Origin: a virus
Strand: one strand, 5' to 3'
IMG/VR virus record: IMGVR_UViG_3300021479_000010
Coordinates: 32,207 to 96,206 of that record
DNA length: 64,000 bases
The position numbers and the translations under genes are program-made. The notes beneath the pieces were generated by a model. It worked only from the letters and a program-made list of their open reading frames with translations, made no database searches and was not told where the DNA came from. Of this stretch, positions 1 through 64,000 are shown piece by piece (within the stretch, counting starts at the first letter, position 1; each line of letters opens with the position of its first letter).

Positions 1-212
1 ATCGGCCAATAATTGCGGGTTCCTTGATCCGTCTTTAGGACGACGCCAACGATGTAATCGCCGCGCAATACATCTAATCCCGAGGTCTCCAAATCGAGGG
101 ATAACCAGCGGCACCCCGCAAATGAAGGGAATTCAACTGGCGGACGATATTCTACGGTTGTATAGGTAGGGATATGCCTGATAGGAAAATCTGGGAAGAG
201 AAGTTCGGTCAT
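1..212 (-). CDS. Family-A DNA polymerase, N-terminal 3'-5' exonuclease region (partial, runs off the window)
   Basis: Manual translation from ATG at 212: MTELLFPDFPIRHIPTYTTVEYRPPVEFPSFAGCRWLSLDLETSGLDVLRGDYIVGVVLKTDQGTRNYWP; DLETSGLD is an ExoI motif typical of phage PolA. Confidence 0.75.
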   Translation of the reverse strand, partial: MTELLFPDFPIRHIPTYTTVEYRPPVEFPSFAGCRWLSLDLETSGLDVLRGDYIVGVVLKTDQGTRNYWP

Positions 213-232
213 TCAAACCTATTTGTTCATCC

Positions 233-631
233 CTAGTTAATAAGGTTCTGTCTCAAATGAGGACACTCACCGTAAAACTGCTTAGATTGATTGCAGTTAT
301 GGCACAATAAGCGGTATCGATCCTTTGGCCAACCATTCTTTTTCAGGAAGCGGTAAGTTCCGTGAGTTTTTCCGACCCGTTTCCGATGTTCGTGGCCATC
401 ATCAAAAATATGATCCAGACACAAAAACTCCTCTTCAGTAATATTGCACCCTCCCGGACATTGGCACTTGTGACCGTAAGCTATTAACATTTCTTCCCGC
501 AGAGCATCTCGATATCTTTTATGGCTGTCTATGCATTTCTGACATCTGGCTTTTCTCTTAGAAACCGTCACACCGCCGCAGGCACACAACCCCTTGGCTC
601 TGTTCTTCTGGGCCGTTGTTTGCTTCTTCAA
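233..631 (-). CDS. HNH-type endonuclease
   Basis: CQCPGGC...LCLDHIFDDG...LLCHNCN motif. Confidence 0.7.
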   Translation of the reverse strand: MKKQTTAQKNRAKGLCACGGVTVSKRKARCQKCIDSHKRYRDALREEMLIAYGHKCQCPGGCNITEEEFLCLDHIFDDGHEHRKRVGKTHGTYRFLKKNGWPKDRYRLLCHNCNQSKQFYGECPHLRQNLIN

Positions 632-674
632 ACGTATTCATTCTTTCTCCTCCAAACTTTACAAATTGCCTGAG

Positions 675-920
675 TTAAACTAGTTCTCCCAAAACGCGCC
701 GCGCATACCGTCTGCGAGAATCATCGCTATTCATGTCTGCCATCTGCCGCAAAAGTTTATCGCGGCTCTCTGGAGTAGCTTTTTCAACTAGCTCGCAATC
801 CTCAAGATGCGCCATTCCTTCTGGCCAGCCGCACCAACTTAAGTATCGGCCTTCAACGAAGGCTGTGACCCATCTTTCGCCGCTCGGTCTATGGAAAACA
901 ACGTCTCCTGTCTGAATCAT
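675..920 (-). CDS. Hypothetical protein
   Basis: 81-aa ORF bounded by junction sites on both sides; ends ELV* inside the repeat arm. Confidence 0.7.
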   Translation of the reverse strand: MIQTGDVVFHRPSGERWVTAFVEGRYLSWCGWPEGMAHLEDCELVEKATPESRDKLLRQMADMNSDDSRRRYARRVLGELV

Positions 921-946
921 AAACTTTATTAACTCCGCTGATTAAA

Positions 947-1309
947 CTAGATTTGCTCACTAACAGTTTCTGCTTTAGCGAGCATTTTCGCTTTACCATC
1001 CAATAAACAAACACGAACCCAATCATCGTCCAATTTGCCGTCACTGACGGCCATGCGGATCGGTTGCAGGGGTTGTCCGAATGTGGACAATTCCAGATAA
1101 ATGTCCGCGCCGCTGGCAATGGCCTGCCGGGCATTTTCATTCAAAGTCCAGCGGGAAATTACCCGCCGTTCTGGTCCTTCCGATACTAGCGAGCGAAGCG
1201 GTAAATACTCTGGTTGATCTGCGGCATAGACAACTTCTTCCGATTCCATGCCATCGACTACGGGACCATTCTTGATTGTTAGATAATTCCACATTCGTAT
1301 TACCCTCAT
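947..1309 (-). CDS. Hypothetical phage protein
   Basis: 120-aa ORF (ADQPEYLPL...ISRWTL); TAG stop lies inside the repeat arm. Confidence 0.7.
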   Translation of the reverse strand: MRVIRMWNYLTIKNGPVVDGMESEEVVYAADQPEYLPLRSLVSEGPERRVISRWTLNENARQAIASGADIYLELSTFGQPLQPIRMAVSDGKLDDDWVRVCLLDGKAKMLAKAETVSEQI

Positions 1310-1313
1310 TAAA

Positions 1314-1475
1314 TCATCTATTGTCTTTCTTGGTTAAACTAGTATCGTGCCATTTGTCCTGACATGGATCATACAGTGTCGGGCCGCCGTATTCGTGGCA
1401 GATATCATCCGCCACAAGCTTGCGAAGTTCTGGACGGTTGCTGTCGCAAGTCGGACATTTGTCTGGAATAGTCAT
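1314..1475 (-). CDS. Small Cys-containing hypothetical protein (53 aa)
   Basis: Manual translation MTIPDKCPTCDSNRPELRKLVADDICHEYGGPTLYDPCQDKWHDTSLTKKDNR; flanked by two junction sites. Confidence 0.55.
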   Translation of the reverse strand: MTIPDKCPTCDSNRPELRKLVADDICHEYGGPTLYDPCQDKWHDTSLTKKDNR

Positions 1476-1495
1476 TAAATCATCAATTGTCCTTC

Positions 1496-1774
1496 TTAGT
1501 TAACCAAGCTTTTCTTCTCATCTGGCGCGGCCAATTTAAGCACGTTTACAACCCCACCGATTGCTGGAACAATAGTTTGTAATTCCACCTTTACTAAAAT
1601 ACATGCGGGGTTCTCGACACCCTTTGGTGATCCAGATACGGACAGCCCCTTAACGATAGAACCATCCTCAATTCGAGTTATTACACCCACAACAAAATCA
1701 GACTTAATATTTACAACGGAACCGATTTCAAGTATATTTCCTAATAAGTCTACTATTTTCATCGTTGATTCCAT
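1496..1774 (-). CDS. Hypothetical protein
   Basis: 92-aa ORF co-oriented with its neighbours; ends in a junction site. Confidence 0.65.
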   Translation of the reverse strand: MESTMKIVDLLGNILEIGSVVNIKSDFVVGVITRIEDGSIVKGLSVSGSPKGVENPACILVKVELQTIVPAIGGVVNVLKLAAPDEKKSLVN

Positions 1775-2274
1775 TGCCTTCCTTTTGCAGCCATGTCTTT
1801 CATATTATCTTGATGAGTTCCAAGAAATAAATGATCTATATTTACACATGCTCGATTATCGCATTTATGGAGAACATACCAACTTTCTGGCCATTTTCCA
1901 TTGTGCAAGAACCATGAAACTCGCGGAGCTGAGATTATTTTTCTATCTCGATGAAAACTACCATACCCACTGCTATTGATTGCGCCTGTCCATGTCCAGC
2001 AAGGACCGATCTCCGCACAATGAGATGGGATTGGTCCATTTTTATCTACCTTTTCCCAAAATGCCTGCTCAATAGATTTCTTAGGTTCTAGCCTTAAACA
2101 TCCGCAAGATTTGCTATTCTTCATCAAAGATTCGTGTGAAACTTCTTTTTCTACTCCGCAGTCGCAAATGCACCAATAGAACTTGCTTTTCCTTGGTGAA
2201 GGCCGCCTAGTTATTCGTATTACCAACCATCGACCGATTCTTCGTCCTGATAAATCTTTGAATATATTTGGCAT
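1759..2274 (-). CDS. HNH homing endonuclease
   Basis: N-terminal CICDCG...SCGC domain; CWTWTG..GYG; VLHKCDNRACVNIDHL. Confidence 0.9.
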   Translation of the reverse strand: MPNIFKDLSGRRIGRWLVIRITRRPSPRKSKFYWCICDCGVEKEVSHESLMKNSKSCGCLRLEPKKSIEQAFWEKVDKNGPIPSHCAEIGPCWTWTGAINSSGYGSFHRDRKIISAPRVSWFLHNGKWPESWYVLHKCDNRACVNIDHLFLGTHQDNMKDMAAKGRQWNQR

Positions 2275-2304
2275 ATGCGTATTTCATTGAGTTCTATAAT
2301 CTAA

Positions 2305-3108
2305 CTAGATTTTGCCCGACGGACTCGGAAAAGCTTGGCCATAATAATATGCGGCCATCGTCGCCTTTGTAGCCGTTATATTTCCTGACAAAGCCAACTG
2401 CGGCTTTGGAGTCGGCTTTACCGTAATTGCGGGGACTTGATAGATGTGTGCAAGCTTCGCCGCAACCCCGCCATTATTAACAAGCGACTTCGGATAAGCA
2501 TATTGTGCGCGGTAGCCATGTTCGTGCTCAATTACGCGGCCCCACAAATAGACTTCCCCGTAAACACGAAGATCATCGGTAGGAGCGTTCTCGCCATGCT
2601 CCGTGTCTGCTTGTGACTTATAGGCGTAGATACCGCATACGCAATGAACACCTTTACAAATAGCGCCCTGCCCCGCAGGATCAGCAATAGACGGTCCTTT
2701 CGGAATCTTGCATTCCGCGCATAGTTTCTCAAGCGGTTTCCATTCTGTACGATTGTTGGACAGCAATTTGTCTGCAAATACCGGGACGCTCCATCGTCGC
2801 CAGCCAATAATAGGACTGACTAGTGTTTCTTGCGGCTTCGGCAATTTGCGGGGCGTCGGTTCGGCGAGTCCCGTAGACCAGGGATACGCATTCGTGGTCA
2901 GACCCGTAATACTTTGGATGTTACATACATGAGTATTGGGCGTGGTATAGCTCGTCCCGCATAGTACACACATGTATGTAGTTGACGGCATGGCCATATT
3001 AGTCGCCTCCGGCGGGGACAGGTTCTTCGATTCGCTTCGGAGTTTCTGTAGGAATTTCTTCCACATCTGGAATGCTCCTTCCGGGCAGTGGTTCGTACAA
3101 CGGCTCAA
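2305..3108 (-). CDS. Hypothetical phage protein (true start probably downstream, near 2998)
   Basis: Conserved-looking core GWRRW...CVCGIYAY...VYGEVYLWGRVIEHEHGYRAQYAYP. Confidence 0.65.
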   Translation of the reverse strand: MSRCTNHCPEGAFQMWKKFLQKLRSESKNLSPPEATNMAMPSTTYMCVLCGTSYTTPNTHVCNIQSITGLTTNAYPWSTGLAEPTPRKLPKPQETLVSPIIGWRRWSVPVFADKLLSNNRTEWKPLEKLCAECKIPKGPSIADPAGQGAICKGVHCVCGIYAYKSQADTEHGENAPTDDLRVYGEVYLWGRVIEHEHGYRAQYAYPKSLVNNGGVAAKLAHIYQVPAITVKPTPKPQLALSGNITATKATMAAYYYGQAFPSPSGKI

Positions 3109-3318
3109 CTGTAAATAATCCTCAACGGGTCGCCAATTTGTGCCATAAGGTCTTTAGAATCTACGGGGTCCGTGGTTGCGAACCCCGCAATTCGGGAGAG
3201 ACTCCTTTCCATAGATTATACTACAAGTTCAAAATCTTCGCAATTCTTAAAACGAGCCTCGCAATTTGATAGAACATATTTATTGCCCAAGCCAGCGCGA
3301 CGGCCATCGCGTTTCTCC

Positions 3319-4932
3319 TTAATTTATATTAGCTCCGCTATTCGAAATGTAATTATTCATCGGCCATTTATCATTTCCAGCCTTAGTTCCATTGCTCAAA
3401 ATGATATTTCCCGCAAACGAAGAATTGCCTGTCCAACAGCCGGGCACGAGCGTGGAATAATTCGCTTCAACTGTTGTTGCACAGTTGTTAACTCCGCCGC
3501 CTGTACTCCAAACAGGATATGTCCCCGCAGAAACGATATTGTTCGTAAAATTGATGTCCGATGTTTGCGCAACACCGAGAGCGTTATTCGCCGGGGGTCC
3601 ACCGATCAGAAGGAACCCGTGTCCGGTTGATCCCGCTTGCGGAGCCCATTGCGACAAGAACAACGAATTGTGATCGAATGAGACATCGTGCATAACAACC
3701 GGCGTGGATACGGGGTCGTACAGAGACGAAATCTGCATTAGGAAATTACCGGGAGTATTTTCACCTGTAAACTGTAAATCCGCGAATACATTGTCATGAA
3801 TCGAATAACCGTAACAAGCAGCAGGCCACGCGCCGTTATCACTTTTCCCGCACGCAACTTGCATTGCGTTTGAAGTATGCGAGATTCGGTTAAATCGGAC
3901 AGTTACATCGGTAACCGCGCAGATCGGACAAGTACCAGGATTTTTGGCTGTAAGTAGTATTGCAAATCCGTTTTGAGTGTAGCCTGCCCACGCGCCGCGC
4001 ATTATGTTGTTCGCAACCAAACAGCGGACACAGTTCTTCATCTCCACTATATTCTTTACAATCCATGCACACTTTCCACCGGGACATTTGCTATTAACAG
4101 ATGCGGGGACAAATGATGGGTCGCCGGGGTTCCACGAATCTGGCTTATTGAAGGTATTGTTCGTAATCGTAACATCGGTCGGATTGAATGTCGCAGTTCC
4201 ACCACCTGCAAGGATGTTCTCGCCAGATGCCTCGATAAAGTTGTTGTCGATGAGAATGTTGTGATCCTGAACGATTGTACTTAGCCCGAAGTTAATACCT
4301 TGAGCATCCCCGCAAGTTCCTACAATTGCGAGACAATGAAACCCCGCAAGATAGCTATTGATAATACCTATGTTATAAGCATTACTTAGCTCAAAACCCC
4401 GCACAGTTTCATCTTGACCATTCCCATGAATATAGCTTCGGTCAAATATGAGATCGTGAGCGCCCGAGCCGGGCGTTACGAGATTGTAAACCACCCCCGA
4501 CCCCGTAGTTCTAAGAATCTCAAATCCTACAATGCGGACGAATGCTCCGCCATGAATCCCCGCACCCGAGGAGTTAATAACAATCTTTGGCAGGGAGTAT
4601 TGCAGGGGATTCAGCCGCGTACCCTCAACGGGCAATACGCCAGATGACCAAATTGTAATCCAATGCTGGGCGTCGCAGTTCAATGTCGTGGGAAGCTGTA
4701 GAGTTCCTGTCCAAACATTTGCGGGGTCCACTAGGAATGTATCGCCGCACACTGCACCATTCAGTGCTGCTTGCAGGTTATCGGTCGGTCCTACGATCTT
4801 AGGAGCATTTGGAGACGGTGTGTTGGCAACCGATGTCGCCATAGTTGTTCGAGGAAGTTCGGCGGGGCCATCGTATGTCGATTGTCCATATGCGGACAAA
4901 GCCGCGCAAATTAAGAATAAGGGAAGCTTCAT
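3319..4932 (-). CDS. Secreted right-handed beta-helix (pectin-lyase-like) protein
   Basis: Signal peptide MKLPLFLICAALSAYG; DNLQAALNGAVCGDT start; repeated ITNNTF/IDNNFI/VRFNRI beta-helix coils. Confidence 0.75.
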   Translation of the reverse strand: MKLPLFLICAALSAYGQSTYDGPAELPRTTMATSVANTPSPNAPKIVGPTDNLQAALNGAVCGDTFLVDPANVWTGTLQLPTTLNCDAQHWITIWSSGVLPVEGTRLNPLQYSLPKIVINSSGAGIHGGAFVRIVGFEILRTTGSGVVYNLVTPGSGAHDLIFDRSYIHGNGQDETVRGFELSNAYNIGIINSYLAGFHCLAIVGTCGDAQGINFGLSTIVQDHNILIDNNFIEASGENILAGGGTATFNPTDVTITNNTFNKPDSWNPGDPSFVPASVNSKCPGGKCAWIVKNIVEMKNCVRCLVANNIMRGAWAGYTQNGFAILLTAKNPGTCPICAVTDVTVRFNRISHTSNAMQVACGKSDNGAWPAACYGYSIHDNVFADLQFTGENTPGNFLMQISSLYDPVSTPVVMHDVSFDHNSLFLSQWAPQAGSTGHGFLLIGGPPANNALGVAQTSDINFTNNIVSAGTYPVWSTGGGVNNCATTVEANYSTLVPGCWTGNSSFAGNIILSNGTKAGNDKWPMNNYISNSGANIN

Positions 4933-5231
4933 TTCTTGTCCTCAATGTCGCCCAGATTTTTAGACGAAGTAGCGGCAACGTCGAGTTGAACTAAATTTGG
5001 CCTAGTAAGACTCAGCTCCATAGCTGTAGTTTCTGGTTTGATAGACGTGCAACCGATTAAAAAGCTAATGTTCGCATCTGGGCAAGTCATCTGTCCGTCT
5101 TTCGCCGAGCACTTGCCGAAGCTGTGAATTACCATGCGGGACATACAAGGTAACGGGATGTATTGAGTAGGTTTCTTTTCCGTCGCCCCGCAAATTGTTG
5201 AAAGCAAAAGAATTAAGCTGCAAGTTCGCAT
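4929..5231 (-). CDS. Small secreted Cys-rich hypothetical protein
   Basis: MRTCSLILLLSTICG signal-like N-terminus; stop overlaps the start of the beta-helix gene. Confidence 0.55.
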   Translation of the reverse strand: MRTCSLILLLSTICGATEKKPTQYIPLPCMSRMVIHSFGKCSAKDGQMTCPDANISFLIGCTSIKPETTAMELSLTRPNLVQLDVAATSSKNLGDIEDKK

Positions 5232-5524
5232 TTGTTCTCCATCGGTGCCCCGCACATTATACAATAACTCGGTCCATTGTCGCAAGAAAATACCCTTCGG
5301 CCAATCTGATCGCGGAGTAACCATACAATCCGCACACGCACGCAATAGCGGTTAGGGTCTATGCCCAACTTCAAGCTGATACGATGTAGATGCTGTTTCA
5401 CTGTGTTCTGGCAGATACCGAAGCGCTCGGCCAATTCTCTATTGCCGAGGCCCTCCATTAATGCAAGTATAACTTTATTTTCCTGTCGCGTAAAGTTCAT
5501 TGTCGCCTTCAGTATTCTAGCCAA
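5213..5524 (-). CDS. LuxR/GerE-family HTH regulator
   Basis: FTRQENKVILALMEGLGNRELAERFGICQNTVKQHLHRISLKLG; probable start at 5500. Confidence 0.85.
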   Translation of the reverse strand: MARILKATMNFTRQENKVILALMEGLGNRELAERFGICQNTVKQHLHRISLKLGIDPNRYCVRVRIVWLLRDQIGRRVFSCDNGPSYCIMCGAPMENKCELAA

Positions 5525-5736
5525 AGTTCCACAGATTCGTGTTTCTCAATGGCCTCCAATAATTCCAGAGCGCCTTCAATGTTGGCATCAGCCAATCCTT
5601 GTAAATATGGTACTTGGTTTCGCCCGAAAGTTTGCCGATGTTCAAGGCCATATCTGTCACGCAGTACGAACTTGAGAGCATCCGGCAGTGATTCAGCCGG
5701 GCGTTTGGCGGGCTCCCACATCAAATTTGCGCTCAT
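5509..5736 (-). CDS. Hypothetical protein
   Basis: 75-aa ORF with GGAGG RBS. Confidence 0.7.
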   Translation of the reverse strand: MSANLMWEPAKRPAESLPDALKFVLRDRYGLEHRQTFGRNQVPYLQGLADANIEGALELLEAIEKHESVELWLEY

Positions 5737-6382
5737 AGCTCCTCCATTTGTCCAGATACGGACAGCTCCCGCCCCGCAATATCGTATCTGCGTATCCGTA
5801 TAACCCTTCGGTCAAGTTCCTGCTTTACAGCTTCGGTATGCTGGTGATTCAGCCACGCAAATAAAAGTAACTCTTGTAATTCCATACCAGGGCGCAATTT
5901 GATGATTAGCATATGCGCGGCCCTCCAAGCCGCCCCGTATAATCTGGTTTAACTAATTGAATCTAACAAGTTTTGAACGCTCTCCAAGTCGTCGCGCCAG
6001 TCGGGTGCTTGTTCTTCTCAGAAACACCAAGGATCACAGTCTTCGGCATATTTTGCCCAACCCCGCATAGTTTTGACTGCATCGACAAGCTTTGTGATTT
6101 GTTCGTCTTTCGTCATTGTCGCCCCGCATCTTAGAAAACTGTTCGGTCAAGTATACCAAATGTCGCCCAAACTTCTGTGATTGTCAAGCTTAAATTAGTC
6201 CTCTCGCTTCGCTTTTCGTACAGCTTCTTCGGCAGCCTGCCATAGGGGACCGCTGTACTTCAATTCACAATAGTGATTAAGGAGATTCTCTAGTGCCCTG
6301 AGCAAGTCAGGAGCCGCATCTCGGATGTGATCCTCTTGTCGTTCGGCTTTGTATACCATTAAACGCCTCCAAACTTTATTGT

Positions 6383-6835
6383 CTAGATAACTCTATCAGG
6401 TTCTCCGAGTAGCGTTCTTTCCTCTAGCAGTTCGGCTAATCGTCGCTCAGAGAATTTAATATGTGATCGCAAATCTTCAATTTTCCAATCTAATTGTCGC
6501 AAGTGTCTCTGTTTATTAGGCTTAGCGTCCTTTCGTACCCACCATTGTTCGCTGATTCCACCGATAGGGACGTGAATTACATCGCAGTCGTCGTATCGGT
6601 CGCATTCGTCTCGGTCAGTTTTGCGGAAATCATCCAAGCAACCAAGGAATTCCGCTTCGGCTAGTTTTTCCAAAGATACGCCATCCATCGAAGGATCACG
6701 CCAATAGGTATCAGTTCCGAATAAGCCATATCCTCTGTCTTGGATGATGGCTAATCCGTGCCGACACCACGCGCCGGATGAGTATCGGAAAATCATGTTC
6801 GGTCTAATGTCGCTGAGGTTCATGTCGCCCCGCAA
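6383..6835 (-). CDS. Hypothetical protein
   Basis: 150-aa ORF with C-terminal coiled coil; ends in a junction site. Confidence 0.65.
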   Translation of the reverse strand: MRGDMNLSDIRPNMIFRYSSGAWCRHGLAIIQDRGYGLFGTDTYWRDPSMDGVSLEKLAEAEFLGCLDDFRKTDRDECDRYDDCDVIHVPIGGISEQWWVRKDAKPNKQRHLRQLDWKIEDLRSHIKFSERRLAELLEERTLLGEPDRVI

Positions 6836-7028
6836 TTGTAAATATGGTTCGGTCAGTTATGAGGTTTGCGGGGCGCGGTCAGCCCATACGCATGTGTACA
6901 AAGCTGGCAAGTGTGCCATTGCTCCTCCGGCTTGCCTTGCTTGTCAGTGTATCGGCTTGCGCCACAATCGCAAATCTCAATATTGCGCGAGTCGCCTATG
7001 CTTGTGTGGTGCGGCTTATGTTTGTGCA

Positions 7029-7520
7029 TTAGGCTATCTCGCTTTCTTTCATTAGTTTAGCATAATCGAAAGACTTTACGGCCTCGCGCCATTTGTTGCT
7101 AAGTTCCTTACGGGCAATCCAACCGATTACTTCGGCCATTGCAGCGGTCTGCCGCGCAACCAAGAAAAGACTTGCCTTGGGCATCTCAGGAAGGCTAGCA
7201 CCGAATGTCGCCTGGGACATTAGAATGAGTTTGGCAGCTTGGCCGACTGAGAATGATGCGCGGCGTTCGCCTCTGTGTTGCCTTTCGTTGGCCGTCTCCT
7301 GCCCTAATAGCTTGGCTAAATCATCGTGCCAGCTAACATCCTGCGCGAAGTCGCGCAAGCACACGCCGTCATCGTTCGGCCCCGCAGCTTTATATGCGCG
7401 GTCAATCGCTTCGCGGAAGTCACACCAGAGAGTATCAATTTGCTGTTTCGTTTTGGTCATTGTCGCCTCGTTTTTAACGTCCTGTCCGGACGAATTGTAA
7501 ACCTGTTTGATCATGCCCAT
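7029..7520 (-). CDS. Hypothetical protein
   Basis: 163-aa ORF in the leftward early cluster. Confidence 0.6.
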   Translation of the reverse strand: MGMIKQVYNSSGQDVKNEATMTKTKQQIDTLWCDFREAIDRAYKAAGPNDDGVCLRDFAQDVSWHDDLAKLLGQETANERQHRGERRASFSVGQAAKLILMSQATFGASLPEMPKASLFLVARQTAAMAEVIGWIARKELSNKWREAVKSFDYAKLMKESEIA

Positions 7521-7834
7521 TAATTAAGTTTCGGTTCGCTGTATGGTTCGATGTTAATGATATTGTACCACGCAAAGGTGATTAGGTCGCCCCACTCCAT
7601 AGGCAGAAACAGCGGAGTATTGCGAAGGAATCCCGTATATTTGCCCTTACTGGCCGCGGTAACTTGGACCCACATACGCTCCCCGCCTTCGAATCCTTCC
7701 GCCTCAAATACAAGCTTGACCGATTGACCGGGCAAAATGTGCTTGCGGTCGTAATCGTTTGGCAGTTCGAAAGTAACAGCAGGAGCTATGGCGTAATCTA
7801 CGATTGTAATGTCGCTAGTCATTCTTGCCTCCAA
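7520..7834 (-). CDS. DUF2314-like protein
   Basis: GGERMWVQV...YTGFLRNTP motif. Confidence 0.6.
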   Translation of the reverse strand: MEARMTSDITIVDYAIAPAVTFELPNDYDRKHILPGQSVKLVFEAEGFEGGERMWVQVTAASKGKYTGFLRNTPLFLPMEWGDLITFAWYNIINIEPYSEPKLN

Positions 7835-7999
7835 TGTCGCTAGAACTGTTCGGTTTTGTCCGCTTCTGGATAACTGCGGAGCCGCGCATTGTCCACAATC
7901 CGAATCGTAGTCTCTAGCAATCTCTCTGGCTCCTCGTCATATTGCGCGGCTAGTCTATCACGTAATGCTTTCGTCGGCCATCCGTCCGCGTCGATTAGG

Positions 8000-8203
8000 T
8001 TAACCATTATCGGCCTCGATTCTAACCCGCGCAAGCTTCGCACGGAACGATGCATTCGGGCAGTTCTCGCGGTAGCATTTTAGCTGTGCTTTCATGTCGC
8101 GCCAGTTATCTTCTGAGACTTCATGCTCCCAGCCATAGCCGTAATTAGACCACATCTGCCATTCGTCGCGTGTCTTTCGAGTGTACGTCATGTTTTCCTC
8201 CAA
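8000..8203 (-). CDS. Hypothetical phage protein
   Basis: NYGYGWEHE..E...QLKCYRENCP; GGAGG RBS. Confidence 0.7.
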   Translation of the reverse strand: MEENMTYTRKTRDEWQMWSNYGYGWEHEVSEDNWRDMKAQLKCYRENCPNASFRAKLARVRIEADNG

Positions 8204-8248
8204 TGCAGATAGTATTGCATAACTGCGGGGCGCGTGTCAAGGCTTTTA

Positions 8249-8506
8249 TTAGCCTTGATTTTCAAGCACTTGCAAGGCTTCCCGCTCAATGTCGCTATCA
8301 AACTTAGCTAATTCCTCATCATCTGATAGCTGTCCAGATGCGGACGCCGCAGGAGCCGCGCAGTTCAAATGGAACAGCGGCGTTCCTTGCCAGTCCATAC
8401 TTACTAGGTCGCCATCGTTCATAGGTGCCCCGCAGTTCGGGCAAATGTCGCGGGAATACATGCGGTTTGCCCAGTTCAAATTACGGCGTGTTTCCCAAGT
8501 TTTCAT
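8249..8506 (-). CDS. Hypothetical zinc-ribbon protein
   Basis: CPNC...HLNC motif; RBS upstream. Confidence 0.6.
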   Translation of the reverse strand: MKTWETRRNLNWANRMYSRDICPNCGAPMNDGDLVSMDWQGTPLFHLNCAAPAASASGQLSDDEELAKFDSDIEREALQVLENQG

Positions 8507-8704
8507 TACAGTCTCCCTTCGTGGAACTGTGCAATAATCTCTTTCATGCGTGCTTCGGTGAGCCGCGCATCCGTCAAGAGAATCACGTATTCGACTAGAG
8601 TAAAGTACATGTCAGTATCCTCGCATATTCAGATTTGATTGTCAAGCATTATTTATGGTTGCAATCGAGTGGCCGCGCAATTATCATAGAGATGCGGGGA
8701 AAGC

Positions 8705-8734
8705 TTGACAATGGCGGTCATTCGGAGGCATAAT
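8705..8734 (+). promoter_or_regulatory. Sigma70-type promoter
   Basis: TTGACA-18-CATAAT, immediately followed by a 16-bp palindrome at 8738-8753. Confidence 0.55.
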
Positions 8735-8802
8735 CCGTGTTCAGATGCGGACAAAATCTGTCGATCCGCGCAAGTTGTTGAAAACAGGGCAAAAGAAAAT
8801 GC

Positions 8803-8831
8803 TTGACAAATTTCCCCGCATTCAGTAAGAT
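8803..8831 (+). promoter_or_regulatory. Sigma70-type early promoter
   Basis: TTGACA-17-TAAGAT upstream of GGAGG and ATG 8854. Confidence 0.7.
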
Positions 8832-8853
8832 ACTGACATTGGAGGAAAGCACA

Positions 8854-9024
8854 ATGAAGCTACTTGATATGCAAGGCAAGGTTTACTTCGCGGATCAAGC
8901 CCTTGACGTTGCGCGGCAGTTACAGGAATCTGATCCTGACTGGAAATATGAGGCCGAAATCAAAGGCGACTATGGCCGCGTCAATGTCTACGATGAGAAT
9001 GGCCAGTTGCTAGGTGCATTCTAG
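8854..9024 (+). CDS. Hypothetical protein
   Basis: GGAGG RBS; first gene of the rightward early arm; stop in a junction arm. Confidence 0.7.
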   Translation: MKLLDMQGKVYFADQALDVARQLQESDPDWKYEAEIKGDYGRVNVYDENGQLLGAF

Positions 9025-9062
9025 TTTGTTCAATCGAGTTAAACAAGAATCTTGGAGGAAAT

Positions 9063-9230
9063 ATGTGGAAACTTGGATACGAAGACGCGGTACAGTTCAA
9101 GCCCAGCATGTACGAAGACGGGCCAGTGAGCATTATCGGGATAGCTGCCTACGATTATCGCCAAGGATACAAGGCAGGCAATCGAGACCGCATCTGGGCA
9201 AACGGCAATCGTCCGCCACAAGCAAACTAG
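9063..9230 (+). CDS. Hypothetical protein (55 aa)
   Basis: Manual translation MWKLGYEDAVQFKPSMYEDGPVSIIGIAAYDYRQGYKAGNRDRIWANGNRPPQAN; GGAGG RBS; TAG stop in a junction arm. Confidence 0.65.
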   Translation: MWKLGYEDAVQFKPSMYEDGPVSIIGIAAYDYRQGYKAGNRDRIWANGNRPPQAN

Positions 9231-9254
9231 TTTGATGAGCGAGATTAAACCAGA

Positions 9255-9542
9255 ATGACAAACCAAGACTATCTCGATTCGCTTGATTCCATGTTCGGCG
9301 GTCCCGACGAGACCGTGATTGAATGCCGGACTACAAAGGTTGTAACCGTCCGCAAAGAGCATCTTTGCATGTGCCCGGCCCACACTCCGCTGCATACGAT
9401 CAAAGCCGGAGAACAGGCAGGCATGGAACGGGCTATCGCTGATGGGGCTTGGGGCACCTGTTACGTCTGCTTACCTTGTCTGGAATCGTGGGCAAGACAT
9501 TGTGACAAGCAAGAGGACTACTGCAATGCGAAACTAGTTTAA
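9255..9542 (+). CDS. Hypothetical Cys/His-rich protein
   Basis: HLCMC...CYVCLPC; ends KLV* in a junction arm. Confidence 0.7.
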   Translation: MTNQDYLDSLDSMFGGPDETVIECRTTKVVTVRKEHLCMCPAHTPLHTIKAGEQAGMERAIADGAWGTCYVCLPCLESWARHCDKQEDYCNAKLV

Positions 9543-9550
9543 GGAGCCTT

Positions 9551-9745
9551 ATGACATTAGCGATATGCGACTATTGCGGGGTCGTGATTCTTAGTGCTCA
9601 GTTGAAGGAATACATAGATGGGCGTGTGTATCACGCAGGTTGCGCCAAGAATCCTAATGGCACAACAGTCACTCGCGCAGGCGAATGCACATGCAACAAC
9701 GACAGCGCAAAATGGCATTTTCCCGGATGCCCGAAACTAGTTTAA
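9551..9745 (+). CDS. Hypothetical zinc-finger protein
   Basis: CDYC...HAGC...CTC...H..GC; ends KLV*. Confidence 0.65.
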   Translation: MTLAICDYCGVVILSAQLKEYIDGRVYHAGCAKNPNGTTVTRAGECTCNNDSAKWHFPGCPKLV

Positions 9746-9778
9746 TCGAGCAAGTTAATAAAGAATTGGAGGGGTTAT

Positions 9779-10174
9779 ATGAATACATCTGACTATGACA
9801 AAGCTCTTAGAGACGTGGTTCTCATAGGATGCATCTGCCATGAAGGAGGAGAACACGAGCGCGGTCAATGCCCGGTTTGTGAGACTGTGGATACGATCAG
9901 AAAGAATCGGAAATCCGCGCAGATGACATCCAAAGACATTAAACAAGCTGCCAAGTCTCTTAAATCCAATTGGGACGATTTGCGGCCTAATCCATTAGCC
10001 GCGCAATTAGATGATTTCGTCCGAGAAAGCTTAACGCTGGATTTGCTCAAAACGGTTTACGAACTCTCCGAGCTAGTTTACCACTTGTGTCCCGATTCCG
10101 GGAGTATGAAAGACCGTATTATCAGGATGCGAGATCGTTTATACGACACGTATGGCAAAGACAAACTAGTTTAA
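9779..10174 (+). CDS. Hypothetical protein
   Basis: GGAGG RBS; CICH...CPVC; ends KLV*. Confidence 0.7.
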   Translation: MNTSDYDKALRDVVLIGCICHEGGEHERGQCPVCETVDTIRKNRKSAQMTSKDIKQAAKSLKSNWDDLRPNPLAAQLDDFVRESLTLDLLKTVYELSELVYHLCPDSGSMKDRIIRMRDRLYDTYGKDKLV

Positions 10175-10221
10175 TGTACTCACTTAGAATATGATTTAAT
10201 CAAAATTGGAGGATAAGGAAC

Positions 10222-10860
10222 ATGACCGAAGTAACCAAAGACGCTATTACGATTCTATCGCGTTGGTCTGGTAAAGTATTGTACTCCTGCGCGAAAGCAA
10301 CGATCAAAGAAGCGGTATTACAGGCAATTAAAGACGGCGCGGACCTGTCCGGCGCGAACCTGTCCGGCGCGAACCTGTCCGGCGCGAACCTGTCCGGCGC
10401 GGACCTGTCCGGCGCGGACCTGTCCGGCGCGAACCTGTCCGGCGCGGACCTGTACGGCGCGAACCTGTCCGGCGCGGACCTGTCCGGCGCGAACCTGTCC
10501 GGCGCGGACCTGTCCGGCGCGAAAGAAATTCCAGTCTTGGCAGCCGCGCAATCCTTGATTGTGCCCGAATCTGGCCCGTTCTTTGGATGGAAGAAATGCA
10601 AGAATGGGGTTATTGTAAAGCTTGCCATTGGAACAAATGCGAGGCGCAGTAACGCGACTGGGCGAAAATGCCGCGCAGAATATGTCAAGGTCTTAGAAGT
10701 AATTGGCGCGGAAGTAGGCATTAGCGAACATGACGGTAAAACTGAATACCGCAAAGGCGCGATTGTTCGATGCGACAAATGGAATGAGGACAGATGGACA
10801 GAATGCGGGGGCGGGATTCATTTCTTCTTGACTCGCATCGAAGCCGAGAATTACAGCTAG
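10222..10860 (+). CDS. Pentapeptide-repeat protein with C-terminal DUF5758-like domain
   Basis: ([10 protein letters not shown])n repeats followed by GWKK...KCRAEY...CGGGIHFF. Confidence 0.9.
10336..10515 (+). repeat. 12 tandem 15-nt coding repeats GGCGCGRACCTGTMC
   Basis: Near-identical units encoding the pentapeptide repeats. Confidence 0.95.
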
Positions 10861-10906
10861 TTGATAACAAAGGGGTTATTTTGTTCGCATCTGGACAAGA
10901 TTTTGC

Positions 10907-10935
10907 TTGACAGGTGCCGCGCATTTTGCTATTGT
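10907..10935 (+). promoter_or_regulatory. Sigma70-type promoter
   Basis: TTGACA-17-TATTGT upstream of GGAGG and ATG 10958; 16-bp palindrome at 10882-10897. Confidence 0.6.
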
Positions 10936-10957
10936 ATCTGTATTGGAGGATACACAA

Positions 10958-11314
10958 ATGGACTGGAATACAGCGAACACGGAAGCAACGAAGCTCTGGT
11001 ACAAATGGGTTAGCTCGCGCCCTGCAGTAGGCATTGACGGATACTTGCAACAAAGCCGCGATATGGCCGACTACAAGCTGTATGATTTGGACAGAATCCA
11101 CTCATCCATGCTGCAAGAGTACCGATACATTCGCCAAGGAACAAGCCGCGCAACTCCCGGATTAATCTCAGAAGTAAAGGGAGAATTGATTCTCCTAGGC
11201 AAGATTCGCAAGGCATTGGCAAAAGACACAGACGCGGGTTCGCGCCCACGTTGCAACATTGGCTCAATTGAATTGTGCCAATGCACTTTCCTGCCGCAAA
11301 ACCCCCTTATTTAG
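10958..11314 (+). CDS. Hypothetical protein
   Basis: GGAGG RBS before MDWNTAN. Confidence 0.65.
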   Translation: MDWNTANTEATKLWYKWVSSRPAVGIDGYLQQSRDMADYKLYDLDRIHSSMLQEYRYIRQGTSRATPGLISEVKGELILLGKIRKALAKDTDAGSRPRCNIGSIELCQCTFLPQNPLI

Positions 11315-11321
11315 GGGGTTT
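11299..11321. terminator. Hairpin terminator
   Basis: AAACCCCCT-TATTT-AGGGGGTTT. Confidence 0.55.
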
Positions 11322-11411
11322 CGTTACAAATTATGGTTTCAACAAATGGTGAAATATGCCGTTTGATTGAAACCTGTTTAAGTAGTAGGATTAAACCAGA
11401 ATGAGGACAGC

Positions 11412-13345
11412 ATGAGTGCAGACAATGGAATCAAGACGCATGCGCGGCCTCGCAATTTGGGAGAGAGCACATACAGTCAGCAATACAGAAATGGATTGAC
11501 AGCGTATATGGCAAATGATTGGACAATCGAAACCATGCGAATTGTCAATGAGTTAACGCCGGATATTCACGGCAGGGCATTTGATCCTGACTGGTTTCTA
11601 TTGCGCCAACGTTTCGAGCAAATGGAAGAGAAATACAGCGAGATGCTGGAATTACTGGAAACCATTGAGAACGATACCAAGCTTGTTCCTAACTGGCTGT
11701 GGGTTCGGATACAATCTGCTGTCAAAAGAGCCAAGGAGCCCGGCAAATGACATTTGACGAATGGTGGGATAATGACGGCAAATACTACGATCCTGACTGG
11801 GATGATATTCCGTGGTACGACAAGCGCAAATCATTGGCTGAATACGCTTGGCATCGCGCACTCGAAACGCGCGGCAGTCCGCCAGTGGACATCGTAACGA
11901 ATGCCGGATTTGGACCTGATCACGCGTTCAAACGCCAGCCCCGCAAATTAGTAGACTTAGACAAGGATTTAGGCATATGAAGAAGCAAATCAGAAAGCTA
12001 TCGCCTTGGGCAAAGATGCTGCAAGCCGCGAAGCGCAAAACCAGCTTGCGATTGACTGCCAGTGAAGTGCAGACCTTTGTGTATCTCCGCAAGCCAAAAG
12101 ACTAAGGATTTAGAATGCCTGCTGGCATAAACCGCGATTGCTCAGTGTGCATGAATACGGGATTGCGCAATGGTGCGCCTTGCGACGTATGTCGAGACGC
12201 GCCCCGCAAGCCAGAGGAATGGTGCAAGTGGCGAGACGCGGACAAAGGCATGATCAAACCAGAGCACAGCACAGGATACAATCGACAATGGGAGAATGAG
12301 ACATTGGCCGAATGGATCGCACGATGCGGCCTCGCAACTGTGGAAGCGATTCTCAAGGCAGAACGCAAATGAGCGATACATACGACCTCGCATGTCATGA
12401 CTGTAAAGCTAGCCTATGGATAGGTCAGAGTGGCAGCAGTCCGTGGTGTTTCTATACAGGCGAACCAGAGACAATGCAGGCGCTTGGGCTGTTCTTCTGG
12501 GCGCATCGTGGACATCGGCTAGAGTTTAATGAATGCCAATTACTCGAATACGTGGCAGATTTAGGCTCAGCATAGACGTGTTGAGCGAAGGAATGACCAT
12601 TGCCAGCCCCGCCAACCCCATTAGGTTTGATGACGGCAAGCTTGGCTACTTCGCTGATCGTCATTGGCACGTACAGAGCGAACCCGGCAATTGGATAGTT
12701 GCGGACCTCGCCGCGCATAATCTCATGGAATACATGCTATCGAAGGGAATGTTTGAATGAATCTATCAGGCTATTTAGACCACGAAGAGGATTGCACTTG
12801 TCTTGATTACCATGACAGGTTTTTGTCCGCAAGTGGACAAGCCGATGGACCGCAATTCGCCCCGCAATGTGTGAAGGACATCTGGAATGAGGAAATGGTA
12901 TTCAAGATGACAAGGGGAACATGGGCGGACCTAATCGACGGCAAACCAATTGGCCGTTGCTACGTCATGGCCGATGGTGCGATACGAGTAGAGCGCAACA
13001 AGCTTGTCCGCTGTACGTCATGCGGATTCCAAGGCACAAACGATCAATTCCTTGCCGGACATCTGGCCTCAGTCTGCCCGAACTGCAAGAGCGATTACAC
13101 GGTCCAAAACGCCCCGCAATTCCCAAAGGACAATCAAGACTAAGATGAGCTATTATTCATTCCAATGGTGGATTCGATGGTTCGTGCCGTTGCCAATCCT
13201 TATCCGAATATCAAAGGCGACGTTTGGCCGTCATCATGTCTGGTATCAAGACGATCATATAAGCCTTGAAACACATCCGTTTGATCGTGCCGAAGTGACC
13301 GATGCAGACCGCAAAGCAATGCAAGACTTGGACCGATACATCTAG
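11412..13345 (+). other. Run of about eight small, translationally coupled hypothetical genes
   Basis: ORFs 11412-11750, 11747-11980, 12115-12372, 12369-12575, about 12578-12760, 12757-13143 and 13145-13345, several with ATGA overlaps and CxxC motifs. Confidence 0.6.
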
Positions 13346-13799
13346 TAATTAAATAATTAACAATTGACTGCAAAGCATTGACCAATTGAGTAACAGAACT
13401 AACCACGCGAATTTTCCGCTGGCATTTTCGCCCATCCAATCCCAACCGGGCGAACTAGTTTAATCTGTTTACTCAACCAAGAATCGAAGCAAGTCCTTTG
13501 TTTTCAATGCACATCAGCGTCTCTGCTATGATCTGCCGATTTCCTAGGTGCTAGAGGAGGATAGACGTAAAGGCACTACTTTCATAGACTTAGGCCCCGT
13601 GACTTACCCCACGTGGGTGGGCCACCTTGCGCGAGGCTTGGGTGGCTCCAAAGCATCCTTTTCTCAGATATATGCCCCGGTATTGTTTTCCTATAAAAAG
13701 GGTCCCTATTTGGTCACAGACCCCCGGTATATTTTCCCCTATGCGTGATTTATCTTGACAAAGTACCTTGTATATGAGATTATGTGTTTGGGAGGATTT

Positions 13800-14000
13800 A
13801 TGAAGACATTTGCTATCGTAGTTTTGTTCTCGATCTCAGCGTTCGGGAAGAACCAACCGGGGTTTTCCACCAAGCCATCTGTCGTTATTGTTCGACCATC
13901 GATCCGCAACTCGGTCCCGGTCTCTGGATATGTCCGCGTTCCGTCCGCGCCGAATACTGGCAGCTACAAAGGTACCTCTAATCCAAAACATCCCCGGTAG
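13800..14000 (+). CDS. Small secreted hypothetical protein
   Basis: GGAGG RBS; MKTFAIVVLFSISAFG signal peptide; TTGACA at 13755. Confidence 0.55.
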   Translation: MKTFAIVVLFSISAFGKNQPGFSTKPSVVIVRPSIRNSVPVSGYVRVPSAPNTGSYKGTSNPKHPR

Positions 14001-14024
14001 CTCGCTGAACCGTAGAGCTTTATG

Positions 14025-14050
14025 AGCCCATCTAATAAAGGTGGGCTTTT
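14025..14050 (+). terminator. Rho-independent terminator
   Basis: AGCCCATC-TAATAAA-GGTGGGCT followed by a T run. Confidence 0.65.
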
Positions 14051-14464
14051 CCATTTGCAAACATGTTTCTAATGTTTTCAATGAGATAGACCCGTCCATA
14101 CCAATAGTGAGGGATAGTGACACGTAAGCCAACAAAACGACAGCAAGATTATTGGGAGAAAGTCCTGATAGACCATCGACTTGGCATGGGGCGGGGAACG
14201 AGTTCTAAGGTAGATTACGAAGGCGGTTCCCAAGATTTAGATCGCAAGCAATCCCAGAGTTTTGCCAAGAAATCGGGGCGGACGAAGCCCAAATCAGGAG
14301 CTGAGTAGTGGATTTTTCCTACGACGCCGGGTATAAGAGTTATCAGTGGTATTGTCAGTTGATCGGGAACCCGCCCCGTTCATTTGAAGACTGGATGAAA
14401 TTGCGGGAAACCCCGAGTCCGAAGAAGGACGCCGGGAAGGAATTTATTAGTTCCGGTTCGGACA

Positions 14465-15199
14465 ATGAGACTGAAACGCTTTACCGTTGATCTAGATTCG
14501 CAGAAGTCAATCGATGATCACGTAGGTTTGCTGCGGCATGAATTGCGCTTGCTCAAACTTGCCAAGCGCGAAGCCAAGGGTCTGGCACCTACCGGGAAAG
14601 CTAAGAAGTTCCGAGATTATTACGATGCTTGCTGCCGGATTTACGATACGGATATTTCGAGTCTTTACCGGGACATGGTAACAGATGTGGATACTTGTTA
14701 TTATGTTTACGCTCATTTAGATATGACTCGGCCAATTGTAGTTCCCAAGCACCCAGACAAAGGCGCGGAACCCGGTCTTAAGTTCTTCGCGGCCAGCAAG
14801 GGATTGGACTTCATGCCTTTTTACATCGGTAAAGGAAAAGGCGATAGATATCTGTCCGGCGAACGAAATGCGGCATACCAGAAAATCGATAAAAAGATTC
14901 GATTGGCCGGGAAGACCGCCAAAATTATAAAAATTAAAGAAGGACTTACGGAATCCGAAGCCCTTCAACTAGAAGCCAAATTAATTGATATCTTCGGTTT
15001 GGCGATCTACGACGGAGTGTTGACCAACCTCGACGAGGGGCATAACAACTCTGAACGCATAAAAATGTATCTAGATAACTTCCGTACATTGCGCAGAATG
15101 AATCGGCAGATGTACGGAACTGAAAAAGTTTCGCAGGGCGGGCAGCGTTTTGACGACCAAGTATTGGACTCAATAAAAGAAATACCCGCCACATTTTAA
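14465..15199 (+). CDS. GIY-YIG-like endonuclease
   Basis: YYVYAH...FYIGKGKGDR...EALQLEAKLI...LTNL. Confidence 0.75.
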   Translation: MRLKRFTVDLDSQKSIDDHVGLLRHELRLLKLAKREAKGLAPTGKAKKFRDYYDACCRIYDTDISSLYRDMVTDVDTCYYVYAHLDMTRPIVVPKHPDKGAEPGLKFFAASKGLDFMPFYIGKGKGDRYLSGERNAAYQKIDKKIRLAGKTAKIIKIKEGLTESEALQLEAKLIDIFGLAIYDGVLTNLDEGHNNSERIKMYLDNFRTLRRMNRQMYGTEKVSQGGQRFDDQVLDSIKEIPATF

Positions 15200-15456
15200 T
15201 ATCCGGGGCTGCGCAGCGGGGGATCAATCATCCTTTCCTACTACTCCCCCGCGCCCCGGTCTCTTTAATTGCGGGGTTCGGTCACGACTCTCGATAGGAG
15301 GCATATGTTCAAGCTTCTTGTCCGGATGTGGAATTCGCTGTTCGCGAATCGCGAACGTAGGCATGTAATCGTGGATGCGGATTTGTACGAAGATGCGACT
15401 TGATTTTCCCCTTTTATGGCCCCTTTTGGACGGACGGGGCTTTTTATGATTCTAAA

Positions 15457-16272
15457 ATGGTTATAATTAACCTTTGTGGTGGTCTGGGAAATCAACTCTG
15501 GCAAAGAGCTTTTGGATACGTACTTGAAGCTCTAGGAAATGAAGTAGCCTTTGATCCGTTCTACTTTGCTAATAACGACGAACGAGCATACGTTCTGTAT
15601 CATTGGAACTGCGAAGTCCCGCTTAAAGGAAAACTCGGACAAGTAATCCAAGAGCCGGACTTGCGGTATCATCCAGAGTTCCTAAAAAAGTACAACGAAG
15701 ATGTAACCCTAACCGGATATTGGCAGTGCCCGCGATATTTAGAGGGAATCGAAGATCAGATTCGAAAAGCCTTCGTTCCTAGAACTATAAGCAAGGAAAC
15801 TGCCAAACTGATTCAAACTACAGAGCAGTGCAATTCGGTATCTTTTCACGTTCGTCGGACGGACACGCTATCATCCCGTGGGCTAGTCAATCACGGGCTT
15901 GTTCCACAACAATTCTATGATCGTGCCCGAAACCATGTTTCAAACTGTCATTACTTTATATTTAGTGATGACATTGAGTGGTGTAAAAAAAATCTTTCGT
16001 TCGAGTGTACTTTCGTAGATCATAATACTACGGGCGTTCAAGAAACATCTGAACACGAAGTACGGAAAACGAATGATGGTACTGAGTACGAAGATTTATG
16101 GATAATGTCTCGCTGTAAGCATAATATCATAGCCAACAGTTCCTTCGGATTCTGGGGGGCGTGGCTGAATCAAAACCCGGACAAGATAGTAATATATCCT
16201 AGACAATGGTTTGCTCCTACTAGCCCACACGATTCTACAGACATGTTTCCTAAGACTTGGATTTCCTGTTAA
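15457..16272 (+). CDS. GT11 alpha-1,2-fucosyltransferase-like glycosyltransferase
   Basis: GGLGNQLWQ, GYWQC, HVRRTD, IFSDD and IIANSSFGFWGAWLN motifs. Confidence 0.9.
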   Translation: MVIINLCGGLGNQLWQRAFGYVLEALGNEVAFDPFYFANNDERAYVLYHWNCEVPLKGKLGQVIQEPDLRYHPEFLKKYNEDVTLTGYWQCPRYLEGIEDQIRKAFVPRTISKETAKLIQTTEQCNSVSFHVRRTDTLSSRGLVNHGLVPQQFYDRARNHVSNCHYFIFSDDIEWCKKNLSFECTFVDHNTTGVQETSEHEVRKTNDGTEYEDLWIMSRCKHNIIANSSFGFWGAWLNQNPDKIVIYPRQWFAPTSPHDSTDMFPKTWISC

Positions 16273-17123
16273 TGAGCAATTTATCCATTGTGTACTCAGT
16301 AAATAACCGGGGCTACGGCGGGGATTTTATAGGCCGTGTTCAGGCATGTATTGATAATTTGTTTCAGCTTTCGGCCAAAATTGGGCTGGATGCTGATATC
16401 ATATTTGTTGAATGGAACCCGCCGGTAGATCAACTTCGGGTTTCGCAAGTTATAAACTGGCAATACAAGACATTGCCAGTAAGATTCATAGAAGTTCCTG
16501 AGCATATTCATAAATTAGTTCCCAATCCCAGAAACGAAGTATTTTGGGAGATGTGGGCTAAAAACGTTGGTATCCGAAGGGCGACTGGACGATTCATATT
16601 ATCGGCCAATCCGGATAATCTCTATAGTGAACAACTTTTAGCTCGTTTAAATGATTTGGAAGAAGATGCCTTCTATCGGACAGATAGCTACGATATTGTA
16701 GACGGCAAGCTGTATCAAATTCACCGTGCCTGTGAATCGCTAGTTAACGGAAAACCCAATGGTAGCGATGGATTTGTCAAACCGGATGAGAATGGCAAAT
16801 TCTCGTATCCGCCCCCTATAGGATATATAGAACCGCTGCATTTTAATAAATCTGGCGATTTCTTTCTCATGTCCAGAAAGAATTGGTATGAAATGTGCGG
16901 GCATCCCGAAACAGATTATACCGTTACTGCGGATGGCGAAACGGTATACTTAGCCGCTGCGAGTGGCTGGCGACAGATATATCTTTCGGAACCTACATAT
17001 CATTTATATCATTCCCGAAATGAACGACACTGCCCTCCGTGGTCGGATGCCGCACCGCACGGACACAAGAATGGTACTAATTGGGGTTTCGCTGGTCACG
17101 AGTTTCATACTTACGAAATTTAA
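16272..17123 (+). CDS. GT-A fold (GT2-like) glycosyltransferase
   Basis: IIFVEWNPP, AKNVGIRRATGRFILSANPD, SGDFFLMSR and YHLYH motifs. Confidence 0.75.
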   Translation: MSNLSIVYSVNNRGYGGDFIGRVQACIDNLFQLSAKIGLDADIIFVEWNPPVDQLRVSQVINWQYKTLPVRFIEVPEHIHKLVPNPRNEVFWEMWAKNVGIRRATGRFILSANPDNLYSEQLLARLNDLEEDAFYRTDSYDIVDGKLYQIHRACESLVNGKPNGSDGFVKPDENGKFSYPPPIGYIEPLHFNKSGDFFLMSRKNWYEMCGHPETDYTVTADGETVYLAAASGWRQIYLSEPTYHLYHSRNERHCPPWSDAAPHGHKNGTNWGFAGHEFHTYEI

Positions 17124-17851
17124 TGCAGCAGCAGGATTATATTCGGGATTTAATTTCTTTCTCCCGCCTAGCGGGTAGTGACCCGAATATATCATTTTAT
17201 TCTGGAGATTGCGTTCCTTGTTTAGAGGAATCAGAAACACAAGTAACATATAATCATAGATATTTACTTCATGTGGGTTGGGCTGCGCGAATATTGGCAA
17301 CAACTCGCCCGGAAGAACATATAGATATCGGATCGTGCTCATACTTCGTAAGTATTGTTTCAGCATTTCTAAATTTAAAAAATTACGATATCCGTCCAAT
17401 GGATATTCCCTTGCCGGGAATAGTAACAGGCACGGCGGACTTGTGCGGACTTCCGTTTAATAACAAGGAACTGAAATCCATTTCTTGTATGCACGCTCTG
17501 GAGCATGTGGGTCTCGGACGATATGGAGACCCTATTAATCCTTATGGCGATGTAAAAGCTGCCCGTGAATTAAGCCGCGTTTTATCGGACAATGGGAACC
17601 TTTTGGTGGTTCTCCCAATTGGTCAGCCGAAAATCGCATTTAATGCCCATCGTATTTATTCGTTCCAATATGTAGTTGATTCGTTGTTCTCAAATCTAGT
17701 TCTCAAGGAATTTTCTTTTATTCCTACTGATTTGCCGTACCGTTTTGTAAAGAACGCAGACCCCGCATCCACCGCTAGCGAAGTTGAAGGAGCTGGATGT
17801 TTTTGGTTTACTAAACATGCTTGTGCAGATATCGGGCTTTCGACCCATTAG
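17123..17851 (+). CDS. DUF268-family SAM-methyltransferase-like protein
   Basis: HIDIGS; CMHALEHVGLGRYGDP; FNAHRIY. Confidence 0.85.
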   Translation: MQQQDYIRDLISFSRLAGSDPNISFYSGDCVPCLEESETQVTYNHRYLLHVGWAARILATTRPEEHIDIGSCSYFVSIVSAFLNLKNYDIRPMDIPLPGIVTGTADLCGLPFNNKELKSISCMHALEHVGLGRYGDPINPYGDVKAARELSRVLSDNGNLLVVLPIGQPKIAFNAHRIYSFQYVVDSLFSNLVLKEFSFIPTDLPYRFVKNADPASTASEVEGAGCFWFTKHACADIGLSTH

Positions 17852-19259
17852 TCGGGAAAAAATATGTTTAGTAACTCCACCCTCGGGATTCTTACTTGAC
17901 CAGAGAGTTTTTGTATCACTTGGAATTCTTAAAATAGGTGCAGTTTTAGAACAGGCCGGATTTGAAGTTGATCACCTGGATTTGACCGGCGTAGCTAACT
18001 TCGAAGAAGCGGCAGCAGATTATAAGGAATGCGAGATATTCGCGATTACCGCAACAACCCCGCAGATTCCTGCGGCTGTAAAAATTAGAAAAGTTCTGAA
18101 GGGAAAAGTAATTCTTGGAGGGCCGCATCCAACTTTAGTTCATGCGGCGGTAAAACGAGGAAGTCAACGAGCGCAGGTTGCTCTTGATTTCCTTATGCAA
18201 AATTTCGATACCATCGTCGCAGGCGATGGAGAGAAGTCTATATTCCGGGCGATTCGGGAATATGGGTTTATTGACGCGGACGATCCGAAATCCGATTTGT
18301 GGGTGACTTCAAAGGATTTTTCGGAATCTCCTTTTCCTGCTCGTCATTTGGTAGATTTAAATAGTTATCATTATACGGTCGATAACGAAAGAGCAACGAG
18401 CGCAGTATTTCAGTTAGGTTGCCCGTTTGAATGCGGGTTTTGTGGCGGGCGATTTTCTCCTATGCTCCGCCGAATCCGCAGCCGAACAGCCGATAGCATA
18501 ATTGCTGAGATGCTTCATATCCACGAAAAATACGGCATTCGGGGTCTGATGGCATATGACGATGAATTGAATGTAAATAAAGGTCTAGTTGATCTTTGTC
18601 GAAAAATTAAAGATACTGGAATTGACTGGCGTCTTCGAGGATTTGTAAAAGCTGAATTGTTTAATGAAGAACAAGCGGAAGCAATGTATGATGCTGGTTT
18701 TCGGTGGCTGCTGTGCGGATTTGAGTCTGCACATCCTAGAATTCTGAAGAATATAAATAAGAAAGCCACTCTAGAAGATAATACGAACATGCTCCGGGTA
18801 GCTCATAAATATGGACTAAAAGTAAAAGCCCTTATGAGCTTCGGACACCCCGGCGAGAGCGAAGAAACTATTTTAGCTACTCAAGATTGGCTTCTAGCGG
18901 AGAAGCCCGATGATTTTGATTGCACGGTAATCACTACGTATCCTGGTACACCGTATTGGGACAATGCGGTTTTGGTTAAAGAACCTGTTTACCGATATGA
19001 ATTTAACGGCGATGCCTTGTATATGGAAAATACTGACCCTAATGCTGAAGTAGGGTACTACAAAGGCAAGCCCGGCGAATATAAAGCTTTTGTGTGGACG
19101 GACTATCTTTCATCTCAGGATTTAGTAAGATTGCGAGATAGAGTAGAAGCCAATGTTCGAAAACAATTGGGTATCCCATATCCAACCGGTTCCGCTGCTT
19201 TGCAGTACGAGCACACTATGGGCCAGAGGCTTCCACCTTATATTCTGACGACACTATGA
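17817..19259 (+). CDS. Cobalamin-binding radical SAM enzyme (class B methylase-like)
   Basis: N-terminal B12 domain (SLGILKI...ILGGPHPT); GCPFECGFC motif; GFESA; YPGTP. Confidence 0.9.
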   Translation: MLVQISGFRPISREKICLVTPPSGFLLDQRVFVSLGILKIGAVLEQAGFEVDHLDLTGVANFEEAAADYKECEIFAITATTPQIPAAVKIRKVLKGKVILGGPHPTLVHAAVKRGSQRAQVALDFLMQNFDTIVAGDGEKSIFRAIREYGFIDADDPKSDLWVTSKDFSESPFPARHLVDLNSYHYTVDNERATSAVFQLGCPFECGFCGGRFSPMLRRIRSRTADSIIAEMLHIHEKYGIRGLMAYDDELNVNKGLVDLCRKIKDTGIDWRLRGFVKAELFNEEQAEAMYDAGFRWLLCGFESAHPRILKNINKKATLEDNTNMLRVAHKYGLKVKALMSFGHPGESEETILATQDWLLAEKPDDFDCTVITTYPGTPYWDNAVLVKEPVYRYEFNGDALYMENTDPNAEVGYYKGKPGEYKAFVWTDYLSSQDLVRLRDRVEANVRKQLGIPYPTGSAALQYEHTMGQRLPPYILTTL

Positions 19260-20218
19260 GAATTTTAGTTACAGGCGCGGGTGGGTTTATAGGGCACCAT
19301 CTCGTTAAGAGATTAAAATACGAAGGACATTGTATTGTCGGCGTGGATTTAAAATATCCTGAATTTGAAGAATCCTGCGCCGACGAGTTTCAGATTGGCG
19401 ATCTCCGCGATTACGAAGTTTGCCTTGCAGCCTGCAAAGATATAGATGAAGTTTACAACCTCGCAGCAGACATGGGTGGTATTGGATATATTACCGCGCA
19501 TCTCGCAGACATATCACGGAATAATATCCTGATTAATGTCAATATGCTGGAGGCAGCGAGGGTTCAGAAAGTAAAAAAGTTTTTGTTCTCGTCTTCCGCT
19601 TGTGTGTATGCACAAAATAAGCAACACACTGCGGATGTGGTGCCTCTTAAAGAAGAGGACGCCTATCCAGCCGATCCCGAACCAGGGTATGGCTGGGAAA
19701 AATTGTTCACCGAGCAGATGTGTGAATATTATCGCAAAGACTATAATCTGGATGTCCGTGTCGTTCGTTTTCATAACGTATATGGTCCGCAAGGAACATA
19801 CGACGGAGGAAAAGAAAAATCCCCCGCCGCCTTGTGCCGTAAAGTCGCGAAAGCGCAATCGGGTGAAACGGTAGACATCTGGGGCGATGGCGAGCAGACT
19901 CGTTCATATATGTACATCGCTGATTGTGTAGACGGCCTTATACGGTTGATGGATTCTGATTATACTCCACCATTGAATCTCGGTACGGATGAGTTGGTGA
20001 CGATTAATGGATTGTTTGACAAGATTGCATATATTGCCGGGAAAGATTTAATCAAACAGCACGATCTTACGAAGCCGCAAGGTGTACGTGGACGAAATAG
20101 CGACAACCGCCAACTTCTGAAAGTATTGAAATGGCAGCCTGAAATTAAACTTGACTGGGGCTTGCAAGAAACATATAGATGGATTAACGAACAGGTCAAA
20201 GAATTTGTCCACAATTGA
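19256..20218 (+). CDS. GDP-mannose 3,5-epimerase-like extended SDR
   Basis: TGAGGFIG, NLAADMGGIGYI, SSACVY, YGWEK, GGKEKSPAALCRK and GVRGRNSDN are hallmark GME motifs. Confidence 0.88.
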   Translation: MRILVTGAGGFIGHHLVKRLKYEGHCIVGVDLKYPEFEESCADEFQIGDLRDYEVCLAACKDIDEVYNLAADMGGIGYITAHLADISRNNILINVNMLEAARVQKVKKFLFSSSACVYAQNKQHTADVVPLKEEDAYPADPEPGYGWEKLFTEQMCEYYRKDYNLDVRVVRFHNVYGPQGTYDGGKEKSPAALCRKVAKAQSGETVDIWGDGEQTRSYMYIADCVDGLIRLMDSDYTPPLNLGTDELVTINGLFDKIAYIAGKDLIKQHDLTKPQGVRGRNSDNRQLLKVLKWQPEIKLDWGLQETYRWINEQVKEFVHN

Positions 20219-21017
20219 ACAAATACGAGACTATTGGGATCAGCGCCCCTGCAATATACGGCACTCCGCCAAAGCAATCGGTACTCAGGAATACTGCGAC
20301 GAAACCGAGAAAAGGAAATATTTCGTAGAACCTCACATTCCTGATTTTGCCGATTTCAATATATGGCGCGGCAAGAAGGTTCTAGAAATCGGCTGCGGTA
20401 TCGGGACGGATACCGCGAATTTCGCCAGAGCCGGGGCGCACGTAACCGCAATTGATCTCTCTGAGAAATCTCTAAAAGTTGCTAAGCAAAGAGCAGAAAT
20501 CAATGGTCTCGATATTAAGTTTTATCAAGGTAACGCGGAAGAACTGGATAAGATAGTTCCCATAGAAGCATATGATTTGATTTACTCTTTCGGAGCGATT
20601 CATCATACGGTTAGCCCCGTAGAAATATTAAAACAGATCAAGAAGTATCTCGCGCCCGAAGGCGTTATCAAGATCATGGTGTACCATAGATTTTCGTGGA
20701 AGGTTCTACGAATCCTTGTGCTTTATGGGAAATGTCAATTCTGGAAATTGACGAAATTGGTTGCTACACATTCGGAAGCCGAAACGGGCTGCCCGGTCAC
20801 ACATACTTACTCTCGGAAATCGATTAAAGAATTGCTGGCCGTGCCCGGATTCAAAATACGATATGCCGAGATCGATCATATATTTCCTTACGACGTTTCC
20901 GAATATAAGCAATATCGATACAAAAAAGTCTGGTATTTCCGTTGGATACCGAAATGGTTATTTCGTAAACTGGAAAGAATATTCGGTTGGCATCTGATGA
21001 TTACAGCAACAACATGA
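20205..21017 (+). CDS. Class I SAM-dependent methyltransferase
   Basis: VLEIGCGIGTD; YDLIYSFGAIHH; start codon uncertain. Confidence 0.85.
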   Translation: MSTIEQIRDYWDQRPCNIRHSAKAIGTQEYCDETEKRKYFVEPHIPDFADFNIWRGKKVLEIGCGIGTDTANFARAGAHVTAIDLSEKSLKVAKQRAEINGLDIKFYQGNAEELDKIVPIEAYDLIYSFGAIHHTVSPVEILKQIKKYLAPEGVIKIMVYHRFSWKVLRILVLYGKCQFWKLTKLVATHSEAETGCPVTHTYSRKSIKELLAVPGFKIRYAEIDHIFPYDVSEYKQYRYKKVWYFRWIPKWLFRKLERIFGWHLMITATT

Positions 21018-22219
21018 AACTATCAGTAATTGGTTTAGGTAAACTCGGTAGTCCACTCGTCGCGTGTTTGGCTTCAAAAGGATTCGAAGTCATAGGCGTT
21101 GATGTGGACCAAGATAAGGTCCGAGCAATTAATGGCGGGCAGCATCCGCCAGTAGATGAACCGGGATTACAGGATTTGCTATTCGCGAATAGCGAACGGA
21201 TATCTGCAACAGTAGATACCCAATCTGCCGTATTAAAGTCCTCCGTTACTTTTGTAATCGTTCCTACGCCAAGCGACGAAAACGGAAGATTCTCCTTGAA
21301 GTATATCTTGCCGGTTTGTGAGAAAATCGGCGAGGCTCTTACTAGAAAATCCGAATTTCATATAGTAGTAATTGTTAGTACGGTTATGCCGGGCGACTGC
21401 GATGGCGAGATCAAGAAAGCTCTTGAGTCCGCAAGTGGACTGAAATGCGGAGAAGGATTCGGACTTTGTTATAATCCGGAATTTGTTGCTCTCGGATCGG
21501 TAATCAAAGACTTCCTGAATCCAGATTTTATTCTATTGGGATACGAAGACCCGCTTTCTAATTGCCGGGTTCGAAGTATTTACCAAAGAATTTGTTCCGC
21601 CCCGATCAGGGCAATGAATCGGATCAACGCCGAGATTGCTAAATTATCACTTAATTCTTATGTGACAATGAAGATTAGCTTCGCGAATATGCTATGTCGT
21701 ATTTGCGAACAAATTTCGGGCGCGGATGTAGATGTCATAACCGATGCTATTGGAACCGATTCCCGCATCGGACATAAATATTTAAAAGGTGCAGTAAGTT
21801 ATGGCGGCCCGTGCTTTCCGAGAGACAATCGAGCGCTGGCCGTCTTAGCCGAATCCGTGGGAACATCTTCTGAGATTCCAAAGACGATTGATCGATTCAA
21901 TCGTTTCCAAATTCAAGAAGTCGCGAATCTCGTAGAGAATAATAGAAAAGGACCCGTAACAGTTCTTGGTCTGCCCTACAAAGTAGGTACGGCGGTGATG
22001 GAAGAATCCGCCGGGGTCAGTATATTAGAAGAACTGCGGGGACGGAACATTCCAACTGATATTTATATTACTGAAACTACCGATACAATTGTACTTGCAC
22101 TTCCGTACACCGGCAATCCCATCCCCGACGGAAAAATCATAATCGATTGCTGGCGGGCGTTTCCGGAACTGAAAGAAAAAGCGAAGAAATATATCGCTCT
22201 TGGCCGATGCGACTCATAG
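21014..22219 (+). CDS. UDP-glucose/GDP-mannose 6-dehydrogenase family protein
   Basis: GLGKLG, VPTPS, STVMPG, YNPEF and YGGPCFPRD motifs; shortened C-terminal domain. Confidence 0.92.
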   Translation: MKLSVIGLGKLGSPLVACLASKGFEVIGVDVDQDKVRAINGGQHPPVDEPGLQDLLFANSERISATVDTQSAVLKSSVTFVIVPTPSDENGRFSLKYILPVCEKIGEALTRKSEFHIVVIVSTVMPGDCDGEIKKALESASGLKCGEGFGLCYNPEFVALGSVIKDFLNPDFILLGYEDPLSNCRVRSIYQRICSAPIRAMNRINAEIAKLSLNSYVTMKISFANMLCRICEQISGADVDVITDAIGTDSRIGHKYLKGAVSYGGPCFPRDNRALAVLAESVGTSSEIPKTIDRFNRFQIQEVANLVENNRKGPVTVLGLPYKVGTAVMEESAGVSILEELRGRNIPTDIYITETTDTIVLALPYTGNPIPDGKIIIDCWRAFPELKEKAKKYIALGRCDS

Positions 22220-22869
22220 CTGTTGTAACTTGTCATTCTTACGAGTACCCCAAACAAGATAGCGGGGCGGCGCATCATAGCCGAATCGATACCGTGCGGT
22301 CTTCGGCAATCCGACGAACTTGGCACAACGATTGGCTACGACACAAAGATGAGATCGATCTTAAGTTCTTTTATGGGCGGGGCGAACGCAGTCCAGAAGC
22401 GGACGAAGTTTTCCTAGACGTACCCGACGATTACTATAGTTTGCCTATCAAAGTTAAGGCCGTATTTCAATGGGCGCTGGATCATCACTATGATTTTTGT
22501 CTTAAAGTTGATGATGATGTTTTTGTTTGGGTTGATCGGCTTATTCGGAATTATCCTTCTGATGATTATCGCGGCTTTATGCTCGAAGCCTCGGAGGGCA
22601 AATACGCCAGCGGAACTGCCTATTGGCTCAGTCGAAAAGCAATGGAAGTGGTAGTAAAGGCGGAGTGGAATCCCGCAGACTTCGCAGAAGATAAATACGT
22701 GGGGCGCACATTAGCGTATAACGGCATCAACTTGGCTCACGACGACGGCTTCCAGTGCTGCAACTGTCCCGGATGCATGAGCCGATATTCAGAAGAAAAT
22801 AGAATTTCTTTACACACTACTTCTCCGGAAGAAATGGTCGCTTTACATAAAGCGAATAATAGAGTATAA
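22207..22869 (+). CDS. GT31 (beta-1,3-galactosyltransferase/fringe-like) glycosyltransferase
   Basis: AIRRTW, DDYYSLPIKV, KVDDDVFV, YASGTAYWLS and EDKYVG motifs. Confidence 0.85.
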   Translation: MRLIAVVTCHSYEYPKQDSGAAHHSRIDTVRSSAIRRTWHNDWLRHKDEIDLKFFYGRGERSPEADEVFLDVPDDYYSLPIKVKAVFQWALDHHYDFCLKVDDDVFVWVDRLIRNYPSDDYRGFMLEASEGKYASGTAYWLSRKAMEVVVKAEWNPADFAEDKYVGRTLAYNGINLAHDDGFQCCNCPGCMSRYSEENRISLHTTSPEEMVALHKANNRV

Positions 22870-22877
22870 TAAGTAGT

Positions 22878-23666
22878 ATGAAAGAAATACATTTGTCCGG
22901 TGGTTACACGGCTTTAGTGGACGATTGTGATTTTGATAGGGTCATGAATAGCGGGCAATGGCAGCCGCTTGTAGATAAACGCAAGGCTGACAGAACTGTT
23001 TATGCTCGTCGCAGCCTAACCTTACGCTCCAGAAAAGAAGCCAGAGATACCGGACTTCCTAGACGCAAAACCATCCTGCTTCATCGATTTATTCTGAACG
23101 TAGACGATGATGTTAAAGTAGATCATAAAGATGGAAACGGTCTCAACAACCAAAGAGATAATTTGAGAATTGCCACGCAATCTCAGAACAATCAAAACCG
23201 AAAAATATATCCTCACAAGAAGTATAAAGGAACGCACAAGAATTGGAATAAATGGTGGGCCGTCATTCGAATAAATGGTGGCGACGCAATTTACATAGGA
23301 AGTTTTGAAACGGAAGAAGAAGCAGCACGGGCCTATGATAAAGCGGCCAGAGAACACTTTGGGGAATTTGCTCGTTGCAATTTTGCTGCGTGGGGGAACA
23401 TGGCCGACGACATTATCCTTGGTGCCCGGCAACTCAAAAATCCTAAAGGTGTAAAGCCTGCTTGGGATGAACAACAGTTAACTACCTCTAAATTGCCGGG
23501 TGGCGGGACGCTGGATATAAGCAATGCTAGCGGCGCACCGCGAACGGATATGGCCAATCCACCAAAGAGTGAGATTACTAGAACTCACCCGCTAGAAGAT
23601 CATTTCGCGAAACCGAAGACGCGGCAACATTTCGGAGCGGGAACGGTGAAGATTACCGAAAATTAG
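22878..23666 (+). CDS. HNH-AP2 homing endonuclease, read in-frame into a downstream small gene (internal start 23400)
   Basis: LHRFIL..VDHKDGNGLNNQRDNLR; AP2 motif EEEAARAYDKAAREHFGEFA; internal GGGGG RBS and ATG at 23400. Confidence 0.85.
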   Translation: MKEIHLSGGYTALVDDCDFDRVMNSGQWQPLVDKRKADRTVYARRSLTLRSRKEARDTGLPRRKTILLHRFILNVDDDVKVDHKDGNGLNNQRDNLRIATQSQNNQNRKIYPHKKYKGTHKNWNKWWAVIRINGGDAIYIGSFETEEEAARAYDKAAREHFGEFARCNFAAWGNMADDIILGARQLKNPKGVKPAWDEQQLTTSKLPGGGTLDISNASGAPRTDMANPPKSEITRTHPLEDHFAKPKTRQHFGAGTVKITEN

Positions 23667-23750
23667 GCCCATGCTCGAACGTATACGAACCTTTTGCGCC
23701 GCGTTATCAGTTTTAATTCAGATAATCGTGCTCTATCTATTGAGGCATCG

Positions 23751-24125
23751 ATGAATGAATATTCCCTATTTTTCGATGGGGCGTGGAAGGCCGGAATTTC
23801 CTCATTTGGATTTACACTTTTTTTAGATAACGCGCAAATAGATTTTGGATACGGTTCGACTTTTGGCGATAAGCACGATGCCGAAGCATTCGCGCTCTGT
23901 CAAGGTTTAGACTGTTTCATTCGGCGAATTGATCGTCCTAGCGCAACTCTGCATATTTATGGCGATTCACAATTCATAATCAATACCGCTTATAAAAATT
24001 CCATTATTCGATCTAAGCTAAAACAGATCGAACAGATGACCTCGGGGATAAAGATTTCATGGATTCCGAGAGAATTAAATTCTTTAGCCAATAACTTGGC
24101 TAAGAAACTACGATCCTTACAATAA
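23751..24125 (+). CDS. RNase HI-like protein
   Basis: FFDGA, AEAFAL..GL, IYGDSQ and WIPRELN motifs. Confidence 0.75.
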   Translation: MNEYSLFFDGAWKAGISSFGFTLFLDNAQIDFGYGSTFGDKHDAEAFALCQGLDCFIRRIDRPSATLHIYGDSQFIINTAYKNSIIRSKLKQIEQMTSGIKISWIPRELNSLANNLAKKLRSLQ

Positions 24126-24182
24126 TTAGAGAAGCAGGAATAGCTAATACCTTACTCCGGCCCTCTTTAAATAGGAAATAAA

Positions 24183-24806
24183 ATGGCTATTGTTGTTAAT
24201 CAGGCTCCTGTGGCATTTAGCGCGATGACTTCCGGTTCGGGCACGTCTGCCCAGGTATGGCAGGTTAGTTCCACCGGTACTTCAGCTGGTGTTACTGCTG
24301 GCAATCTTTATTTGGATTCGGCATCGTCCAATCTTCTGAATGGTCGCCGATTTCAGGTTAGTGTTGGCGGGTGGGTTAAGGCGCACGGTGCGACTCAGAC
24401 GTTTGCTCCGGGCCTTCAAATTTTTCCGTGGAATACCACTGTTGCGGGCGGGCGAACGGCTTCTGGTACTGCAACTTATACCTCGCAAGCTTCTGGAACT
24501 CTCACTGCCGGTACGTTTTATGATTTTGTGATCATGCAGGAATTCTTCGGCGAAGCAAATGCTAATACTTTGATTTGTCTTCCCGCTTCGGTTTATGTGA
24601 ATAGCGGTACTGCTATTGCATCGACTACTGCGGCTTCTCCTATTACGGTTTCATTTGCTTCCGCTTCACAAACGGAACCCATTACCGGCATCAACGCCAC
24701 GACTGATTATCCGCTGGCCTCATTTGCAGTTACTTTTGCCAATAGTGTCAGTGATACCGTGGAAACAATGCAATTAACTTCCTTTAGCTTGCAGGTGACG
24801 GTGTAA
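24183..24806 (+). CDS. Putative virion structural protein (Ser/Thr/Ala-rich)
   Basis: Composition and AGGA RBS; beta-rich with very few charged residues. Confidence 0.6.
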   Translation: MAIVVNQAPVAFSAMTSGSGTSAQVWQVSSTGTSAGVTAGNLYLDSASSNLLNGRRFQVSVGGWVKAHGATQTFAPGLQIFPWNTTVAGGRTASGTATYTSQASGTLTAGTFYDFVIMQEFFGEANANTLICLPASVYVNSGTAIASTTAASPITVSFASASQTEPITGINATTDYPLASFAVTFANSVSDTVETMQLTSFSLQVTV

Positions 24807-25034
24807 TGAAAAAAGCAGATCGGATGCACAAACTGAGTATGGAACGGGCAGGCAAGACTCATATTGAGTCTTACTCCAAAAAGGGCGGATTCAACAGCGC
24901 AGGACACAAGCGCCAAGGAGACAACAAATACGCTTCCTACCCCGATGCTCCGAAAGACAATATGAACCCCGATTATTGCGGCGGGACCGATGGCTCCGCA
25001 ATGGGGAATATCCCAGAATAATTGGTGGTAGATA

Positions 25035-25403
25035 ATGACTCTAGAAGAGAAACAGCAAGAACTGCTTACTAAAAATAAGCAGCGTCGTTCAAAGCAGAAC
25101 AGCCGAAATGCTCGGGGGCCGCGAAAGCAGCCTACTCGCCGGTCCCCGCGTTCTGCTGTACCGTGGCTGAGAGGTATTCTGGCGGACCCCGCAATACCTA
25201 TCAGAGCCAAACTCTATGCCGCATACATGCTGGCATGTTTTGAGAAGATGAACGTTTTGTCTTACCAGGAATTCTACAAGTACAAAGAGGGCGAGGAATC
25301 TAGTGTTGAAAATGAAATCGCTGCGGCCTTCCAGATTCGACTCCCCGAAAAGTCCGGAAGCGGACAAACCGATCCAGCAAGGGAAGCAGTATCCGTGGGA
25401 TGA
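25035..25403 (+). CDS. Hypothetical basic protein (possible small terminase)
   Basis: Basic N-terminus and helical core upstream of TerL; function is a guess. Confidence 0.4.
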   Translation: MTLEEKQQELLTKNKQRRSKQNSRNARGPRKQPTRRSPRSAVPWLRGILADPAIPIRAKLYAAYMLACFEKMNVLSYQEFYKYKEGEESSVENEIAAAFQIRLPEKSGSGQTDPAREAVSVG

Positions 25404-25456
25404 CGATTCGGACGAGGGTCAGGACCCCGTAAACAGTAAGCACGAATGAGGCTCTA

Positions 25457-25825
25457 GTGCGATCTGACAGGACTCTAAAGAAATACTATCGGCTCATCAA
25501 TCGTAAATTCTTCGACAACGAACTACCCGATGATGTTTGCGTGCGGTGGTCTAACGAAGATGACGACGAAGAAGGATTCGAAGATAGATATTTCGGCATG
25601 GCTACGCGAGCCGATGACGGCTACCACAGCTATGTAATCATAATGAGCCGCGCATTAAATATAAAAGATTGTGTACGATTAAGCACTTTGGCACACGAAT
25701 GTTGTCATATAGCGACGGGCCTGAGAGACAACCACGGCCCTGCATTTTCAGCATGGCATCAGAAATTGACAGATAGAGGCTTGTTCAAGAAAGGTGCGGT
25801 TCGTAAAGGACTGACATTATTCTGA
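25457..25825 (+). CDS. SprT-like zinc metalloprotease
   Basis: NRKFFDNELP...TLAHECCH...HGPAF. Confidence 0.8.
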   Translation: MRSDRTLKKYYRLINRKFFDNELPDDVCVRWSNEDDDEEGFEDRYFGMATRADDGYHSYVIIMSRALNIKDCVRLSTLAHECCHIATGLRDNHGPAFSAWHQKLTDRGLFKKGAVRKGLTLF

Positions 25826-26151
25826 ATGTGGTGGTGGGCCATGAAAGAGAAGCCCAAACCCGATACAGCGGACATGGGCGCAGGAGAGCCGTGGCGATGT
25901 ACTTCGTGCGGCTGGTTTGTATATAACATAGGTTGGCTCGACGGGCGATACTGTCCGGTTGGAGGGGCTTCGGCGAGTAAATACATCAGCATCAACTTCC
26001 CCAAGGTATGCTGCGTTTGTTATGATTTGTACCATAACATTATCCAAGAAGATTATTGGAAGCACGTACAAGATACTGAGAACGCAAAAGTACGTAAGTT
26101 ACGTTCCGGTTCCGATTACTTGGGTGTCTAATCCTAATAGAAGTTGGGCTC

Positions 26152-26529
26152 ATGGATAAAATTCTGGCTTTTGTCCGTATTACCTATTTGTGGATGATAT
26201 TGCTGCCTGTCTCAATTATGTTTGTTGGCGCGGCTTCTAATCAGATAGTAATGATCGCCAATCACGATTCCTTTCCCGTTCTTGTGAACGATACGCGGTT
26301 CGAAAATCTACCGTCGGCGGGGATGATAGACAAGCAGCATTGCGTAATGACTAGCGAAACGCATTTGAATATGCTGGCGGATATCTTCGATTTTGGACAC
26401 GACGGGATCGAGAGTATTGGAGATTTGTGCTTGGATTTCGGTCAATGGTTGTGGACTTTTGCTCCTTATGTCTGGGGAGTGATAGTAATTAGGAAACTGT
26501 ATTTTTTAGACTATGAAGGAATTATTTAA
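26152..26529 (+). CDS. DUF5317-like membrane protein
   Basis: GAASNQIVMIAN...FPV...LADI...SIGD with hydrophobic segments. Confidence 0.6.
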   Translation: MDKILAFVRITYLWMILLPVSIMFVGAASNQIVMIANHDSFPVLVNDTRFENLPSAGMIDKQHCVMTSETHLNMLADIFDFGHDGIESIGDLCLDFGQWLWTFAPYVWGVIVIRKLYFLDYEGII

Positions 26530-26995
26530 GGATGTATACGTTGGAACGGATGATGATGTTCCTGAAGCACGAAAACGAAATTTTAATATTGTTCATGCCG
26601 AGAAAGATGGCGAGTATAGCCACAGGGCGTTGCTGAAGTATGAAACGCAAGGAGCCCCGAAAGGCTCTGATTATCTTTACGCAAAACGCCCCGGTAATTT
26701 GTATTTGAATCTGATTGACGCCGATGATCCTGCTTTTGTTCCCGATGCAGTAATTAACGAAGCGCTGGCGTTTATAAAACATAGTTTAGATGAAGGCAAA
26801 TCGGTTTTGATCCACTGCAATAAAGGTCTCAGCCGTTCGCCGACTATAGTTTTTCTTTACCTCTATTCAACCGGCAAATTGCCTCGCAATCATCATCAAG
26901 CGATCCGAGCGTTTCGTCGTTTATATCCGCAATATGATCCTAGCGTTGGACTCGAATTATACGCCAAACGGCGCATCAAGGAATTGAAAAGGTAA
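26513..26995 (+). CDS. Dual-specificity (PTP-family) phosphatase
   Basis: VLIHCNKGLSRS (HCX5R) motif. Confidence 0.88.
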   Translation: MKELFKDVYVGTDDDVPEARKRNFNIVHAEKDGEYSHRALLKYETQGAPKGSDYLYAKRPGNLYLNLIDADDPAFVPDAVINEALAFIKHSLDEGKSVLIHCNKGLSRSPTIVFLYLYSTGKLPRNHHQAIRAFRRLYPQYDPSVGLELYAKRRIKELKR

Positions 26996-26997
26996 CT

Positions 26998-27624
26998 ATG
27001 CAGAATCCTCTTAAGGGAATGATGGATACCAGCGATGCGGGGACGCTAGGAACCGCGCTGGCCGAGAAGCAAAAGATTATCGAGCAAGATAAATCCGCGC
27101 AGGCGGCGAAGCCCGATACGACTCCCGCGAAGACCACGATGGCGAGTCCCAAGGACAAGATCAATCCCAAGGCTGGATACGGTTCCGGCAAAGGCGAGAA
27201 GCGGATCGATACATCGGACATGGTGAAGCCGATAGGTAGTTTCCACAAGGGCGGAACGGTTCCGATGGACGGTCCCTATAATCTCAAAAAGGGCGAACAT
27301 GTTATGACCGCCCAACAGCATGGAAATATGAATCATGCTTTTGACCTTGCGGGGTCTGTGCTTGCTCAGCAAAGTCCAGAACCGGACATGCCCAAGAAGG
27401 AACTCAAAGAAATGCGTATTCGCAAGGGCGCGAATGGTGGACATATCGTAACACATATTCACACTCATATGATGCACCCCGATGAAGAACATGTCCATGA
27501 ACACACCGATGGACTGATTGATCATGTCATGCAGCACATGACTGAACCAAACGAGGGCGAAGCAGAGGCGGATGCGGGCGATCCTGGCATCGAAGCGGCA
27601 GAAAAAGCAGTGGGGTATAAATAA
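26998..27624 (+). CDS. Hypothetical phage protein with His-rich C-terminus
   Basis: FHKGGTVP..G...LKKGEHV motif; HIHTHMMH...HVHEH. Confidence 0.7.
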   Translation: MQNPLKGMMDTSDAGTLGTALAEKQKIIEQDKSAQAAKPDTTPAKTTMASPKDKINPKAGYGSGKGEKRIDTSDMVKPIGSFHKGGTVPMDGPYNLKKGEHVMTAQQHGNMNHAFDLAGSVLAQQSPEPDMPKKELKEMRIRKGANGGHIVTHIHTHMMHPDEEHVHEHTDGLIDHVMQHMTEPNEGEAEADAGDPGIEAAEKAVGYK

Positions 27625-27818
27625 TGGCAAAAGCAAAGAATCCAAGTCTGTACCGAGCAATGCATCACTTGAATAAAGGCGGGTTGCACCGTGCTCTCGG
27701 CGTTCCGGAAGGCGAGAAGATTCCCGAATCGAAGCTAGAAGCCGCGAAGAATTCCAAGAACAGCCATGTTCAGCACATGGCGAATTTTGCGGCAACTATG
27801 AAAGGATTTAAACACTAA
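27624..27818 (+). CDS. Small conserved phage protein
   Basis: KGGLHRALGVPEGEKIP motif. Confidence 0.7.
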   Translation: MAKAKNPSLYRAMHHLNKGGLHRALGVPEGEKIPESKLEAAKNSKNSHVQHMANFAATMKGFKH

Positions 27819-27963
27819 TGGGATATTTACTATGGTTTTTGAAACATCTTCCTTACTTTTTGATCGGAGCTTACGGAGCCTCTTTCGCGGAGTACAAGCT
27901 CAAATATAATCTTTATGATCTGACTAAGGACAAGATTGTTTCGCTGTTCAACAAGAAGAAATA

Positions 27964-29769
27964 ATGGGCTACGAGGCTCTTAAGAACGATAAGATCGAAT
28001 TCTTGAGAAAATGCTGGGCCGGATACGCCCCGCAAGTTCAGAAGGAATGGGGTATCGATCTATCCGACGGGCTAGAGCTAAGGCACAAAGCTCAAACGGA
28101 TTTGTTCTGGCTCTGCAATATCCTTGGCCGAACAAAGTTGCGGGGCAAACGCGAATGGAACGGGTATCAAATCGATACCCACCAAGAGATGTGCGATTTC
28201 TTTGTTCACAAAGACCCCTTGTTTAAGACGTTCGAAGAATTTGCAAAGCAAGATAAAGAAACCCACAACCGGCTTCTGCTCGTTCCTCGCGGTGGGTACA
28301 AGTCCACCATTAATATCGCGGATTGCGTTCAGTGGACGATTTGTTTCCCCGATATCGCTATCCTGTCATTGACAGGTGTTCGTAAACTCGCAGTTGACTT
28401 CGTTGGTGAATATACAACGTATTTCACACTGTCTGAAGACGGAACCCCGCGATACGTCCGAATTGACGGTGAAGATAGAATTAGTCTATTCCAGATTTTA
28501 TTTCCAGAACATTGCATTCGTCCGCAGGATGCTAAGCAGGACGAATTTACAACTCCGGCGCGGCGGGTAAATAGCAAAGAGCCGACCATTATGGCGGCGG
28601 GTATTGAGCAGAGTTTATCCGGCTGGCACTTCGATATTCTCAAACCAGACGACGTGGTAACGAATGACAACTCTTATACCCAGCACAAAATCCAGTGGGT
28701 CAATCGACAACTAGGAATTGACCACGCGATGCTCCATCCTTATGGATATTACGATAAGGTTGGAACCTGGTACGACATCGCGGATACTTACGGACAAGAT
28801 ATTAAGGCCGAAGAAGAATTAAAGAAGGAAGGTCGCGATCCTTCGATTAAGATTCTACTTCGTTCTGCATTGTGGCTGAAACCAGAAGCAATTGCTCGGG
28901 GCGTGAATGATGATAACGCCCGCGAAGAAGATTATATCTTGTGGTTTCCAGAAGGACTCAGTTATGAGTTCCTAATGGATCAGCGGCGCAAGAATCAAGA
29001 AACTTACGCTATTAAATACCTTAATAATCCCCTTGCTGCGCACCAGATTAAGTTTCCTCGCGAACTACTGATCGCACGAACGGTTGATACGATTCCTCAA
29101 AGTGGAATTGTATTCGAAGCTTGGGACCTCGCATATTCTGAGAAAGAATCTGCGAAATATACCGTAGGAATGGCTGGACTATTCAGTTCCGACGGTATCT
29201 ATCTTATCGATATGGTGCGTGGTCGATTCGGGGAATACGAACTTCCCGGTGTGATGGCTGCGTTTGCGCACAAGTGGAAGCCGCGCAGAGTCGCCGTTGA
29301 GGATTCAATGGGTGCTCGATGGCTCAAGCGTGGAATAGATGAAGAACTCGCCAAGACCAGAACGAATGTAGCCTTTGAATTTATTTCCCTCGGCAAAGGC
29401 AGCAAAGCCAAGAGTAAGGAAATAAAGGCCAAGGGCGCGTCCAATATGCTCGGTACTGGACGACTTTTCTTTTGGAAGTCCATGACTGGATTGCAAGACG
29501 CCTACAACGAAATGGAAGCTTTTCCAAAAGGCACGTTTACTGACATCGTTTGTTCTTTATCTTTGCTGGTCAATCACTTCTCAAATTTTACTTATGCAGT
29601 GATGCCAACCGAGCCCATTTTCATAACTGAAAGAATGGAACGAGTTCAGAGAGACATGGTTTATGGCCTCGGGGCTTACGCACCAAAGGTGCAAGATCAG
29701 ACGATGATTGCCTTACAGGGTGAACAAGACGTGGACTATGACCCTCTTGCCCAATCAGGGCTCTACTAG
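27964..29769 (+). CDS. terL: Terminase large subunit
   Basis: Walker A PRGGYKST; Walker B FDILKPDD; VGTW; nuclease motifs AWDLAYS and FPKGTFTDIV. Confidence 0.9.
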   Translation: MGYEALKNDKIEFLRKCWAGYAPQVQKEWGIDLSDGLELRHKAQTDLFWLCNILGRTKLRGKREWNGYQIDTHQEMCDFFVHKDPLFKTFEEFAKQDKETHNRLLLVPRGGYKSTINIADCVQWTICFPDIAILSLTGVRKLAVDFVGEYTTYFTLSEDGTPRYVRIDGEDRISLFQILFPEHCIRPQDAKQDEFTTPARRVNSKEPTIMAAGIEQSLSGWHFDILKPDDVVTNDNSYTQHKIQWVNRQLGIDHAMLHPYGYYDKVGTWYDIADTYGQDIKAEEELKKEGRDPSIKILLRSALWLKPEAIARGVNDDNAREEDYILWFPEGLSYEFLMDQRRKNQETYAIKYLNNPLAAHQIKFPRELLIARTVDTIPQSGIVFEAWDLAYSEKESAKYTVGMAGLFSSDGIYLIDMVRGRFGEYELPGVMAAFAHKWKPRRVAVEDSMGARWLKRGIDEELAKTRTNVAFEFISLGKGSKAKSKEIKAKGASNMLGTGRLFFWKSMTGLQDAYNEMEAFPKGTFTDIVCSLSLLVNHFSNFTYAVMPTEPIFITERMERVQRDMVYGLGAYAPKVQDQTMIALQGEQDVDYDPLAQSGLY

Positions 29770-29775
29770 AGGCAC

Positions 29776-30078
29776 ATGGATTTCATTGATTATTCTGCCA
29801 AGAGCGTCTGCAAGACGCCAACGCTTTCCGTAACAGCCAGCACTTCGAGTCCAAAAACTCTTTATCAGGTCCACACTGATTTGATTTTTATCAATGTTGG
29901 TAGCGGCTGGGTTCCAATGGCGCAACCTTCCAGTAGTTCTGTGTATTCTGGATATACGACTTTGCCCGCTTCCACGCAAGCCAACGTTGTTACCAGTTTG
30001 GCCGTTACTGCCCCGTTGGGAAGCGTAACAGTTAAAACCGGCAATGCAATTGATACCGCGATTCGCGGACACAAATAG
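29776..30078 (+). CDS. Small Ser/Thr-rich putative structural protein
   Basis: Composition; GAGG RBS. Confidence 0.55.
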   Translation: MDFIDYSAKSVCKTPTLSVTASTSSPKTLYQVHTDLIFINVGSGWVPMAQPSSSSVYSGYTTLPASTQANVVTSLAVTAPLGSVTVKTGNAIDTAIRGHK

Positions 30079-30085
30079 GAGATAT

Positions 30086-30379
30086 ATGTCTAACGTTTCG
30101 ACTGTTCTGCCCGCCAATATCATTAAAACTGCTCGAACTGCGGCGACTGCTGCGGCTTCTAGCACCGCGACGCCATATGATAGCGGTAATATTATTACTT
30201 GGTCGCTTCCGGGATTTCCGACAACTAAGTTAGTTAACGGCTCGCAAAGTTTCTCCACCAAGGCTGGAGAAGTATTTACGGATTTCGCATCTGGACAAGT
30301 TGTAACTGCCAGCACAGATGTTAGCGGTTCTACGTTGACCTACAGCTTGCAAGCCGGGACACCAGCAAATAACGACTAA
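30086..30379 (+). CDS. Small Ser/Thr/Ala-rich putative structural protein
   Basis: AGGAG RBS; composition. Confidence 0.6.
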   Translation: MSNVSTVLPANIIKTARTAATAAASSTATPYDSGNIITWSLPGFPTTKLVNGSQSFSTKAGEVFTDFASGQVVTASTDVSGSTLTYSLQAGTPANND

Positions 30380-30919
30380 TGCGCCAAATTGGTGCTTACA
30401 CAATAATAGAAGATGGTGAGGAGAAATTCTACACCATCCTCGATTGTGAATGCCACTTACAAGTAATGGTTGGAATGTTCTTCGAAGAAGACCTTCCTTG
30501 CCCACTCCACGAAGAATATAGATATTTCTACGATTTTAATGATGGAAAGCCGCATAGGAAATAATATGACTACGAATAGATTGATTCCGCCAACTGTACA
30601 AGAAACCACCACTGGGGGAGTTTACCCCGCCCCGCAGCCACAGCATGTTTGTCCGGCTTGCGGATATTGCCCGTGCTGCGGACGTGGGTACGGATTTCAG
30701 CCGCCATATTATGTTCCCCAACCGCACTATGTTCCTCCGACAATGCCGTACTACAGATATCCGTGGACAGTAACCTGCTAAATCTTGTAACGAACCGTCT
30801 GCTGTTCTGAACCAAGCGGCCAGTTTTTAAGCCACTGCTTTCGAGATTCGCCGTAGTCAAAACGAGAAATGCTGACGGGAATGCCATCATCCGCTATAAG
30901 AATAACTGTATTTCCATCA

Positions 30920-31465
30920 TTACTGATTACTTTGGATTTCATCGTTTCTTTTTCCATTATTGTTCTCCGGTAGATTTAATTTAGCAAATTCTCCAAAATA
31001 GTGTAAGGCCGCTCGATCATAAGCTTCCACGGCTTCCGCCTCGGTTTTGAATTGCCCTAAATTGATAGTCTTCTTGCTAACGGTTATGATGGCCCGCCAT
31101 CTTTTTTGATCCGAGCGCCAGCGGATACCTTTAAAAGTAGTCCCGATGGATGGCTGTCTCTTTTGGCGATTCTGCCCGTTAGTGACGTGCGTGGCGATTC
31201 TGAGATTATCGCGGGTATTGTTCAAACCATCGCCATCTTTGTGATCAACCTTAATTTTTGGATCGGCAACTCCTAAAATCAATCGATGCATGTGTTGCGT
31301 GGTTCGATTGGATTTAGGACCAACTGTGCGAATGGCGTAAACCGCGTACAGTAGACCTTTGCGCCAAGTTTCCTGCGCTTGCCATTTTCGGCCAGCAACA
31401 ATTTCATCATATTTATCATCATCTACTAAAGCAATATATCCCTTAGTTAATTTGATCTGCTTCAT
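30920..31465 (-). CDS. HNH-AP2 homing endonuclease
   Basis: MHRLIL..VDHKDGDGLNNTRDNLR; AYDRAALHYFGEFAKLN. Confidence 0.9.
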   Translation of the reverse strand: MKQIKLTKGYIALVDDDKYDEIVAGRKWQAQETWRKGLLYAVYAIRTVGPKSNRTTQHMHRLILGVADPKIKVDHKDGDGLNNTRDNLRIATHVTNGQNRQKRQPSIGTTFKGIRWRSDQKRWRAIITVSKKTINLGQFKTEAEAVEAYDRAALHYFGEFAKLNLPENNNGKRNDEIQSNQ

Positions 31466-31474
31466 AATCTCTAT

Positions 31475-31503
31475 ATTATACGATCAAGATTGAGAATTGT
31501 CAA
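31475..31503 (-). promoter_or_regulatory. Consensus sigma70 promoter for the antisense HNH-AP2 gene
   Basis: TTGACA-17-TATAAT on the minus strand; the -35 box overlaps the portal start codon. Confidence 0.8.
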
Positions 31504-33596
31504 TGGCCTTGTTGCAACATGACGGAAACGAACATAAAGTCCTAGAAGGGACAGACTTTACTTCGTCCGGAGAATTAAAGACTCGGGAAGATACCACCGC
31601 TCTCGTTGTGGGTTTTGCGGAAAAATCTGAAACGTGGATCGCAAGCAAGCAGTGGAATTTGATGTGGAGGGACGCAGATTTACTGTTCCAAGCGCCCCGT
31701 CCGATGTCTGTTGTAGAAAATACTTATGTACTAGAACCTAACGTGCAGAGGTTCACTGTTGCAAAAGTAGTTAACTCGGTGGTGCCTCAATTATATAAAG
31801 GTTTGTTCTTCGAAAATCCGCCGATGGTCCTCCGCCCACGTCCCGGAACTTCTCAGAAAATTACGGATGATAAAACTGTAATTATTTCGTATCTTCTCGA
31901 TGCTTGCCAATTTAAACGAGAGGTTAAATGGGGATTAGAGTGCCTCGCCCATCTCGGAACCGGCATTTGGAAGTGGGGAATCGAGCGAGTTGAAAAGGAA
32001 ATTCCCCGCAGAGTTAGCACGGACGTAAGTATTGATCCGGGTAAAGGCGCTCCGCCAGAGAAGATTAGCGCGGATGAACCGCCCAAGATCGAAACAGTTA
32101 AGAAGATTTGTTCTAAGCCTTTCTTCGAATTTCGTCCTATCCAGCGTGTTCTCGTAAGCCCCAATCTTAAAGTCGGCGATATTCGAGAATCCGATGAAGT
32201 TGCCGATGTCCGATATATGGATTTTTATCAGCTTCAGGATTTGAAGAAGGCTAATTCGGTTGATGGTAAACCGATGGAAGGTTGGACTTGGGACGAATAT
32301 TATAGTGATGAGAAACTGAAAGAACTGTGGAATCCGCCGGTCGAGGGATTCGAAACTCCAGGTCCTTTGCGCACAGATGTTCAAGCGCAAACAACTGGAG
32401 TTGTTCACCACGGAGAAGAAGATACTTTTGTAAATAGCGCGGACCCTCTCGCAAAGAAACTAGAAGTTCTAGAATATTGGACGAAACGCCGCAAAATTAT
32501 TGTTCTCAATCGCAAGAAGACCATCTTCAGCGGCGAAAATCCTTTTCGCAAGATTCCTTTCTTGTCGGCAAATTGGTGGAACCGCCCCAAAGCTTTCTAT
32601 GGCATGGGTATCGGGTTAACCGTAGGACAGAATCAGCGAGTTGACCAAGGCACAATCAACTCGATTCTAAAGGTTCTGAGTTTCGCGGTAAATCCCGCAT
32701 ACGTGCGCACGCGAGATTCCAATGCTCCGACGCAGATGATCCGGACCGGCATTGGGAAGATTATTACCGTTGACGGAATAGCCAGCGAAGCTTTTCATCT
32801 TTTAGAGACTCCGAAAGTTCCGCCGGATACATGGGCTGCGCTACAAAATTCAGAAGCGAACACGGAGTCTACAACTGGCGCGGATCAGTCATTAGTTCAG
32901 GGCTCAACTGCCGGGCCGCGTACCGGAATGGGGCGTTCTGCCGCTGGTGCGAATGCTCTTGCAAATGCTTCTGCGACTCGTCTTGACGGCCCTCTAGATA
33001 ATTTCATCGATCAAGTATTTACGCCGTTCCTGTATATTCTAGACGAACTCGTATTTTATTACATGTCCGACCAAGAAATTCAAGATATTCTTGGCGAGGA
33101 AAAAGGCAAAGATTACAGAACCGATCTCCAGCAATTCCACGATGGCAAAATAGAATTCGAAGTTTTGGCGAGTTCTAGCCTCGCAGCCAAGAGAACGATG
33201 GCCCAGAGCCTGACTCTAATTACTCAGTTCATGCAGAACCCCGGCTTTAATGAATACTTGGCCGATCTGGGTCTGTATATCGATTGGGAGACCATCTTCG
33301 ATATGTGGTTGATGGCCAGCGAATGGAAGAATGGCCAAGACATTATTAAACATCTTACTCCGGAAATGGAGCAGAGACGCCAAGCCAAATTGCAGCAACA
33401 ACAGCAAGGTCCGCTGCAAACGCAGATGGCGATTAACAATCAGAAGGCACAAGATAAGTCTGCTTTGGAAGATCAACGTTCCGCAAATAAGATCAAAAAT
33501 GACTTGGTTCGTTTTGCAACTCTACACTCCGCCGAATCAGAAGCCACCGAAGGCGAACCCGGTAATACCGGATTTGGCGATATTGAGGGCATGTAA
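31503..33596 (+). CDS. Portal protein
   Basis: About 700 aa after TerL; GTGIWK, EVLEYW, PF....W...P..FYGMG; Gln-rich C-terminal barrel typical of podovirus portals. Confidence 0.85.
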   Translation: MALLQHDGNEHKVLEGTDFTSSGELKTREDTTALVVGFAEKSETWIASKQWNLMWRDADLLFQAPRPMSVVENTYVLEPNVQRFTVAKVVNSVVPQLYKGLFFENPPMVLRPRPGTSQKITDDKTVIISYLLDACQFKREVKWGLECLAHLGTGIWKWGIERVEKEIPRRVSTDVSIDPGKGAPPEKISADEPPKIETVKKICSKPFFEFRPIQRVLVSPNLKVGDIRESDEVADVRYMDFYQLQDLKKANSVDGKPMEGWTWDEYYSDEKLKELWNPPVEGFETPGPLRTDVQAQTTGVVHHGEEDTFVNSADPLAKKLEVLEYWTKRRKIIVLNRKKTIFSGENPFRKIPFLSANWWNRPKAFYGMGIGLTVGQNQRVDQGTINSILKVLSFAVNPAYVRTRDSNAPTQMIRTGIGKIITVDGIASEAFHLLETPKVPPDTWAALQNSEANTESTTGADQSLVQGSTAGPRTGMGRSAAGANALANASATRLDGPLDNFIDQVFTPFLYILDELVFYYMSDQEIQDILGEEKGKDYRTDLQQFHDGKIEFEVLASSSLAAKRTMAQSLTLITQFMQNPGFNEYLADLGLYIDWETIFDMWLMASEWKNGQDIIKHLTPEMEQRRQAKLQQQQQGPLQTQMAINNQKAQDKSALEDQRSANKIKNDLVRFATLHSAESEATEGEPGNTGFGDIEGM

Positions 33597-34426
33597 TGGA
33601 CGAGATGTCGGGTAAAGATGGAACGTCCATAAGTGGATTTGTGCACGGCGGGGAGAATAAGCCACCCCGCGAATGCGGAAATTGCATTTGGATGGGAATG
33701 GAAAGCTGCGGGAATAATTTAGTAATTCTTGATCCGCAAGTTCCTAAGAATAAAGACGGACGCGGTATTGTAGATTCCGATGATTGTTGTAACTCCTTCC
33801 AGTCTAAAGGTAATGCGATTATCTATATTGTTCGCCACGGAGAAACGGAAGGTAATAAAAAGAAAGAGTTTCGTGGTTGGATAGATATTCCTTTAAATGA
33901 CCAAGGTATCTCCGAAGCGAAACTAGCTCGCAAGTTTCTAGAAGATAAAGGTATTAAAGAAGTATTCTGCTCCGATCTTGGGCGAGCTGTGCACACGGCT
34001 AAGCTAGTAATGCCGAGTAAAAATCCAGAGCACGATAATAATATGCGACCTTGGGATGTAGGTATTTTCTCAGGCAAGTCTCGCGATATTTATCAATCCT
34101 CTCTTAATAAATACATAGATAATCCGGATACACCAATTCCAGACGGAGAATCATTAAGAGAGTTCGCCGAGCGAAATCGTAAAGCTCTTGAGAAATATAT
34201 TAAGATTGCAAAGAAAGAAGGGCCAATTCTATTGGCCGTACACTCTAGTAACTGTATTCAAGCAGAAAAATTGATAGAAGGCAAAGATGAGTTAGGCCGC
34301 CCCGAAGATGTAGATCGAGTTTTGCCGGGCGGAGTAATGTGTATTCTAGACGAAGGTGAAGCCGGTCTTAAGATAGAAGTAGTTTTTGGTGATAGCCCCG
34401 AAAAAGAAGCAAATTACGGAAGTTAA
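33596..34426 (+). CDS. Histidine phosphatase with N-terminal Cys-rich domain
   Basis: IVRHGET, SDLGRAVHTA, GES and AVH motifs; N-terminal CGNC..C...DCCN. Confidence 0.85.
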   Translation: MDEMSGKDGTSISGFVHGGENKPPRECGNCIWMGMESCGNNLVILDPQVPKNKDGRGIVDSDDCCNSFQSKGNAIIYIVRHGETEGNKKKEFRGWIDIPLNDQGISEAKLARKFLEDKGIKEVFCSDLGRAVHTAKLVMPSKNPEHDNNMRPWDVGIFSGKSRDIYQSSLNKYIDNPDTPIPDGESLREFAERNRKALEKYIKIAKKEGPILLAVHSSNCIQAEKLIEGKDELGRPEDVDRVLPGGVMCILDEGEAGLKIEVVFGDSPEKEANYGS

Positions 34427-34430
34427 TGAC

Positions 34431-34739
34431 ATGAGACCATCCAGTGAATACCAAATCTCCGATGTAGAACGCGGACATTTAATCGCTCTTGGACAGCTGC
34501 CCGGATTCCAAGTCCTTATTAACATTTGTGAATCCGAAGTCGAACAGTTCAAGGTCGATATGATCAATGCCGATCCTACGAAGATCGAAGACGTTCGTAG
34601 CAAGCATAATCTGGCTTTGGCCGCCGCGACATTCTGGAAGCGAGTTGCAAAGCGCATCAACCACGAACAGGCAGTTTTCGGATCACAAAGCCGCGCAAAT
34701 GATATTGTGCCCGATGTAACCGAAAGTATGTTTTCTTAA
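34431..34739 (+). CDS. Hypothetical head-module protein
   Basis: Small helical ORF between portal and scaffold. Confidence 0.6.
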   Translation: MRPSSEYQISDVERGHLIALGQLPGFQVLINICESEVEQFKVDMINADPTKIEDVRSKHNLALAAATFWKRVAKRINHEQAVFGSQSRANDIVPDVTESMFS

Positions 34740-34769
34740 GACCCTAATACAAACCTTATAAGGATAATT

Positions 34770-35639
34770 ATGTCAGACGAAACTCCAGTTGTTCCAGTTG
34801 CGGACCCCGCACCGGTTGTCGAAGCACCCAAAGAATTCATTTTCCAATACCAGCCTAAGGATGAAGAAGGTAAGCCTCTCGGAGCCCCTCAGGTTATCAA
34901 AGCAACTAACCCAGAAGAAGCGCTAGAGAAGATGGCCGCGCAGAATTCCGAGCTGGTGAAGCTGAATCGAAAACTGAACAAGGATATCCGACTGGGTAAT
35001 ATCGTTCAGGACGAAATTCCAGCAGATGCTCCTCGATTCAATAGTGCTCAATACGATTTTAATCCCAAGCCCTTGACTGCCGAAGATAGATTACAACTTA
35101 CACAGGATTTGAACGATCCCGAGAAGTGCGATTCGGCTATGGACAGATTGATTTCTGCTAGGATCGGCGATCCGGAAGCAATTCGTCAGACTCTTAGGCA
35201 AACTCGACAAGAGATCGCGACTATGCACGCTTTGGCGCAAGCCGAGGCTTTTGTAAAGAGTACTCCTGAATATTATGGTTGCGAAGAAAATAAACAAACG
35301 TTGGGATCGTGGATGATCAAGAATAATCTTGATCCTATCTTGAAAAATTTCAAATTAGCTTTTACAACATTGGGACCGCAAGGCGCAAATATCCTGAAAG
35401 AACGTCCGGTTCCGGAAGCACCGAAACCCGCTCCTGTGGTGGAACCACAGTCTGAACCCGCTCCGGTAGTAGTCGCCCCGCGCCCCGTAAGTTCTGGACT
35501 GACGCGGACAAATTCTTCGGATGCCGGAACCCCTATGAAAACCGGATACAGCGCCGCAGAAATTGAGAAAATGTCCGGTGAGGAATATAAACAGAAAGTT
35601 TTGATTCCTCAATTCCGTAGTCAACGCCAGCGTGCGTAA
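34770..35639 (+). CDS. Putative capsid scaffolding protein
   Basis: Acidic, Pro-rich and coiled-coil; C-terminal IEKMSGEEY; lies upstream of the MCP. Confidence 0.7.
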   Translation: MSDETPVVPVADPAPVVEAPKEFIFQYQPKDEEGKPLGAPQVIKATNPEEALEKMAAQNSELVKLNRKLNKDIRLGNIVQDEIPADAPRFNSAQYDFNPKPLTAEDRLQLTQDLNDPEKCDSAMDRLISARIGDPEAIRQTLRQTRQEIATMHALAQAEAFVKSTPEYYGCEENKQTLGSWMIKNNLDPILKNFKLAFTTLGPQGANILKERPVPEAPKPAPVVEPQSEPAPVVVAPRPVSSGLTRTNSSDAGTPMKTGYSAAEIEKMSGEEYKQKVLIPQFRSQRQRA

Positions 35640-36049
35640 TGCGAATCCGGCGGTACGATTCCCACGATTTTGATGATGTTGATTATCTCCAACGGGACTT
35701 CTATAAATTCCCGGCAACCAGAGAAGAATTGCGGGGCAAGTTAGAACACCCCGCATGGGTTGTAGAAGAAGACGGCGGTGTCATTGGAGCGGCAGTAACT
35801 TGTCCAGAAGCGGACAGAATATTGCTATGGGCAATCAACGTCGCACCGAGTTATCGCAATATGGGTATCGGTTCGAAGCTTCTACAAACCGTTATTGAAT
35901 TTTATCACGATACTATTTTATATCTCTATGTCGAGCCCGGCAATCCTGCGAGGAAATTGTATTACCGACACGGCTTCCGCGCCTCGCAATTATTGAAAGA
36001 TCATTTCGGAAAAGGCTTCGACACAATAGAGATGTATAAGCTCTGTTAG
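35639..36049 (+). CDS. GNAT (RimI-like) acetyltransferase
   Basis: VAPSYRNMGIGSKLL; NPARKLYYRHGF. Confidence 0.85.
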   Translation: MRIRRYDSHDFDDVDYLQRDFYKFPATREELRGKLEHPAWVVEEDGGVIGAAVTCPEADRILLWAINVAPSYRNMGIGSKLLQTVIEFYHDTILYLYVEPGNPARKLYYRHGFRASQLLKDHFGKGFDTIEMYKLC

Positions 36050-36167
36050 GTTCATAATAATAAACACTAACGGGTTTAACGTTAATTAAAATGAACCTTA
36101 TATTAGGTGAATAGTCCACAAATGGACATAATACCTGATATATTAGGCTACCCCGCAAATTTGCCGA

Positions 36168-36260
36168 GAGAATCGGATTATTCTCAAAGCCCCAACGCAT
36201 GTGAGGGATTCACCTTGGTCAACTCTTGACTGAGGACAGCACAACGAGTCGGATTACTCG
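36168..36260 (+). promoter_or_regulatory. Hairpin cluster in the MCP leader with GGA-containing loops
   Basis: GAGAAT-CGGATT-ATTCTC, GTGA-GGGAT-TCAC and CGAGT-CGGATT-ACTCG. Confidence 0.55.
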
Positions 36261-36303
36261 TCTAGGCTGCCGCGCATAAGAGTATTCCAATTACAGGTGA
36301 AAT

Positions 36304-37347
36304 ATGGCTTTTTCTCCGGCTGGCAATAACCAGTCAAATCTTCCGCAGAGTACTGTGCGATATTACGACAAAAAGTTCCGCGAGAACTTGAAAGCACAGA
36401 CCCCCTTCGTCGCTTGCTCCGAGCGTTTGGACCTCCCGATGAAGAGTGGTAACCAGTACAACCTCTATATGTACGTTCCGTTGGCCGCGAATACCTCGCA
36501 GACCACGGAAGGTACGGTTGGCAGCTCAATCACAGTTAGCGTCCTGAATACCTCGGCTACGATTGGTGAGTATGCGGATTACGCGAACTTCTCCAGTCTG
36601 TCTTTGGCGACTGCCATCGACAACACGGTCGAGAACGTCGCTCGCGAAATGGCGTATCGCCTCGGCGAGTCGCTTTCCGCGCTGGTTCGTGCGACGGCAG
36701 ATGGTGCGAACTCGGTTGACTCGTCTGTCCTGACGAAGCTCGCCGCGACTTCGACCACGAGCTTTACCACTCTGTCCTTGACCTACATCCGCAACGCCGT
36801 CCAGAGCTTGGCCGGTCGTTCGGTGCGGCCCTTCGATGAAGCGAGCAAGAACTTCGCAGGCGTCATCCATCCCTTCACCCTTGGCGATGTGTTGGCGGAC
36901 AACTCGAACGACTCGCCAATCGATATCCTGAAGCGGACCCCGCAGGGTTATGCGCGGTTGGATGAAATCATCTCAACCGACCTGACCGAAGTCATCGAAA
37001 TCCCGACTTCCGGCGTGAGCTTCTTCCAGTCCAACCTCGTCACGACCAGCTCGAACTACAATCCGGGCACGGGCGCAGTGACTGGCTTGACGGCGCTCCG
37101 CACGTACATTTTTGGCCGGGACGGCATTTTCTCGATCAATCTTGGTGCGATGGGCGACACGGGCTACGGCGATGGCGAATGGCGCAATATTAAATGCAAC
37201 ATTGTGCAAAATGCCGAGCCGTCTGTGGCTGACCCGTCTGGCCTAATTCCTGGTTGGACGAGCTATCGTGTTCATTTTACAACTAGTTTGGGGCCGGATA
37301 CTACGATCCGCATAAGAGAAATAGACGCCGCGTCGGCCATCTCCTAA
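36304..37347 (+). CDS. Major capsid protein (N4-gp56-like)
   Basis: YYDKKF, LPMKSG, EG...ATIGEYADY..FS, GVIHP..LGD, TYIFGRDG; strongly biased codon usage; position. Confidence 0.85.
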   Translation: MAFSPAGNNQSNLPQSTVRYYDKKFRENLKAQTPFVACSERLDLPMKSGNQYNLYMYVPLAANTSQTTEGTVGSSITVSVLNTSATIGEYADYANFSSLSLATAIDNTVENVAREMAYRLGESLSALVRATADGANSVDSSVLTKLAATSTTSFTTLSLTYIRNAVQSLAGRSVRPFDEASKNFAGVIHPFTLGDVLADNSNDSPIDILKRTPQGYARLDEIISTDLTEVIEIPTSGVSFFQSNLVTTSSNYNPGTGAVTGLTALRTYIFGRDGIFSINLGAMGDTGYGDGEWRNIKCNIVQNAEPSVADPSGLIPGWTSYRVHFTTSLGPDTTIRIREIDAASAIS

Positions 37348-37375
37348 CTCTTTGATTTTAAAAGAGATCGAGTTG

Positions 37376-37403
37376 TTGACAAAGTGTTTATTTCTGGTAT
37401 AAT
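37376..37403 (+). promoter_or_regulatory. Sigma70 promoter
   Basis: TTGACA-16-TATAAT with an extended TG. Confidence 0.7.
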
Positions 37404-37489
37404 GTTTGTAGCTGGTTGACACTGGTTACAAATCGAGGAGGGCGGGTGCCTTACCACTCGCCCAAATCGGTTCCCTGTAAGGAGGGAAT

Positions 37490-38209
37490 ATGATAGGCGA
37501 AAAGCATTTCAGATACGAATTCCTGATGTTTGCATGGATTGAAAATCAACAGAAATATTATTTGTGTGTTTGCGATTGTGGCGCATTGCGCATTCTTCGC
37601 GGAGCTTCCGTAAAGAATGGCAATCAAAAAAGCTGTGGCTGCCTTCGAAGAGAGAAAGCAAAAGAAAGCATTATCGCGAGAAATGCCGCCCAAGCGGGGC
37701 AGCCGCGATCTGCAAAAGGAAAACTTGCTTCTCAGGCAGCTTGCAAGAAAATGAATGAAGTACGGCATAATCAAGCCAAACACATATTATCTAATGTCGA
37801 TTCCGCTGCCTTAACTGGTGATTGTAATGTTTGTGGTCGTGTTCCTGTCAAAGTAATGAAGCACAGGAACAATAAATGGCAATACATCAGAGATCAGTAT
37901 TTATGTTGGGTCGGTACGCGGAATAGAGTCGAACAGGGCGAACCCGCCAAAGTTTCATATCCCAATCAAGCACTCGAAATGTGGGATAAACAAGAAAATA
38001 ATTGTGCGCTATGCGGCGGTCCTATGGTGCGTGCGGGCAATTCTTGGGATGGTGCGACATTAGATCACTGTCATTCCAATGGGTTTATACGAGGTTTTAT
38101 CCACCAAGGCTGCAATAAAGGGTTAGGTCATTTCTTGGACGATCCCGAAGCTTTGCGTAAAGCCGCCGCATATATCGAACGAGCACGCGGCCTCTTGACA
38201 AATTCCTAA
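37490..38209 (+). CDS. Endonuclease VII-family homing endonuclease
   Basis: N-terminal CVCDCG..SCGC; C-terminal Q...CALC...LDHCHSNGFIRGFIHQGCNKGLG. Confidence 0.85.
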   Translation: MIGEKHFRYEFLMFAWIENQQKYYLCVCDCGALRILRGASVKNGNQKSCGCLRREKAKESIIARNAAQAGQPRSAKGKLASQAACKKMNEVRHNQAKHILSNVDSAALTGDCNVCGRVPVKVMKHRNNKWQYIRDQYLCWVGTRNRVEQGEPAKVSYPNQALEMWDKQENNCALCGGPMVRAGNSWDGATLDHCHSNGFIRGFIHQGCNKGLGHFLDDPEALRKAAAYIERARGLLTNS

Positions 38210-38241
38210 TTGTAGCGTATCATAATAATTGCGGGGTTTTA

Positions 38242-38317
38242 GGGTCGGAAGCCAAACGGTGAGGCGACGGTCTGTGGCACCGTTCTTTAGCAGGTTCGAC
38301 TCCTGCCCTTCCCTCCA
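38242..38317 (+). tRNA. tRNA-His(GUG), atypical
   Basis: D arm GCC/GGC; anticodon arm ACGGT-CTGTGGC-ACCGT; T arm GCAGG-TTCGACT-CCTGC; encoded CCA; promoter TTGACA-17-TATCAT at 38195-38223. Confidence 0.8.
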
Positions 38318-39181
38318 AAGTTGCGCGGCGGGTTTCACCCGTGTCCGGATTATTAGCGAATTGCCGGGCAGACCTTTGCCGCCTTAAGAGCGTGGAATAA
38401 GCCGCGCAGAATCATCGAGTTGTGACATTATGAACTTGCGGGGCTCCTTTCCGGGCAAGGAAAGTGATATCCGTTACACCCCTCCCGGCAACGAAACTGA
38501 CGGTACCGACGAACTAGAAAAAATCTACTACACCCCCGATCCGCGAGAAGACGATGAAGCTGGTGACCTACGTAGTAATAGCTAAAATATTTACGGGACT
38601 CGCGATTCTTTCTATTGCTTGCGGGGCGTATGCCGCAGCTTCTGGCAATGTAGATATGTTTTTTGGTGGTGCCTGTGGTACAATTGTTTTCGCAAGTTTG
38701 GCCGCGAAGATAATTCAAAAATGCATCGAGATTCGCAATGAGCCGTCCGAAGGGTAGCAAAAACAAACCCCGTCCGCATCTGGACAACGTTCAGCATATT
38801 CCGTGTGCAAAACCAGAACTTGTGCAGCATATTGGCCGATTCATACGGTACTTTGATAAAGGTTGGCGGTTCTCAAAACTCCTCGCAATTAAAGACAATA
38901 TTGCTCTATTAGAGCACCCGGTATCTGGCAAACATAAATTAAGTTTAAAGGACGTGGAGCCGAATCCTTGGGCAAAATAATCCCCTTTTACATTCCCAAA
39001 AGGTATCGTAAGAAAGATAAATTCGTTCCCGAAAGATTGCGCGGCAAAATCCTACCGTTCCCCGAACCCAAAGAACCTAAGAAAACCCTAACTGAAAGAT
39101 TTCACGGTATTTTGATTACTGATAAACGTCGCTTTTCAGACGATATAGTTTGAGGTTGCATCAGGTGACCTCAAGATAATT

Positions 39182-39439
39182 ATGGCCCTTTTGGTTGTTA
39201 ATTCGAATACGCCGATGAACTACGACGATCCCTTGATAAGCTTTAGGGTTCGCGGGGATGAAGTCGCCGCGCTCTATCCGGATGGGACTCTTATCACGCA
39301 AGGCGACAGTTTAGCAGATCGTGTCGTGGCTACACAGTATTTAACGCAATCGTATGCGTCTACCACACCTGCGGGGTCTCCACCTGCTACGCCCGTGAGC
39401 GGCGGCATGGGCGGTCCTGTAGACGGCGGACAGTTCTAA
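39182..39439 (+). CDS. Small putative virion protein
   Basis: Ends VDGGQF, like the neighbouring fibre gene. Confidence 0.55.
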   Translation: MALLVVNSNTPMNYDDPLISFRVRGDEVAALYPDGTLITQGDSLADRVVATQYLTQSYASTTPAGSPPATPVSGGMGGPVDGGQF

Positions 39440-39477
39440 GATTCTAGTACGCTCATGACCCTAAATCTAGGGGTCCA

Positions 39478-40086
39478 ATGCCAACTATACAAGTAAAACG
39501 CGGCCTAGCCGCAAATCTTCCGGCATCTGGCGCGGCTGGCGAGCCGATATTCACTACAGATGACCAAATTTTACATATGGGAACTGGGGCGGCAGTCGTC
39601 CCGGTTAAGATCGCGGCTGCTAATGTTACGGGGCTCGTTAATGGCGGAACCGAAACAGTCAACGCGCAATCAGGGGCGACATACACAGTTGTTGCGGGCG
39701 ACGCCGGAAAATTAGTTACTCTTAGTAATGCCGGGGCTGTCGCGGTGACCGTCCCATCAGCAGTATTCACTTCTGGACAATTTGCCGATTTCGAGAACAA
39801 AGGTGTCGGTGATGTAACAATCACTACAACTGCCGCAACGATTAATGGCGCGGCAACTTTCGTTCTACATACCAATCAAGGCATACGAGTTGTATTTGAT
39901 GGTACGAATTTCCAGACATTGCTGGGTCGCGCAGTCGTAGCCAAAACCGCAGTAGGCAGTCAGTGGTTAAACTCCGTAGCAGCTGATGGAACATTTACTT
40001 CTACCCAGCCCGCGATGACAGATATCACGGGCGTTGTTCAAGCCTCGCAATTAACCGGAGTTGTAATAGACGGCGGAACATTTTAG
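39478..40086 (+). CDS. Fibre-like virion protein with Mtd/hyaluronidase-type N-terminal module
   Basis: IQVKRGLAANLP....GEPIFTTD; TYTVVAGDAGKLV; ends IDGGTF. Confidence 0.7.
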   Translation: MPTIQVKRGLAANLPASGAAGEPIFTTDDQILHMGTGAAVVPVKIAAANVTGLVNGGTETVNAQSGATYTVVAGDAGKLVTLSNAGAVAVTVPSAVFTSGQFADFENKGVGDVTITTTAATINGAATFVLHTNQGIRVVFDGTNFQTLLGRAVVAKTAVGSQWLNSVAADGTFTSTQPAMTDITGVVQASQLTGVVIDGGTF

Positions 40087-40125
40087 CTAAGACTCTACTG
40101 GCCAATCCCCGACTAGGAGAGTACA

Positions 40126-40836
40126 TTGATTCAAATAGACGTAATAAATGAATCGTCCGAAGCCAGCGATCAGATGATTAAGTGGCTGACTGCGGCCCTT
40201 CAAATTCAGGTAAACCGGGATTTTTCTCCCATTTGGGGAATACAGGCCCAGTTAAATTTTATCCCGAATCATGGGGTTCCGAATCCCGCACATTGGCAAT
40301 TGGTATTTCTGGATAATGCAGACGTTGCTGGGGCGCTAGGATACCACGACCTAACGGTTTCTGGATTGCCAATTGGCAAAGTTTTCATCCGCACGACCGA
40401 GCTTGATAATTCTGCGTGGTCCGTAACAGCCTCTCATGAATTACTCGAAATGCTTGTCGATCCGTGGGTAGATTCCGCAGTCATTCTTTTGAACGCCGAT
40501 GGTTCGGGAACCGCGTATGCTTACGAAGTCGGTGATCCTTGCGAGTCCGACAACCTCGGTTATGTGATCAATGATTTCAAGATGTCTGATTTCACAACTC
40601 CGCAGTGGTTTGATCCTCCGACATTGATGACTAATGCTAAATTTGATTTCATGGGGCACATTACACAACCCCTTCAGATTTTGTCAGGCGGATATATTGG
40701 AGTACTAGACATCTTTGGAAGCGGAGGATGGACCCAGCTTCTTGGAGATGGTTCTAAGACCACGACCGTTCCAAAAGGTTCGCGTCGAGAACTTCGTACT
40801 AAACCATATTCGCAGAGGGCGCGTAGCACTAGGTAA
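40126..40836 (+). CDS. Zincin-like metallopeptidase
   Basis: ALGYHD...SHELLEMLVDP...YEVGDPCE. Confidence 0.6.
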   Translation: MIQIDVINESSEASDQMIKWLTAALQIQVNRDFSPIWGIQAQLNFIPNHGVPNPAHWQLVFLDNADVAGALGYHDLTVSGLPIGKVFIRTTELDNSAWSVTASHELLEMLVDPWVDSAVILLNADGSGTAYAYEVGDPCESDNLGYVINDFKMSDFTTPQWFDPPTLMTNAKFDFMGHITQPLQILSGGYIGVLDIFGSGGWTQLLGDGSKTTTVPKGSRRELRTKPYSQRARSTR

Positions 40837-41153
40837 TGGCAAGAAACTTAACACTCCTACCACTGCGGGGCGTGCAGGCGAATCTTTCGCAGGCACTCCC
40901 CTTAGCTCTGGGAGAGATGTATTTCAGCACCGACACTGGCAACCTATACTTTGGCACCCCCGGCTTTGGCGTAGGCTATGTCCAGATCGGAGATACAACC
41001 AAAGTGAACGAAACACTCTTACAATTATTGGAAGAAATTAAAGCTATGCGGGCCGCCATTGTGTCTATGGCGTGCGATGGTGGCCGCGCGAAGCCCTCAG
41101 ATTTTGATCCCCGAACAGATACGGGGACAGACTCAAGTACCACACAGGATTAG
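40836..41153 (+). CDS. Small virion protein with Mtd-N-like module
   Basis: LRG..ANL....LALGEMYFSTDTGNLYFG. Confidence 0.6.
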   Translation: MARNLTLLPLRGVQANLSQALPLALGEMYFSTDTGNLYFGTPGFGVGYVQIGDTTKVNETLLQLLEEIKAMRAAIVSMACDGGRAKPSDFDPRTDTGTDSSTTQD

Positions 41154-41159
41154 GGGATT

Positions 41160-41780
41160 ATGCAACTACAATTACAGGTCGGACCACAAATTGTTCAAGA
41201 TGGCGTTCCTGCTACAATGCGCGGTGGCAAATCCGCTGAAGCAATTGTAACAGAATTAAACGGACGCTACTATGAGCAAGTTTATCGCGGCAATACTTTT
41301 ACCGCCGCAACACAAGCAGGAGTAGCGATTACGAATCTTGCTACTACGGCCACGGGATTTATTCTTAGCAATCCGGCGGGTTCCGGCAAGAACCTAGTCC
41401 TTCTGGAAATCGCCTTGGCGCAGACTTCCACTGCCGCTGCCGCCGCAAACGCTGCCATTGTTTTAGCTGCCAATATCAACCCAGTGGCGACCGCTGTAGT
41501 GCATACTACGCCGCTCACGATCCAGCCCGCACTCTTAGGCGGTACGGCGGGTTCGGTTGCCAAGGCGGATTCCGCCGCGACATTGCCTGTCGCGCCTTCC
41601 GTTGTTCGTGTTTTGTGGCAACCTTCGGTTTCCGCTACGGCCACGACCGCTATTCCACCTTATGTGAAGGATGAAGTTGCGGGGGCGCTTGCAATTGCTC
41701 CAGGATGCGCGGTATCTTTGTCCGCTTTCTCCGCCGTCAGCGCGATTGCCCATTTTACGTGGGCTGAACTTCCCATCTAA
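41160..41780 (+). CDS. Putative structural protein
   Basis: GRYYEQVYRGNTF, NPAGSGKNLVL, FTWAELP; Ala/Thr-rich. Confidence 0.65.
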   Translation: MQLQLQVGPQIVQDGVPATMRGGKSAEAIVTELNGRYYEQVYRGNTFTAATQAGVAITNLATTATGFILSNPAGSGKNLVLLEIALAQTSTAAAAANAAIVLAANINPVATAVVHTTPLTIQPALLGGTAGSVAKADSAATLPVAPSVVRVLWQPSVSATATTAIPPYVKDEVAGALAIAPGCAVSLSAFSAVSAIAHFTWAELPI

Positions 41781-41782
41781 TT

Positions 41783-42010
41783 TGGTGTCCGTGGGCAACG
41801 ATTCGGATTAATCGTTGTTCGCATCTGGACGCCATTCGCCGAGTCGCTATCGGCAAACCCCGCACTCTGGGGGCATCAGGGTAAGGAATTGCCTTAGCGG
41901 GTAATTCTGCACTTGCTGATTTACGGGGCACCGGATAATCAGCATCGGACTACGGCTCCGTCCAAGCCTGTCCGGGAAGAAAAAGAATTCGTTCCTCTCG
42001 GACTCCGAGT
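41783..42010 (+). ncRNA. Candidate structured RNA (tandem hairpins)
   Basis: Six or seven consecutive stems in a 240-nt intergenic gap. Confidence 0.45.
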
Positions 42011-42022
42011 TTAAGGAAGATA

Positions 42023-42655
42023 ATGAAAAAGAAGAAAACTAAGAAACTAACCACTCCCGCGCCCGAACCTTTACCGCCTATGCGCTGGGAATCTTACCAC
42101 GATGAAATTATCGGTAAGGACTCCCCACAACTTGCTAAAGAAGTAGAAGAATATAGTAAGAGACGGCATGACGGGCCGGAAACACAACATAGCCAAGAAG
42201 AATTAGCAAGGCTTCGCGAAGAAAATGCTGTAATCGCTTCGCAATATCAGTTTGTCAAGCCTGAGGATTACGAAGACGAAGCTGCCCGAGTGGGGCGGAT
42301 AATGAGCCACGACGAGTTTATTACTATCCTTCGTCGTAAGCTAAATCTTAAGTGTTTTTACCGAGAGATGAATCATCCCCAGAAGATAGCTCTTTGGGCG
42401 GTCAAAGATGATTTGCCTGCCGAATCCGTAGGATGGGTAAAACGTGGTTTAACCACCGAACTTAGCATCATGAGATTTGACGACCACGGCGTTCCGCTTG
42501 ACGAGAAATTTAGGGGCTGGCGAACCGTGCTCATGAATTTGGTTATGAAAGGATTCTTGAAAGAGCACGATGTCCGCCGCGTTTTTGGCCGAGCGAAAGG
42601 CCCCGCAAGCGAAAAATATAACTCTTTCATGCAACAGTTTAGGACTATTCCATGA
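42023..42655 (+). CDS. Hypothetical protein
   Basis: 210-aa ORF; RGWRTVL..L motif. Confidence 0.7.
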   Translation: MKKKKTKKLTTPAPEPLPPMRWESYHDEIIGKDSPQLAKEVEEYSKRRHDGPETQHSQEELARLREENAVIASQYQFVKPEDYEDEAARVGRIMSHDEFITILRRKLNLKCFYREMNHPQKIALWAVKDDLPAESVGWVKRGLTTELSIMRFDDHGVPLDEKFRGWRTVLMNLVMKGFLKEHDVRRVFGRAKGPASEKYNSFMQQFRTIP

Positions 42656-42918
42656 CTTATCAAACTCAAGATTCTCGGTTAGCTGCGTTCTTCCTTGTCA
42701 ATGGATTTACCTTGGCGGGAACAGAATTGCGCTATCAAGATGAAGACGACCGCGTATTGCTTACATTCAATATCGATGATGAAGAGAAATTCGCGCAGTT
42801 GAAGAGAGATTTCTTTGAAGGCGGGAAGGTTCCCGCGCTAGCTTACGCAAATCATCTTAAGTTTGTAATGCACGCCATCCGAGAAGCCCGCGAATTAGCT
42901 CGTACCGCTGCGCGATAA
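42652..42918 (+). CDS. DUF5659-like protein
   Basis: TQDSRLAAFF...GF.L......VLLTF...DFF. Confidence 0.55.
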   Translation: MTYQTQDSRLAAFFLVNGFTLAGTELRYQDEDDRVLLTFNIDDEEKFAQLKRDFFEGGKVPALAYANHLKFVMHAIREARELARTAAR

Positions 42919-43090
42919 AGACCCTTACAAAGACCTAATAGGAGAAACTATGCTTGTTAAGAAAAAAGATTGGGAAAACGTGTGTTCTAGATTAGACTCA
43001 TTTGAAGCCAAATGGTTTCAAAGAAACTAAAAGTCATACCGTTTTAGCGATTCGATAAAGACCCTTATTTCAGACCTTAATAGGATAAAT

Positions 43091-43687
43091 ATGACAGACG
43101 AAGTGAAGAAGAAAAAGACCGTTCAAGAACTCATGAACACCCCGCTTGACGAGTTAACTACTGAGGAAATTGAACGCCGGGTAGTTTTGCTCAAGGCACA
43201 AGAAGCCGAACTCAACGCACAGGATTTAAAGGATCGCGTTGACGAACGCAAGAATAAACGCCAGATGGTTTCCGAGCAGTTTCGCGCCCGTGGGCGAGAA
43301 CTAAAGCAAACCGTTCGAGCACAGGAAATACACCAGAGCAATTGTAGCCATCGTAAGGGTGGACGCGGTTTGGAAGCAATTCAGAAGGGCGGCACCGCAT
43401 CTGACTACGCAGTGATCCGTCATCTACTTCCAAATAACGAGTGGTGGCAGAGGTGCCAGCGTTGTGGTAAAACGTGGCGTCCGCCGAATCGTGAAGAATA
43501 TAACCTAGAAGTTCAGACCGAACGCGAAGCTTTTGAGGCCGCGCAAAAAGCTTACAAAGAAGCTATGTCTTGGCCGACAGATAACATCCCCTCGACTGGG
43601 ATTACGTTCCAGCATCACAGCGAAGACGGCGATGTCAGTGCTCGTAAATTCGTTTACGAGATCATGAAGGACACCACGCTTCGATAA
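43091..43687 (+). CDS. Hypothetical coiled-coil/zinc-finger protein
   Basis: CSHRKGG...CQRCGK. Confidence 0.7.
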   Translation: MTDEVKKKKTVQELMNTPLDELTTEEIERRVVLLKAQEAELNAQDLKDRVDERKNKRQMVSEQFRARGRELKQTVRAQEIHQSNCSHRKGGRGLEAIQKGGTASDYAVIRHLLPNNEWWQRCQRCGKTWRPPNREEYNLEVQTEREAFEAAQKAYKEAMSWPTDNIPSTGITFQHHSEDGDVSARKFVYEIMKDTTLR

Positions 43688-44013
43688 TGGCAAATCAGCA
43701 ATTATTCCCGCAGACCACATATCCCTTAACAGGCGATATTCAAAGTACTCCGGGAGCGGCTAAAATAACGGTTACGGGGATTCAAACAATCCCCGTTTCT
43801 CCTACAACTCCGACTGATCAACAAGTTCTGGTGTTCCAGCAATCGTTATTGAAGTACGTTCCAAGCAGTGTATTTACTAATAAGAGCGTTCAAGTAAACG
43901 GCGCTCCCGTGAGCGATGATTACGACTTCTTTGTAAATTTCTATGATACGCGCATTCAAGTTAATTCTACCAACCCGCCCAATGGAAAATTTGTCTTGGT
44001 TAATGGAGCTTAG
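43687..44013 (+). CDS. Putative virion protein
   Basis: LTGDI...TVTGIQTIPVSPTTPTDQQVL, a fibre-like motif. Confidence 0.6.
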   Translation: MANQQLFPQTTYPLTGDIQSTPGAAKITVTGIQTIPVSPTTPTDQQVLVFQQSLLKYVPSSVFTNKSVQVNGAPVSDDYDFFVNFYDTRIQVNSTNPPNGKFVLVNGA

Positions 44014-44487
44014 ATGAGTGTCAATTTTAACAACACAACTCCAGCAGCCGTAGCGGGGGGTACTAACGTATTATGGCAGGTAGACGGCTCCGGCAATATC
44101 AGTGCGTATACTTTAACATCTTCTTCCGTCATCATAGAAGTTGATCTTACTGCTCAGACAGCGAATATTTCAGCGACAACTCTGACAACTCCGGGTTCTG
44201 CGGGGTTTTATCGAGTTTCTGTATATAGCATCGTAACGACCGTAGACGGCGCATCTTCGACTCTACCTAAGACTACTATTACATGGCGAGATGCGCATAA
44301 TACGACTTCGCAAACATTTGATGTTACTTCGACGAATACCGGCAATCTTCTAACTACATTCCAACAGGCATCAATGCGCCTTAACTCTGCTTCCGGGACC
44401 GCGATTCAATATGCTACTTCTGGATATGCGTCTGGAACTCCCGCGACAATGCAGTACGCTCTCCGTATTACTTTGGAGAAATTGTAA
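44014..44487 (+). CDS. Thr/Ser-rich putative virion protein
   Basis: Composition; coupled to its neighbours. Confidence 0.6.
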   Translation: MSVNFNNTTPAAVAGGTNVLWQVDGSGNISAYTLTSSSVIIEVDLTAQTANISATTLTTPGSAGFYRVSVYSIVTTVDGASSTLPKTTITWRDAHNTTSQTFDVTSTNTGNLLTTFQQASMRLNSASGTAIQYATSGYASGTPATMQYALRITLEKL

Positions 44488-45578
44488 TGGCGTTTATTAA
44501 CAATGGGTCCACGGTGAGCATCCAGGATTGCGTAGACAATGCATTCCGAAATGGCGATACTGCTCCCGCACTTGCAACGGGCGGCAGTTCGGATCAACCC
44601 GCATTGCAAATCGCCAACACCGTTTTGTCCGAAATGATCAACGGAGGTCCTAACGGGCAACCTTATAATTGGAAGTGGAACAGATTTTTAATTCCTCCGT
44701 TTCCGACGAATAGTTGGCAGCAGGATTATTTCATTCCCGGTCTAGTCGGGCTTGCATGGCTCGAAAATTCATACTGCAACGAATTTAACATCAGCTCCCA
44801 GCCCAAGCCAAAGATGCCGATGGAGTGCCGAAAGGACTTGTCGGTAACGTACATTCAGTACGGCTGGCCTGCAAAACTTTGCTGGATTCCTAATAGCATC
44901 GCACAAACCGGGACTTGGGGCGCGACGGAACTCGCTACGGCGACTGGGCAGAACAACCCCGGCCCTAATGTTGTAATCACGAACCCGATTGGCCAGACGC
45001 AGGCTCCTCTTAATCCTATCACTCAGGTCACCGACTCTTTCGGCAACCTCTGGGCAGTGACGACTTATGGAACTTGCGGGGCAACGAATCCGTTTCTAGT
45101 CAACGCCAATCCAGTATTTCCAACTCTGCAAAATCCCACGACTACGGCGACAATCATAACTGATGGTTCCGTTGTTTGGACTGCAATCAATCCCGCTGGT
45201 CAGGGAATGCGCCTCGCGCCGATTCCCCCACAGCAAGGGCAAGTTTGGCAAATCAATCCCGTAGGTCAAGCAAGATTTCAACGATTTACTTCTCTAACTC
45301 AAACTATTAATCCGATTCCGGACGATTACAGCCAATATTTCTTAGATGGTTTCATCTGCCAATGTTACCGTAGGCATCCGGATGCAAAAGTCCGGGCGAA
45401 ATTTCCCGAAGAATATAAACTTTGGTTAACTGCTCTTGATCAAGCTGTAAAGCAGGCAGATCGAGAATTAGACGACTACGGATTTTATACCAGCAGCATT
45501 ATGGGCGGCGGCGGAAACGTAGGTTATCTTGGCCCGGCTTGGCCGTATCAGGGCTACCCGTTCGGCAGCGGCTGGTAA
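44487..45578 (+). CDS. Putative head-tail adaptor/tail tubular protein
   Basis: YNWKWNR, QQDY, LAPIP and PIPDDY motifs; paralogous to 47078-47815. Confidence 0.6.
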   Translation: MAFINNGSTVSIQDCVDNAFRNGDTAPALATGGSSDQPALQIANTVLSEMINGGPNGQPYNWKWNRFLIPPFPTNSWQQDYFIPGLVGLAWLENSYCNEFNISSQPKPKMPMECRKDLSVTYIQYGWPAKLCWIPNSIAQTGTWGATELATATGQNNPGPNVVITNPIGQTQAPLNPITQVTDSFGNLWAVTTYGTCGATNPFLVNANPVFPTLQNPTTTATIITDGSVVWTAINPAGQGMRLAPIPPQQGQVWQINPVGQARFQRFTSLTQTINPIPDDYSQYFLDGFICQCYRRHPDAKVRAKFPEEYKLWLTALDQAVKQADRELDDYGFYTSSIMGGGGNVGYLGPAWPYQGYPFGSGW

Positions 45579-45693
45579 TTTCGGCGCGGCAGTAAATCCT
45601 CACAATTCATGCGGGACCAGTGAGCAGAGGAATCCTTCTACTTACTGCAAGCGCTTGGTCCCACCCTTTCTTCAAACCAGAAAAAGGACTGTA

Positions 45694-46698
45694 ATGCGCA
45701 TATTGTTTATTCTGAAGTTTCGGCAAGTATACTCCGGCGGGTATACTACAGATTTTCCCTCGGGCCTGCTTAACTCTGCGCTACTAGTTTCCGATATGCT
45801 TAACAGCCAAGGATTTGTTTCCAAGGTTGTAGAAGTCGTTGACAATAATTCTATTGATAAAGAAGTTCATGATTTCAATCCCGATGTAGTTATCATAGAA
45901 GCGCTGTGGGTTGTCCCTGAGAAGTTCGCAATTCTTAAACAGTTGCATCCGAATGTTAAATGGGTTGTTCGCATTCACAGTGAAATGCCGTTCCTCGCAC
46001 AGGAAGGCATCGCAATACAGTGGATCAAACAGTACGCCGCTATCCCCGATGTTTATGTAGGTACTAATTCGATTCGCTGCTTCGGAGATTTATCTAGCAT
46101 AGTCGATCCCAATAAATTACTGCTTCTGCCTAATTTTTATCCTACTCTTAAGAAATTGCCGGGCGCGGCAAAACATACAGGTCTGGATATAGCCTGTTTT
46201 GGAGCTATTCGTCCGTTTAAGGATCAGCTTATGCAGGCTGTCGCCGCTATTAAATATGCCGAGCAAGCTGGGGAAATAATTCGGTTTCATGTGAATTCCA
46301 GCCGAGTAGAGGATGGATCGGAAGTTCTGAAGAATCTACGAGCACTGTTTGCCGGAACGGAACACACACTAGTCGAAAATACTTGGATGGATCGTCCGAC
46401 GTTTTTAGCGCTCCTCGCAACAATGGATTTAAGCATGACCGTATCCTTTACGGAAACTTTTTGTATTGTTGCGGCAGATTCGGTTTCGGTCGGCGTCCCG
46501 CTCGTAACTTCTCCGGAAGTGCCGTGGAGTATCAAAGATTTGCAAGCTTCGCCTACGAATTCGAAAGATATTGTCAATAAGATCAGTAAGGCATTAGGTT
46601 GGAAATCTTCAATTTTCAACTTCATGGATCGGCGCAGTCTACAAAAATATTCATCCAATAGTCGAGCGGCGTGGATTAAGGAATTAAAGGGACTATAA
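45694..46698 (+). CDS. GT-B fold (GT4-like) glycosyltransferase
   Basis: PDVVIIEALW, FGAIRPFKDQL and SFTETFCIVAADSVSVGVPLVTS motifs. Confidence 0.75.
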   Translation: MRILFILKFRQVYSGGYTTDFPSGLLNSALLVSDMLNSQGFVSKVVEVVDNNSIDKEVHDFNPDVVIIEALWVVPEKFAILKQLHPNVKWVVRIHSEMPFLAQEGIAIQWIKQYAAIPDVYVGTNSIRCFGDLSSIVDPNKLLLLPNFYPTLKKLPGAAKHTGLDIACFGAIRPFKDQLMQAVAAIKYAEQAGEIIRFHVNSSRVEDGSEVLKNLRALFAGTEHTLVENTWMDRPTFLALLATMDLSMTVSFTETFCIVAADSVSVGVPLVTSPEVPWSIKDLQASPTNSKDIVNKISKALGWKSSIFNFMDRRSLQKYSSNSRAAWIKELKGL

Positions 46699-47078
46699 TG
46701 GCAATCACTCAAGTCACAGTCGCATCACCCGCCGTAGAGACGGTATTCCAAGATACGTCTATGGGCGGAACGGCAGATGGAGTTAAATCTTCGTCTACGG
46801 TCATTTATTATGTACAAGTTGATAACACTTTGAACGGGGCTCCGTCATACGTAAAACTATATAATCTGGCTTCTGGCTCCGTAACCGTTGGAACGACCGT
46901 TCCGGATTTTGTATTGTATGCCGCCGCAAACAAAGTTCAGACTTATGTTTTCAGCACAGCGGCTTCTTCTGGTCTGACATTTGGAACTGCGCTTTCCGCT
47001 GCTTGCACAACTGCCGGGGGAACATCCGGAAATACCAGTCCGAGTTCGAGTGTTGTCGTCACCATCGTATACGTCTAA
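46698..47078 (+). CDS. Small Ser/Thr-rich virion protein
   Basis: YVKLYN....VTVGTTVPD...FGTALSAACTT, a known phage structural-type motif. Confidence 0.65.
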   Translation: MAITQVTVASPAVETVFQDTSMGGTADGVKSSSTVIYYVQVDNTLNGAPSYVKLYNLASGSVTVGTTVPDFVLYAAANKVQTYVFSTAASSGLTFGTALSAACTTAGGTSGNTSPSSSVVVTIVYV

Positions 47079-47815
47079 TGGCAAATTCCTCAACAATTAC
47101 GTTGCTCCAAAGTATGGAGTGGTGCAAGAAGTTTGTCTTCAATCGCCAGCTCTCGCTCGGAGATTTTAAGGAACCTCTAGTATCGTCTGCAAATATTATT
47201 AAACAGACAATACTCGGGCCACCATTCCGTTGGCGGTGGAATAGACAAATAGTTACTTTTAATACAATTGCTCCGAACCCATCCAATATCGGCGTACAGG
47301 ATTATTCTGTGGCTTCGAATTTTGGCTGGATTGAAAATGCTTCTGTTCAAGATACTGGGGCGACTCCTAGTAAGTGGTATCAGATGGAACCGAAGATTGA
47401 TCTTGCTTTGGACACTTCAAAAGCAAGACCGCAGTTCATATCTGGACAATTGGACGATGGCGCGGGAAATATAACCTTTCGGTTGATGCCGATTCCCGAC
47501 AAAGTTTACCCCATATCCGTTACTGTGCAGAACAAAGCTGCGCTATTTACGTCTCTAAACCAAACTTGGAGTCCGATTCCGGACGAATACTCGTATATCT
47601 ACCAAGTAGGGTTGTTGTCGTACATGTATGAATTTGCAGATGATGCGCGGTGGGTAGGAGCCCGACAAAGATTTGTAGCCGCTCTACTCGGAGCCAACCA
47701 AGGTCTCACCGATACAGAGCTCAACATCTTCCTTAACAATTGGCAGTTCGTTTCGGGCAATCCTATTTCAAATCAGATTCAGCTTTCTCAAGGCAACGAA
47801 GCGCGAGGGCGATAA
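47078..47815 (+). CDS. Putative adaptor/tail tubular protein A-like
   Basis: PFRWRWNR, QDY, FRLMPIPDKVY and PIPDEY motifs. Confidence 0.65.
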   Translation: MANSSTITLLQSMEWCKKFVFNRQLSLGDFKEPLVSSANIIKQTILGPPFRWRWNRQIVTFNTIAPNPSNIGVQDYSVASNFGWIENASVQDTGATPSKWYQMEPKIDLALDTSKARPQFISGQLDDGAGNITFRLMPIPDKVYPISVTVQNKAALFTSLNQTWSPIPDEYSYIYQVGLLSYMYEFADDARWVGARQRFVAALLGANQGLTDTELNIFLNNWQFVSGNPISNQIQLSQGNEARGR

Positions 47816-50800
47816 ATGCCGGGTGGTTTTCAATTAGGCGGGGCTCCGCCACAGAAAAATCCGCGCTATGTTGCCTTGTACAATTCAAGGTATTGGTCGG
47901 GTTATTCGACAAACCGAAGTCCTCTTCGTAGTGCAGGTTCTGCCTATGAAGAGAGATATTTAGGAACTCGCGCAGATAGTATAATCGACGGATCGAATTG
48001 TGAGATTACACCGAAACTAACCCTTGCCCGTCGTCCCGGCAATCCTGTTTACAATTCAAATACCTTCGACACTGTAGATGCTTTCTATTCATTTCGCGAG
48101 TTTGCTGTCGGAACTGAACAAATTCGTGTAATGGTTGACACGGTTACCGCACTATATGATGGCACAGCGAACGGTAAGATTCTAGTTTTTACCAAAAGTG
48201 CGGGGGCTGGACAGACTTTTATGCAGTCTGTCGGCAACAATCTTTTCTTCGCTAACGGCGTAGATCAGAAGAAATGGGTTCAGACTTTATTTACTCGTGT
48301 CGCGAGCGGACCCCTTCCAGCTATCGGAAATAGCACGACTCTTAATCCTGTATCTACTCCGTTTCTTACAACATACGTAATTGATAATAATGGAAACCTC
48401 CAACAGTTGTTGGCAACTTCCATTACTACGATTACGAATGTTGCTTATACTGCTCCTACACTTACTCTGACGGTTGGCAGCACCGCTGGAATTACGCCGG
48501 GAACAAATTACGGCATTTGGAACATGGCCACGGCGACGTGGTTAAACGGCATTACGATCAATGTTGTTACAGCTGCGGGTACGACCGTTACTGCAACTCT
48601 CGTAAATGCTACTCACGCGGATTATGCCTCGGCAGCGGATACGGGAAACTTTGCGGTAGCGATTGGAGGTTCTCCGGTTACTGGCGGCAGTGTTCCGACA
48701 TGGAATACAACAGTTCCTGCCGCTGGAAACGACTATCAAGGCGGAATTACCGTTGACGGCACCGCACTTTGGGTTAATCGCGGGAACCCAGTAGAAAATT
48801 GGGGGATTGCCAGCGGTACGACTGCTCCGACGGTTACGGTAGGAGCTGCCAGCGCAGCGTGGCATTCAAATACTTATTATTCTTTGCCGGGAGTAGTAGT
48901 AGACACTCGCAGCAGCAATAATAACATTTGGCAGGCAACGACTACCGGAACGACCGGCGCGACAATTAGTTTTCCGACTTCTCCAGCGGTCAACGATACG
49001 TTTACCGAAGGCACGATTGTATGGAAATGCGTGGCGACGACAGCAACCGCTGTCTGGGCTTCGCATACTAATTTTGCTTCCGGGGCGTTGATCGTCGAGA
49101 CGACTGGTGGGGTTCCTTGTCTATTCCAGTTAGCGATTGCTCCGGCATCCGTTCAGCTTTCGACGTTGATGACAGCAAAGTTCGTCGCTCATAGTGCAAG
49201 CGGAGTATTCGACGGCGATTGGGGCGGATCAGTAGGAAACCCGGTTAGCTTCGGAACAGCGACTCCATTAGTTATTGCAGCAACCGCGTCCAGCATCAAT
49301 TCGCTTCTCTGGAATTACTACAATACTTCCGCCCAGCCAATCCTTCAATACACGTTAAACGGAGCGGGCGAAAGTTCTGCCGGTAGTTCAACCACCCCGT
49401 GGGCCGGAGCGACGACTAATTGGGAAATGATGCTATTCGGGGCGTTTACGGTGAATCAACCCGGTCCCGTATCTTTCCTAATCGCGCATGACGATGGATT
49501 CTATCTTGGCATGGATAACGGATCGACGTATGTCTCCGGTCCAAATACGGGTCTCAGTACGCGCACTCTCAGTCCTTGGAATGGATATCCACTAGTTGGT
49601 GGGAATAACGTAGCCGGTGATTTTAGTGCGGGCGAAACACTTACTGTAAATTGTCCGACTACTGGAACATATCATTTTGAGTTTGCTTACGCTCAAAAAG
49701 ATGTCTTTCAAGTATTAGCAGTAACGGCCAACGGTGCTCAAATTACTCCGACACCATTGGAAACTGGAACTACAATTCCAAGTTTCCCCGCATTCAGCAA
49801 AGCTTTTGCTCCTAATTACGCCAGCGTAACTGAAACTCAGTTGGGCAACCCCGGCGTCCCTTCAGTTCCTGGCAGCAAAGCGTATACTTGGAGTAATATA
49901 GGTCCGGTTACGGACTTCGCATGGCGTGCTAAAGTTGCCGTTACTTTAGCAAATACTACAATAACGGATTCTAATAATAACACCGAAGCTCCTTTCGAGG
50001 CGGGTGTTAGCGGAACGGTTGCTCCTACGTGGGCTACCGGAATTAATCAACTTACCAACGATAATCCTAATCTTGTCTGGATCAATAAAGGTCCCGCAAC
50101 CGCCCCGGCTCCGGGAACCATTAGTGCGTTCGCTGGCGGTTTTCAATATTATGTGGCGTTAGTCAATACCATGACTAACACAGTTTCGAATGCTTCCCCG
50201 GCAAATGCTCGAACTGGTAACTTTATCGGAGCATCCGGAATTACTGTTACCGGTGGGCTTCCTCCAACAGCGAGTATCGATCCACAAGCGGACTACGTTG
50301 CAATTTTTAGAACTACAGATGGCGGAGCTATACCATTCTTAATCCCTGGGACCTTGAATTCTATTTATACGGTCCCGTTATCGCAGTACCTTCAGAATGG
50401 ATATCTGGATACTACGCCAGATACCGGTCTGAACAATCTTATTGAAGCTCCGATTCTCGGCGAGAACACCCCGCCAGCAAACGGTGCTCAAAATCTTACT
50501 TATCATCTCAGCCGTATTTTCTTTAGCGTAGGAAACGTTGTTTATTGGACCTCGGGGCCAGATACCCCGGTTGGTAATGGAATCGAAGGTGTTGCTCCGG
50601 CAAATACCCAAGTATTTCCATCAATAGTCAAACGATTGGTTCCTACAACTGCGGGGCTGTTTGTCTTCACCGTCTCCGACATCTATGTAATCATCGGACA
50701 AGGTTCCCCAGAAAATCCTATCCAGCCCGCATACCCGTACCTAAAAAGCATCGGATTATCTTCCTATAACGCTCTAGATATAAATGGCGCGGATATGGGA

Positions 50801-51523
50801 TTCTATAGTACCGACCGTAGATTCATCATTCTAAACCCATCTACTGGGCCGGGGGACGTAGGATTTTCAGTTGGAAACACGATTTCTAGTATTACTCCTG
50901 CGAACGCATATGTTGCTTGGTACTCCTCTGGAGAAGATTCTGGATGGTTCTTGGCTGATGGTTCGACGGGGTGGTACCGCGTAAGTCCTACGCCCGCTCC
51001 CGAACAAGGGATTACGTGGTCTCCTTTTGCAACGATTGTTGGCGGAGTAAAAGCAATCGCTTCAATTGAAACCGTTCCGGGTGTGACAAATTTACTGCTC
51101 GGCCCCGTGACTTCTGGTCCTATCCTGAAAAGAAGTATTACTTCATTCCAAGATAATACTAGCAACTATACGTGGTTTGCGACTGTTGGCAGTCATGTTT
51201 TAGCCAATCCCGGACAACTCGCTGAAGTAGGCTTTATTGCTACGGATTGCGTTGCTACTGGAACACGCCCGTCAATAAGCGTTCTATTTAACGAGGCCGT
51301 TCCGTTTTATACGGGGCCTTTTTCTCCTATCAACAACTGGACGGCTGATCCGCCAACTATTGCAGAGAGCACGAGTATGTACGCTCAGCGCTTCTATATG
51401 TCCGAAACTGGACAACCCGCTGTATGTCGATCTATGCAGTGGAGAATCGACTTTCCAGCGGAGAATTATTTTAACGAATTATTGAGCACTACGATCTGGG
51501 GTTGTCTACTGGTTGAATCTTAA
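47816..51523 (+). CDS. Tail nozzle/tubular protein B-like, with a large insertion including a PA14-like domain
   Basis: N-terminal NCEI..KLTLARRPG and C-terminal propeller-like region; central F...HDDGFYL...G.YHFEFAY. Confidence 0.65.
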   Translation: MPGGFQLGGAPPQKNPRYVALYNSRYWSGYSTNRSPLRSAGSAYEERYLGTRADSIIDGSNCEITPKLTLARRPGNPVYNSNTFDTVDAFYSFREFAVGTEQIRVMVDTVTALYDGTANGKILVFTKSAGAGQTFMQSVGNNLFFANGVDQKKWVQTLFTRVASGPLPAIGNSTTLNPVSTPFLTTYVIDNNGNLQQLLATSITTITNVAYTAPTLTLTVGSTAGITPGTNYGIWNMATATWLNGITINVVTAAGTTVTATLVNATHADYASAADTGNFAVAIGGSPVTGGSVPTWNTTVPAAGNDYQGGITVDGTALWVNRGNPVENWGIASGTTAPTVTVGAASAAWHSNTYYSLPGVVVDTRSSNNNIWQATTTGTTGATISFPTSPAVNDTFTEGTIVWKCVATTATAVWASHTNFASGALIVETTGGVPCLFQLAIAPASVQLSTLMTAKFVAHSASGVFDGDWGGSVGNPVSFGTATPLVIAATASSINSLLWNYYNTSAQPILQYTLNGAGESSAGSSTTPWAGATTNWEMMLFGAFTVNQPGPVSFLIAHDDGFYLGMDNGSTYVSGPNTGLSTRTLSPWNGYPLVGGNNVAGDFSAGETLTVNCPTTGTYHFEFAYAQKDVFQVLAVTANGAQITPTPLETGTTIPSFPAFSKAFAPNYASVTETQLGNPGVPSVPGSKAYTWSNIGPVTDFAWRAKVAVTLANTTITDSNNNTEAPFEAGVSGTVAPTWATGINQLTNDNPNLVWINKGPATAPAPGTISAFAGGFQYYVALVNTMTNTVSNASPANARTGNFIGASGITVTGGLPPTASIDPQADYVAIFRTTDGGAIPFLIPGTLNSIYTVPLSQYLQNGYLDTTPDTGLNNLIEAPILGENTPPANGAQNLTYHLSRIFFSVGNVVYWTSGPDTPVGNGIEGVAPANTQVFPSIVKRLVPTTAGLFVFTVSDIYVIIGQGSPENPIQPAYPYLKSIGLSSYNALDINGADMGFYSTDRRFIILNPSTGPGDVGFSVGNTISSITPANAYVAWYSSGEDSGWFLADGSTGWYRVSPTPAPEQGITWSPFATIVGGVKAIASIETVPGVTNLLLGPVTSGPILKRSITSFQDNTSNYTWFATVGSHVLANPGQLAEVGFIATDCVATGTRPSISVLFNEAVPFYTGPFSPINNWTADPPTIAESTSMYAQRFYMSETGQPAVCRSMQWRIDFPAENYFNELLSTTIWGCLLVES

Positions 51524-52215
51524 TGGATACCTTAAGTCAAGCATTAGGTATAGATACTTCTGGATATAAAAGAGCAGATACTTCTCCGCCTCCGGAATCC
51601 CAGCCACAGGCAACTTTGTTTCCGGCGAGGAATGTAATTCAGATTTGTTCTTTGCCAAATCTGCCAGGCATTTTCCCATCAACGAATAACATTTGGGATT
51701 ATCACCTTGGTGGATTGGTTCCCCAGTTCCGCGCCCCGTTAGCTGCGCCAACAAATGCGCAAACTACCACGGGGACTACGACGACAATAGCGACTTCTAC
51801 AACTTCGTCGTCTTCAACTACGACGAATAATCCTCCCGTTGCTCAATCGGCCTCTACAACGACCCCGATCATCATTGCTGGCAATCAATTTACAGGGACG
51901 ATATTACTAGCTAAATCGTTTCTTTTGTATAAATTAGCGGTAAACGCTGCTTGCCGGGTTCGACTGTACGCAACCGCCGCTGCGCAATCCGGTGATCTCA
52001 CTCGACCGCTTACAATCCCGGTAGGTTTAGGAACTGAACAGGGAATTATCTCTGATGTTGAGATGGACGCCGCCGGTGTCTGGTTTTACGAAAATACGGT
52101 CGGATCGAACGGAGACACCCCGCAATCTAATGTGATTTATTTGACTGTAACAAATCTCAGCGGGGTCAACCAAGCAATAACCGCGACCCTTACTTACGTG
52201 CCCCTGCAAGCCTAG
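51523..52215 (+). CDS. Virion protein with a Thr/Ser low-complexity linker
   Basis: TTTGTTTTIATSTTSSSSTTT; CRVRLY.TAA. Confidence 0.6.
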   Translation: MDTLSQALGIDTSGYKRADTSPPPESQPQATLFPARNVIQICSLPNLPGIFPSTNNIWDYHLGGLVPQFRAPLAAPTNAQTTTGTTTTIATSTTSSSSTTTNNPPVAQSASTTTPIIIAGNQFTGTILLAKSFLLYKLAVNAACRVRLYATAAAQSGDLTRPLTIPVGLGTEQGIISDVEMDAAGVWFYENTVGSNGDTPQSNVIYLTVTNLSGVNQAITATLTYVPLQA

Positions 52216-52217
52216 TT

Positions 52218-52595
52218 ATGATTATAAGAACATTGAACGAAAATGACGAGGAAATGTTGTCCGAATGGATCGCGGCTGAGCCCGATCATGCCGGAAACAC
52301 AGTAGCATTTTATAGCACGCCCGGCACAAAATCAGTTCTTTACTCTGACGAATTCGGCCCCGTTTGCGTGGTCCGGTATTCTTCGTCTCTTCGCTTGGAT
52401 ATGGAGTTTAATCCAACGGTTAGTAAAGACAGAATTAAGGAAGCAATGAAATCACAACTTCCAGAAATCGTAGAACAAGCAAAATCTCAGGGATTCTCTG
52501 AGTTAGTGTTTGATTCAATCGCGCAGCCGCTGATTAAATTCTGCGAGAAATTGGGCTTTTCTACGTGCCCCGATTATCGTCGGAGGCTTCTCTAA
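52218..52595 (+). CDS. GNAT-like protein preceding the ejection proteins
   Basis: MIIRTL..D; AKSQGFSEL.F; FCEKLGF; typical podovirus position. Confidence 0.5.
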   Translation: MIIRTLNENDEEMLSEWIAAEPDHAGNTVAFYSTPGTKSVLYSDEFGPVCVVRYSSSLRLDMEFNPTVSKDRIKEAMKSQLPEIVEQAKSQGFSELVFDSIAQPLIKFCEKLGFSTCPDYRRRLL

Positions 52596-53245
52596 TGTGC
52601 GGAGCCGGGTCCGATCAGAAGACAATCGAAAAGCAACAGCAACAGAATTTCTCTACGCTGACAAATCAGGCTCAGCAAATATTCGGCAGCAGCTCGCAGA
52701 TATTCCAAGACCTAAGTTCCTCCTTCGCTCCCGTGGTAGCGGCGGGTCCCGGCCAAAGTGGATTTACTCCCACAGAATTAGCAACTCTTCGCTCTCAAGC
52801 AATTACTACTTCCGGACAAGCCTATCGAAATGCCGCGCAAGCTGCCGGTGAAAGAAGCGCGGCAGCGGGTGGCGGAAACGCCCTACTACCGAGCGGTTCT
52901 ACCGCACAGATTCAAGCGAACATCGCCCAAGCGGGCGCAGGACAAACTGCCAACGAACTTTCCCAGATCGATCTTCAGGATGCCCAACTTGGCCGCGAGA
53001 ATTGGTTGCAAGCTGCCGGGGTTTTAGGCGGTGCGACCAACGTATTCAATCCTTCTACGTCCGCATCTGGACAAGCAACAGGCGCTGGCGAGGCTGCCGC
53101 AAGTACGGCTAATCAGATTGCTCAAGCCGATAATTCTTGGATGAATGCGCTGGGTGGGGCAATTGGCGCAGTTGGCGGGGCGGCAACTAGTGGCCTAATG
53201 AAGAAATGGAACAGTGGCGGAGATCAATCCGCGCAGGAATCATAA
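52595..53245 (+). CDS. Internal virion/ejection protein
   Basis: MCG start; Ala/Gly/Gln-rich; C-terminal hydrophobic GG..GA.GG segment. Confidence 0.65.
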   Translation: MCGAGSDQKTIEKQQQQNFSTLTNQAQQIFGSSSQIFQDLSSSFAPVVAAGPGQSGFTPTELATLRSQAITTSGQAYRNAAQAAGERSAAAGGGNALLPSGSTAQIQANIAQAGAGQTANELSQIDLQDAQLGRENWLQAAGVLGGATNVFNPSTSASGQATGAGEAAASTANQIAQADNSWMNALGGAIGAVGGAATSGLMKKWNSGGDQSAQES

Positions 53246-55470
53246 TGGCAGACGACACGACAGCTATGGTTGACCGAGGTCCCCAACCGACTAGTTCGGA
53301 TGCGGGCAATACTATTGATGCGGGGCCGTCCACATCTGGACAATCTCCCGTTCCAGTTCAGCCTGCTCCGGTAGCGCAACCTGCCCCCGTTCAGGCTCAA
53401 CCAGCCCCACAAGTTCAAGTACCCCCCGCAGTTCCGCCCCACGCTCAAAAAGCTTCAATGCTTCACGATATTGCTGAAGTATTGGCAGGTGGGCCTACAT
53501 ATAAAACTACGATTAATGCTGAAACTGGCGCGGCGACTCGCGAGAAAGTTCCTGTCTCCGGCAAGCATCTCGGCCTCGCAATTGCATTAGAAGCACTTGG
53601 CGGGGCTATTGGTGGATTAAAGGAACGTGGTCCTAATGCTGCCGGGCAAGCCGCCGCGAATCAGTTCGCAGTCGGACAACAGCAGGCACAGCAACGTCAG
53701 CAGGCGCAAGCTCAGCAAGCGAACGAAGACTTCGAACGAGTACAGAAGCAGAAGGTTCGCCAGCAGCAAACATTGGCCGCGAATATGGAAGCGATGCGGA
53801 CTGCTTATGCTGTGGGTAAAGAAGACGAAGAGTCTAAGCAGAAAGCCGTCGATAATCACTCTTCCGAACTAGAAAGCTGGAAGAATAACGGAGCAATTGA
53901 GGATAGTAAAGTACCATCTAATGAGCTAATGAAGCGCGGTTTCGATCCATCTAAATACATTGCCGTACCAGATGGAACCGTCCCCGTGATTGGCCAAGAT
54001 GGTCAGCAGGCTAAAGATGCCAATGGAGTTCCACTAACTCAGTTGACGTATAGTGTTGTTGATGGAACTACACAAGCCCCGCTAACCCAGCAAACATTCG
54101 ATAAATTCCAATCGTATGGATTGCAGAAACAATCTAGAGATAAAGACGGAAAACCTATACAAATTCCTGAAGGAGCAACAATTTCTTCGGCTACTCTCGC
54201 GCAGATGAATCATAAAGTAGATATGATCGATCAGACACAGCGAGAAGTCGATGAAATCGCGGGGGCGGGTAAGATTGATATAAAGCAGAAGATTAAAGAA
54301 AATCCCGCGTTAATCAACGCGATTGAAGCCTTTCATAATGATGCCGCTTCCGATAGTCCAGATGTTCAATTAAAAAACCTTCAGGCGAAGAATCCAAATG
54401 CCGCCGCACTGATGGCTTCCGTATTTGGCAAAAGCATGGAAGAAATGAAAGCTGACCGCGCAGCAAAAGAATCTGCTGAAAAAGTCAAGCAAGATGCTCA
54501 AGTACGAGCGGAAGTTGAAGCGGGAACACCTAAAGGTCAGCAACAGCTAAAGAATGAGAAATTAACTCAGCAAGAAAAAGAACTCCAAATTCTAAAACTC
54601 AAGAAAGAAGGTGGAGTTGATCTTAGCAAGATTAATACCACGGCGGAAGGACTAGAAGGAGTCCGTTTTAATCCTCAAGACCCTAATTATAAAGTTAATC
54701 AAGGGGTACTCCAACAATTGGACCAGCAAGACGCTGGATTGGCCGCCACGGTGCGGGCACTTGGCGAGGGACGGGAAATAATGACCCCGCAGGCGCAACG
54801 AACCAAAGATGGTCAGGCTATAATGAATGCTGTTAATCTGGCCTATCCGAATTATAATGCCGCCAAAGTGGAAACATATCATAAAGGTCGCCAAGTCGGA
54901 ACAGGGGGAACTCTAGGAAATAAGGTTAATTCCTTCGCTACGGCAATGGACCACTTGCAACGTTACTACGATAATATTAGCGCGATTTCAGCGACTGGCG
55001 GGGTAAGTTCAATTGCGGCGCTTCTGGGTAATGAAAAAGCCAAAGCTCTGCAAACAGACAGAACCGCTTTGGCCTCCGAAATCGCCAGTGCGTACAAAGG
55101 CGGAGTTCCCAGCAAAGAAGAAATTGATAAGTGGGAGAACTCCCTCAGTGGTGGCACTCCGATGGCTGCCCGAAATGGCGCGGTCGAAACTGCCAAATTA
55201 CTGCACGGTAAGTTCTCCGAATATGCCAATCAATACCGCAATATGATTCCTGGCGGGTTGCGAGATGATAACTTCCAGTTAATGAGTAATACTGCGGCCA
55301 ACGCTTACCAGCATGTTACGGGGCAGCCGATTGGAAATACTCAACCGTTTACCCAAGGCCAGCAGACACCACAACAGCAACAAAAAGTAGTTCCCGCCGG
55401 AGCCCATCCCGTCACCGTTAATGGGCAGGTCACAGGATATGTCGTCAATGGCGCGTATAAGGCATTTTAA
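53245..55470 (+). CDS. Internal virion/ejection protein
   Basis: About 740 aa, Gln/Ala-rich coiled coil; position. Confidence 0.65.
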   Translation: MADDTTAMVDRGPQPTSSDAGNTIDAGPSTSGQSPVPVQPAPVAQPAPVQAQPAPQVQVPPAVPPHAQKASMLHDIAEVLAGGPTYKTTINAETGAATREKVPVSGKHLGLAIALEALGGAIGGLKERGPNAAGQAAANQFAVGQQQAQQRQQAQAQQANEDFERVQKQKVRQQQTLAANMEAMRTAYAVGKEDEESKQKAVDNHSSELESWKNNGAIEDSKVPSNELMKRGFDPSKYIAVPDGTVPVIGQDGQQAKDANGVPLTQLTYSVVDGTTQAPLTQQTFDKFQSYGLQKQSRDKDGKPIQIPEGATISSATLAQMNHKVDMIDQTQREVDEIAGAGKIDIKQKIKENPALINAIEAFHNDAASDSPDVQLKNLQAKNPNAAALMASVFGKSMEEMKADRAAKESAEKVKQDAQVRAEVEAGTPKGQQQLKNEKLTQQEKELQILKLKKEGGVDLSKINTTAEGLEGVRFNPQDPNYKVNQGVLQQLDQQDAGLAATVRALGEGREIMTPQAQRTKDGQAIMNAVNLAYPNYNAAKVETYHKGRQVGTGGTLGNKVNSFATAMDHLQRYYDNISAISATGGVSSIAALLGNEKAKALQTDRTALASEIASAYKGGVPSKEEIDKWENSLSGGTPMAARNGAVETAKLLHGKFSEYANQYRNMIPGGLRDDNFQLMSNTAANAYQHVTGQPIGNTQPFTQGQQTPQQQQKVVPAGAHPVTVNGQVTGYVVNGAYKAF

Positions 55471-57422
55471 TGGCTGATCCTCAAATTCCTAATTTACCTG
55501 CGGGGGCGCAAGTCGGCCAGCCTGTTCAAGCGGATACTCCAATTCAAGGATTGCCGCCGGGCGCGATTGTTGGCGCAGCAGTTCAACAGGATACTCCTGC
55601 GGGGCAGTCGTCCGCGTCTGGACAACCTGAACAGTCGGGAGTCGGTGAGAGACTCGCGCAAGGTGCAGCTTCCGGCATGGCCGAAACTCTTACCGGACTA
55701 GGGAAGATCGGTAGCCACATTCCCGGCGCGAATTGGATGGCCGAAAAAGTCGGCGATGTTCTTGGTTTACCCAAACTGCCGGAAGGAACTGATCCGTACA
55801 AAGCAGTCGAGAAAGGTACTGAGCACGCCCGGCAAGAAGCTACTAGCACAACTGCGGGAAAAATTGGATACGGCGGTGAAGGACTGACCGAATTCCTTCT
55901 CGGGGATGAAGCGCTAAAAGGCTTAAGCATCGGAGATAGATTACTCCACGCCTCGCAAGTCGCAAAGGTCCTTGAGAAATTCCCCCGCGTAATGGAAGCC
56001 ATTCAGGTTGGCGCGGATGCTGCAAAAGCACATCCCGTAGCCACTAAGATTATTGCGGAGGCTGCCCGGCAAGGAACGGTACAAGGTGCTCAGACCCTTG
56101 CCAAGACTGGCGGGGATGTAGGAGAAGCCGCCAAAGAAGGCGCAGAAATGGCCGGAACTTCTGGCGTGTTGGGGGCCGCTGGAGCAGGTGTAGGCAAAGT
56201 TCTAAAGGGTGCGGGGAAAGCAGCCGAGACAGTCGGAACTTTGGGCAAAGTTGCCGAAGCCGCGCCATCCAAAGAAGAAGTTGCCGAAAGCGCAAAGACT
56301 GCCGTAGATACCGCAAAACAGTCGATGCACAATCGCTTCGAGGCGGGTATCAACGATCTAACTGAGCGGTTGGGTGATAAGGAAATTCCGCATACGGACA
56401 GTCCTATTGCGACGACAGCCAAAGAATTGATTAAGGCTCCCGAACCTGCGGAGCACGGACTAGTCGCCGCTGCAAAAGAAGCTGCCGGTGAGCGGATTGA
56501 CAAGCCGGTAAAAGCTTTGCTCGACAAAGCCGCCTCGCAAGAAGGTCAGGCTTGGAAAGTGAACGATCTCGTAGACTTTAGACAAGCCGTCCGCAAATTG
56601 GCGGATTCCTACGAACCCGGCGATCCGAATGCTCGTACACTTTATAAACTACTGCCAGCGGTGGACGACACCCTCGGCAAATTGGCTGAGACTTCGGGCG
56701 ATAAGACAGCCAAAGCTGATTACGCCGCCCTCCGCGCAGATTATAAAGACAAGATTAAGTATTTCACTCCTTCTGGGAAACCAGAAGATAAAGTCGCCTA
56801 CGCGATGACTAATGTATTGCGGGGCGGTACGAAAGAGGATGTCGGTCGTTATCTTCTGTCAGGAGATTCGCGATCAAAGGTAAAGGCTTTGACGGGTCTT
56901 CTTGGAGACGAAGGAACCAAGGAAATCGGCAAGAATGTATTTGGTACATTACTAGAAGACGCTTCTCCGAACGGGAAACTAAATCCTACCGCCCTTGTTC
57001 AGAAGTGGACAAAACTACCGACCGAAGCCAAGAATGCTCTCTTTGACTCCAAAATAGGCGATACAGCTATTCAGCAATTGATGCAAGATGCAGGGACCGC
57101 TGCGCAAGTTCAGAGATTGACACGCATGGGTTTGCTGGCGGGGATTGGAGGAACTTTCGCTCATCCCGTAGGCGCTGGAATAGGAACTTTACTTGGATTG
57201 ACGATGGAAGGTGGAGGATTCGAAGGTGGGCGAAAAATGCTTGATTACGTAGCAAACCACCCCGCAGTTTGGAAGAGTCTTGGATTGATAAGCAAAGCAG
57301 GTAAGGTTGCTGAATTGCCGGGCGCGGCAACTGCGGGAACAGTGATTAAGCAGCAAGCAGGACGCGGCCTCGCAAATATATTGAATGGAGCAAGTCAGCC
57401 GTTAGCAGAGGAGAATCAGTAA
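55470..57422 (+). CDS. Internal virion/ejection protein
   Basis: 650 aa, Ala/Gly-rich helical with glycine-zipper segments. Confidence 0.65.
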   Translation: MADPQIPNLPAGAQVGQPVQADTPIQGLPPGAIVGAAVQQDTPAGQSSASGQPEQSGVGERLAQGAASGMAETLTGLGKIGSHIPGANWMAEKVGDVLGLPKLPEGTDPYKAVEKGTEHARQEATSTTAGKIGYGGEGLTEFLLGDEALKGLSIGDRLLHASQVAKVLEKFPRVMEAIQVGADAAKAHPVATKIIAEAARQGTVQGAQTLAKTGGDVGEAAKEGAEMAGTSGVLGAAGAGVGKVLKGAGKAAETVGTLGKVAEAAPSKEEVAESAKTAVDTAKQSMHNRFEAGINDLTERLGDKEIPHTDSPIATTAKELIKAPEPAEHGLVAAAKEAAGERIDKPVKALLDKAASQEGQAWKVNDLVDFRQAVRKLADSYEPGDPNARTLYKLLPAVDDTLGKLAETSGDKTAKADYAALRADYKDKIKYFTPSGKPEDKVAYAMTNVLRGGTKEDVGRYLLSGDSRSKVKALTGLLGDEGTKEIGKNVFGTLLEDASPNGKLNPTALVQKWTKLPTEAKNALFDSKIGDTAIQQLMQDAGTAAQVQRLTRMGLLAGIGGTFAHPVGAGIGTLLGLTMEGGGFEGGRKMLDYVANHPAVWKSLGLISKAGKVAELPGAATAGTVIKQQAGRGLANILNGASQPLAEENQ

Positions 57423-57932
57423 CTATTTTCGGCGAGATTCTCTTTCTTTTATTTGTTGCTCACTAGTTTGCCATTCACAATTTTCTGGATAATAGTTATC
57501 ATTTCCTTTGATTCTACCTATAGTACAACCAGTCGGTCGTTCTTTCATATCTATAAGAAAATTATCAAAAGACCCACCGGCCTTGGGGTTCCATCTGTCA
57601 CAAACTGTTATTCCTTTTGCGCCATAATATTTATATGAGATATCGTTCGGATTACTGCATCGACTGAGCATTGCGTACCAGCTTGAGTATGTCGCGGTTA
57701 CCTTAGAACCGCAAGAATGCCCGTGTCTAGTGTGCGCGGCGCTAGACGCATCTTTTTTCAAACATCCGCAGCTTTGAGTATTCCCAGAAGTTAAGCTGGA
57801 TGATCTAGTTATTACTTCTCTACCGCATATGCATTTGCATATCCACATTATGTGCCGGGTTTCGTTTCTTACCGGATAGAGCGCTGTTAAACGATTAAAT
57901 GATTTGCCTGAAATATCAATAAATTTACCCAT
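57423..57932 (-). CDS. HNH-related homing endonuclease
   Basis: WICKCICG..SCGC; WYAMLSRC; YGAKGITVCDRW; YYPENCEW. Confidence 0.85.
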   Translation of the reverse strand: MGKFIDISGKSFNRLTALYPVRNETRHIMWICKCICGREVITRSSSLTSGNTQSCGCLKKDASSAAHTRHGHSCGSKVTATYSSWYAMLSRCSNPNDISYKYYGAKGITVCDRWNPKAGGSFDNFLIDMKERPTGCTIGRIKGNDNYYPENCEWQTSEQQIKERESRRK

Positions 57933-58133
57933 AATATTTTATTATTATACGGCATCGGAGATTTGTCAATGAAAAAACAATGCTACGACCACGATAGCGG
58001 AGCAGGATTGATTACGCACGATTACGATTGGACTTCGGAACACGATAAGGTGCAAAGCAGATTAACGGGCAAGATGGTTGAAATTGAATTTAGCCCGTTA
58101 CCCGCTGCGCCTGATCCGTCACGAGGCGGAGAA

Positions 58134-58280
58134 ATGGCTTACAATCCGTTTCGTAGCAAAGCACAGCAGCGCTTTATGTTCGCTGCGGAAGCCCGTGGCG
58201 AATTGAAGAAGGGTACTGCCGAGAAATGGGCGCACGAGACTCCGAGTATTAAGAATCTTCCGAAGTATGCGAAGAAGTAG
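58134..58280 (+). CDS. Small conserved phage protein
   Basis: PFRSKAQQRFMFA...KWAHETP..KNLP. Confidence 0.6.
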   Translation: MAYNPFRSKAQQRFMFAAEARGELKKGTAEKWAHETPSIKNLPKYAKK

Positions 58281-59046
58281 ATTTTCTTAATTTCCACAAT
58301 TTTTTCATAGTCTCACTTCTTTTTCTCTTAGTTTCTTCTGATTGTTTTCTACCTGTTCCTGCTATTCGTAATTTTTCCTTATGTGCGTCGGATAGAGGTC
58401 CAACTTTTATTCCTGTGCGTCCTTTACTTATATTATTTCTGTGTTCTTCTGATTTCGGTTTGCCTTTACTTGCGAGGCTCATTTTTAATTTAGCTTCGTC
58501 GGATTGTTTTCTACCTCGGAAATACTCACTAAGCTTCTTTTTCGTTTCTTCCGTAACGATTCTTCGTCGGTTCGCTTCGCCTATTTTTCGTCGAGTTTCC
58601 TCAGAATGAGGACCATGAGATTTACCAATTCTCACTTCGCTCATTCGTTGTATTTGTTCGGGTGTTAGTTTTCTACCAGACATCAATTTACTAATTTTAC
58701 TTTTAAATTCCTCTGGATGTTTATAACCGAGGCACCCTTCTCCACCATCGGTTAGATTATAGCCAAACGGAATTCTGGTGTTATGTTCTTTTATTAGAGA
58801 TATTTCCATCTTGTTAAGATTTATCTTAAGCTCTTCTATGGTTTCGGCAGTGACGGTTGTCAGTATTTCTTTTAAAAATCCATTACTACCATATTTTCTA
58901 ATAGCACGAGATAATGGATATTCACCCCCGGCGTTGGCCAAAGCTACGTGCCCCCACCAACGTTCTTCCAGCGAGTTGACGGTTTGTCCGATATAGGACG
59001 TATTTTCAGAAATTACCGTTAATTTGTAAATTATACCTGTAAACAT
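58249..59046 (-). CDS. GIY-YIG homing endonuclease with NUMOD3 repeats
   Basis: GIIYKL..YIGQT; GYNLTDGGEG; repeated SEETRRKI/SEEHR units. Confidence 0.9.
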   Translation of the reverse strand: MFTGIIYKLTVISENTSYIGQTVNSLEERWWGHVALANAGGEYPLSRAIRKYGSNGFLKEILTTVTAETIEELKINLNKMEISLIKEHNTRIPFGYNLTDGGEGCLGYKHPEEFKSKISKLMSGRKLTPEQIQRMSEVRIGKSHGPHSEETRRKIGEANRRRIVTEETKKKLSEYFRGRKQSDEAKLKMSLASKGKPKSEEHRNNISKGRTGIKVGPLSDAHKEKLRIAGTGRKQSEETKRKRSETMKKLWKLRKSTSSHTSEDS

Positions 59047-59076
59047 AAGCAGTATTATACCACATTTTAAGGAAAA

Positions 59077-59544
59077 ATGGCCTACACATTAGGAAACTAT
59101 GGAATCGCGGCACCGGCTCCTCAAACAACGGTAGGTAATGCTCGCTTTGAATCCGTTGTGAAAGCAGAACTTTCTCTCTATGCGTGGCGCGTAGGAAAGG
59201 TCTATGGCGGCCATCAAGCAATGTTGGCTGTTGCCCATTGCATCGCGAACAGACATAAACGTGGGTGGGGGCCGTGGCTCGCAATTATAGAGAGCATTCC
59301 TAAACATTCGGCAACGCTAGAGTCTCCATCCGGAATGCCCAGCGCGTGGGATCGTGATTTTTTAAGACTATTGTCGGAGATCGACCCGATTGTTGATCAG
59401 ACTGCCCGCGATACAACCAATGGTGCGCTGTTCTTCGGAGATTTAAACAATATCACGAATCCTTGGTTCTTGGAAAATATTGCGCGGTCACCCGAGCACC
59501 AACGAGTGGGAGACTGTGCGGGCACGCTAGTGTTCTGGAATTAA
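59077..59544 (+). CDS. SleB/Hydrolase_2-like cell-wall hydrolase
   Basis: AMLAVAHCIANR...DTTNGALFF...LVFW; the catalytic Glu appears to be missing. Confidence 0.6.
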   Translation: MAYTLGNYGIAAPAPQTTVGNARFESVVKAELSLYAWRVGKVYGGHQAMLAVAHCIANRHKRGWGPWLAIIESIPKHSATLESPSGMPSAWDRDFLRLLSEIDPIVDQTARDTTNGALFFGDLNNITNPWFLENIARSPEHQRVGDCAGTLVFWN

Positions 59545-59545
59545 T

Positions 59546-60286
59546 ATGGCTGGTAATTTGCAAGTCCAAGGCGGAAAATTTCAGGACATGGAGGGAAACC
59601 TCCTCGTTAACGGCTATCTGCTTTGGCAGCTCAGTCATGATGAGCTTTACTCCAATACGAATTCCCAAATAGTTGCGGGACTCAAGGTTCGAATGAATCT
59701 TGACAGTAGTGGAAACGTTCCTAGCAATCCTGCAACATTTATTTATGATAATAGTTCGCTAAGTCCCAGTGGATCATTCTATACCGTAAGATGTTTCAAG
59801 AGCGACGGCACCGAAGCATGGAAATCCCCGCAAACTTTTCAGCTCACTACAAGCCCGAATCCATTAGATTTAGGAACATTGATTCCTCTCTCCCCGCCAG
59901 GTGGATTGGTGCAAGGAAGCACCGTAACCCGTGTCGCTTCAATTAATTTTCAAATAGATGGCGGAGGTTCAGTTCCAAGTACCGGAACTAAAGGGCAAAT
60001 TTCTATTCCAACTTCGTCTACTTTGACTGGCTGGGTAATCACAGCGGATCAAACCGGCTCCGCAGTTGTGGATATCCTTAAAAGTTCTTATGCTTCTTTT
60101 CCGACCACTTCGTCTATTGCGGGGACCGATAAACCGACGCTATCCTCGGCTAGAAAAAACGAGGACCTCGCATTAACTGGCTGGGGTTCTACTGCGATTA
60201 CGGCTGGCGATATTGTGCAATTCGCCCTCAATTCCGTAACCACAGTTACATTTATTGATGTAACTTTGAATGTAACGATTCCGTAA
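59546..60286 (+). CDS. Tail fibre/spike-like protein
   Basis: N-terminal domain shared with 61012-62052; C-terminal IDGGG...ADQTGSAVVDI module. Confidence 0.7.
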   Translation: MAGNLQVQGGKFQDMEGNLLVNGYLLWQLSHDELYSNTNSQIVAGLKVRMNLDSSGNVPSNPATFIYDNSSLSPSGSFYTVRCFKSDGTEAWKSPQTFQLTTSPNPLDLGTLIPLSPPGGLVQGSTVTRVASINFQIDGGGSVPSTGTKGQISIPTSSTLTGWVITADQTGSAVVDILKSSYASFPTTSSIAGTDKPTLSSARKNEDLALTGWGSTAITAGDIVQFALNSVTTVTFIDVTLNVTIP

Positions 60287-61008
60287 TGTCTTGGTCTCTA
60301 ATACAATCCGCAGTTAGTACGACAGCTACGCATACCGGATCGGGCGGAACGCTCACGGCGACCGCAAATTTTGGGTCCAATACAACGTCAGGGAATCTTC
60401 TAGTATTATGCAATTTTACCCAATGTACCGGAGATACCCCTACATTCGGCGCTATATCGATTACTGGAAGTGGCCTGACTTGGAATACTAGAGGGGCGTG
60501 GACGAATTCTCATACTACAAGTGTCATTTGGAAAGGTTCTGGTGTATTTTCGTTCGTGAATAGCGCGGCTTCTATTTCCTCGGGGACGACGATTTCTGTC
60601 AGTTCAACTATCGGGGCGGGAACGCTGACACATACAGATAATCTTCAATTTGTGCTATTTGAGTTTTCAGGCAATACATCGAGTGCGACATATCTAGATG
60701 GCGGGGGGACAAACATCGGAACTTCGTCTATCCCAGATGCGGGGGCGACCGGCAACACGGCATCAAATGAGTTAGTCGTTACCGGATTTGTGGGAAACAC
60801 GGGATCAAGCGGGGTGCCTTCTGGTTTTAGTGCCGGACCATCAGTATCGGGTATTTCATTCGGCGGGGTCGCGTATCTTCTCAACGCCGGATTAAATCCA
60901 TCGGTTACGTGGTCGAGCGGTAGTCAAGGTAAATGGGCGGCAGGAGCCCACACCATCTTCGGCGCAACAGCAACAAGCAGAACTTATGTTTCTACTTTCG
61001 GATTCTAA
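60286..61008 (+). CDS. Ser/Thr/Gly-rich virion protein
   Basis: Composition; TSGNLLV...FEFSG. Confidence 0.65.
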   Translation: MSWSLIQSAVSTTATHTGSGGTLTATANFGSNTTSGNLLVLCNFTQCTGDTPTFGAISITGSGLTWNTRGAWTNSHTTSVIWKGSGVFSFVNSAASISSGTTISVSSTIGAGTLTHTDNLQFVLFEFSGNTSSATYLDGGGTNIGTSSIPDAGATGNTASNELVVTGFVGNTGSSGVPSGFSAGPSVSGISFGGVAYLLNAGLNPSVTWSSGSQGKWAAGAHTIFGATATSRTYVSTFGF

Positions 61009-61011
61009 TTA

Positions 61012-62052
61012 ATGTCACCAACCGGGCAAGTACAAGTCGAAGGTGGGGCGTTTGTTGACTTTGAGGGAAACCCTCTTAGTTTCGGAACTCTTGTCGTCGA
61101 ACTCAGCCATGATGAGAATTTAGCGAGCGTTCCCGAACAAATTGTAGGTGGTCTTAAGCGAACAATTACGCTTGATGTAAATGGTAATATTCCGTCAAAT
61201 CCTCCTACGTACCTATTTGTAAATAGCTTAATTGCGCCCGCGAACAGCTATTATATTGTACGGGGTTTTTCCGCATCCGGACAACAAGTCTACGGCCCGC
61301 AATATTATACAATTCCCAATACGGACCCATATAATATAGGTCTTATTGTGCCGGTTAATCCTCCCGGAGCTGGATTACCTCTAGGCGGGAGCGCGACAGT
61401 CACCAGCGTCGCCCTGACGATGCCCGCTGAATTCTCCGTTTCGGGCTCTCCGATTACGACTTCCGGCACATTAGCCGTTACTAAGGCGAATGAATCGGCC
61501 AATCTGGTATTTGCGGGGCCGACTTCCGGAGCCGCCGCGCAACCTACATTTAGATCACTCGTAGGTGCAGACCTTCCTTCTTTTAGCGGCGGAGCTTTTG
61601 TTGACTACGTAGATTCGGGGTCAAGTGTATTATCTGTAACTGCTAATTCTATTTTAATACTACCAATAACTATACCTTTTGCGATAACATTCAGTACGAT
61701 GGCTTGGATCTTAAACGCCCAAGATGGCTCAAATTTATATGACTTTGGAATTTATAATTTGTCCGGAACCAGACAATGTCATACTGGAGCTATTCACGAA
61801 ACAATAAACGGCGGAGGTCAATCTCAATTTGCATCCGTTGGTAGCACGACTCTATCTGCTGGAACTTATCTTTGGGCACACACGGGTAACGCGACAACTG
61901 CTAATGTTTTCTATTCTGTGGGAGTAACAAATACACTATTATATTTTTCCACAGCAACTACTTCATCAGGAGGGGTTTTACCTAGTAGTATAACTGTAGC
62001 TACGTCGGTAACAACTGGTACGAATAACCGACCAACGTTTATCTTATACTAG
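61012..62052 (+). CDS. Tail fibre protein
   Basis: VTSVALTMP..FSVSGSPITTSGTLAV...ANLVFAGPTSG...PTFRSLV.ADLP fibre motif. Confidence 0.75.
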   Translation: MSPTGQVQVEGGAFVDFEGNPLSFGTLVVELSHDENLASVPEQIVGGLKRTITLDVNGNIPSNPPTYLFVNSLIAPANSYYIVRGFSASGQQVYGPQYYTIPNTDPYNIGLIVPVNPPGAGLPLGGSATVTSVALTMPAEFSVSGSPITTSGTLAVTKANESANLVFAGPTSGAAAQPTFRSLVGADLPSFSGGAFVDYVDSGSSVLSVTANSILILPITIPFAITFSTMAWILNAQDGSNLYDFGIYNLSGTRQCHTGAIHETINGGGQSQFASVGSTTLSAGTYLWAHTGNATTANVFYSVGVTNTLLYFSTATTSSGGVLPSSITVATSVTTGTNNRPTFILY

Positions 62053-62070
62053 AAAAAGGAGAACTAACAA

Positions 62071-62466
62071 ATGATGGTATTTGAATATGATGGCGGCGCT
62101 ATCGGAAGTCCGTGGTCACACGATACTTCTGGTGGTTTAAATTCAGGCGTTGCTCTCCCTAAAAGTCTTCTCCGCGTTTCCTTATATGCATACGATGATG
62201 GCAGCGGAAACACCGGGACCATAAATATAAATCTAGCGTGGACGGACAATGGCACCGCTCGTACCACAACTGCTAAAACACTGTCTATTGGTGGGTATAT
62301 TGAAGATGTTACATTAGTAAATTTTATGGATACGAAAATGACAGGCACAACGGACAGAGTAATTGCTGTAAAAGGTACGGGAGCAGGTGGTTGGAACTCC
62401 GGAGTACGCATTGTTCTCGTTGTGGAAAACCTGATTAAAGAAGAAACCCAGTATAGATTGCTCTAG
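62071..62466 (+). CDS. Hypothetical protein
   Basis: AGGAG RBS; 131 aa. Confidence 0.6.
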   Translation: MMVFEYDGGAIGSPWSHDTSGGLNSGVALPKSLLRVSLYAYDDGSGNTGTININLAWTDNGTARTTTAKTLSIGGYIEDVTLVNFMDTKMTGTTDRVIAVKGTGAGGWNSGVRIVLVVENLIKEETQYRLL

Positions 62467-62476
62467 TATAGCAAAA

Positions 62477-62499
62477 GGGGCCGAATCACCTTCGGCCCC
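62477..62499. terminator. Hairpin terminator
   Basis: GGGGCCGAA-TCACC-TTCGGCCCC flanked by A/T-rich sequence. Confidence 0.55.
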
Positions 62500-62575
62500 G
62501 CATTTATTAAAGATTCTACGGCTCTGCAATCCCCCATGCGAGGCCGCTTTGAAAACTCTACTAAAAGGTCTGGCC

Positions 62576-62848
62576 ATGCAAGTTCAAACACCTTTCGCGT
62601 GGCTAGTTGAGCATTTGAATTTGCTCGGCTGGCCCGTTGTCTGTATTGCTGTCTATAAGTTTGCGCGGTTCCTCGATCAAATGCAAACTCGTGCTGCTGT
62701 TGTGGAAGATAATATCAACAACATCGCCAGCAATCATCTTTCGCATATGCAGAATTCCTTAGAATCGATTGATCAGACTTTGAAGCGGCAAGACTCCCGA
62801 TGGGAGGCATACATTACGGCGCAAGCCGCGCATAATAAGAGAGATTAA
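62576..62848 (+). CDS. Holin-like membrane protein
   Basis: Single N-terminal TM segment plus coiled coil (NHLSHMQ). Confidence 0.45.
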   Translation: MQVQTPFAWLVEHLNLLGWPVVCIAVYKFARFLDQMQTRAAVVEDNINNIASNHLSHMQNSLESIDQTLKRQDSRWEAYITAQAAHNKRD

Positions 62849-63471
62849 TGGCTAATCCTAAAACATTTACTAAACAACAGATATCTACCACTTCTGATCA
62901 GGACGCGCTTCAGATCAAGAATGTAGCAGGAACCATCGTCGGTTGGATTGATTCGACGGGGACTGGGCAGGGAAATCTTGCGTCTGGTGGAGGCGGAACT
63001 CCGGGCGGAAGCAATACACAAGTTCAATTTAATGACAGCGGGTCATTTGGGGGCAGTGCAGCATTCATTTTTAATAAAACCAATGGTCAAACCAATATAA
63101 ACGGAGATTTATATTTATCTAGACCCGCTGCTCCGGCGAATACTGCTGCTGAATTTTTTGGAACCGATACGACGTGCTACTTTTTTAGAAATGTAAACGA
63201 TTTTACTTTTCAAGGTCCTGGTAATATTAATTTTAATGGTACAGGTACAGCTGCTTTTGGATCGTCTATTTCTGTCATTTCCACTTCCGGCGTAATTTCT
63301 ATAGGAAAATTTACAGTTGCGGGGTTGCCGACGGGTGCTGAAGGACAAATTGCTTATGCAACAAATGGTAGAAAAGTAGGAGAAGGTGGCGGGTCTGGCA
63401 CCGGAGTTCCGGTTTATTTTTCTAACGGTTCGTGGAGAGTTTATTCAACCGACGCGGCAGTACAAGCGTAA
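62848..63471 (+). CDS. Tail fibre-like protein
   Basis: PGGSNTQVQFNDSGSFGG; C-terminal TVAGLP...AYATNGRK..EG.G.GTGVPVYF. Confidence 0.7.
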   Translation: MANPKTFTKQQISTTSDQDALQIKNVAGTIVGWIDSTGTGQGNLASGGGGTPGGSNTQVQFNDSGSFGGSAAFIFNKTNGQTNINGDLYLSRPAAPANTAAEFFGTDTTCYFFRNVNDFTFQGPGNINFNGTGTAAFGSSISVISTSGVISIGKFTVAGLPTGAEGQIAYATNGRKVGEGGGSGTGVPVYFSNGSWRVYSTDAAVQA

Positions 63472-63499
63472 ATATTTAAATTGTCCACATCTGGACAGA

Positions 63500-63994
63500 C
63501 TATATCTTATTGATGCAAGCAAATTCCCTAAAATATTTAATTGCAGCGTCGTTATAAGCTCGGGCGGCATCAATCTCGTTATCAAAATAACCAAGATGCA
63601 GATTCTTTTTACTTCCATCATTTAGCCAAATGACCGCCCGCCATTTGCCTTTTTGGTAAGTAACTCCTTTAAATTTGGAATGAGTAGCCGATCTAGTTTT
63701 CCTTCTATTCCTTGAATTTTCATGAGCTTTAGAAAGTCGCATATTCTCTTTTCGACAATCCAGTGCATTGTGATTGATATGATCAACGTAGATATCAGGA
63801 TCGGTCACATTCATTATAAACCTATGTAAGCGAATTTCTTTTCTCTGTCCTGGACTTATGTACTGCCCGCGATGGGCATAAATCATTCGGCTATGCGGCG
63901 CGATTAGCACCGACCAGTTAAACTGCGACACCCTTTCGTAATCCTCGTCGTCAACGAGCGCCTCGTATCCTTGCGTTAATGGTATTAATTTCAT
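63500..63994 (-). CDS. HNH-AP2 homing endonuclease
   Basis: LHRFIM..VDHINHNALDCRKENMR; DAARAYNDAAIKYFREFA. Confidence 0.9.
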   Translation of the reverse strand: MKLIPLTQGYEALVDDEDYERVSQFNWSVLIAPHSRMIYAHRGQYISPGQRKEIRLHRFIMNVTDPDIYVDHINHNALDCRKENMRLSKAHENSRNRRKTRSATHSKFKGVTYQKGKWRAVIWLNDGSKKNLHLGYFDNEIDAARAYNDAAIKYFREFACINKI

Positions 63995-64000
63995 GAAATA

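Follow-up and report, generated by a model that had tools for sequence, protein, structure and literature searches.

How small accessory phage genes (ORFans, morons and anti-defence genes) are gained and lost at exact boundaries is a long-standing question with two standard answers, namely random illegitimate joints that pass through a sieve of selection, and short linkers of conserved sequence. The core sites of tyrosine recombinases, such as loxP (13-8-13), dif (11-6-11) and FRT, pair according to their centres: in engineered heterospecific lox and FRT pairs it is the identity of the centre that decides which sites pair. In the sfx sites of the R64 shufflon, one conserved and one loose arm surround a 7-bp centre. 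We know of no natural system in which genomes undergo exchange through an ordered array of about 20 sites with differing centres.

Four described systems come close to the locus studied here. In the PeSL (promoter-early stem-loop) cassettes of T4-like phages, short conserved intergenic motifs surround ORFan genes in hyperplastic early regions, and excised mini-circles have been shown (PMC2839356, PMC4122927). Cluster K mycobacteriophages carry ESAS, imperfect inverted repeats whose 17-bp arms are separated by a variable spacer of 4-13 bp and which are linked to a 13-bp SAS located at the ribosome-binding site; their left arm is the better conserved one, they lie in a single orientation just upstream of gene starts and in the non-structural half only, and they are retained across subclusters beside different genes, their function being unknown (PMC3203893). 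Stoperators of Cluster A mycobacteriophages are single asymmetric 13-mers in more than 20 copies, which lie in short intergenic spaces in the orientation of transcription, also serve as early-promoter operators and are bound by the immunity repressor (PMC9283540). Integrons, including attC clusters reported from phages, carry co-oriented, mostly single, promoterless genes between recombination-type sites, with crossover at a fixed point of the cassette edge and a tyrosine recombinase nearby (PMC9892861).

The window analysed here is a stretch of 64,000 nucleotides (bases 32207-96206) of a 96,206-bp soil phage genome (G000). A position matrix was seeded with the examples of a preliminary description, with the spacer masked, and iterated over the whole record. 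At a score of at least 12 bits the record contained 21 sites, as compared to 0.5 in first-order Markov shuffles. Sixteen full sites and one copy of arm 1 only were located at window positions 215-13484 (Table 1), and five further sites upstream of the window, at genome positions 20725-26595. The sites are restricted to the early/accessory 25 kb: the matrix had no match at 0-20.7 kb and 45.7-96.2 kb of the genome, which include the glycan and structural genes, and gene interiors were free of sites. The preliminary description had counted about 16 sites and seen none in the glycosylation and structural regions, and the matrix reproduced both observations. It had also stated that sites equally common inside genes or in the late region would speak against recombination, and both proved to be devoid of them.

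Table 1. Junction sites and early promoters in the window (window coordinates)
Feature	Position	Strand	Remarks
Junction site	215..248	-	Just upstream of DNA polymerase gene; matrix 15.8-19.9 bits
Junction site, centre TCAGGCA	654..686	-	Matrix match
Junction site, centre CAGCGGA	921..953	-	Matrix match; centre also in G001 and L085, with unrelated flanks
Junction site, centre CAAGAAA	1313..1345	-	Matrix match; centre also in G001, L084 and L085
Junction site, centre TAAGAAG	1479..1511	-	Matrix match; centre also in G001 and L084
Junction site, centre TATAGAA	2279..2311	-	Matrix match; upstream of HNH endonuclease gene (HNH_3 domain)
Junction site, centre TCAATTA	5941..5973	-	Matrix match
Junction site, centre CTTGACA	6169..6201	-	Matrix match
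Junction site, centre TTATCTA	6371..6403	-	Matrix match
Junction site, centre GGGCATG	7499..7531	-	Matrix match; GGGCATC at the equivalent position of G001
Divergent sigma-70-like early promoters of both site-bearing operons	8600..8860	.	Matches 8705+, 8803+, 8711-, 8240-
Junction site, centre CAATCGA	9018..9050	+	Matrix match
Junction site, centre GAGCGAG	9224..9256	+	Matrix match
Arm-1-only copy	9531..9543	+	Ribosome-binding site and start codon directly after
Junction site, centre CGAGCAA	9734..9766	+	40 bp identical to G001; genes on either side unrelated
Junction site, centre GTACTCA	10163..10195	+	Arm 1 and centre identical in G001, arm 2 and flanks different
Junction site, centre TAGTAGG	11370..11402	+	Matrix match; 56 nt past gene end and intrinsic terminator (11303-11318)
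Junction site, centre CTGTTTA, final one of array	13452..13484	+	Matrix match

Each 33-bp site consists of a 13-bp arm 1, a 7-bp centre and a 13-bp arm 2. An arm-2 match followed at a spacing of exactly 7 in 33 of the 54 arm-1 matches, and at most once at any other spacing between 0 and 20. One register is ambiguous, since the centre of the site just upstream of the DNA polymerase gene can be read as 7 or 8 bp (AGGGATG or TAGGGAT; TAGGATG in the equivalent site of relative L088), and the near-palindromic nature of site 7499..7531 gives its + strand a slightly higher matrix score. Arm 1 is far richer in information than arm 2, and its first 10 bases form a palindrome by themselves; position C4 is invariant in arm 1 and A29 in arm 2, with a frequent T33. 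In most sites the stop codon of the upstream gene lies at site position 5 (TAG) or 10 (TAA), and the next start codon is found at positions 25-60. The orientation of the sites equals the gene strand on either side of the divergence at 8.5-8.85 kb, and gene and site maps of the genome showed mostly single-gene, co-oriented cassettes between sites, one of these being a 53-codon ORF flanked by sites 1313..1345 and 1479..1511. The fixed 13-7-13 geometry, the location at gene boundaries, the supply of the upstream stop by arm 1 and the orientation with transcription had all been proposed before and are borne out by the matrix-found sites, the supply of the stop in most of them. The description as inverted repeats stands at the consensus level but not per site, where on average 6.2 of 13 positions form Watson-Crick pairs, as compared to 6.4 when the arms of different sites are paired. 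With its fixed-length centre between two arms and its consensus-level inverted symmetry, the layout matches that of simple core sites (loxP, FRT and dif), in which a pair of inverted arms, each about 13 bp long, encloses an asymmetric centre of 6-8 bp, and it resembles sfx in combining a conserved and a loose arm with a 7-bp centre.

The position of the sites on the transcribed strand, between the stop of one gene and the start of the following one, would suit an element acting at the RNA level, such as an intercistronic stem-loop for processing, stability or translational coupling. Since the arms show no covariation, they do not form a hairpin; the only common stem is one of 5-6 bp AU, relatives exchange the two arms independently of each other, and no Rfam family or tRNA was detected in 1-16 kb. 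A hairpin in RNA or DNA was therefore ruled out, and an RNA-level function of the sites is extremely improbable. Phage-specific (middle-class) promoters could likewise account for the orientation and for the presence of about one site per gene, with arm 1 serving as a box for an activator or sigma factor and the final hexamer of arm 2, which has an invariant A at its second and a frequent T at its last position, resembling a -10 element. This is very unlikely, as in about one third of the sites the next start overlaps arm 2 or comes 1-4 nt after it, upstream of a plausible transcript start. Moreover, a promoter and terminator scan found neither a sigma-70 promoter nor an intrinsic terminator coinciding with any site, and a promoter function would leave the conservation of the centres unexplained.

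This conservation became apparent from relative G001, which shares about 70% nucleotide identity with G000 in core genes and has 17-19 sites of the same type in the homologous region. Although the centre differs at each array position, eight centres are identical between the two phages and two more differ by 1 nt, all in collinear order; for matrix-found sites alone, six centres are common, as compared to a null expectation of 0.02. Identity at matched sites was 97% for the centres, 74% for arm 1 and 56% for arm 2, the arm values being near those of unmatched sites (65% and 48%, respectively). At 40 bp from the matched sites the flanks are at random identity and the genes are unrelated, and the islands of exact match are often 7-13 bp only, with some of 20-40 bp. 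The centre TCAGGCA was found in four other lineages with unrelated flanks, in islands of 7-20 bp only, and the G001 copy of GAGCGAG is on the opposite strand, across the promoters from its position in G000. The presence of TAAGAAG in G001 and L084 means that site 1479..1511 is no private duplication, and weakens a reading of the 53-codon ORF as the footprint of a single cassette inserted in G000 alone. Position-specific spacers that are conserved between phages are compatible with a crossover region. This deep comparison covers two lineages (G000 and G001). A motif scan of IMG/VR for more relatives returned G001 alone with several sites, and scans for centre-specific patterns gave G001 or chance matches only. 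Among bacterial genomes, a polymerase-based scan revealed no prophage and a strict motif scan 18 scattered single matches but no array; the incomplete records of the distant polymerase relatives G006 and G007 contained neither motif nor integrase.

To locate breakpoints we compared three close relatives, G001, L084 and L085. These are, like all relatives used, metagenome assemblies from one environment, in which contig linkage could be chimeric while the branch points represent real sequence. Blocks of 99% identity ended exactly at the edge between centre and arm 2 five times (centres CTACCTA, TGAACGG, CAAGAAA, TAGTTAG and CTGCATA), which answers positively the earlier question of whether breakpoints between relatives fall at the sites. 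Among these cases, a 1-kb indel (G001:91836-92846) opens with an arm 2 and closes with an arm 1 plus centre, and at the corresponding L084 junction the left site has kept its centre, a product that crossing-over in arm 1 would not yield. At another position one arm 2 is joined by three different upstream contexts at the identical nucleotide, and L085 has an empty slot, in which 59 bp separate two sites. In some events the sites that were joined had differing centres, so that identity of the centre is no absolute requirement. The one run found to contain the stretch, probably its source, was covered as assembled contigs; these showed no circular or rearranged joints, a result that is uninformative at this level.

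Among the close relatives, about half of the mosaic breakpoints are found at gene starts without a site. Gene boundaries in themselves attract breakpoints, and the tight packing of genes makes an exact boundary partly forced. It is a general rule for phages (the Hendrix model) that mosaic joints are found at gene boundaries. The sites might thus be purely regulatory or structural elements, with which breakpoints coincide because both occur at boundaries where selection keeps the products of random illegitimate recombination. We consider this improbable, since it leaves unexplained the identical, ordered 7-bp centres amid unrelated arms and genes, the three upstream contexts meeting one arm 2 at the same nucleotide, and an indel with both ends at the equal relative position of two sites.

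A stronger alternative, possible though doubtful in our view, is that the arms are a regulatory element recognised by a factor of the phage or host, resembling operators and stoperators or linked to translation like ESAS, and that, as a by-product, the general recombination functions of the phage swap genes at these junction linkers in the manner of PeSLs. Genes for RecA, Erf, SSB and an exonuclease are present in the phage, some identity islands reach 20-40 bp, and PeSL-mediated shuffling is documented (PMC2839356, PMC4122927). As in the PeSL cassettes, the motifs mark the ends of indels and replacements that distinguish relatives. PeSLs, however, comprise a sigma-70 promoter and a terminator hairpin and are homology-driven, whereas the present sites have neither of these elements nor a stable stem and possess a rigid 13-7-13 layout with a position-specific centre. 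Orientation with transcription, intergenic position, confinement to non-structural genes and a better left arm are features shared with ESAS and stoperators (PMC3203893, PMC9283540). Unlike in ESAS, the spacing is fixed at 7, arm 1 lies over the preceding stop and the centres are conserved addresses; no second conserved 13-mer comparable to SAS was present at gene starts. Unlike stoperators, the sites are bipartite and absent from promoters, the matrix having no match in 7531-9018, where the divergent promoters lie. No repressor-like protein common to G000 and G001 was found, although failure to recognise a repressor carries little weight; the only HTH protein of the region, of LuxR type (window 5213-5500), is missing from G001 and is thereby an unlikely arm-binding factor. 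Homology-driven exchange at regulatory linkers is opposed by the many islands of only 7-13 bp between random flanks, which are too short for it, and by centres that are more conserved than the supposedly functional arms.

The preliminary description had suggested looking for a tyrosine recombinase elsewhere in the phage or host. Within the array, but 6 kb before the start of the window, lies the gene for a protein that might act on the sites. The protein is a two-domain tyrosine recombinase of 293 aa and one of about ten proteins of the region common to G000 and G001. The gene is intact in G001 and split by a +1 frameshift in G000; given a depth of 12x, the shift may be genuine or an error. 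The predicted fold (pLDDT 91.5) contains core-binding and catalytic domains but no arm-binding domain; structurally it is closest to the Tn1549 integrase (TM 0.74), with lambda Int, IntI, XerH and Cre ranking next. Relatives with 29-44% identity occur in other large phages, and the presence of this family without such sites fits regulatory linkers: within 10 kb of the related integrases no comparable motif was detected by matrix, self-BLAST or Gibbs sampling of gene junctions, a search in which the positive control was recovered.

The array shares with integrons the co-oriented, mostly single-gene cassettes without promoters of their own, including a cassette-sized indel and an empty slot, as well as exchange at a fixed point of the cassette edge and a tyrosine recombinase nearby. 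The recombinase is not of the IntI type, scoring 21 bits with the NCBIfam integron-integrase models (cut-offs 265 and 435) and best with an archaeal XerA-like model (54 bits; cut-off 220). In addition, no attI/Pc platform was seen, the array spans both sides of divergent promoters, and the sites, as previously stated, are unlike attC, being of fixed length (33 bp) without hairpin covariation, as compared to attC folds of 57-141 bp. The term integron-like is therefore appropriate only as an analogy.

We conclude that the sites are genuine cassette junctions and recombination points, for which the recombinase is a candidate enzyme. The explanation we favour, with a probability of roughly 45%, is that exchange occurs at the centre edges of a cassette array, most likely through protein-mediated site-specific recombination, with the 293-aa tyrosine recombinase as the candidate enzyme. 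The earlier notion of a phage system that shuffles cassettes is partly upheld, by the breakpoints at sites and the conserved spacers, but the frameshift and the site-less relatives weigh against a link between this enzyme and the sites. In such a system, accessory genes would be gained, lost and replaced between related phages through exchange at the centre edges; the well-conserved arm 1 usually gives the preceding gene its stop codon, and the looser arm 2 would move together with the following gene. Each arm would bind one recombinase subunit, two in all, with strand exchange across the 7-bp centre. As a result of exchange at the centre edges, the centres would persist as addresses in a fixed order, with turnover of the arms and genes around them.

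The pattern of ordered centres amid swapped genes points to a cassette-exchange system of an undescribed kind. More tentatively, it might be a natural form of addressed exchange, in which about 20 core sites have common arms and distinct 7-bp overlaps. Identical centres would pair equivalent slots in co-infecting relatives, allowing single genes to be swapped slot by slot, and different centres would stop the roughly 20 direct repeats of one genome from deleting each other. Engineered heterospecific lox/FRT cassette exchange would thereby have a counterpart in nature.

In this array the joints are readable to the nucleotide, and ordered 7-bp addresses outlive genes and arms, a pattern that is hard to obtain from either of the standard answers to the question of how accessory genes are exchanged. 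One small recombinase and 33-bp substrates would allow slot-by-slot site-specific exchange to be tested directly. Should such exchange be confirmed, genome engineering would gain a ready set of recombination sites that are incompatible with one another, and integrons would be joined by a new class of gene-capture platform.

The site matrix was seeded with the examples of the preliminary description, with the spacer masked, and iterated over the entire 96,206-bp genome (an IMG/VR phage record rated complete, of which the window covers bases 32207-96206). At convergence this whole-genome scan returned 21 sites, against 0.5 in shuffled sequences: 16 in the window, five upstream of it and none in the remaining 70 kb. 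One extra copy consists of arm 1 only. When the two arms were scanned separately, 33 of 54 arm-1 matches had arm 2 precisely 7 bp further on, and any other spacing from 0 to 20 bp occurred at most once. Arm 1 is information-rich (consensus AAACTAGTTTAAT, C4 invariant) and its first ten bases form a palindrome by themselves; arm 2 is looser (approximately nTYAAnnnAKnWT, A29 invariant). Most sites supply the stop codon of the upstream gene, as TAG at position 5 or TAA at position 10, and the next gene starts at site positions 25-60, in some cases after a normal ribosome-binding site and in others directly behind arm 2. Everything that had been described is borne out, including site count, 13-7-13 spacing, placement at gene ends, orientation with transcription and the provision of stop codons.

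The rigid spacing and the dyad symmetry at the consensus level suggest that a protein acts on the DNA. An RNA hairpin or cruciform under selection was rejected since the arms do not covary, with a mean of 6.2 Watson-Crick pairs out of 13 within a site and 6.4 when arms from different sites were combined. Rfam gave no match, and neither sigma-70-like promoters nor terminator-like hairpins coincided with any site. A promoter role for the next gene is further disfavoured because in about one third of the sites its start codon lies partly within arm 2 or directly next to it. Purely regulatory, promoter or RNA roles jointly hold the probability that is left over by the two readings weighed below.

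In a motif scan of IMG/VR a single record, G001 (93,865 bp), contained numerous copies; it is syntenic with the genome under study (G000), circularly permuted, and ∼70% identical to it at the nucleotide level in the core genes. The polymerases share 78% protein identity, and nearly all genes in the array-equivalent region of G001 lack a BLASTP match to G000. G001 carries 17 sites by matrix, or 19 including weaker ones, and their orientation again follows the genes. Further relatives came from scanning metagenomes with the polymerase: L084 and L085, whose shared blocks match G001 at 95-99% identity, and L088, which is the closest of the relatives to G000. All relatives are metagenome assemblies in which contig linkage may be chimeric, while the branch points themselves are real sequence; by our own estimate, usual assembler word sizes exceed the 20 bp shared at a site.

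Within one genome no two sites have the same 7-bp centre, and at least 2 bases separate any two of them. G000 and G001 have eight centres in common and two more that deviate at one base; for matrix-found sites only, six are shared, compared to 0.02 in shuffles (maximum 2 in 5000). The shared centres are collinear, in the order TTCCCTG, TAGCTGG, the polymerase gene, TCAGRCA, CAGCGGA, CAAGAAA, TAAGAAG, GGGCATS, GAGCGAG, CGAGCAA and GTACTCA, with GAGCGAG on the opposite strand in G001. At matched sites identity was 97% in the centres, 74% in arm 1 (65% at unmatched sites), 56% in arm 2 (48% at unmatched sites) and random across the 40 bp outside the arms. The exact-match island at a shared centre often spans just 7-13 bp, and that at TCAGGCA spans 7-9 bp in four lineages. 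Five phages have the identical series of centres upstream of the polymerase with different genes in between; two phages lack one slot, and in L085 one slot is empty, the CAGCGGA and TCAGGCA sites lying 59 bp apart without an intervening gene. Because the centres outlast the arms and identity islands shrink to 7 bp, plain homologous recombination and a simple operator are disfavoured. The same observations count against the main rival, an ESAS- or stoperator-like regulatory element, as known from mycobacteriophages, that doubles as a short-homology linker, like the promoter-early stem-loops (PeSLs) of T4-like phages. We consider this rival rather unlikely.

Comparison of close relatives places some of the breakpoints at the sites themselves. 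At five sites (CTACCTA, TGAACGG, CAAGAAA, TAGTTAG and CTGCATA), long blocks of 95-99% identity among G001, L084 and L085 run precisely up to the final base of the centre and no further, and a single arm 2 with its downstream gene was found behind three different arm-1-plus-centre units, joined at the same nucleotide. A 1-kb segment of G001 that is missing in L084 has arm 2 at its start and arm 1 plus centre at its end; at the L084 junction it is the left site's centre that remains, a product not expected from crossing-over within the shared arm 1. At one degenerate site a further breakpoint falls within arm 1. The five at the centre edge agree with the expectation that breakpoints between relatives would coincide with sites; about half of all breakpoints map to start codons that have no site. 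This means that gene boundaries as such are favoured, and the apparent precision is partly forced by tight gene packing. The strongest reading is that the sites are cassette junctions where genes are exchanged, and we put the probability of site-specific cassette exchange at roughly 45%. In such an exchange arm 1 would belong with the preceding gene and arm 2 with the following one, and the centre would be the part that is required to match, or that is never replaced.

The layout of the sites is that of a simple tyrosine-recombinase core site. The preliminary description saw no recombinase in the window and proposed to look elsewhere in the phage; a tyrosine recombinase was indeed found in the array, 6 kb upstream of the window, and we infer that it would be a suitable enzyme for the sites. 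In G000 one surplus base close to a GGGCCC run interrupts the gene, possibly through misassembly at 12x depth or through a recent inactivation; the two frames together keep all catalytic residues. The G001 protein, encoded at L080:17583-18464 on the minus strand, is intact (293 aa). It consists of a core-binding and a catalytic domain alone, scores far under the cut-offs of Xer and integron models, and has a predicted fold (pLDDT 91.5) that best matches the Tn1549 integrase (TM 0.74), followed by lambda Int, IntI, XerH and Cre. It is among about ten array-region proteins common to G000 and G001. Metagenomes hold about forty relatives (36-54% identity), some on ∼94-kb contigs. At IMG/VR loci with 29-44%-identical recombinases, matrix, self-BLAST and Gibbs sampling detected no junction motif within 10 kb, and the positive control, the motif in G000, was recovered. 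The family thus also occurs apart from such arrays, and the case for linking the recombinase to the sites is weaker as a result. A dispersed word of its own, TCCGGAAACTGAAC, occurs in L157, a phage that carries a related integrase.

The genome also encodes RecA, a 3'-5' exonuclease, a primase-helicase, RNA ligase, SSB, an Erf-family annealing protein and a family A DNA polymerase, together with HNH and endonuclease VII-like nucleases and the tyrosine recombinase. Two divergent early operons originate at sigma-70-like promoters, and the leftward one passes through the polymerase into DNA upstream of the window. The arm 1 plus CGAGCAA unit occurs twice in G001 in inverted orientation which, with the flipped GAGCGAG, suggests an inversion across the divergent promoters. 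The HNH_3 and endonuclease VII-like genes of the array are probably homing-type insertions within slots.

Further observations concern single genes and other repeats. G001 encodes a homologue (43% identity) of the 537-aa early-operon protein. The LuxR/GerE-type gene, absent from G001, overlaps two longer frames and is therefore overlooked by simple gene calling. In the pentapeptide-repeat gene the repeat DNA matches gp3 of EBPR siphovirus 1 at 91.5% identity, and the gene draws extra source-run contigs (58x versus 12x). The heptamer CC[C/G]CGCA occurs 200 times in G000 (30 expected) and 166 times in G001 (28 expected), on both strands, within genes and promoter spacers; the 16-bp palindrome TGTCCR-N4-YGGACA occurs 13 and 21 times, respectively (∼0 expected). 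A second repeated element upstream of several leftward early genes reads TTGACCGAAC, 11-27 nt, TGCGGGGCGAC(A)ATG, and did not register as a sigma-70 promoter.

Location of the array and associated features (L010, stretch of G000 upstream of the window)
Feature	Location	Strand	Remarks
Sites in window	window 215-13484		
Copy with arm 1 only	window 9531		
Sites upstream of window	genome 20725-26595		
GAGCGAG site, G000	window 9224-9256	+	
GAGCGAG site, G001	G001 1064-1096	-	
Arm 1 plus CGAGCAA, G001	G001 437-469; 3196-3228	-; +	
Empty slot	L085 5802-5893		
1-kb segment	G001 91836-92846		
Tyrosine recombinase	genome 25259-26120 (L010:5259-6120)		within array, 6.1-6.9 kb upstream of window base 1
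Two HNH_3 endonucleases and endonuclease VII-like gene	window 1759-2274; L010:2129-2527; L010:4578-5270	-; -; +	inside array
537-aa protein	window 3319-4932	-	signal-peptide-like start; no Pfam/PHROG family
LuxR/GerE-type HTH protein	window 5213-5500	-	95 aa
Second repeated element	window about 5225-5290, 5760-5830, 6113-6160, 6836-6870	-	
Divergent promoters	window 8.6-8.85 kb		
Pentapeptide-repeat and DUF5758 protein	window 10222-10860	+	
ORF-poor stretch	window 13485-13800		∼300 bp beyond last site; no convincing ORF, no Rfam match
Sigma-70-like promoter	window 13755		downstream of ORF-poor stretch

Phages are already known to have conserved junction repeats in their early regions and to carry integron components. 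Full-text literature searches did not return a bipartite site of rigid geometry whose centres are ordered, specific to their position and more lasting than both arms and genes. It is possible, if doubtful, that the array represents a new addressed cassette-exchange system.
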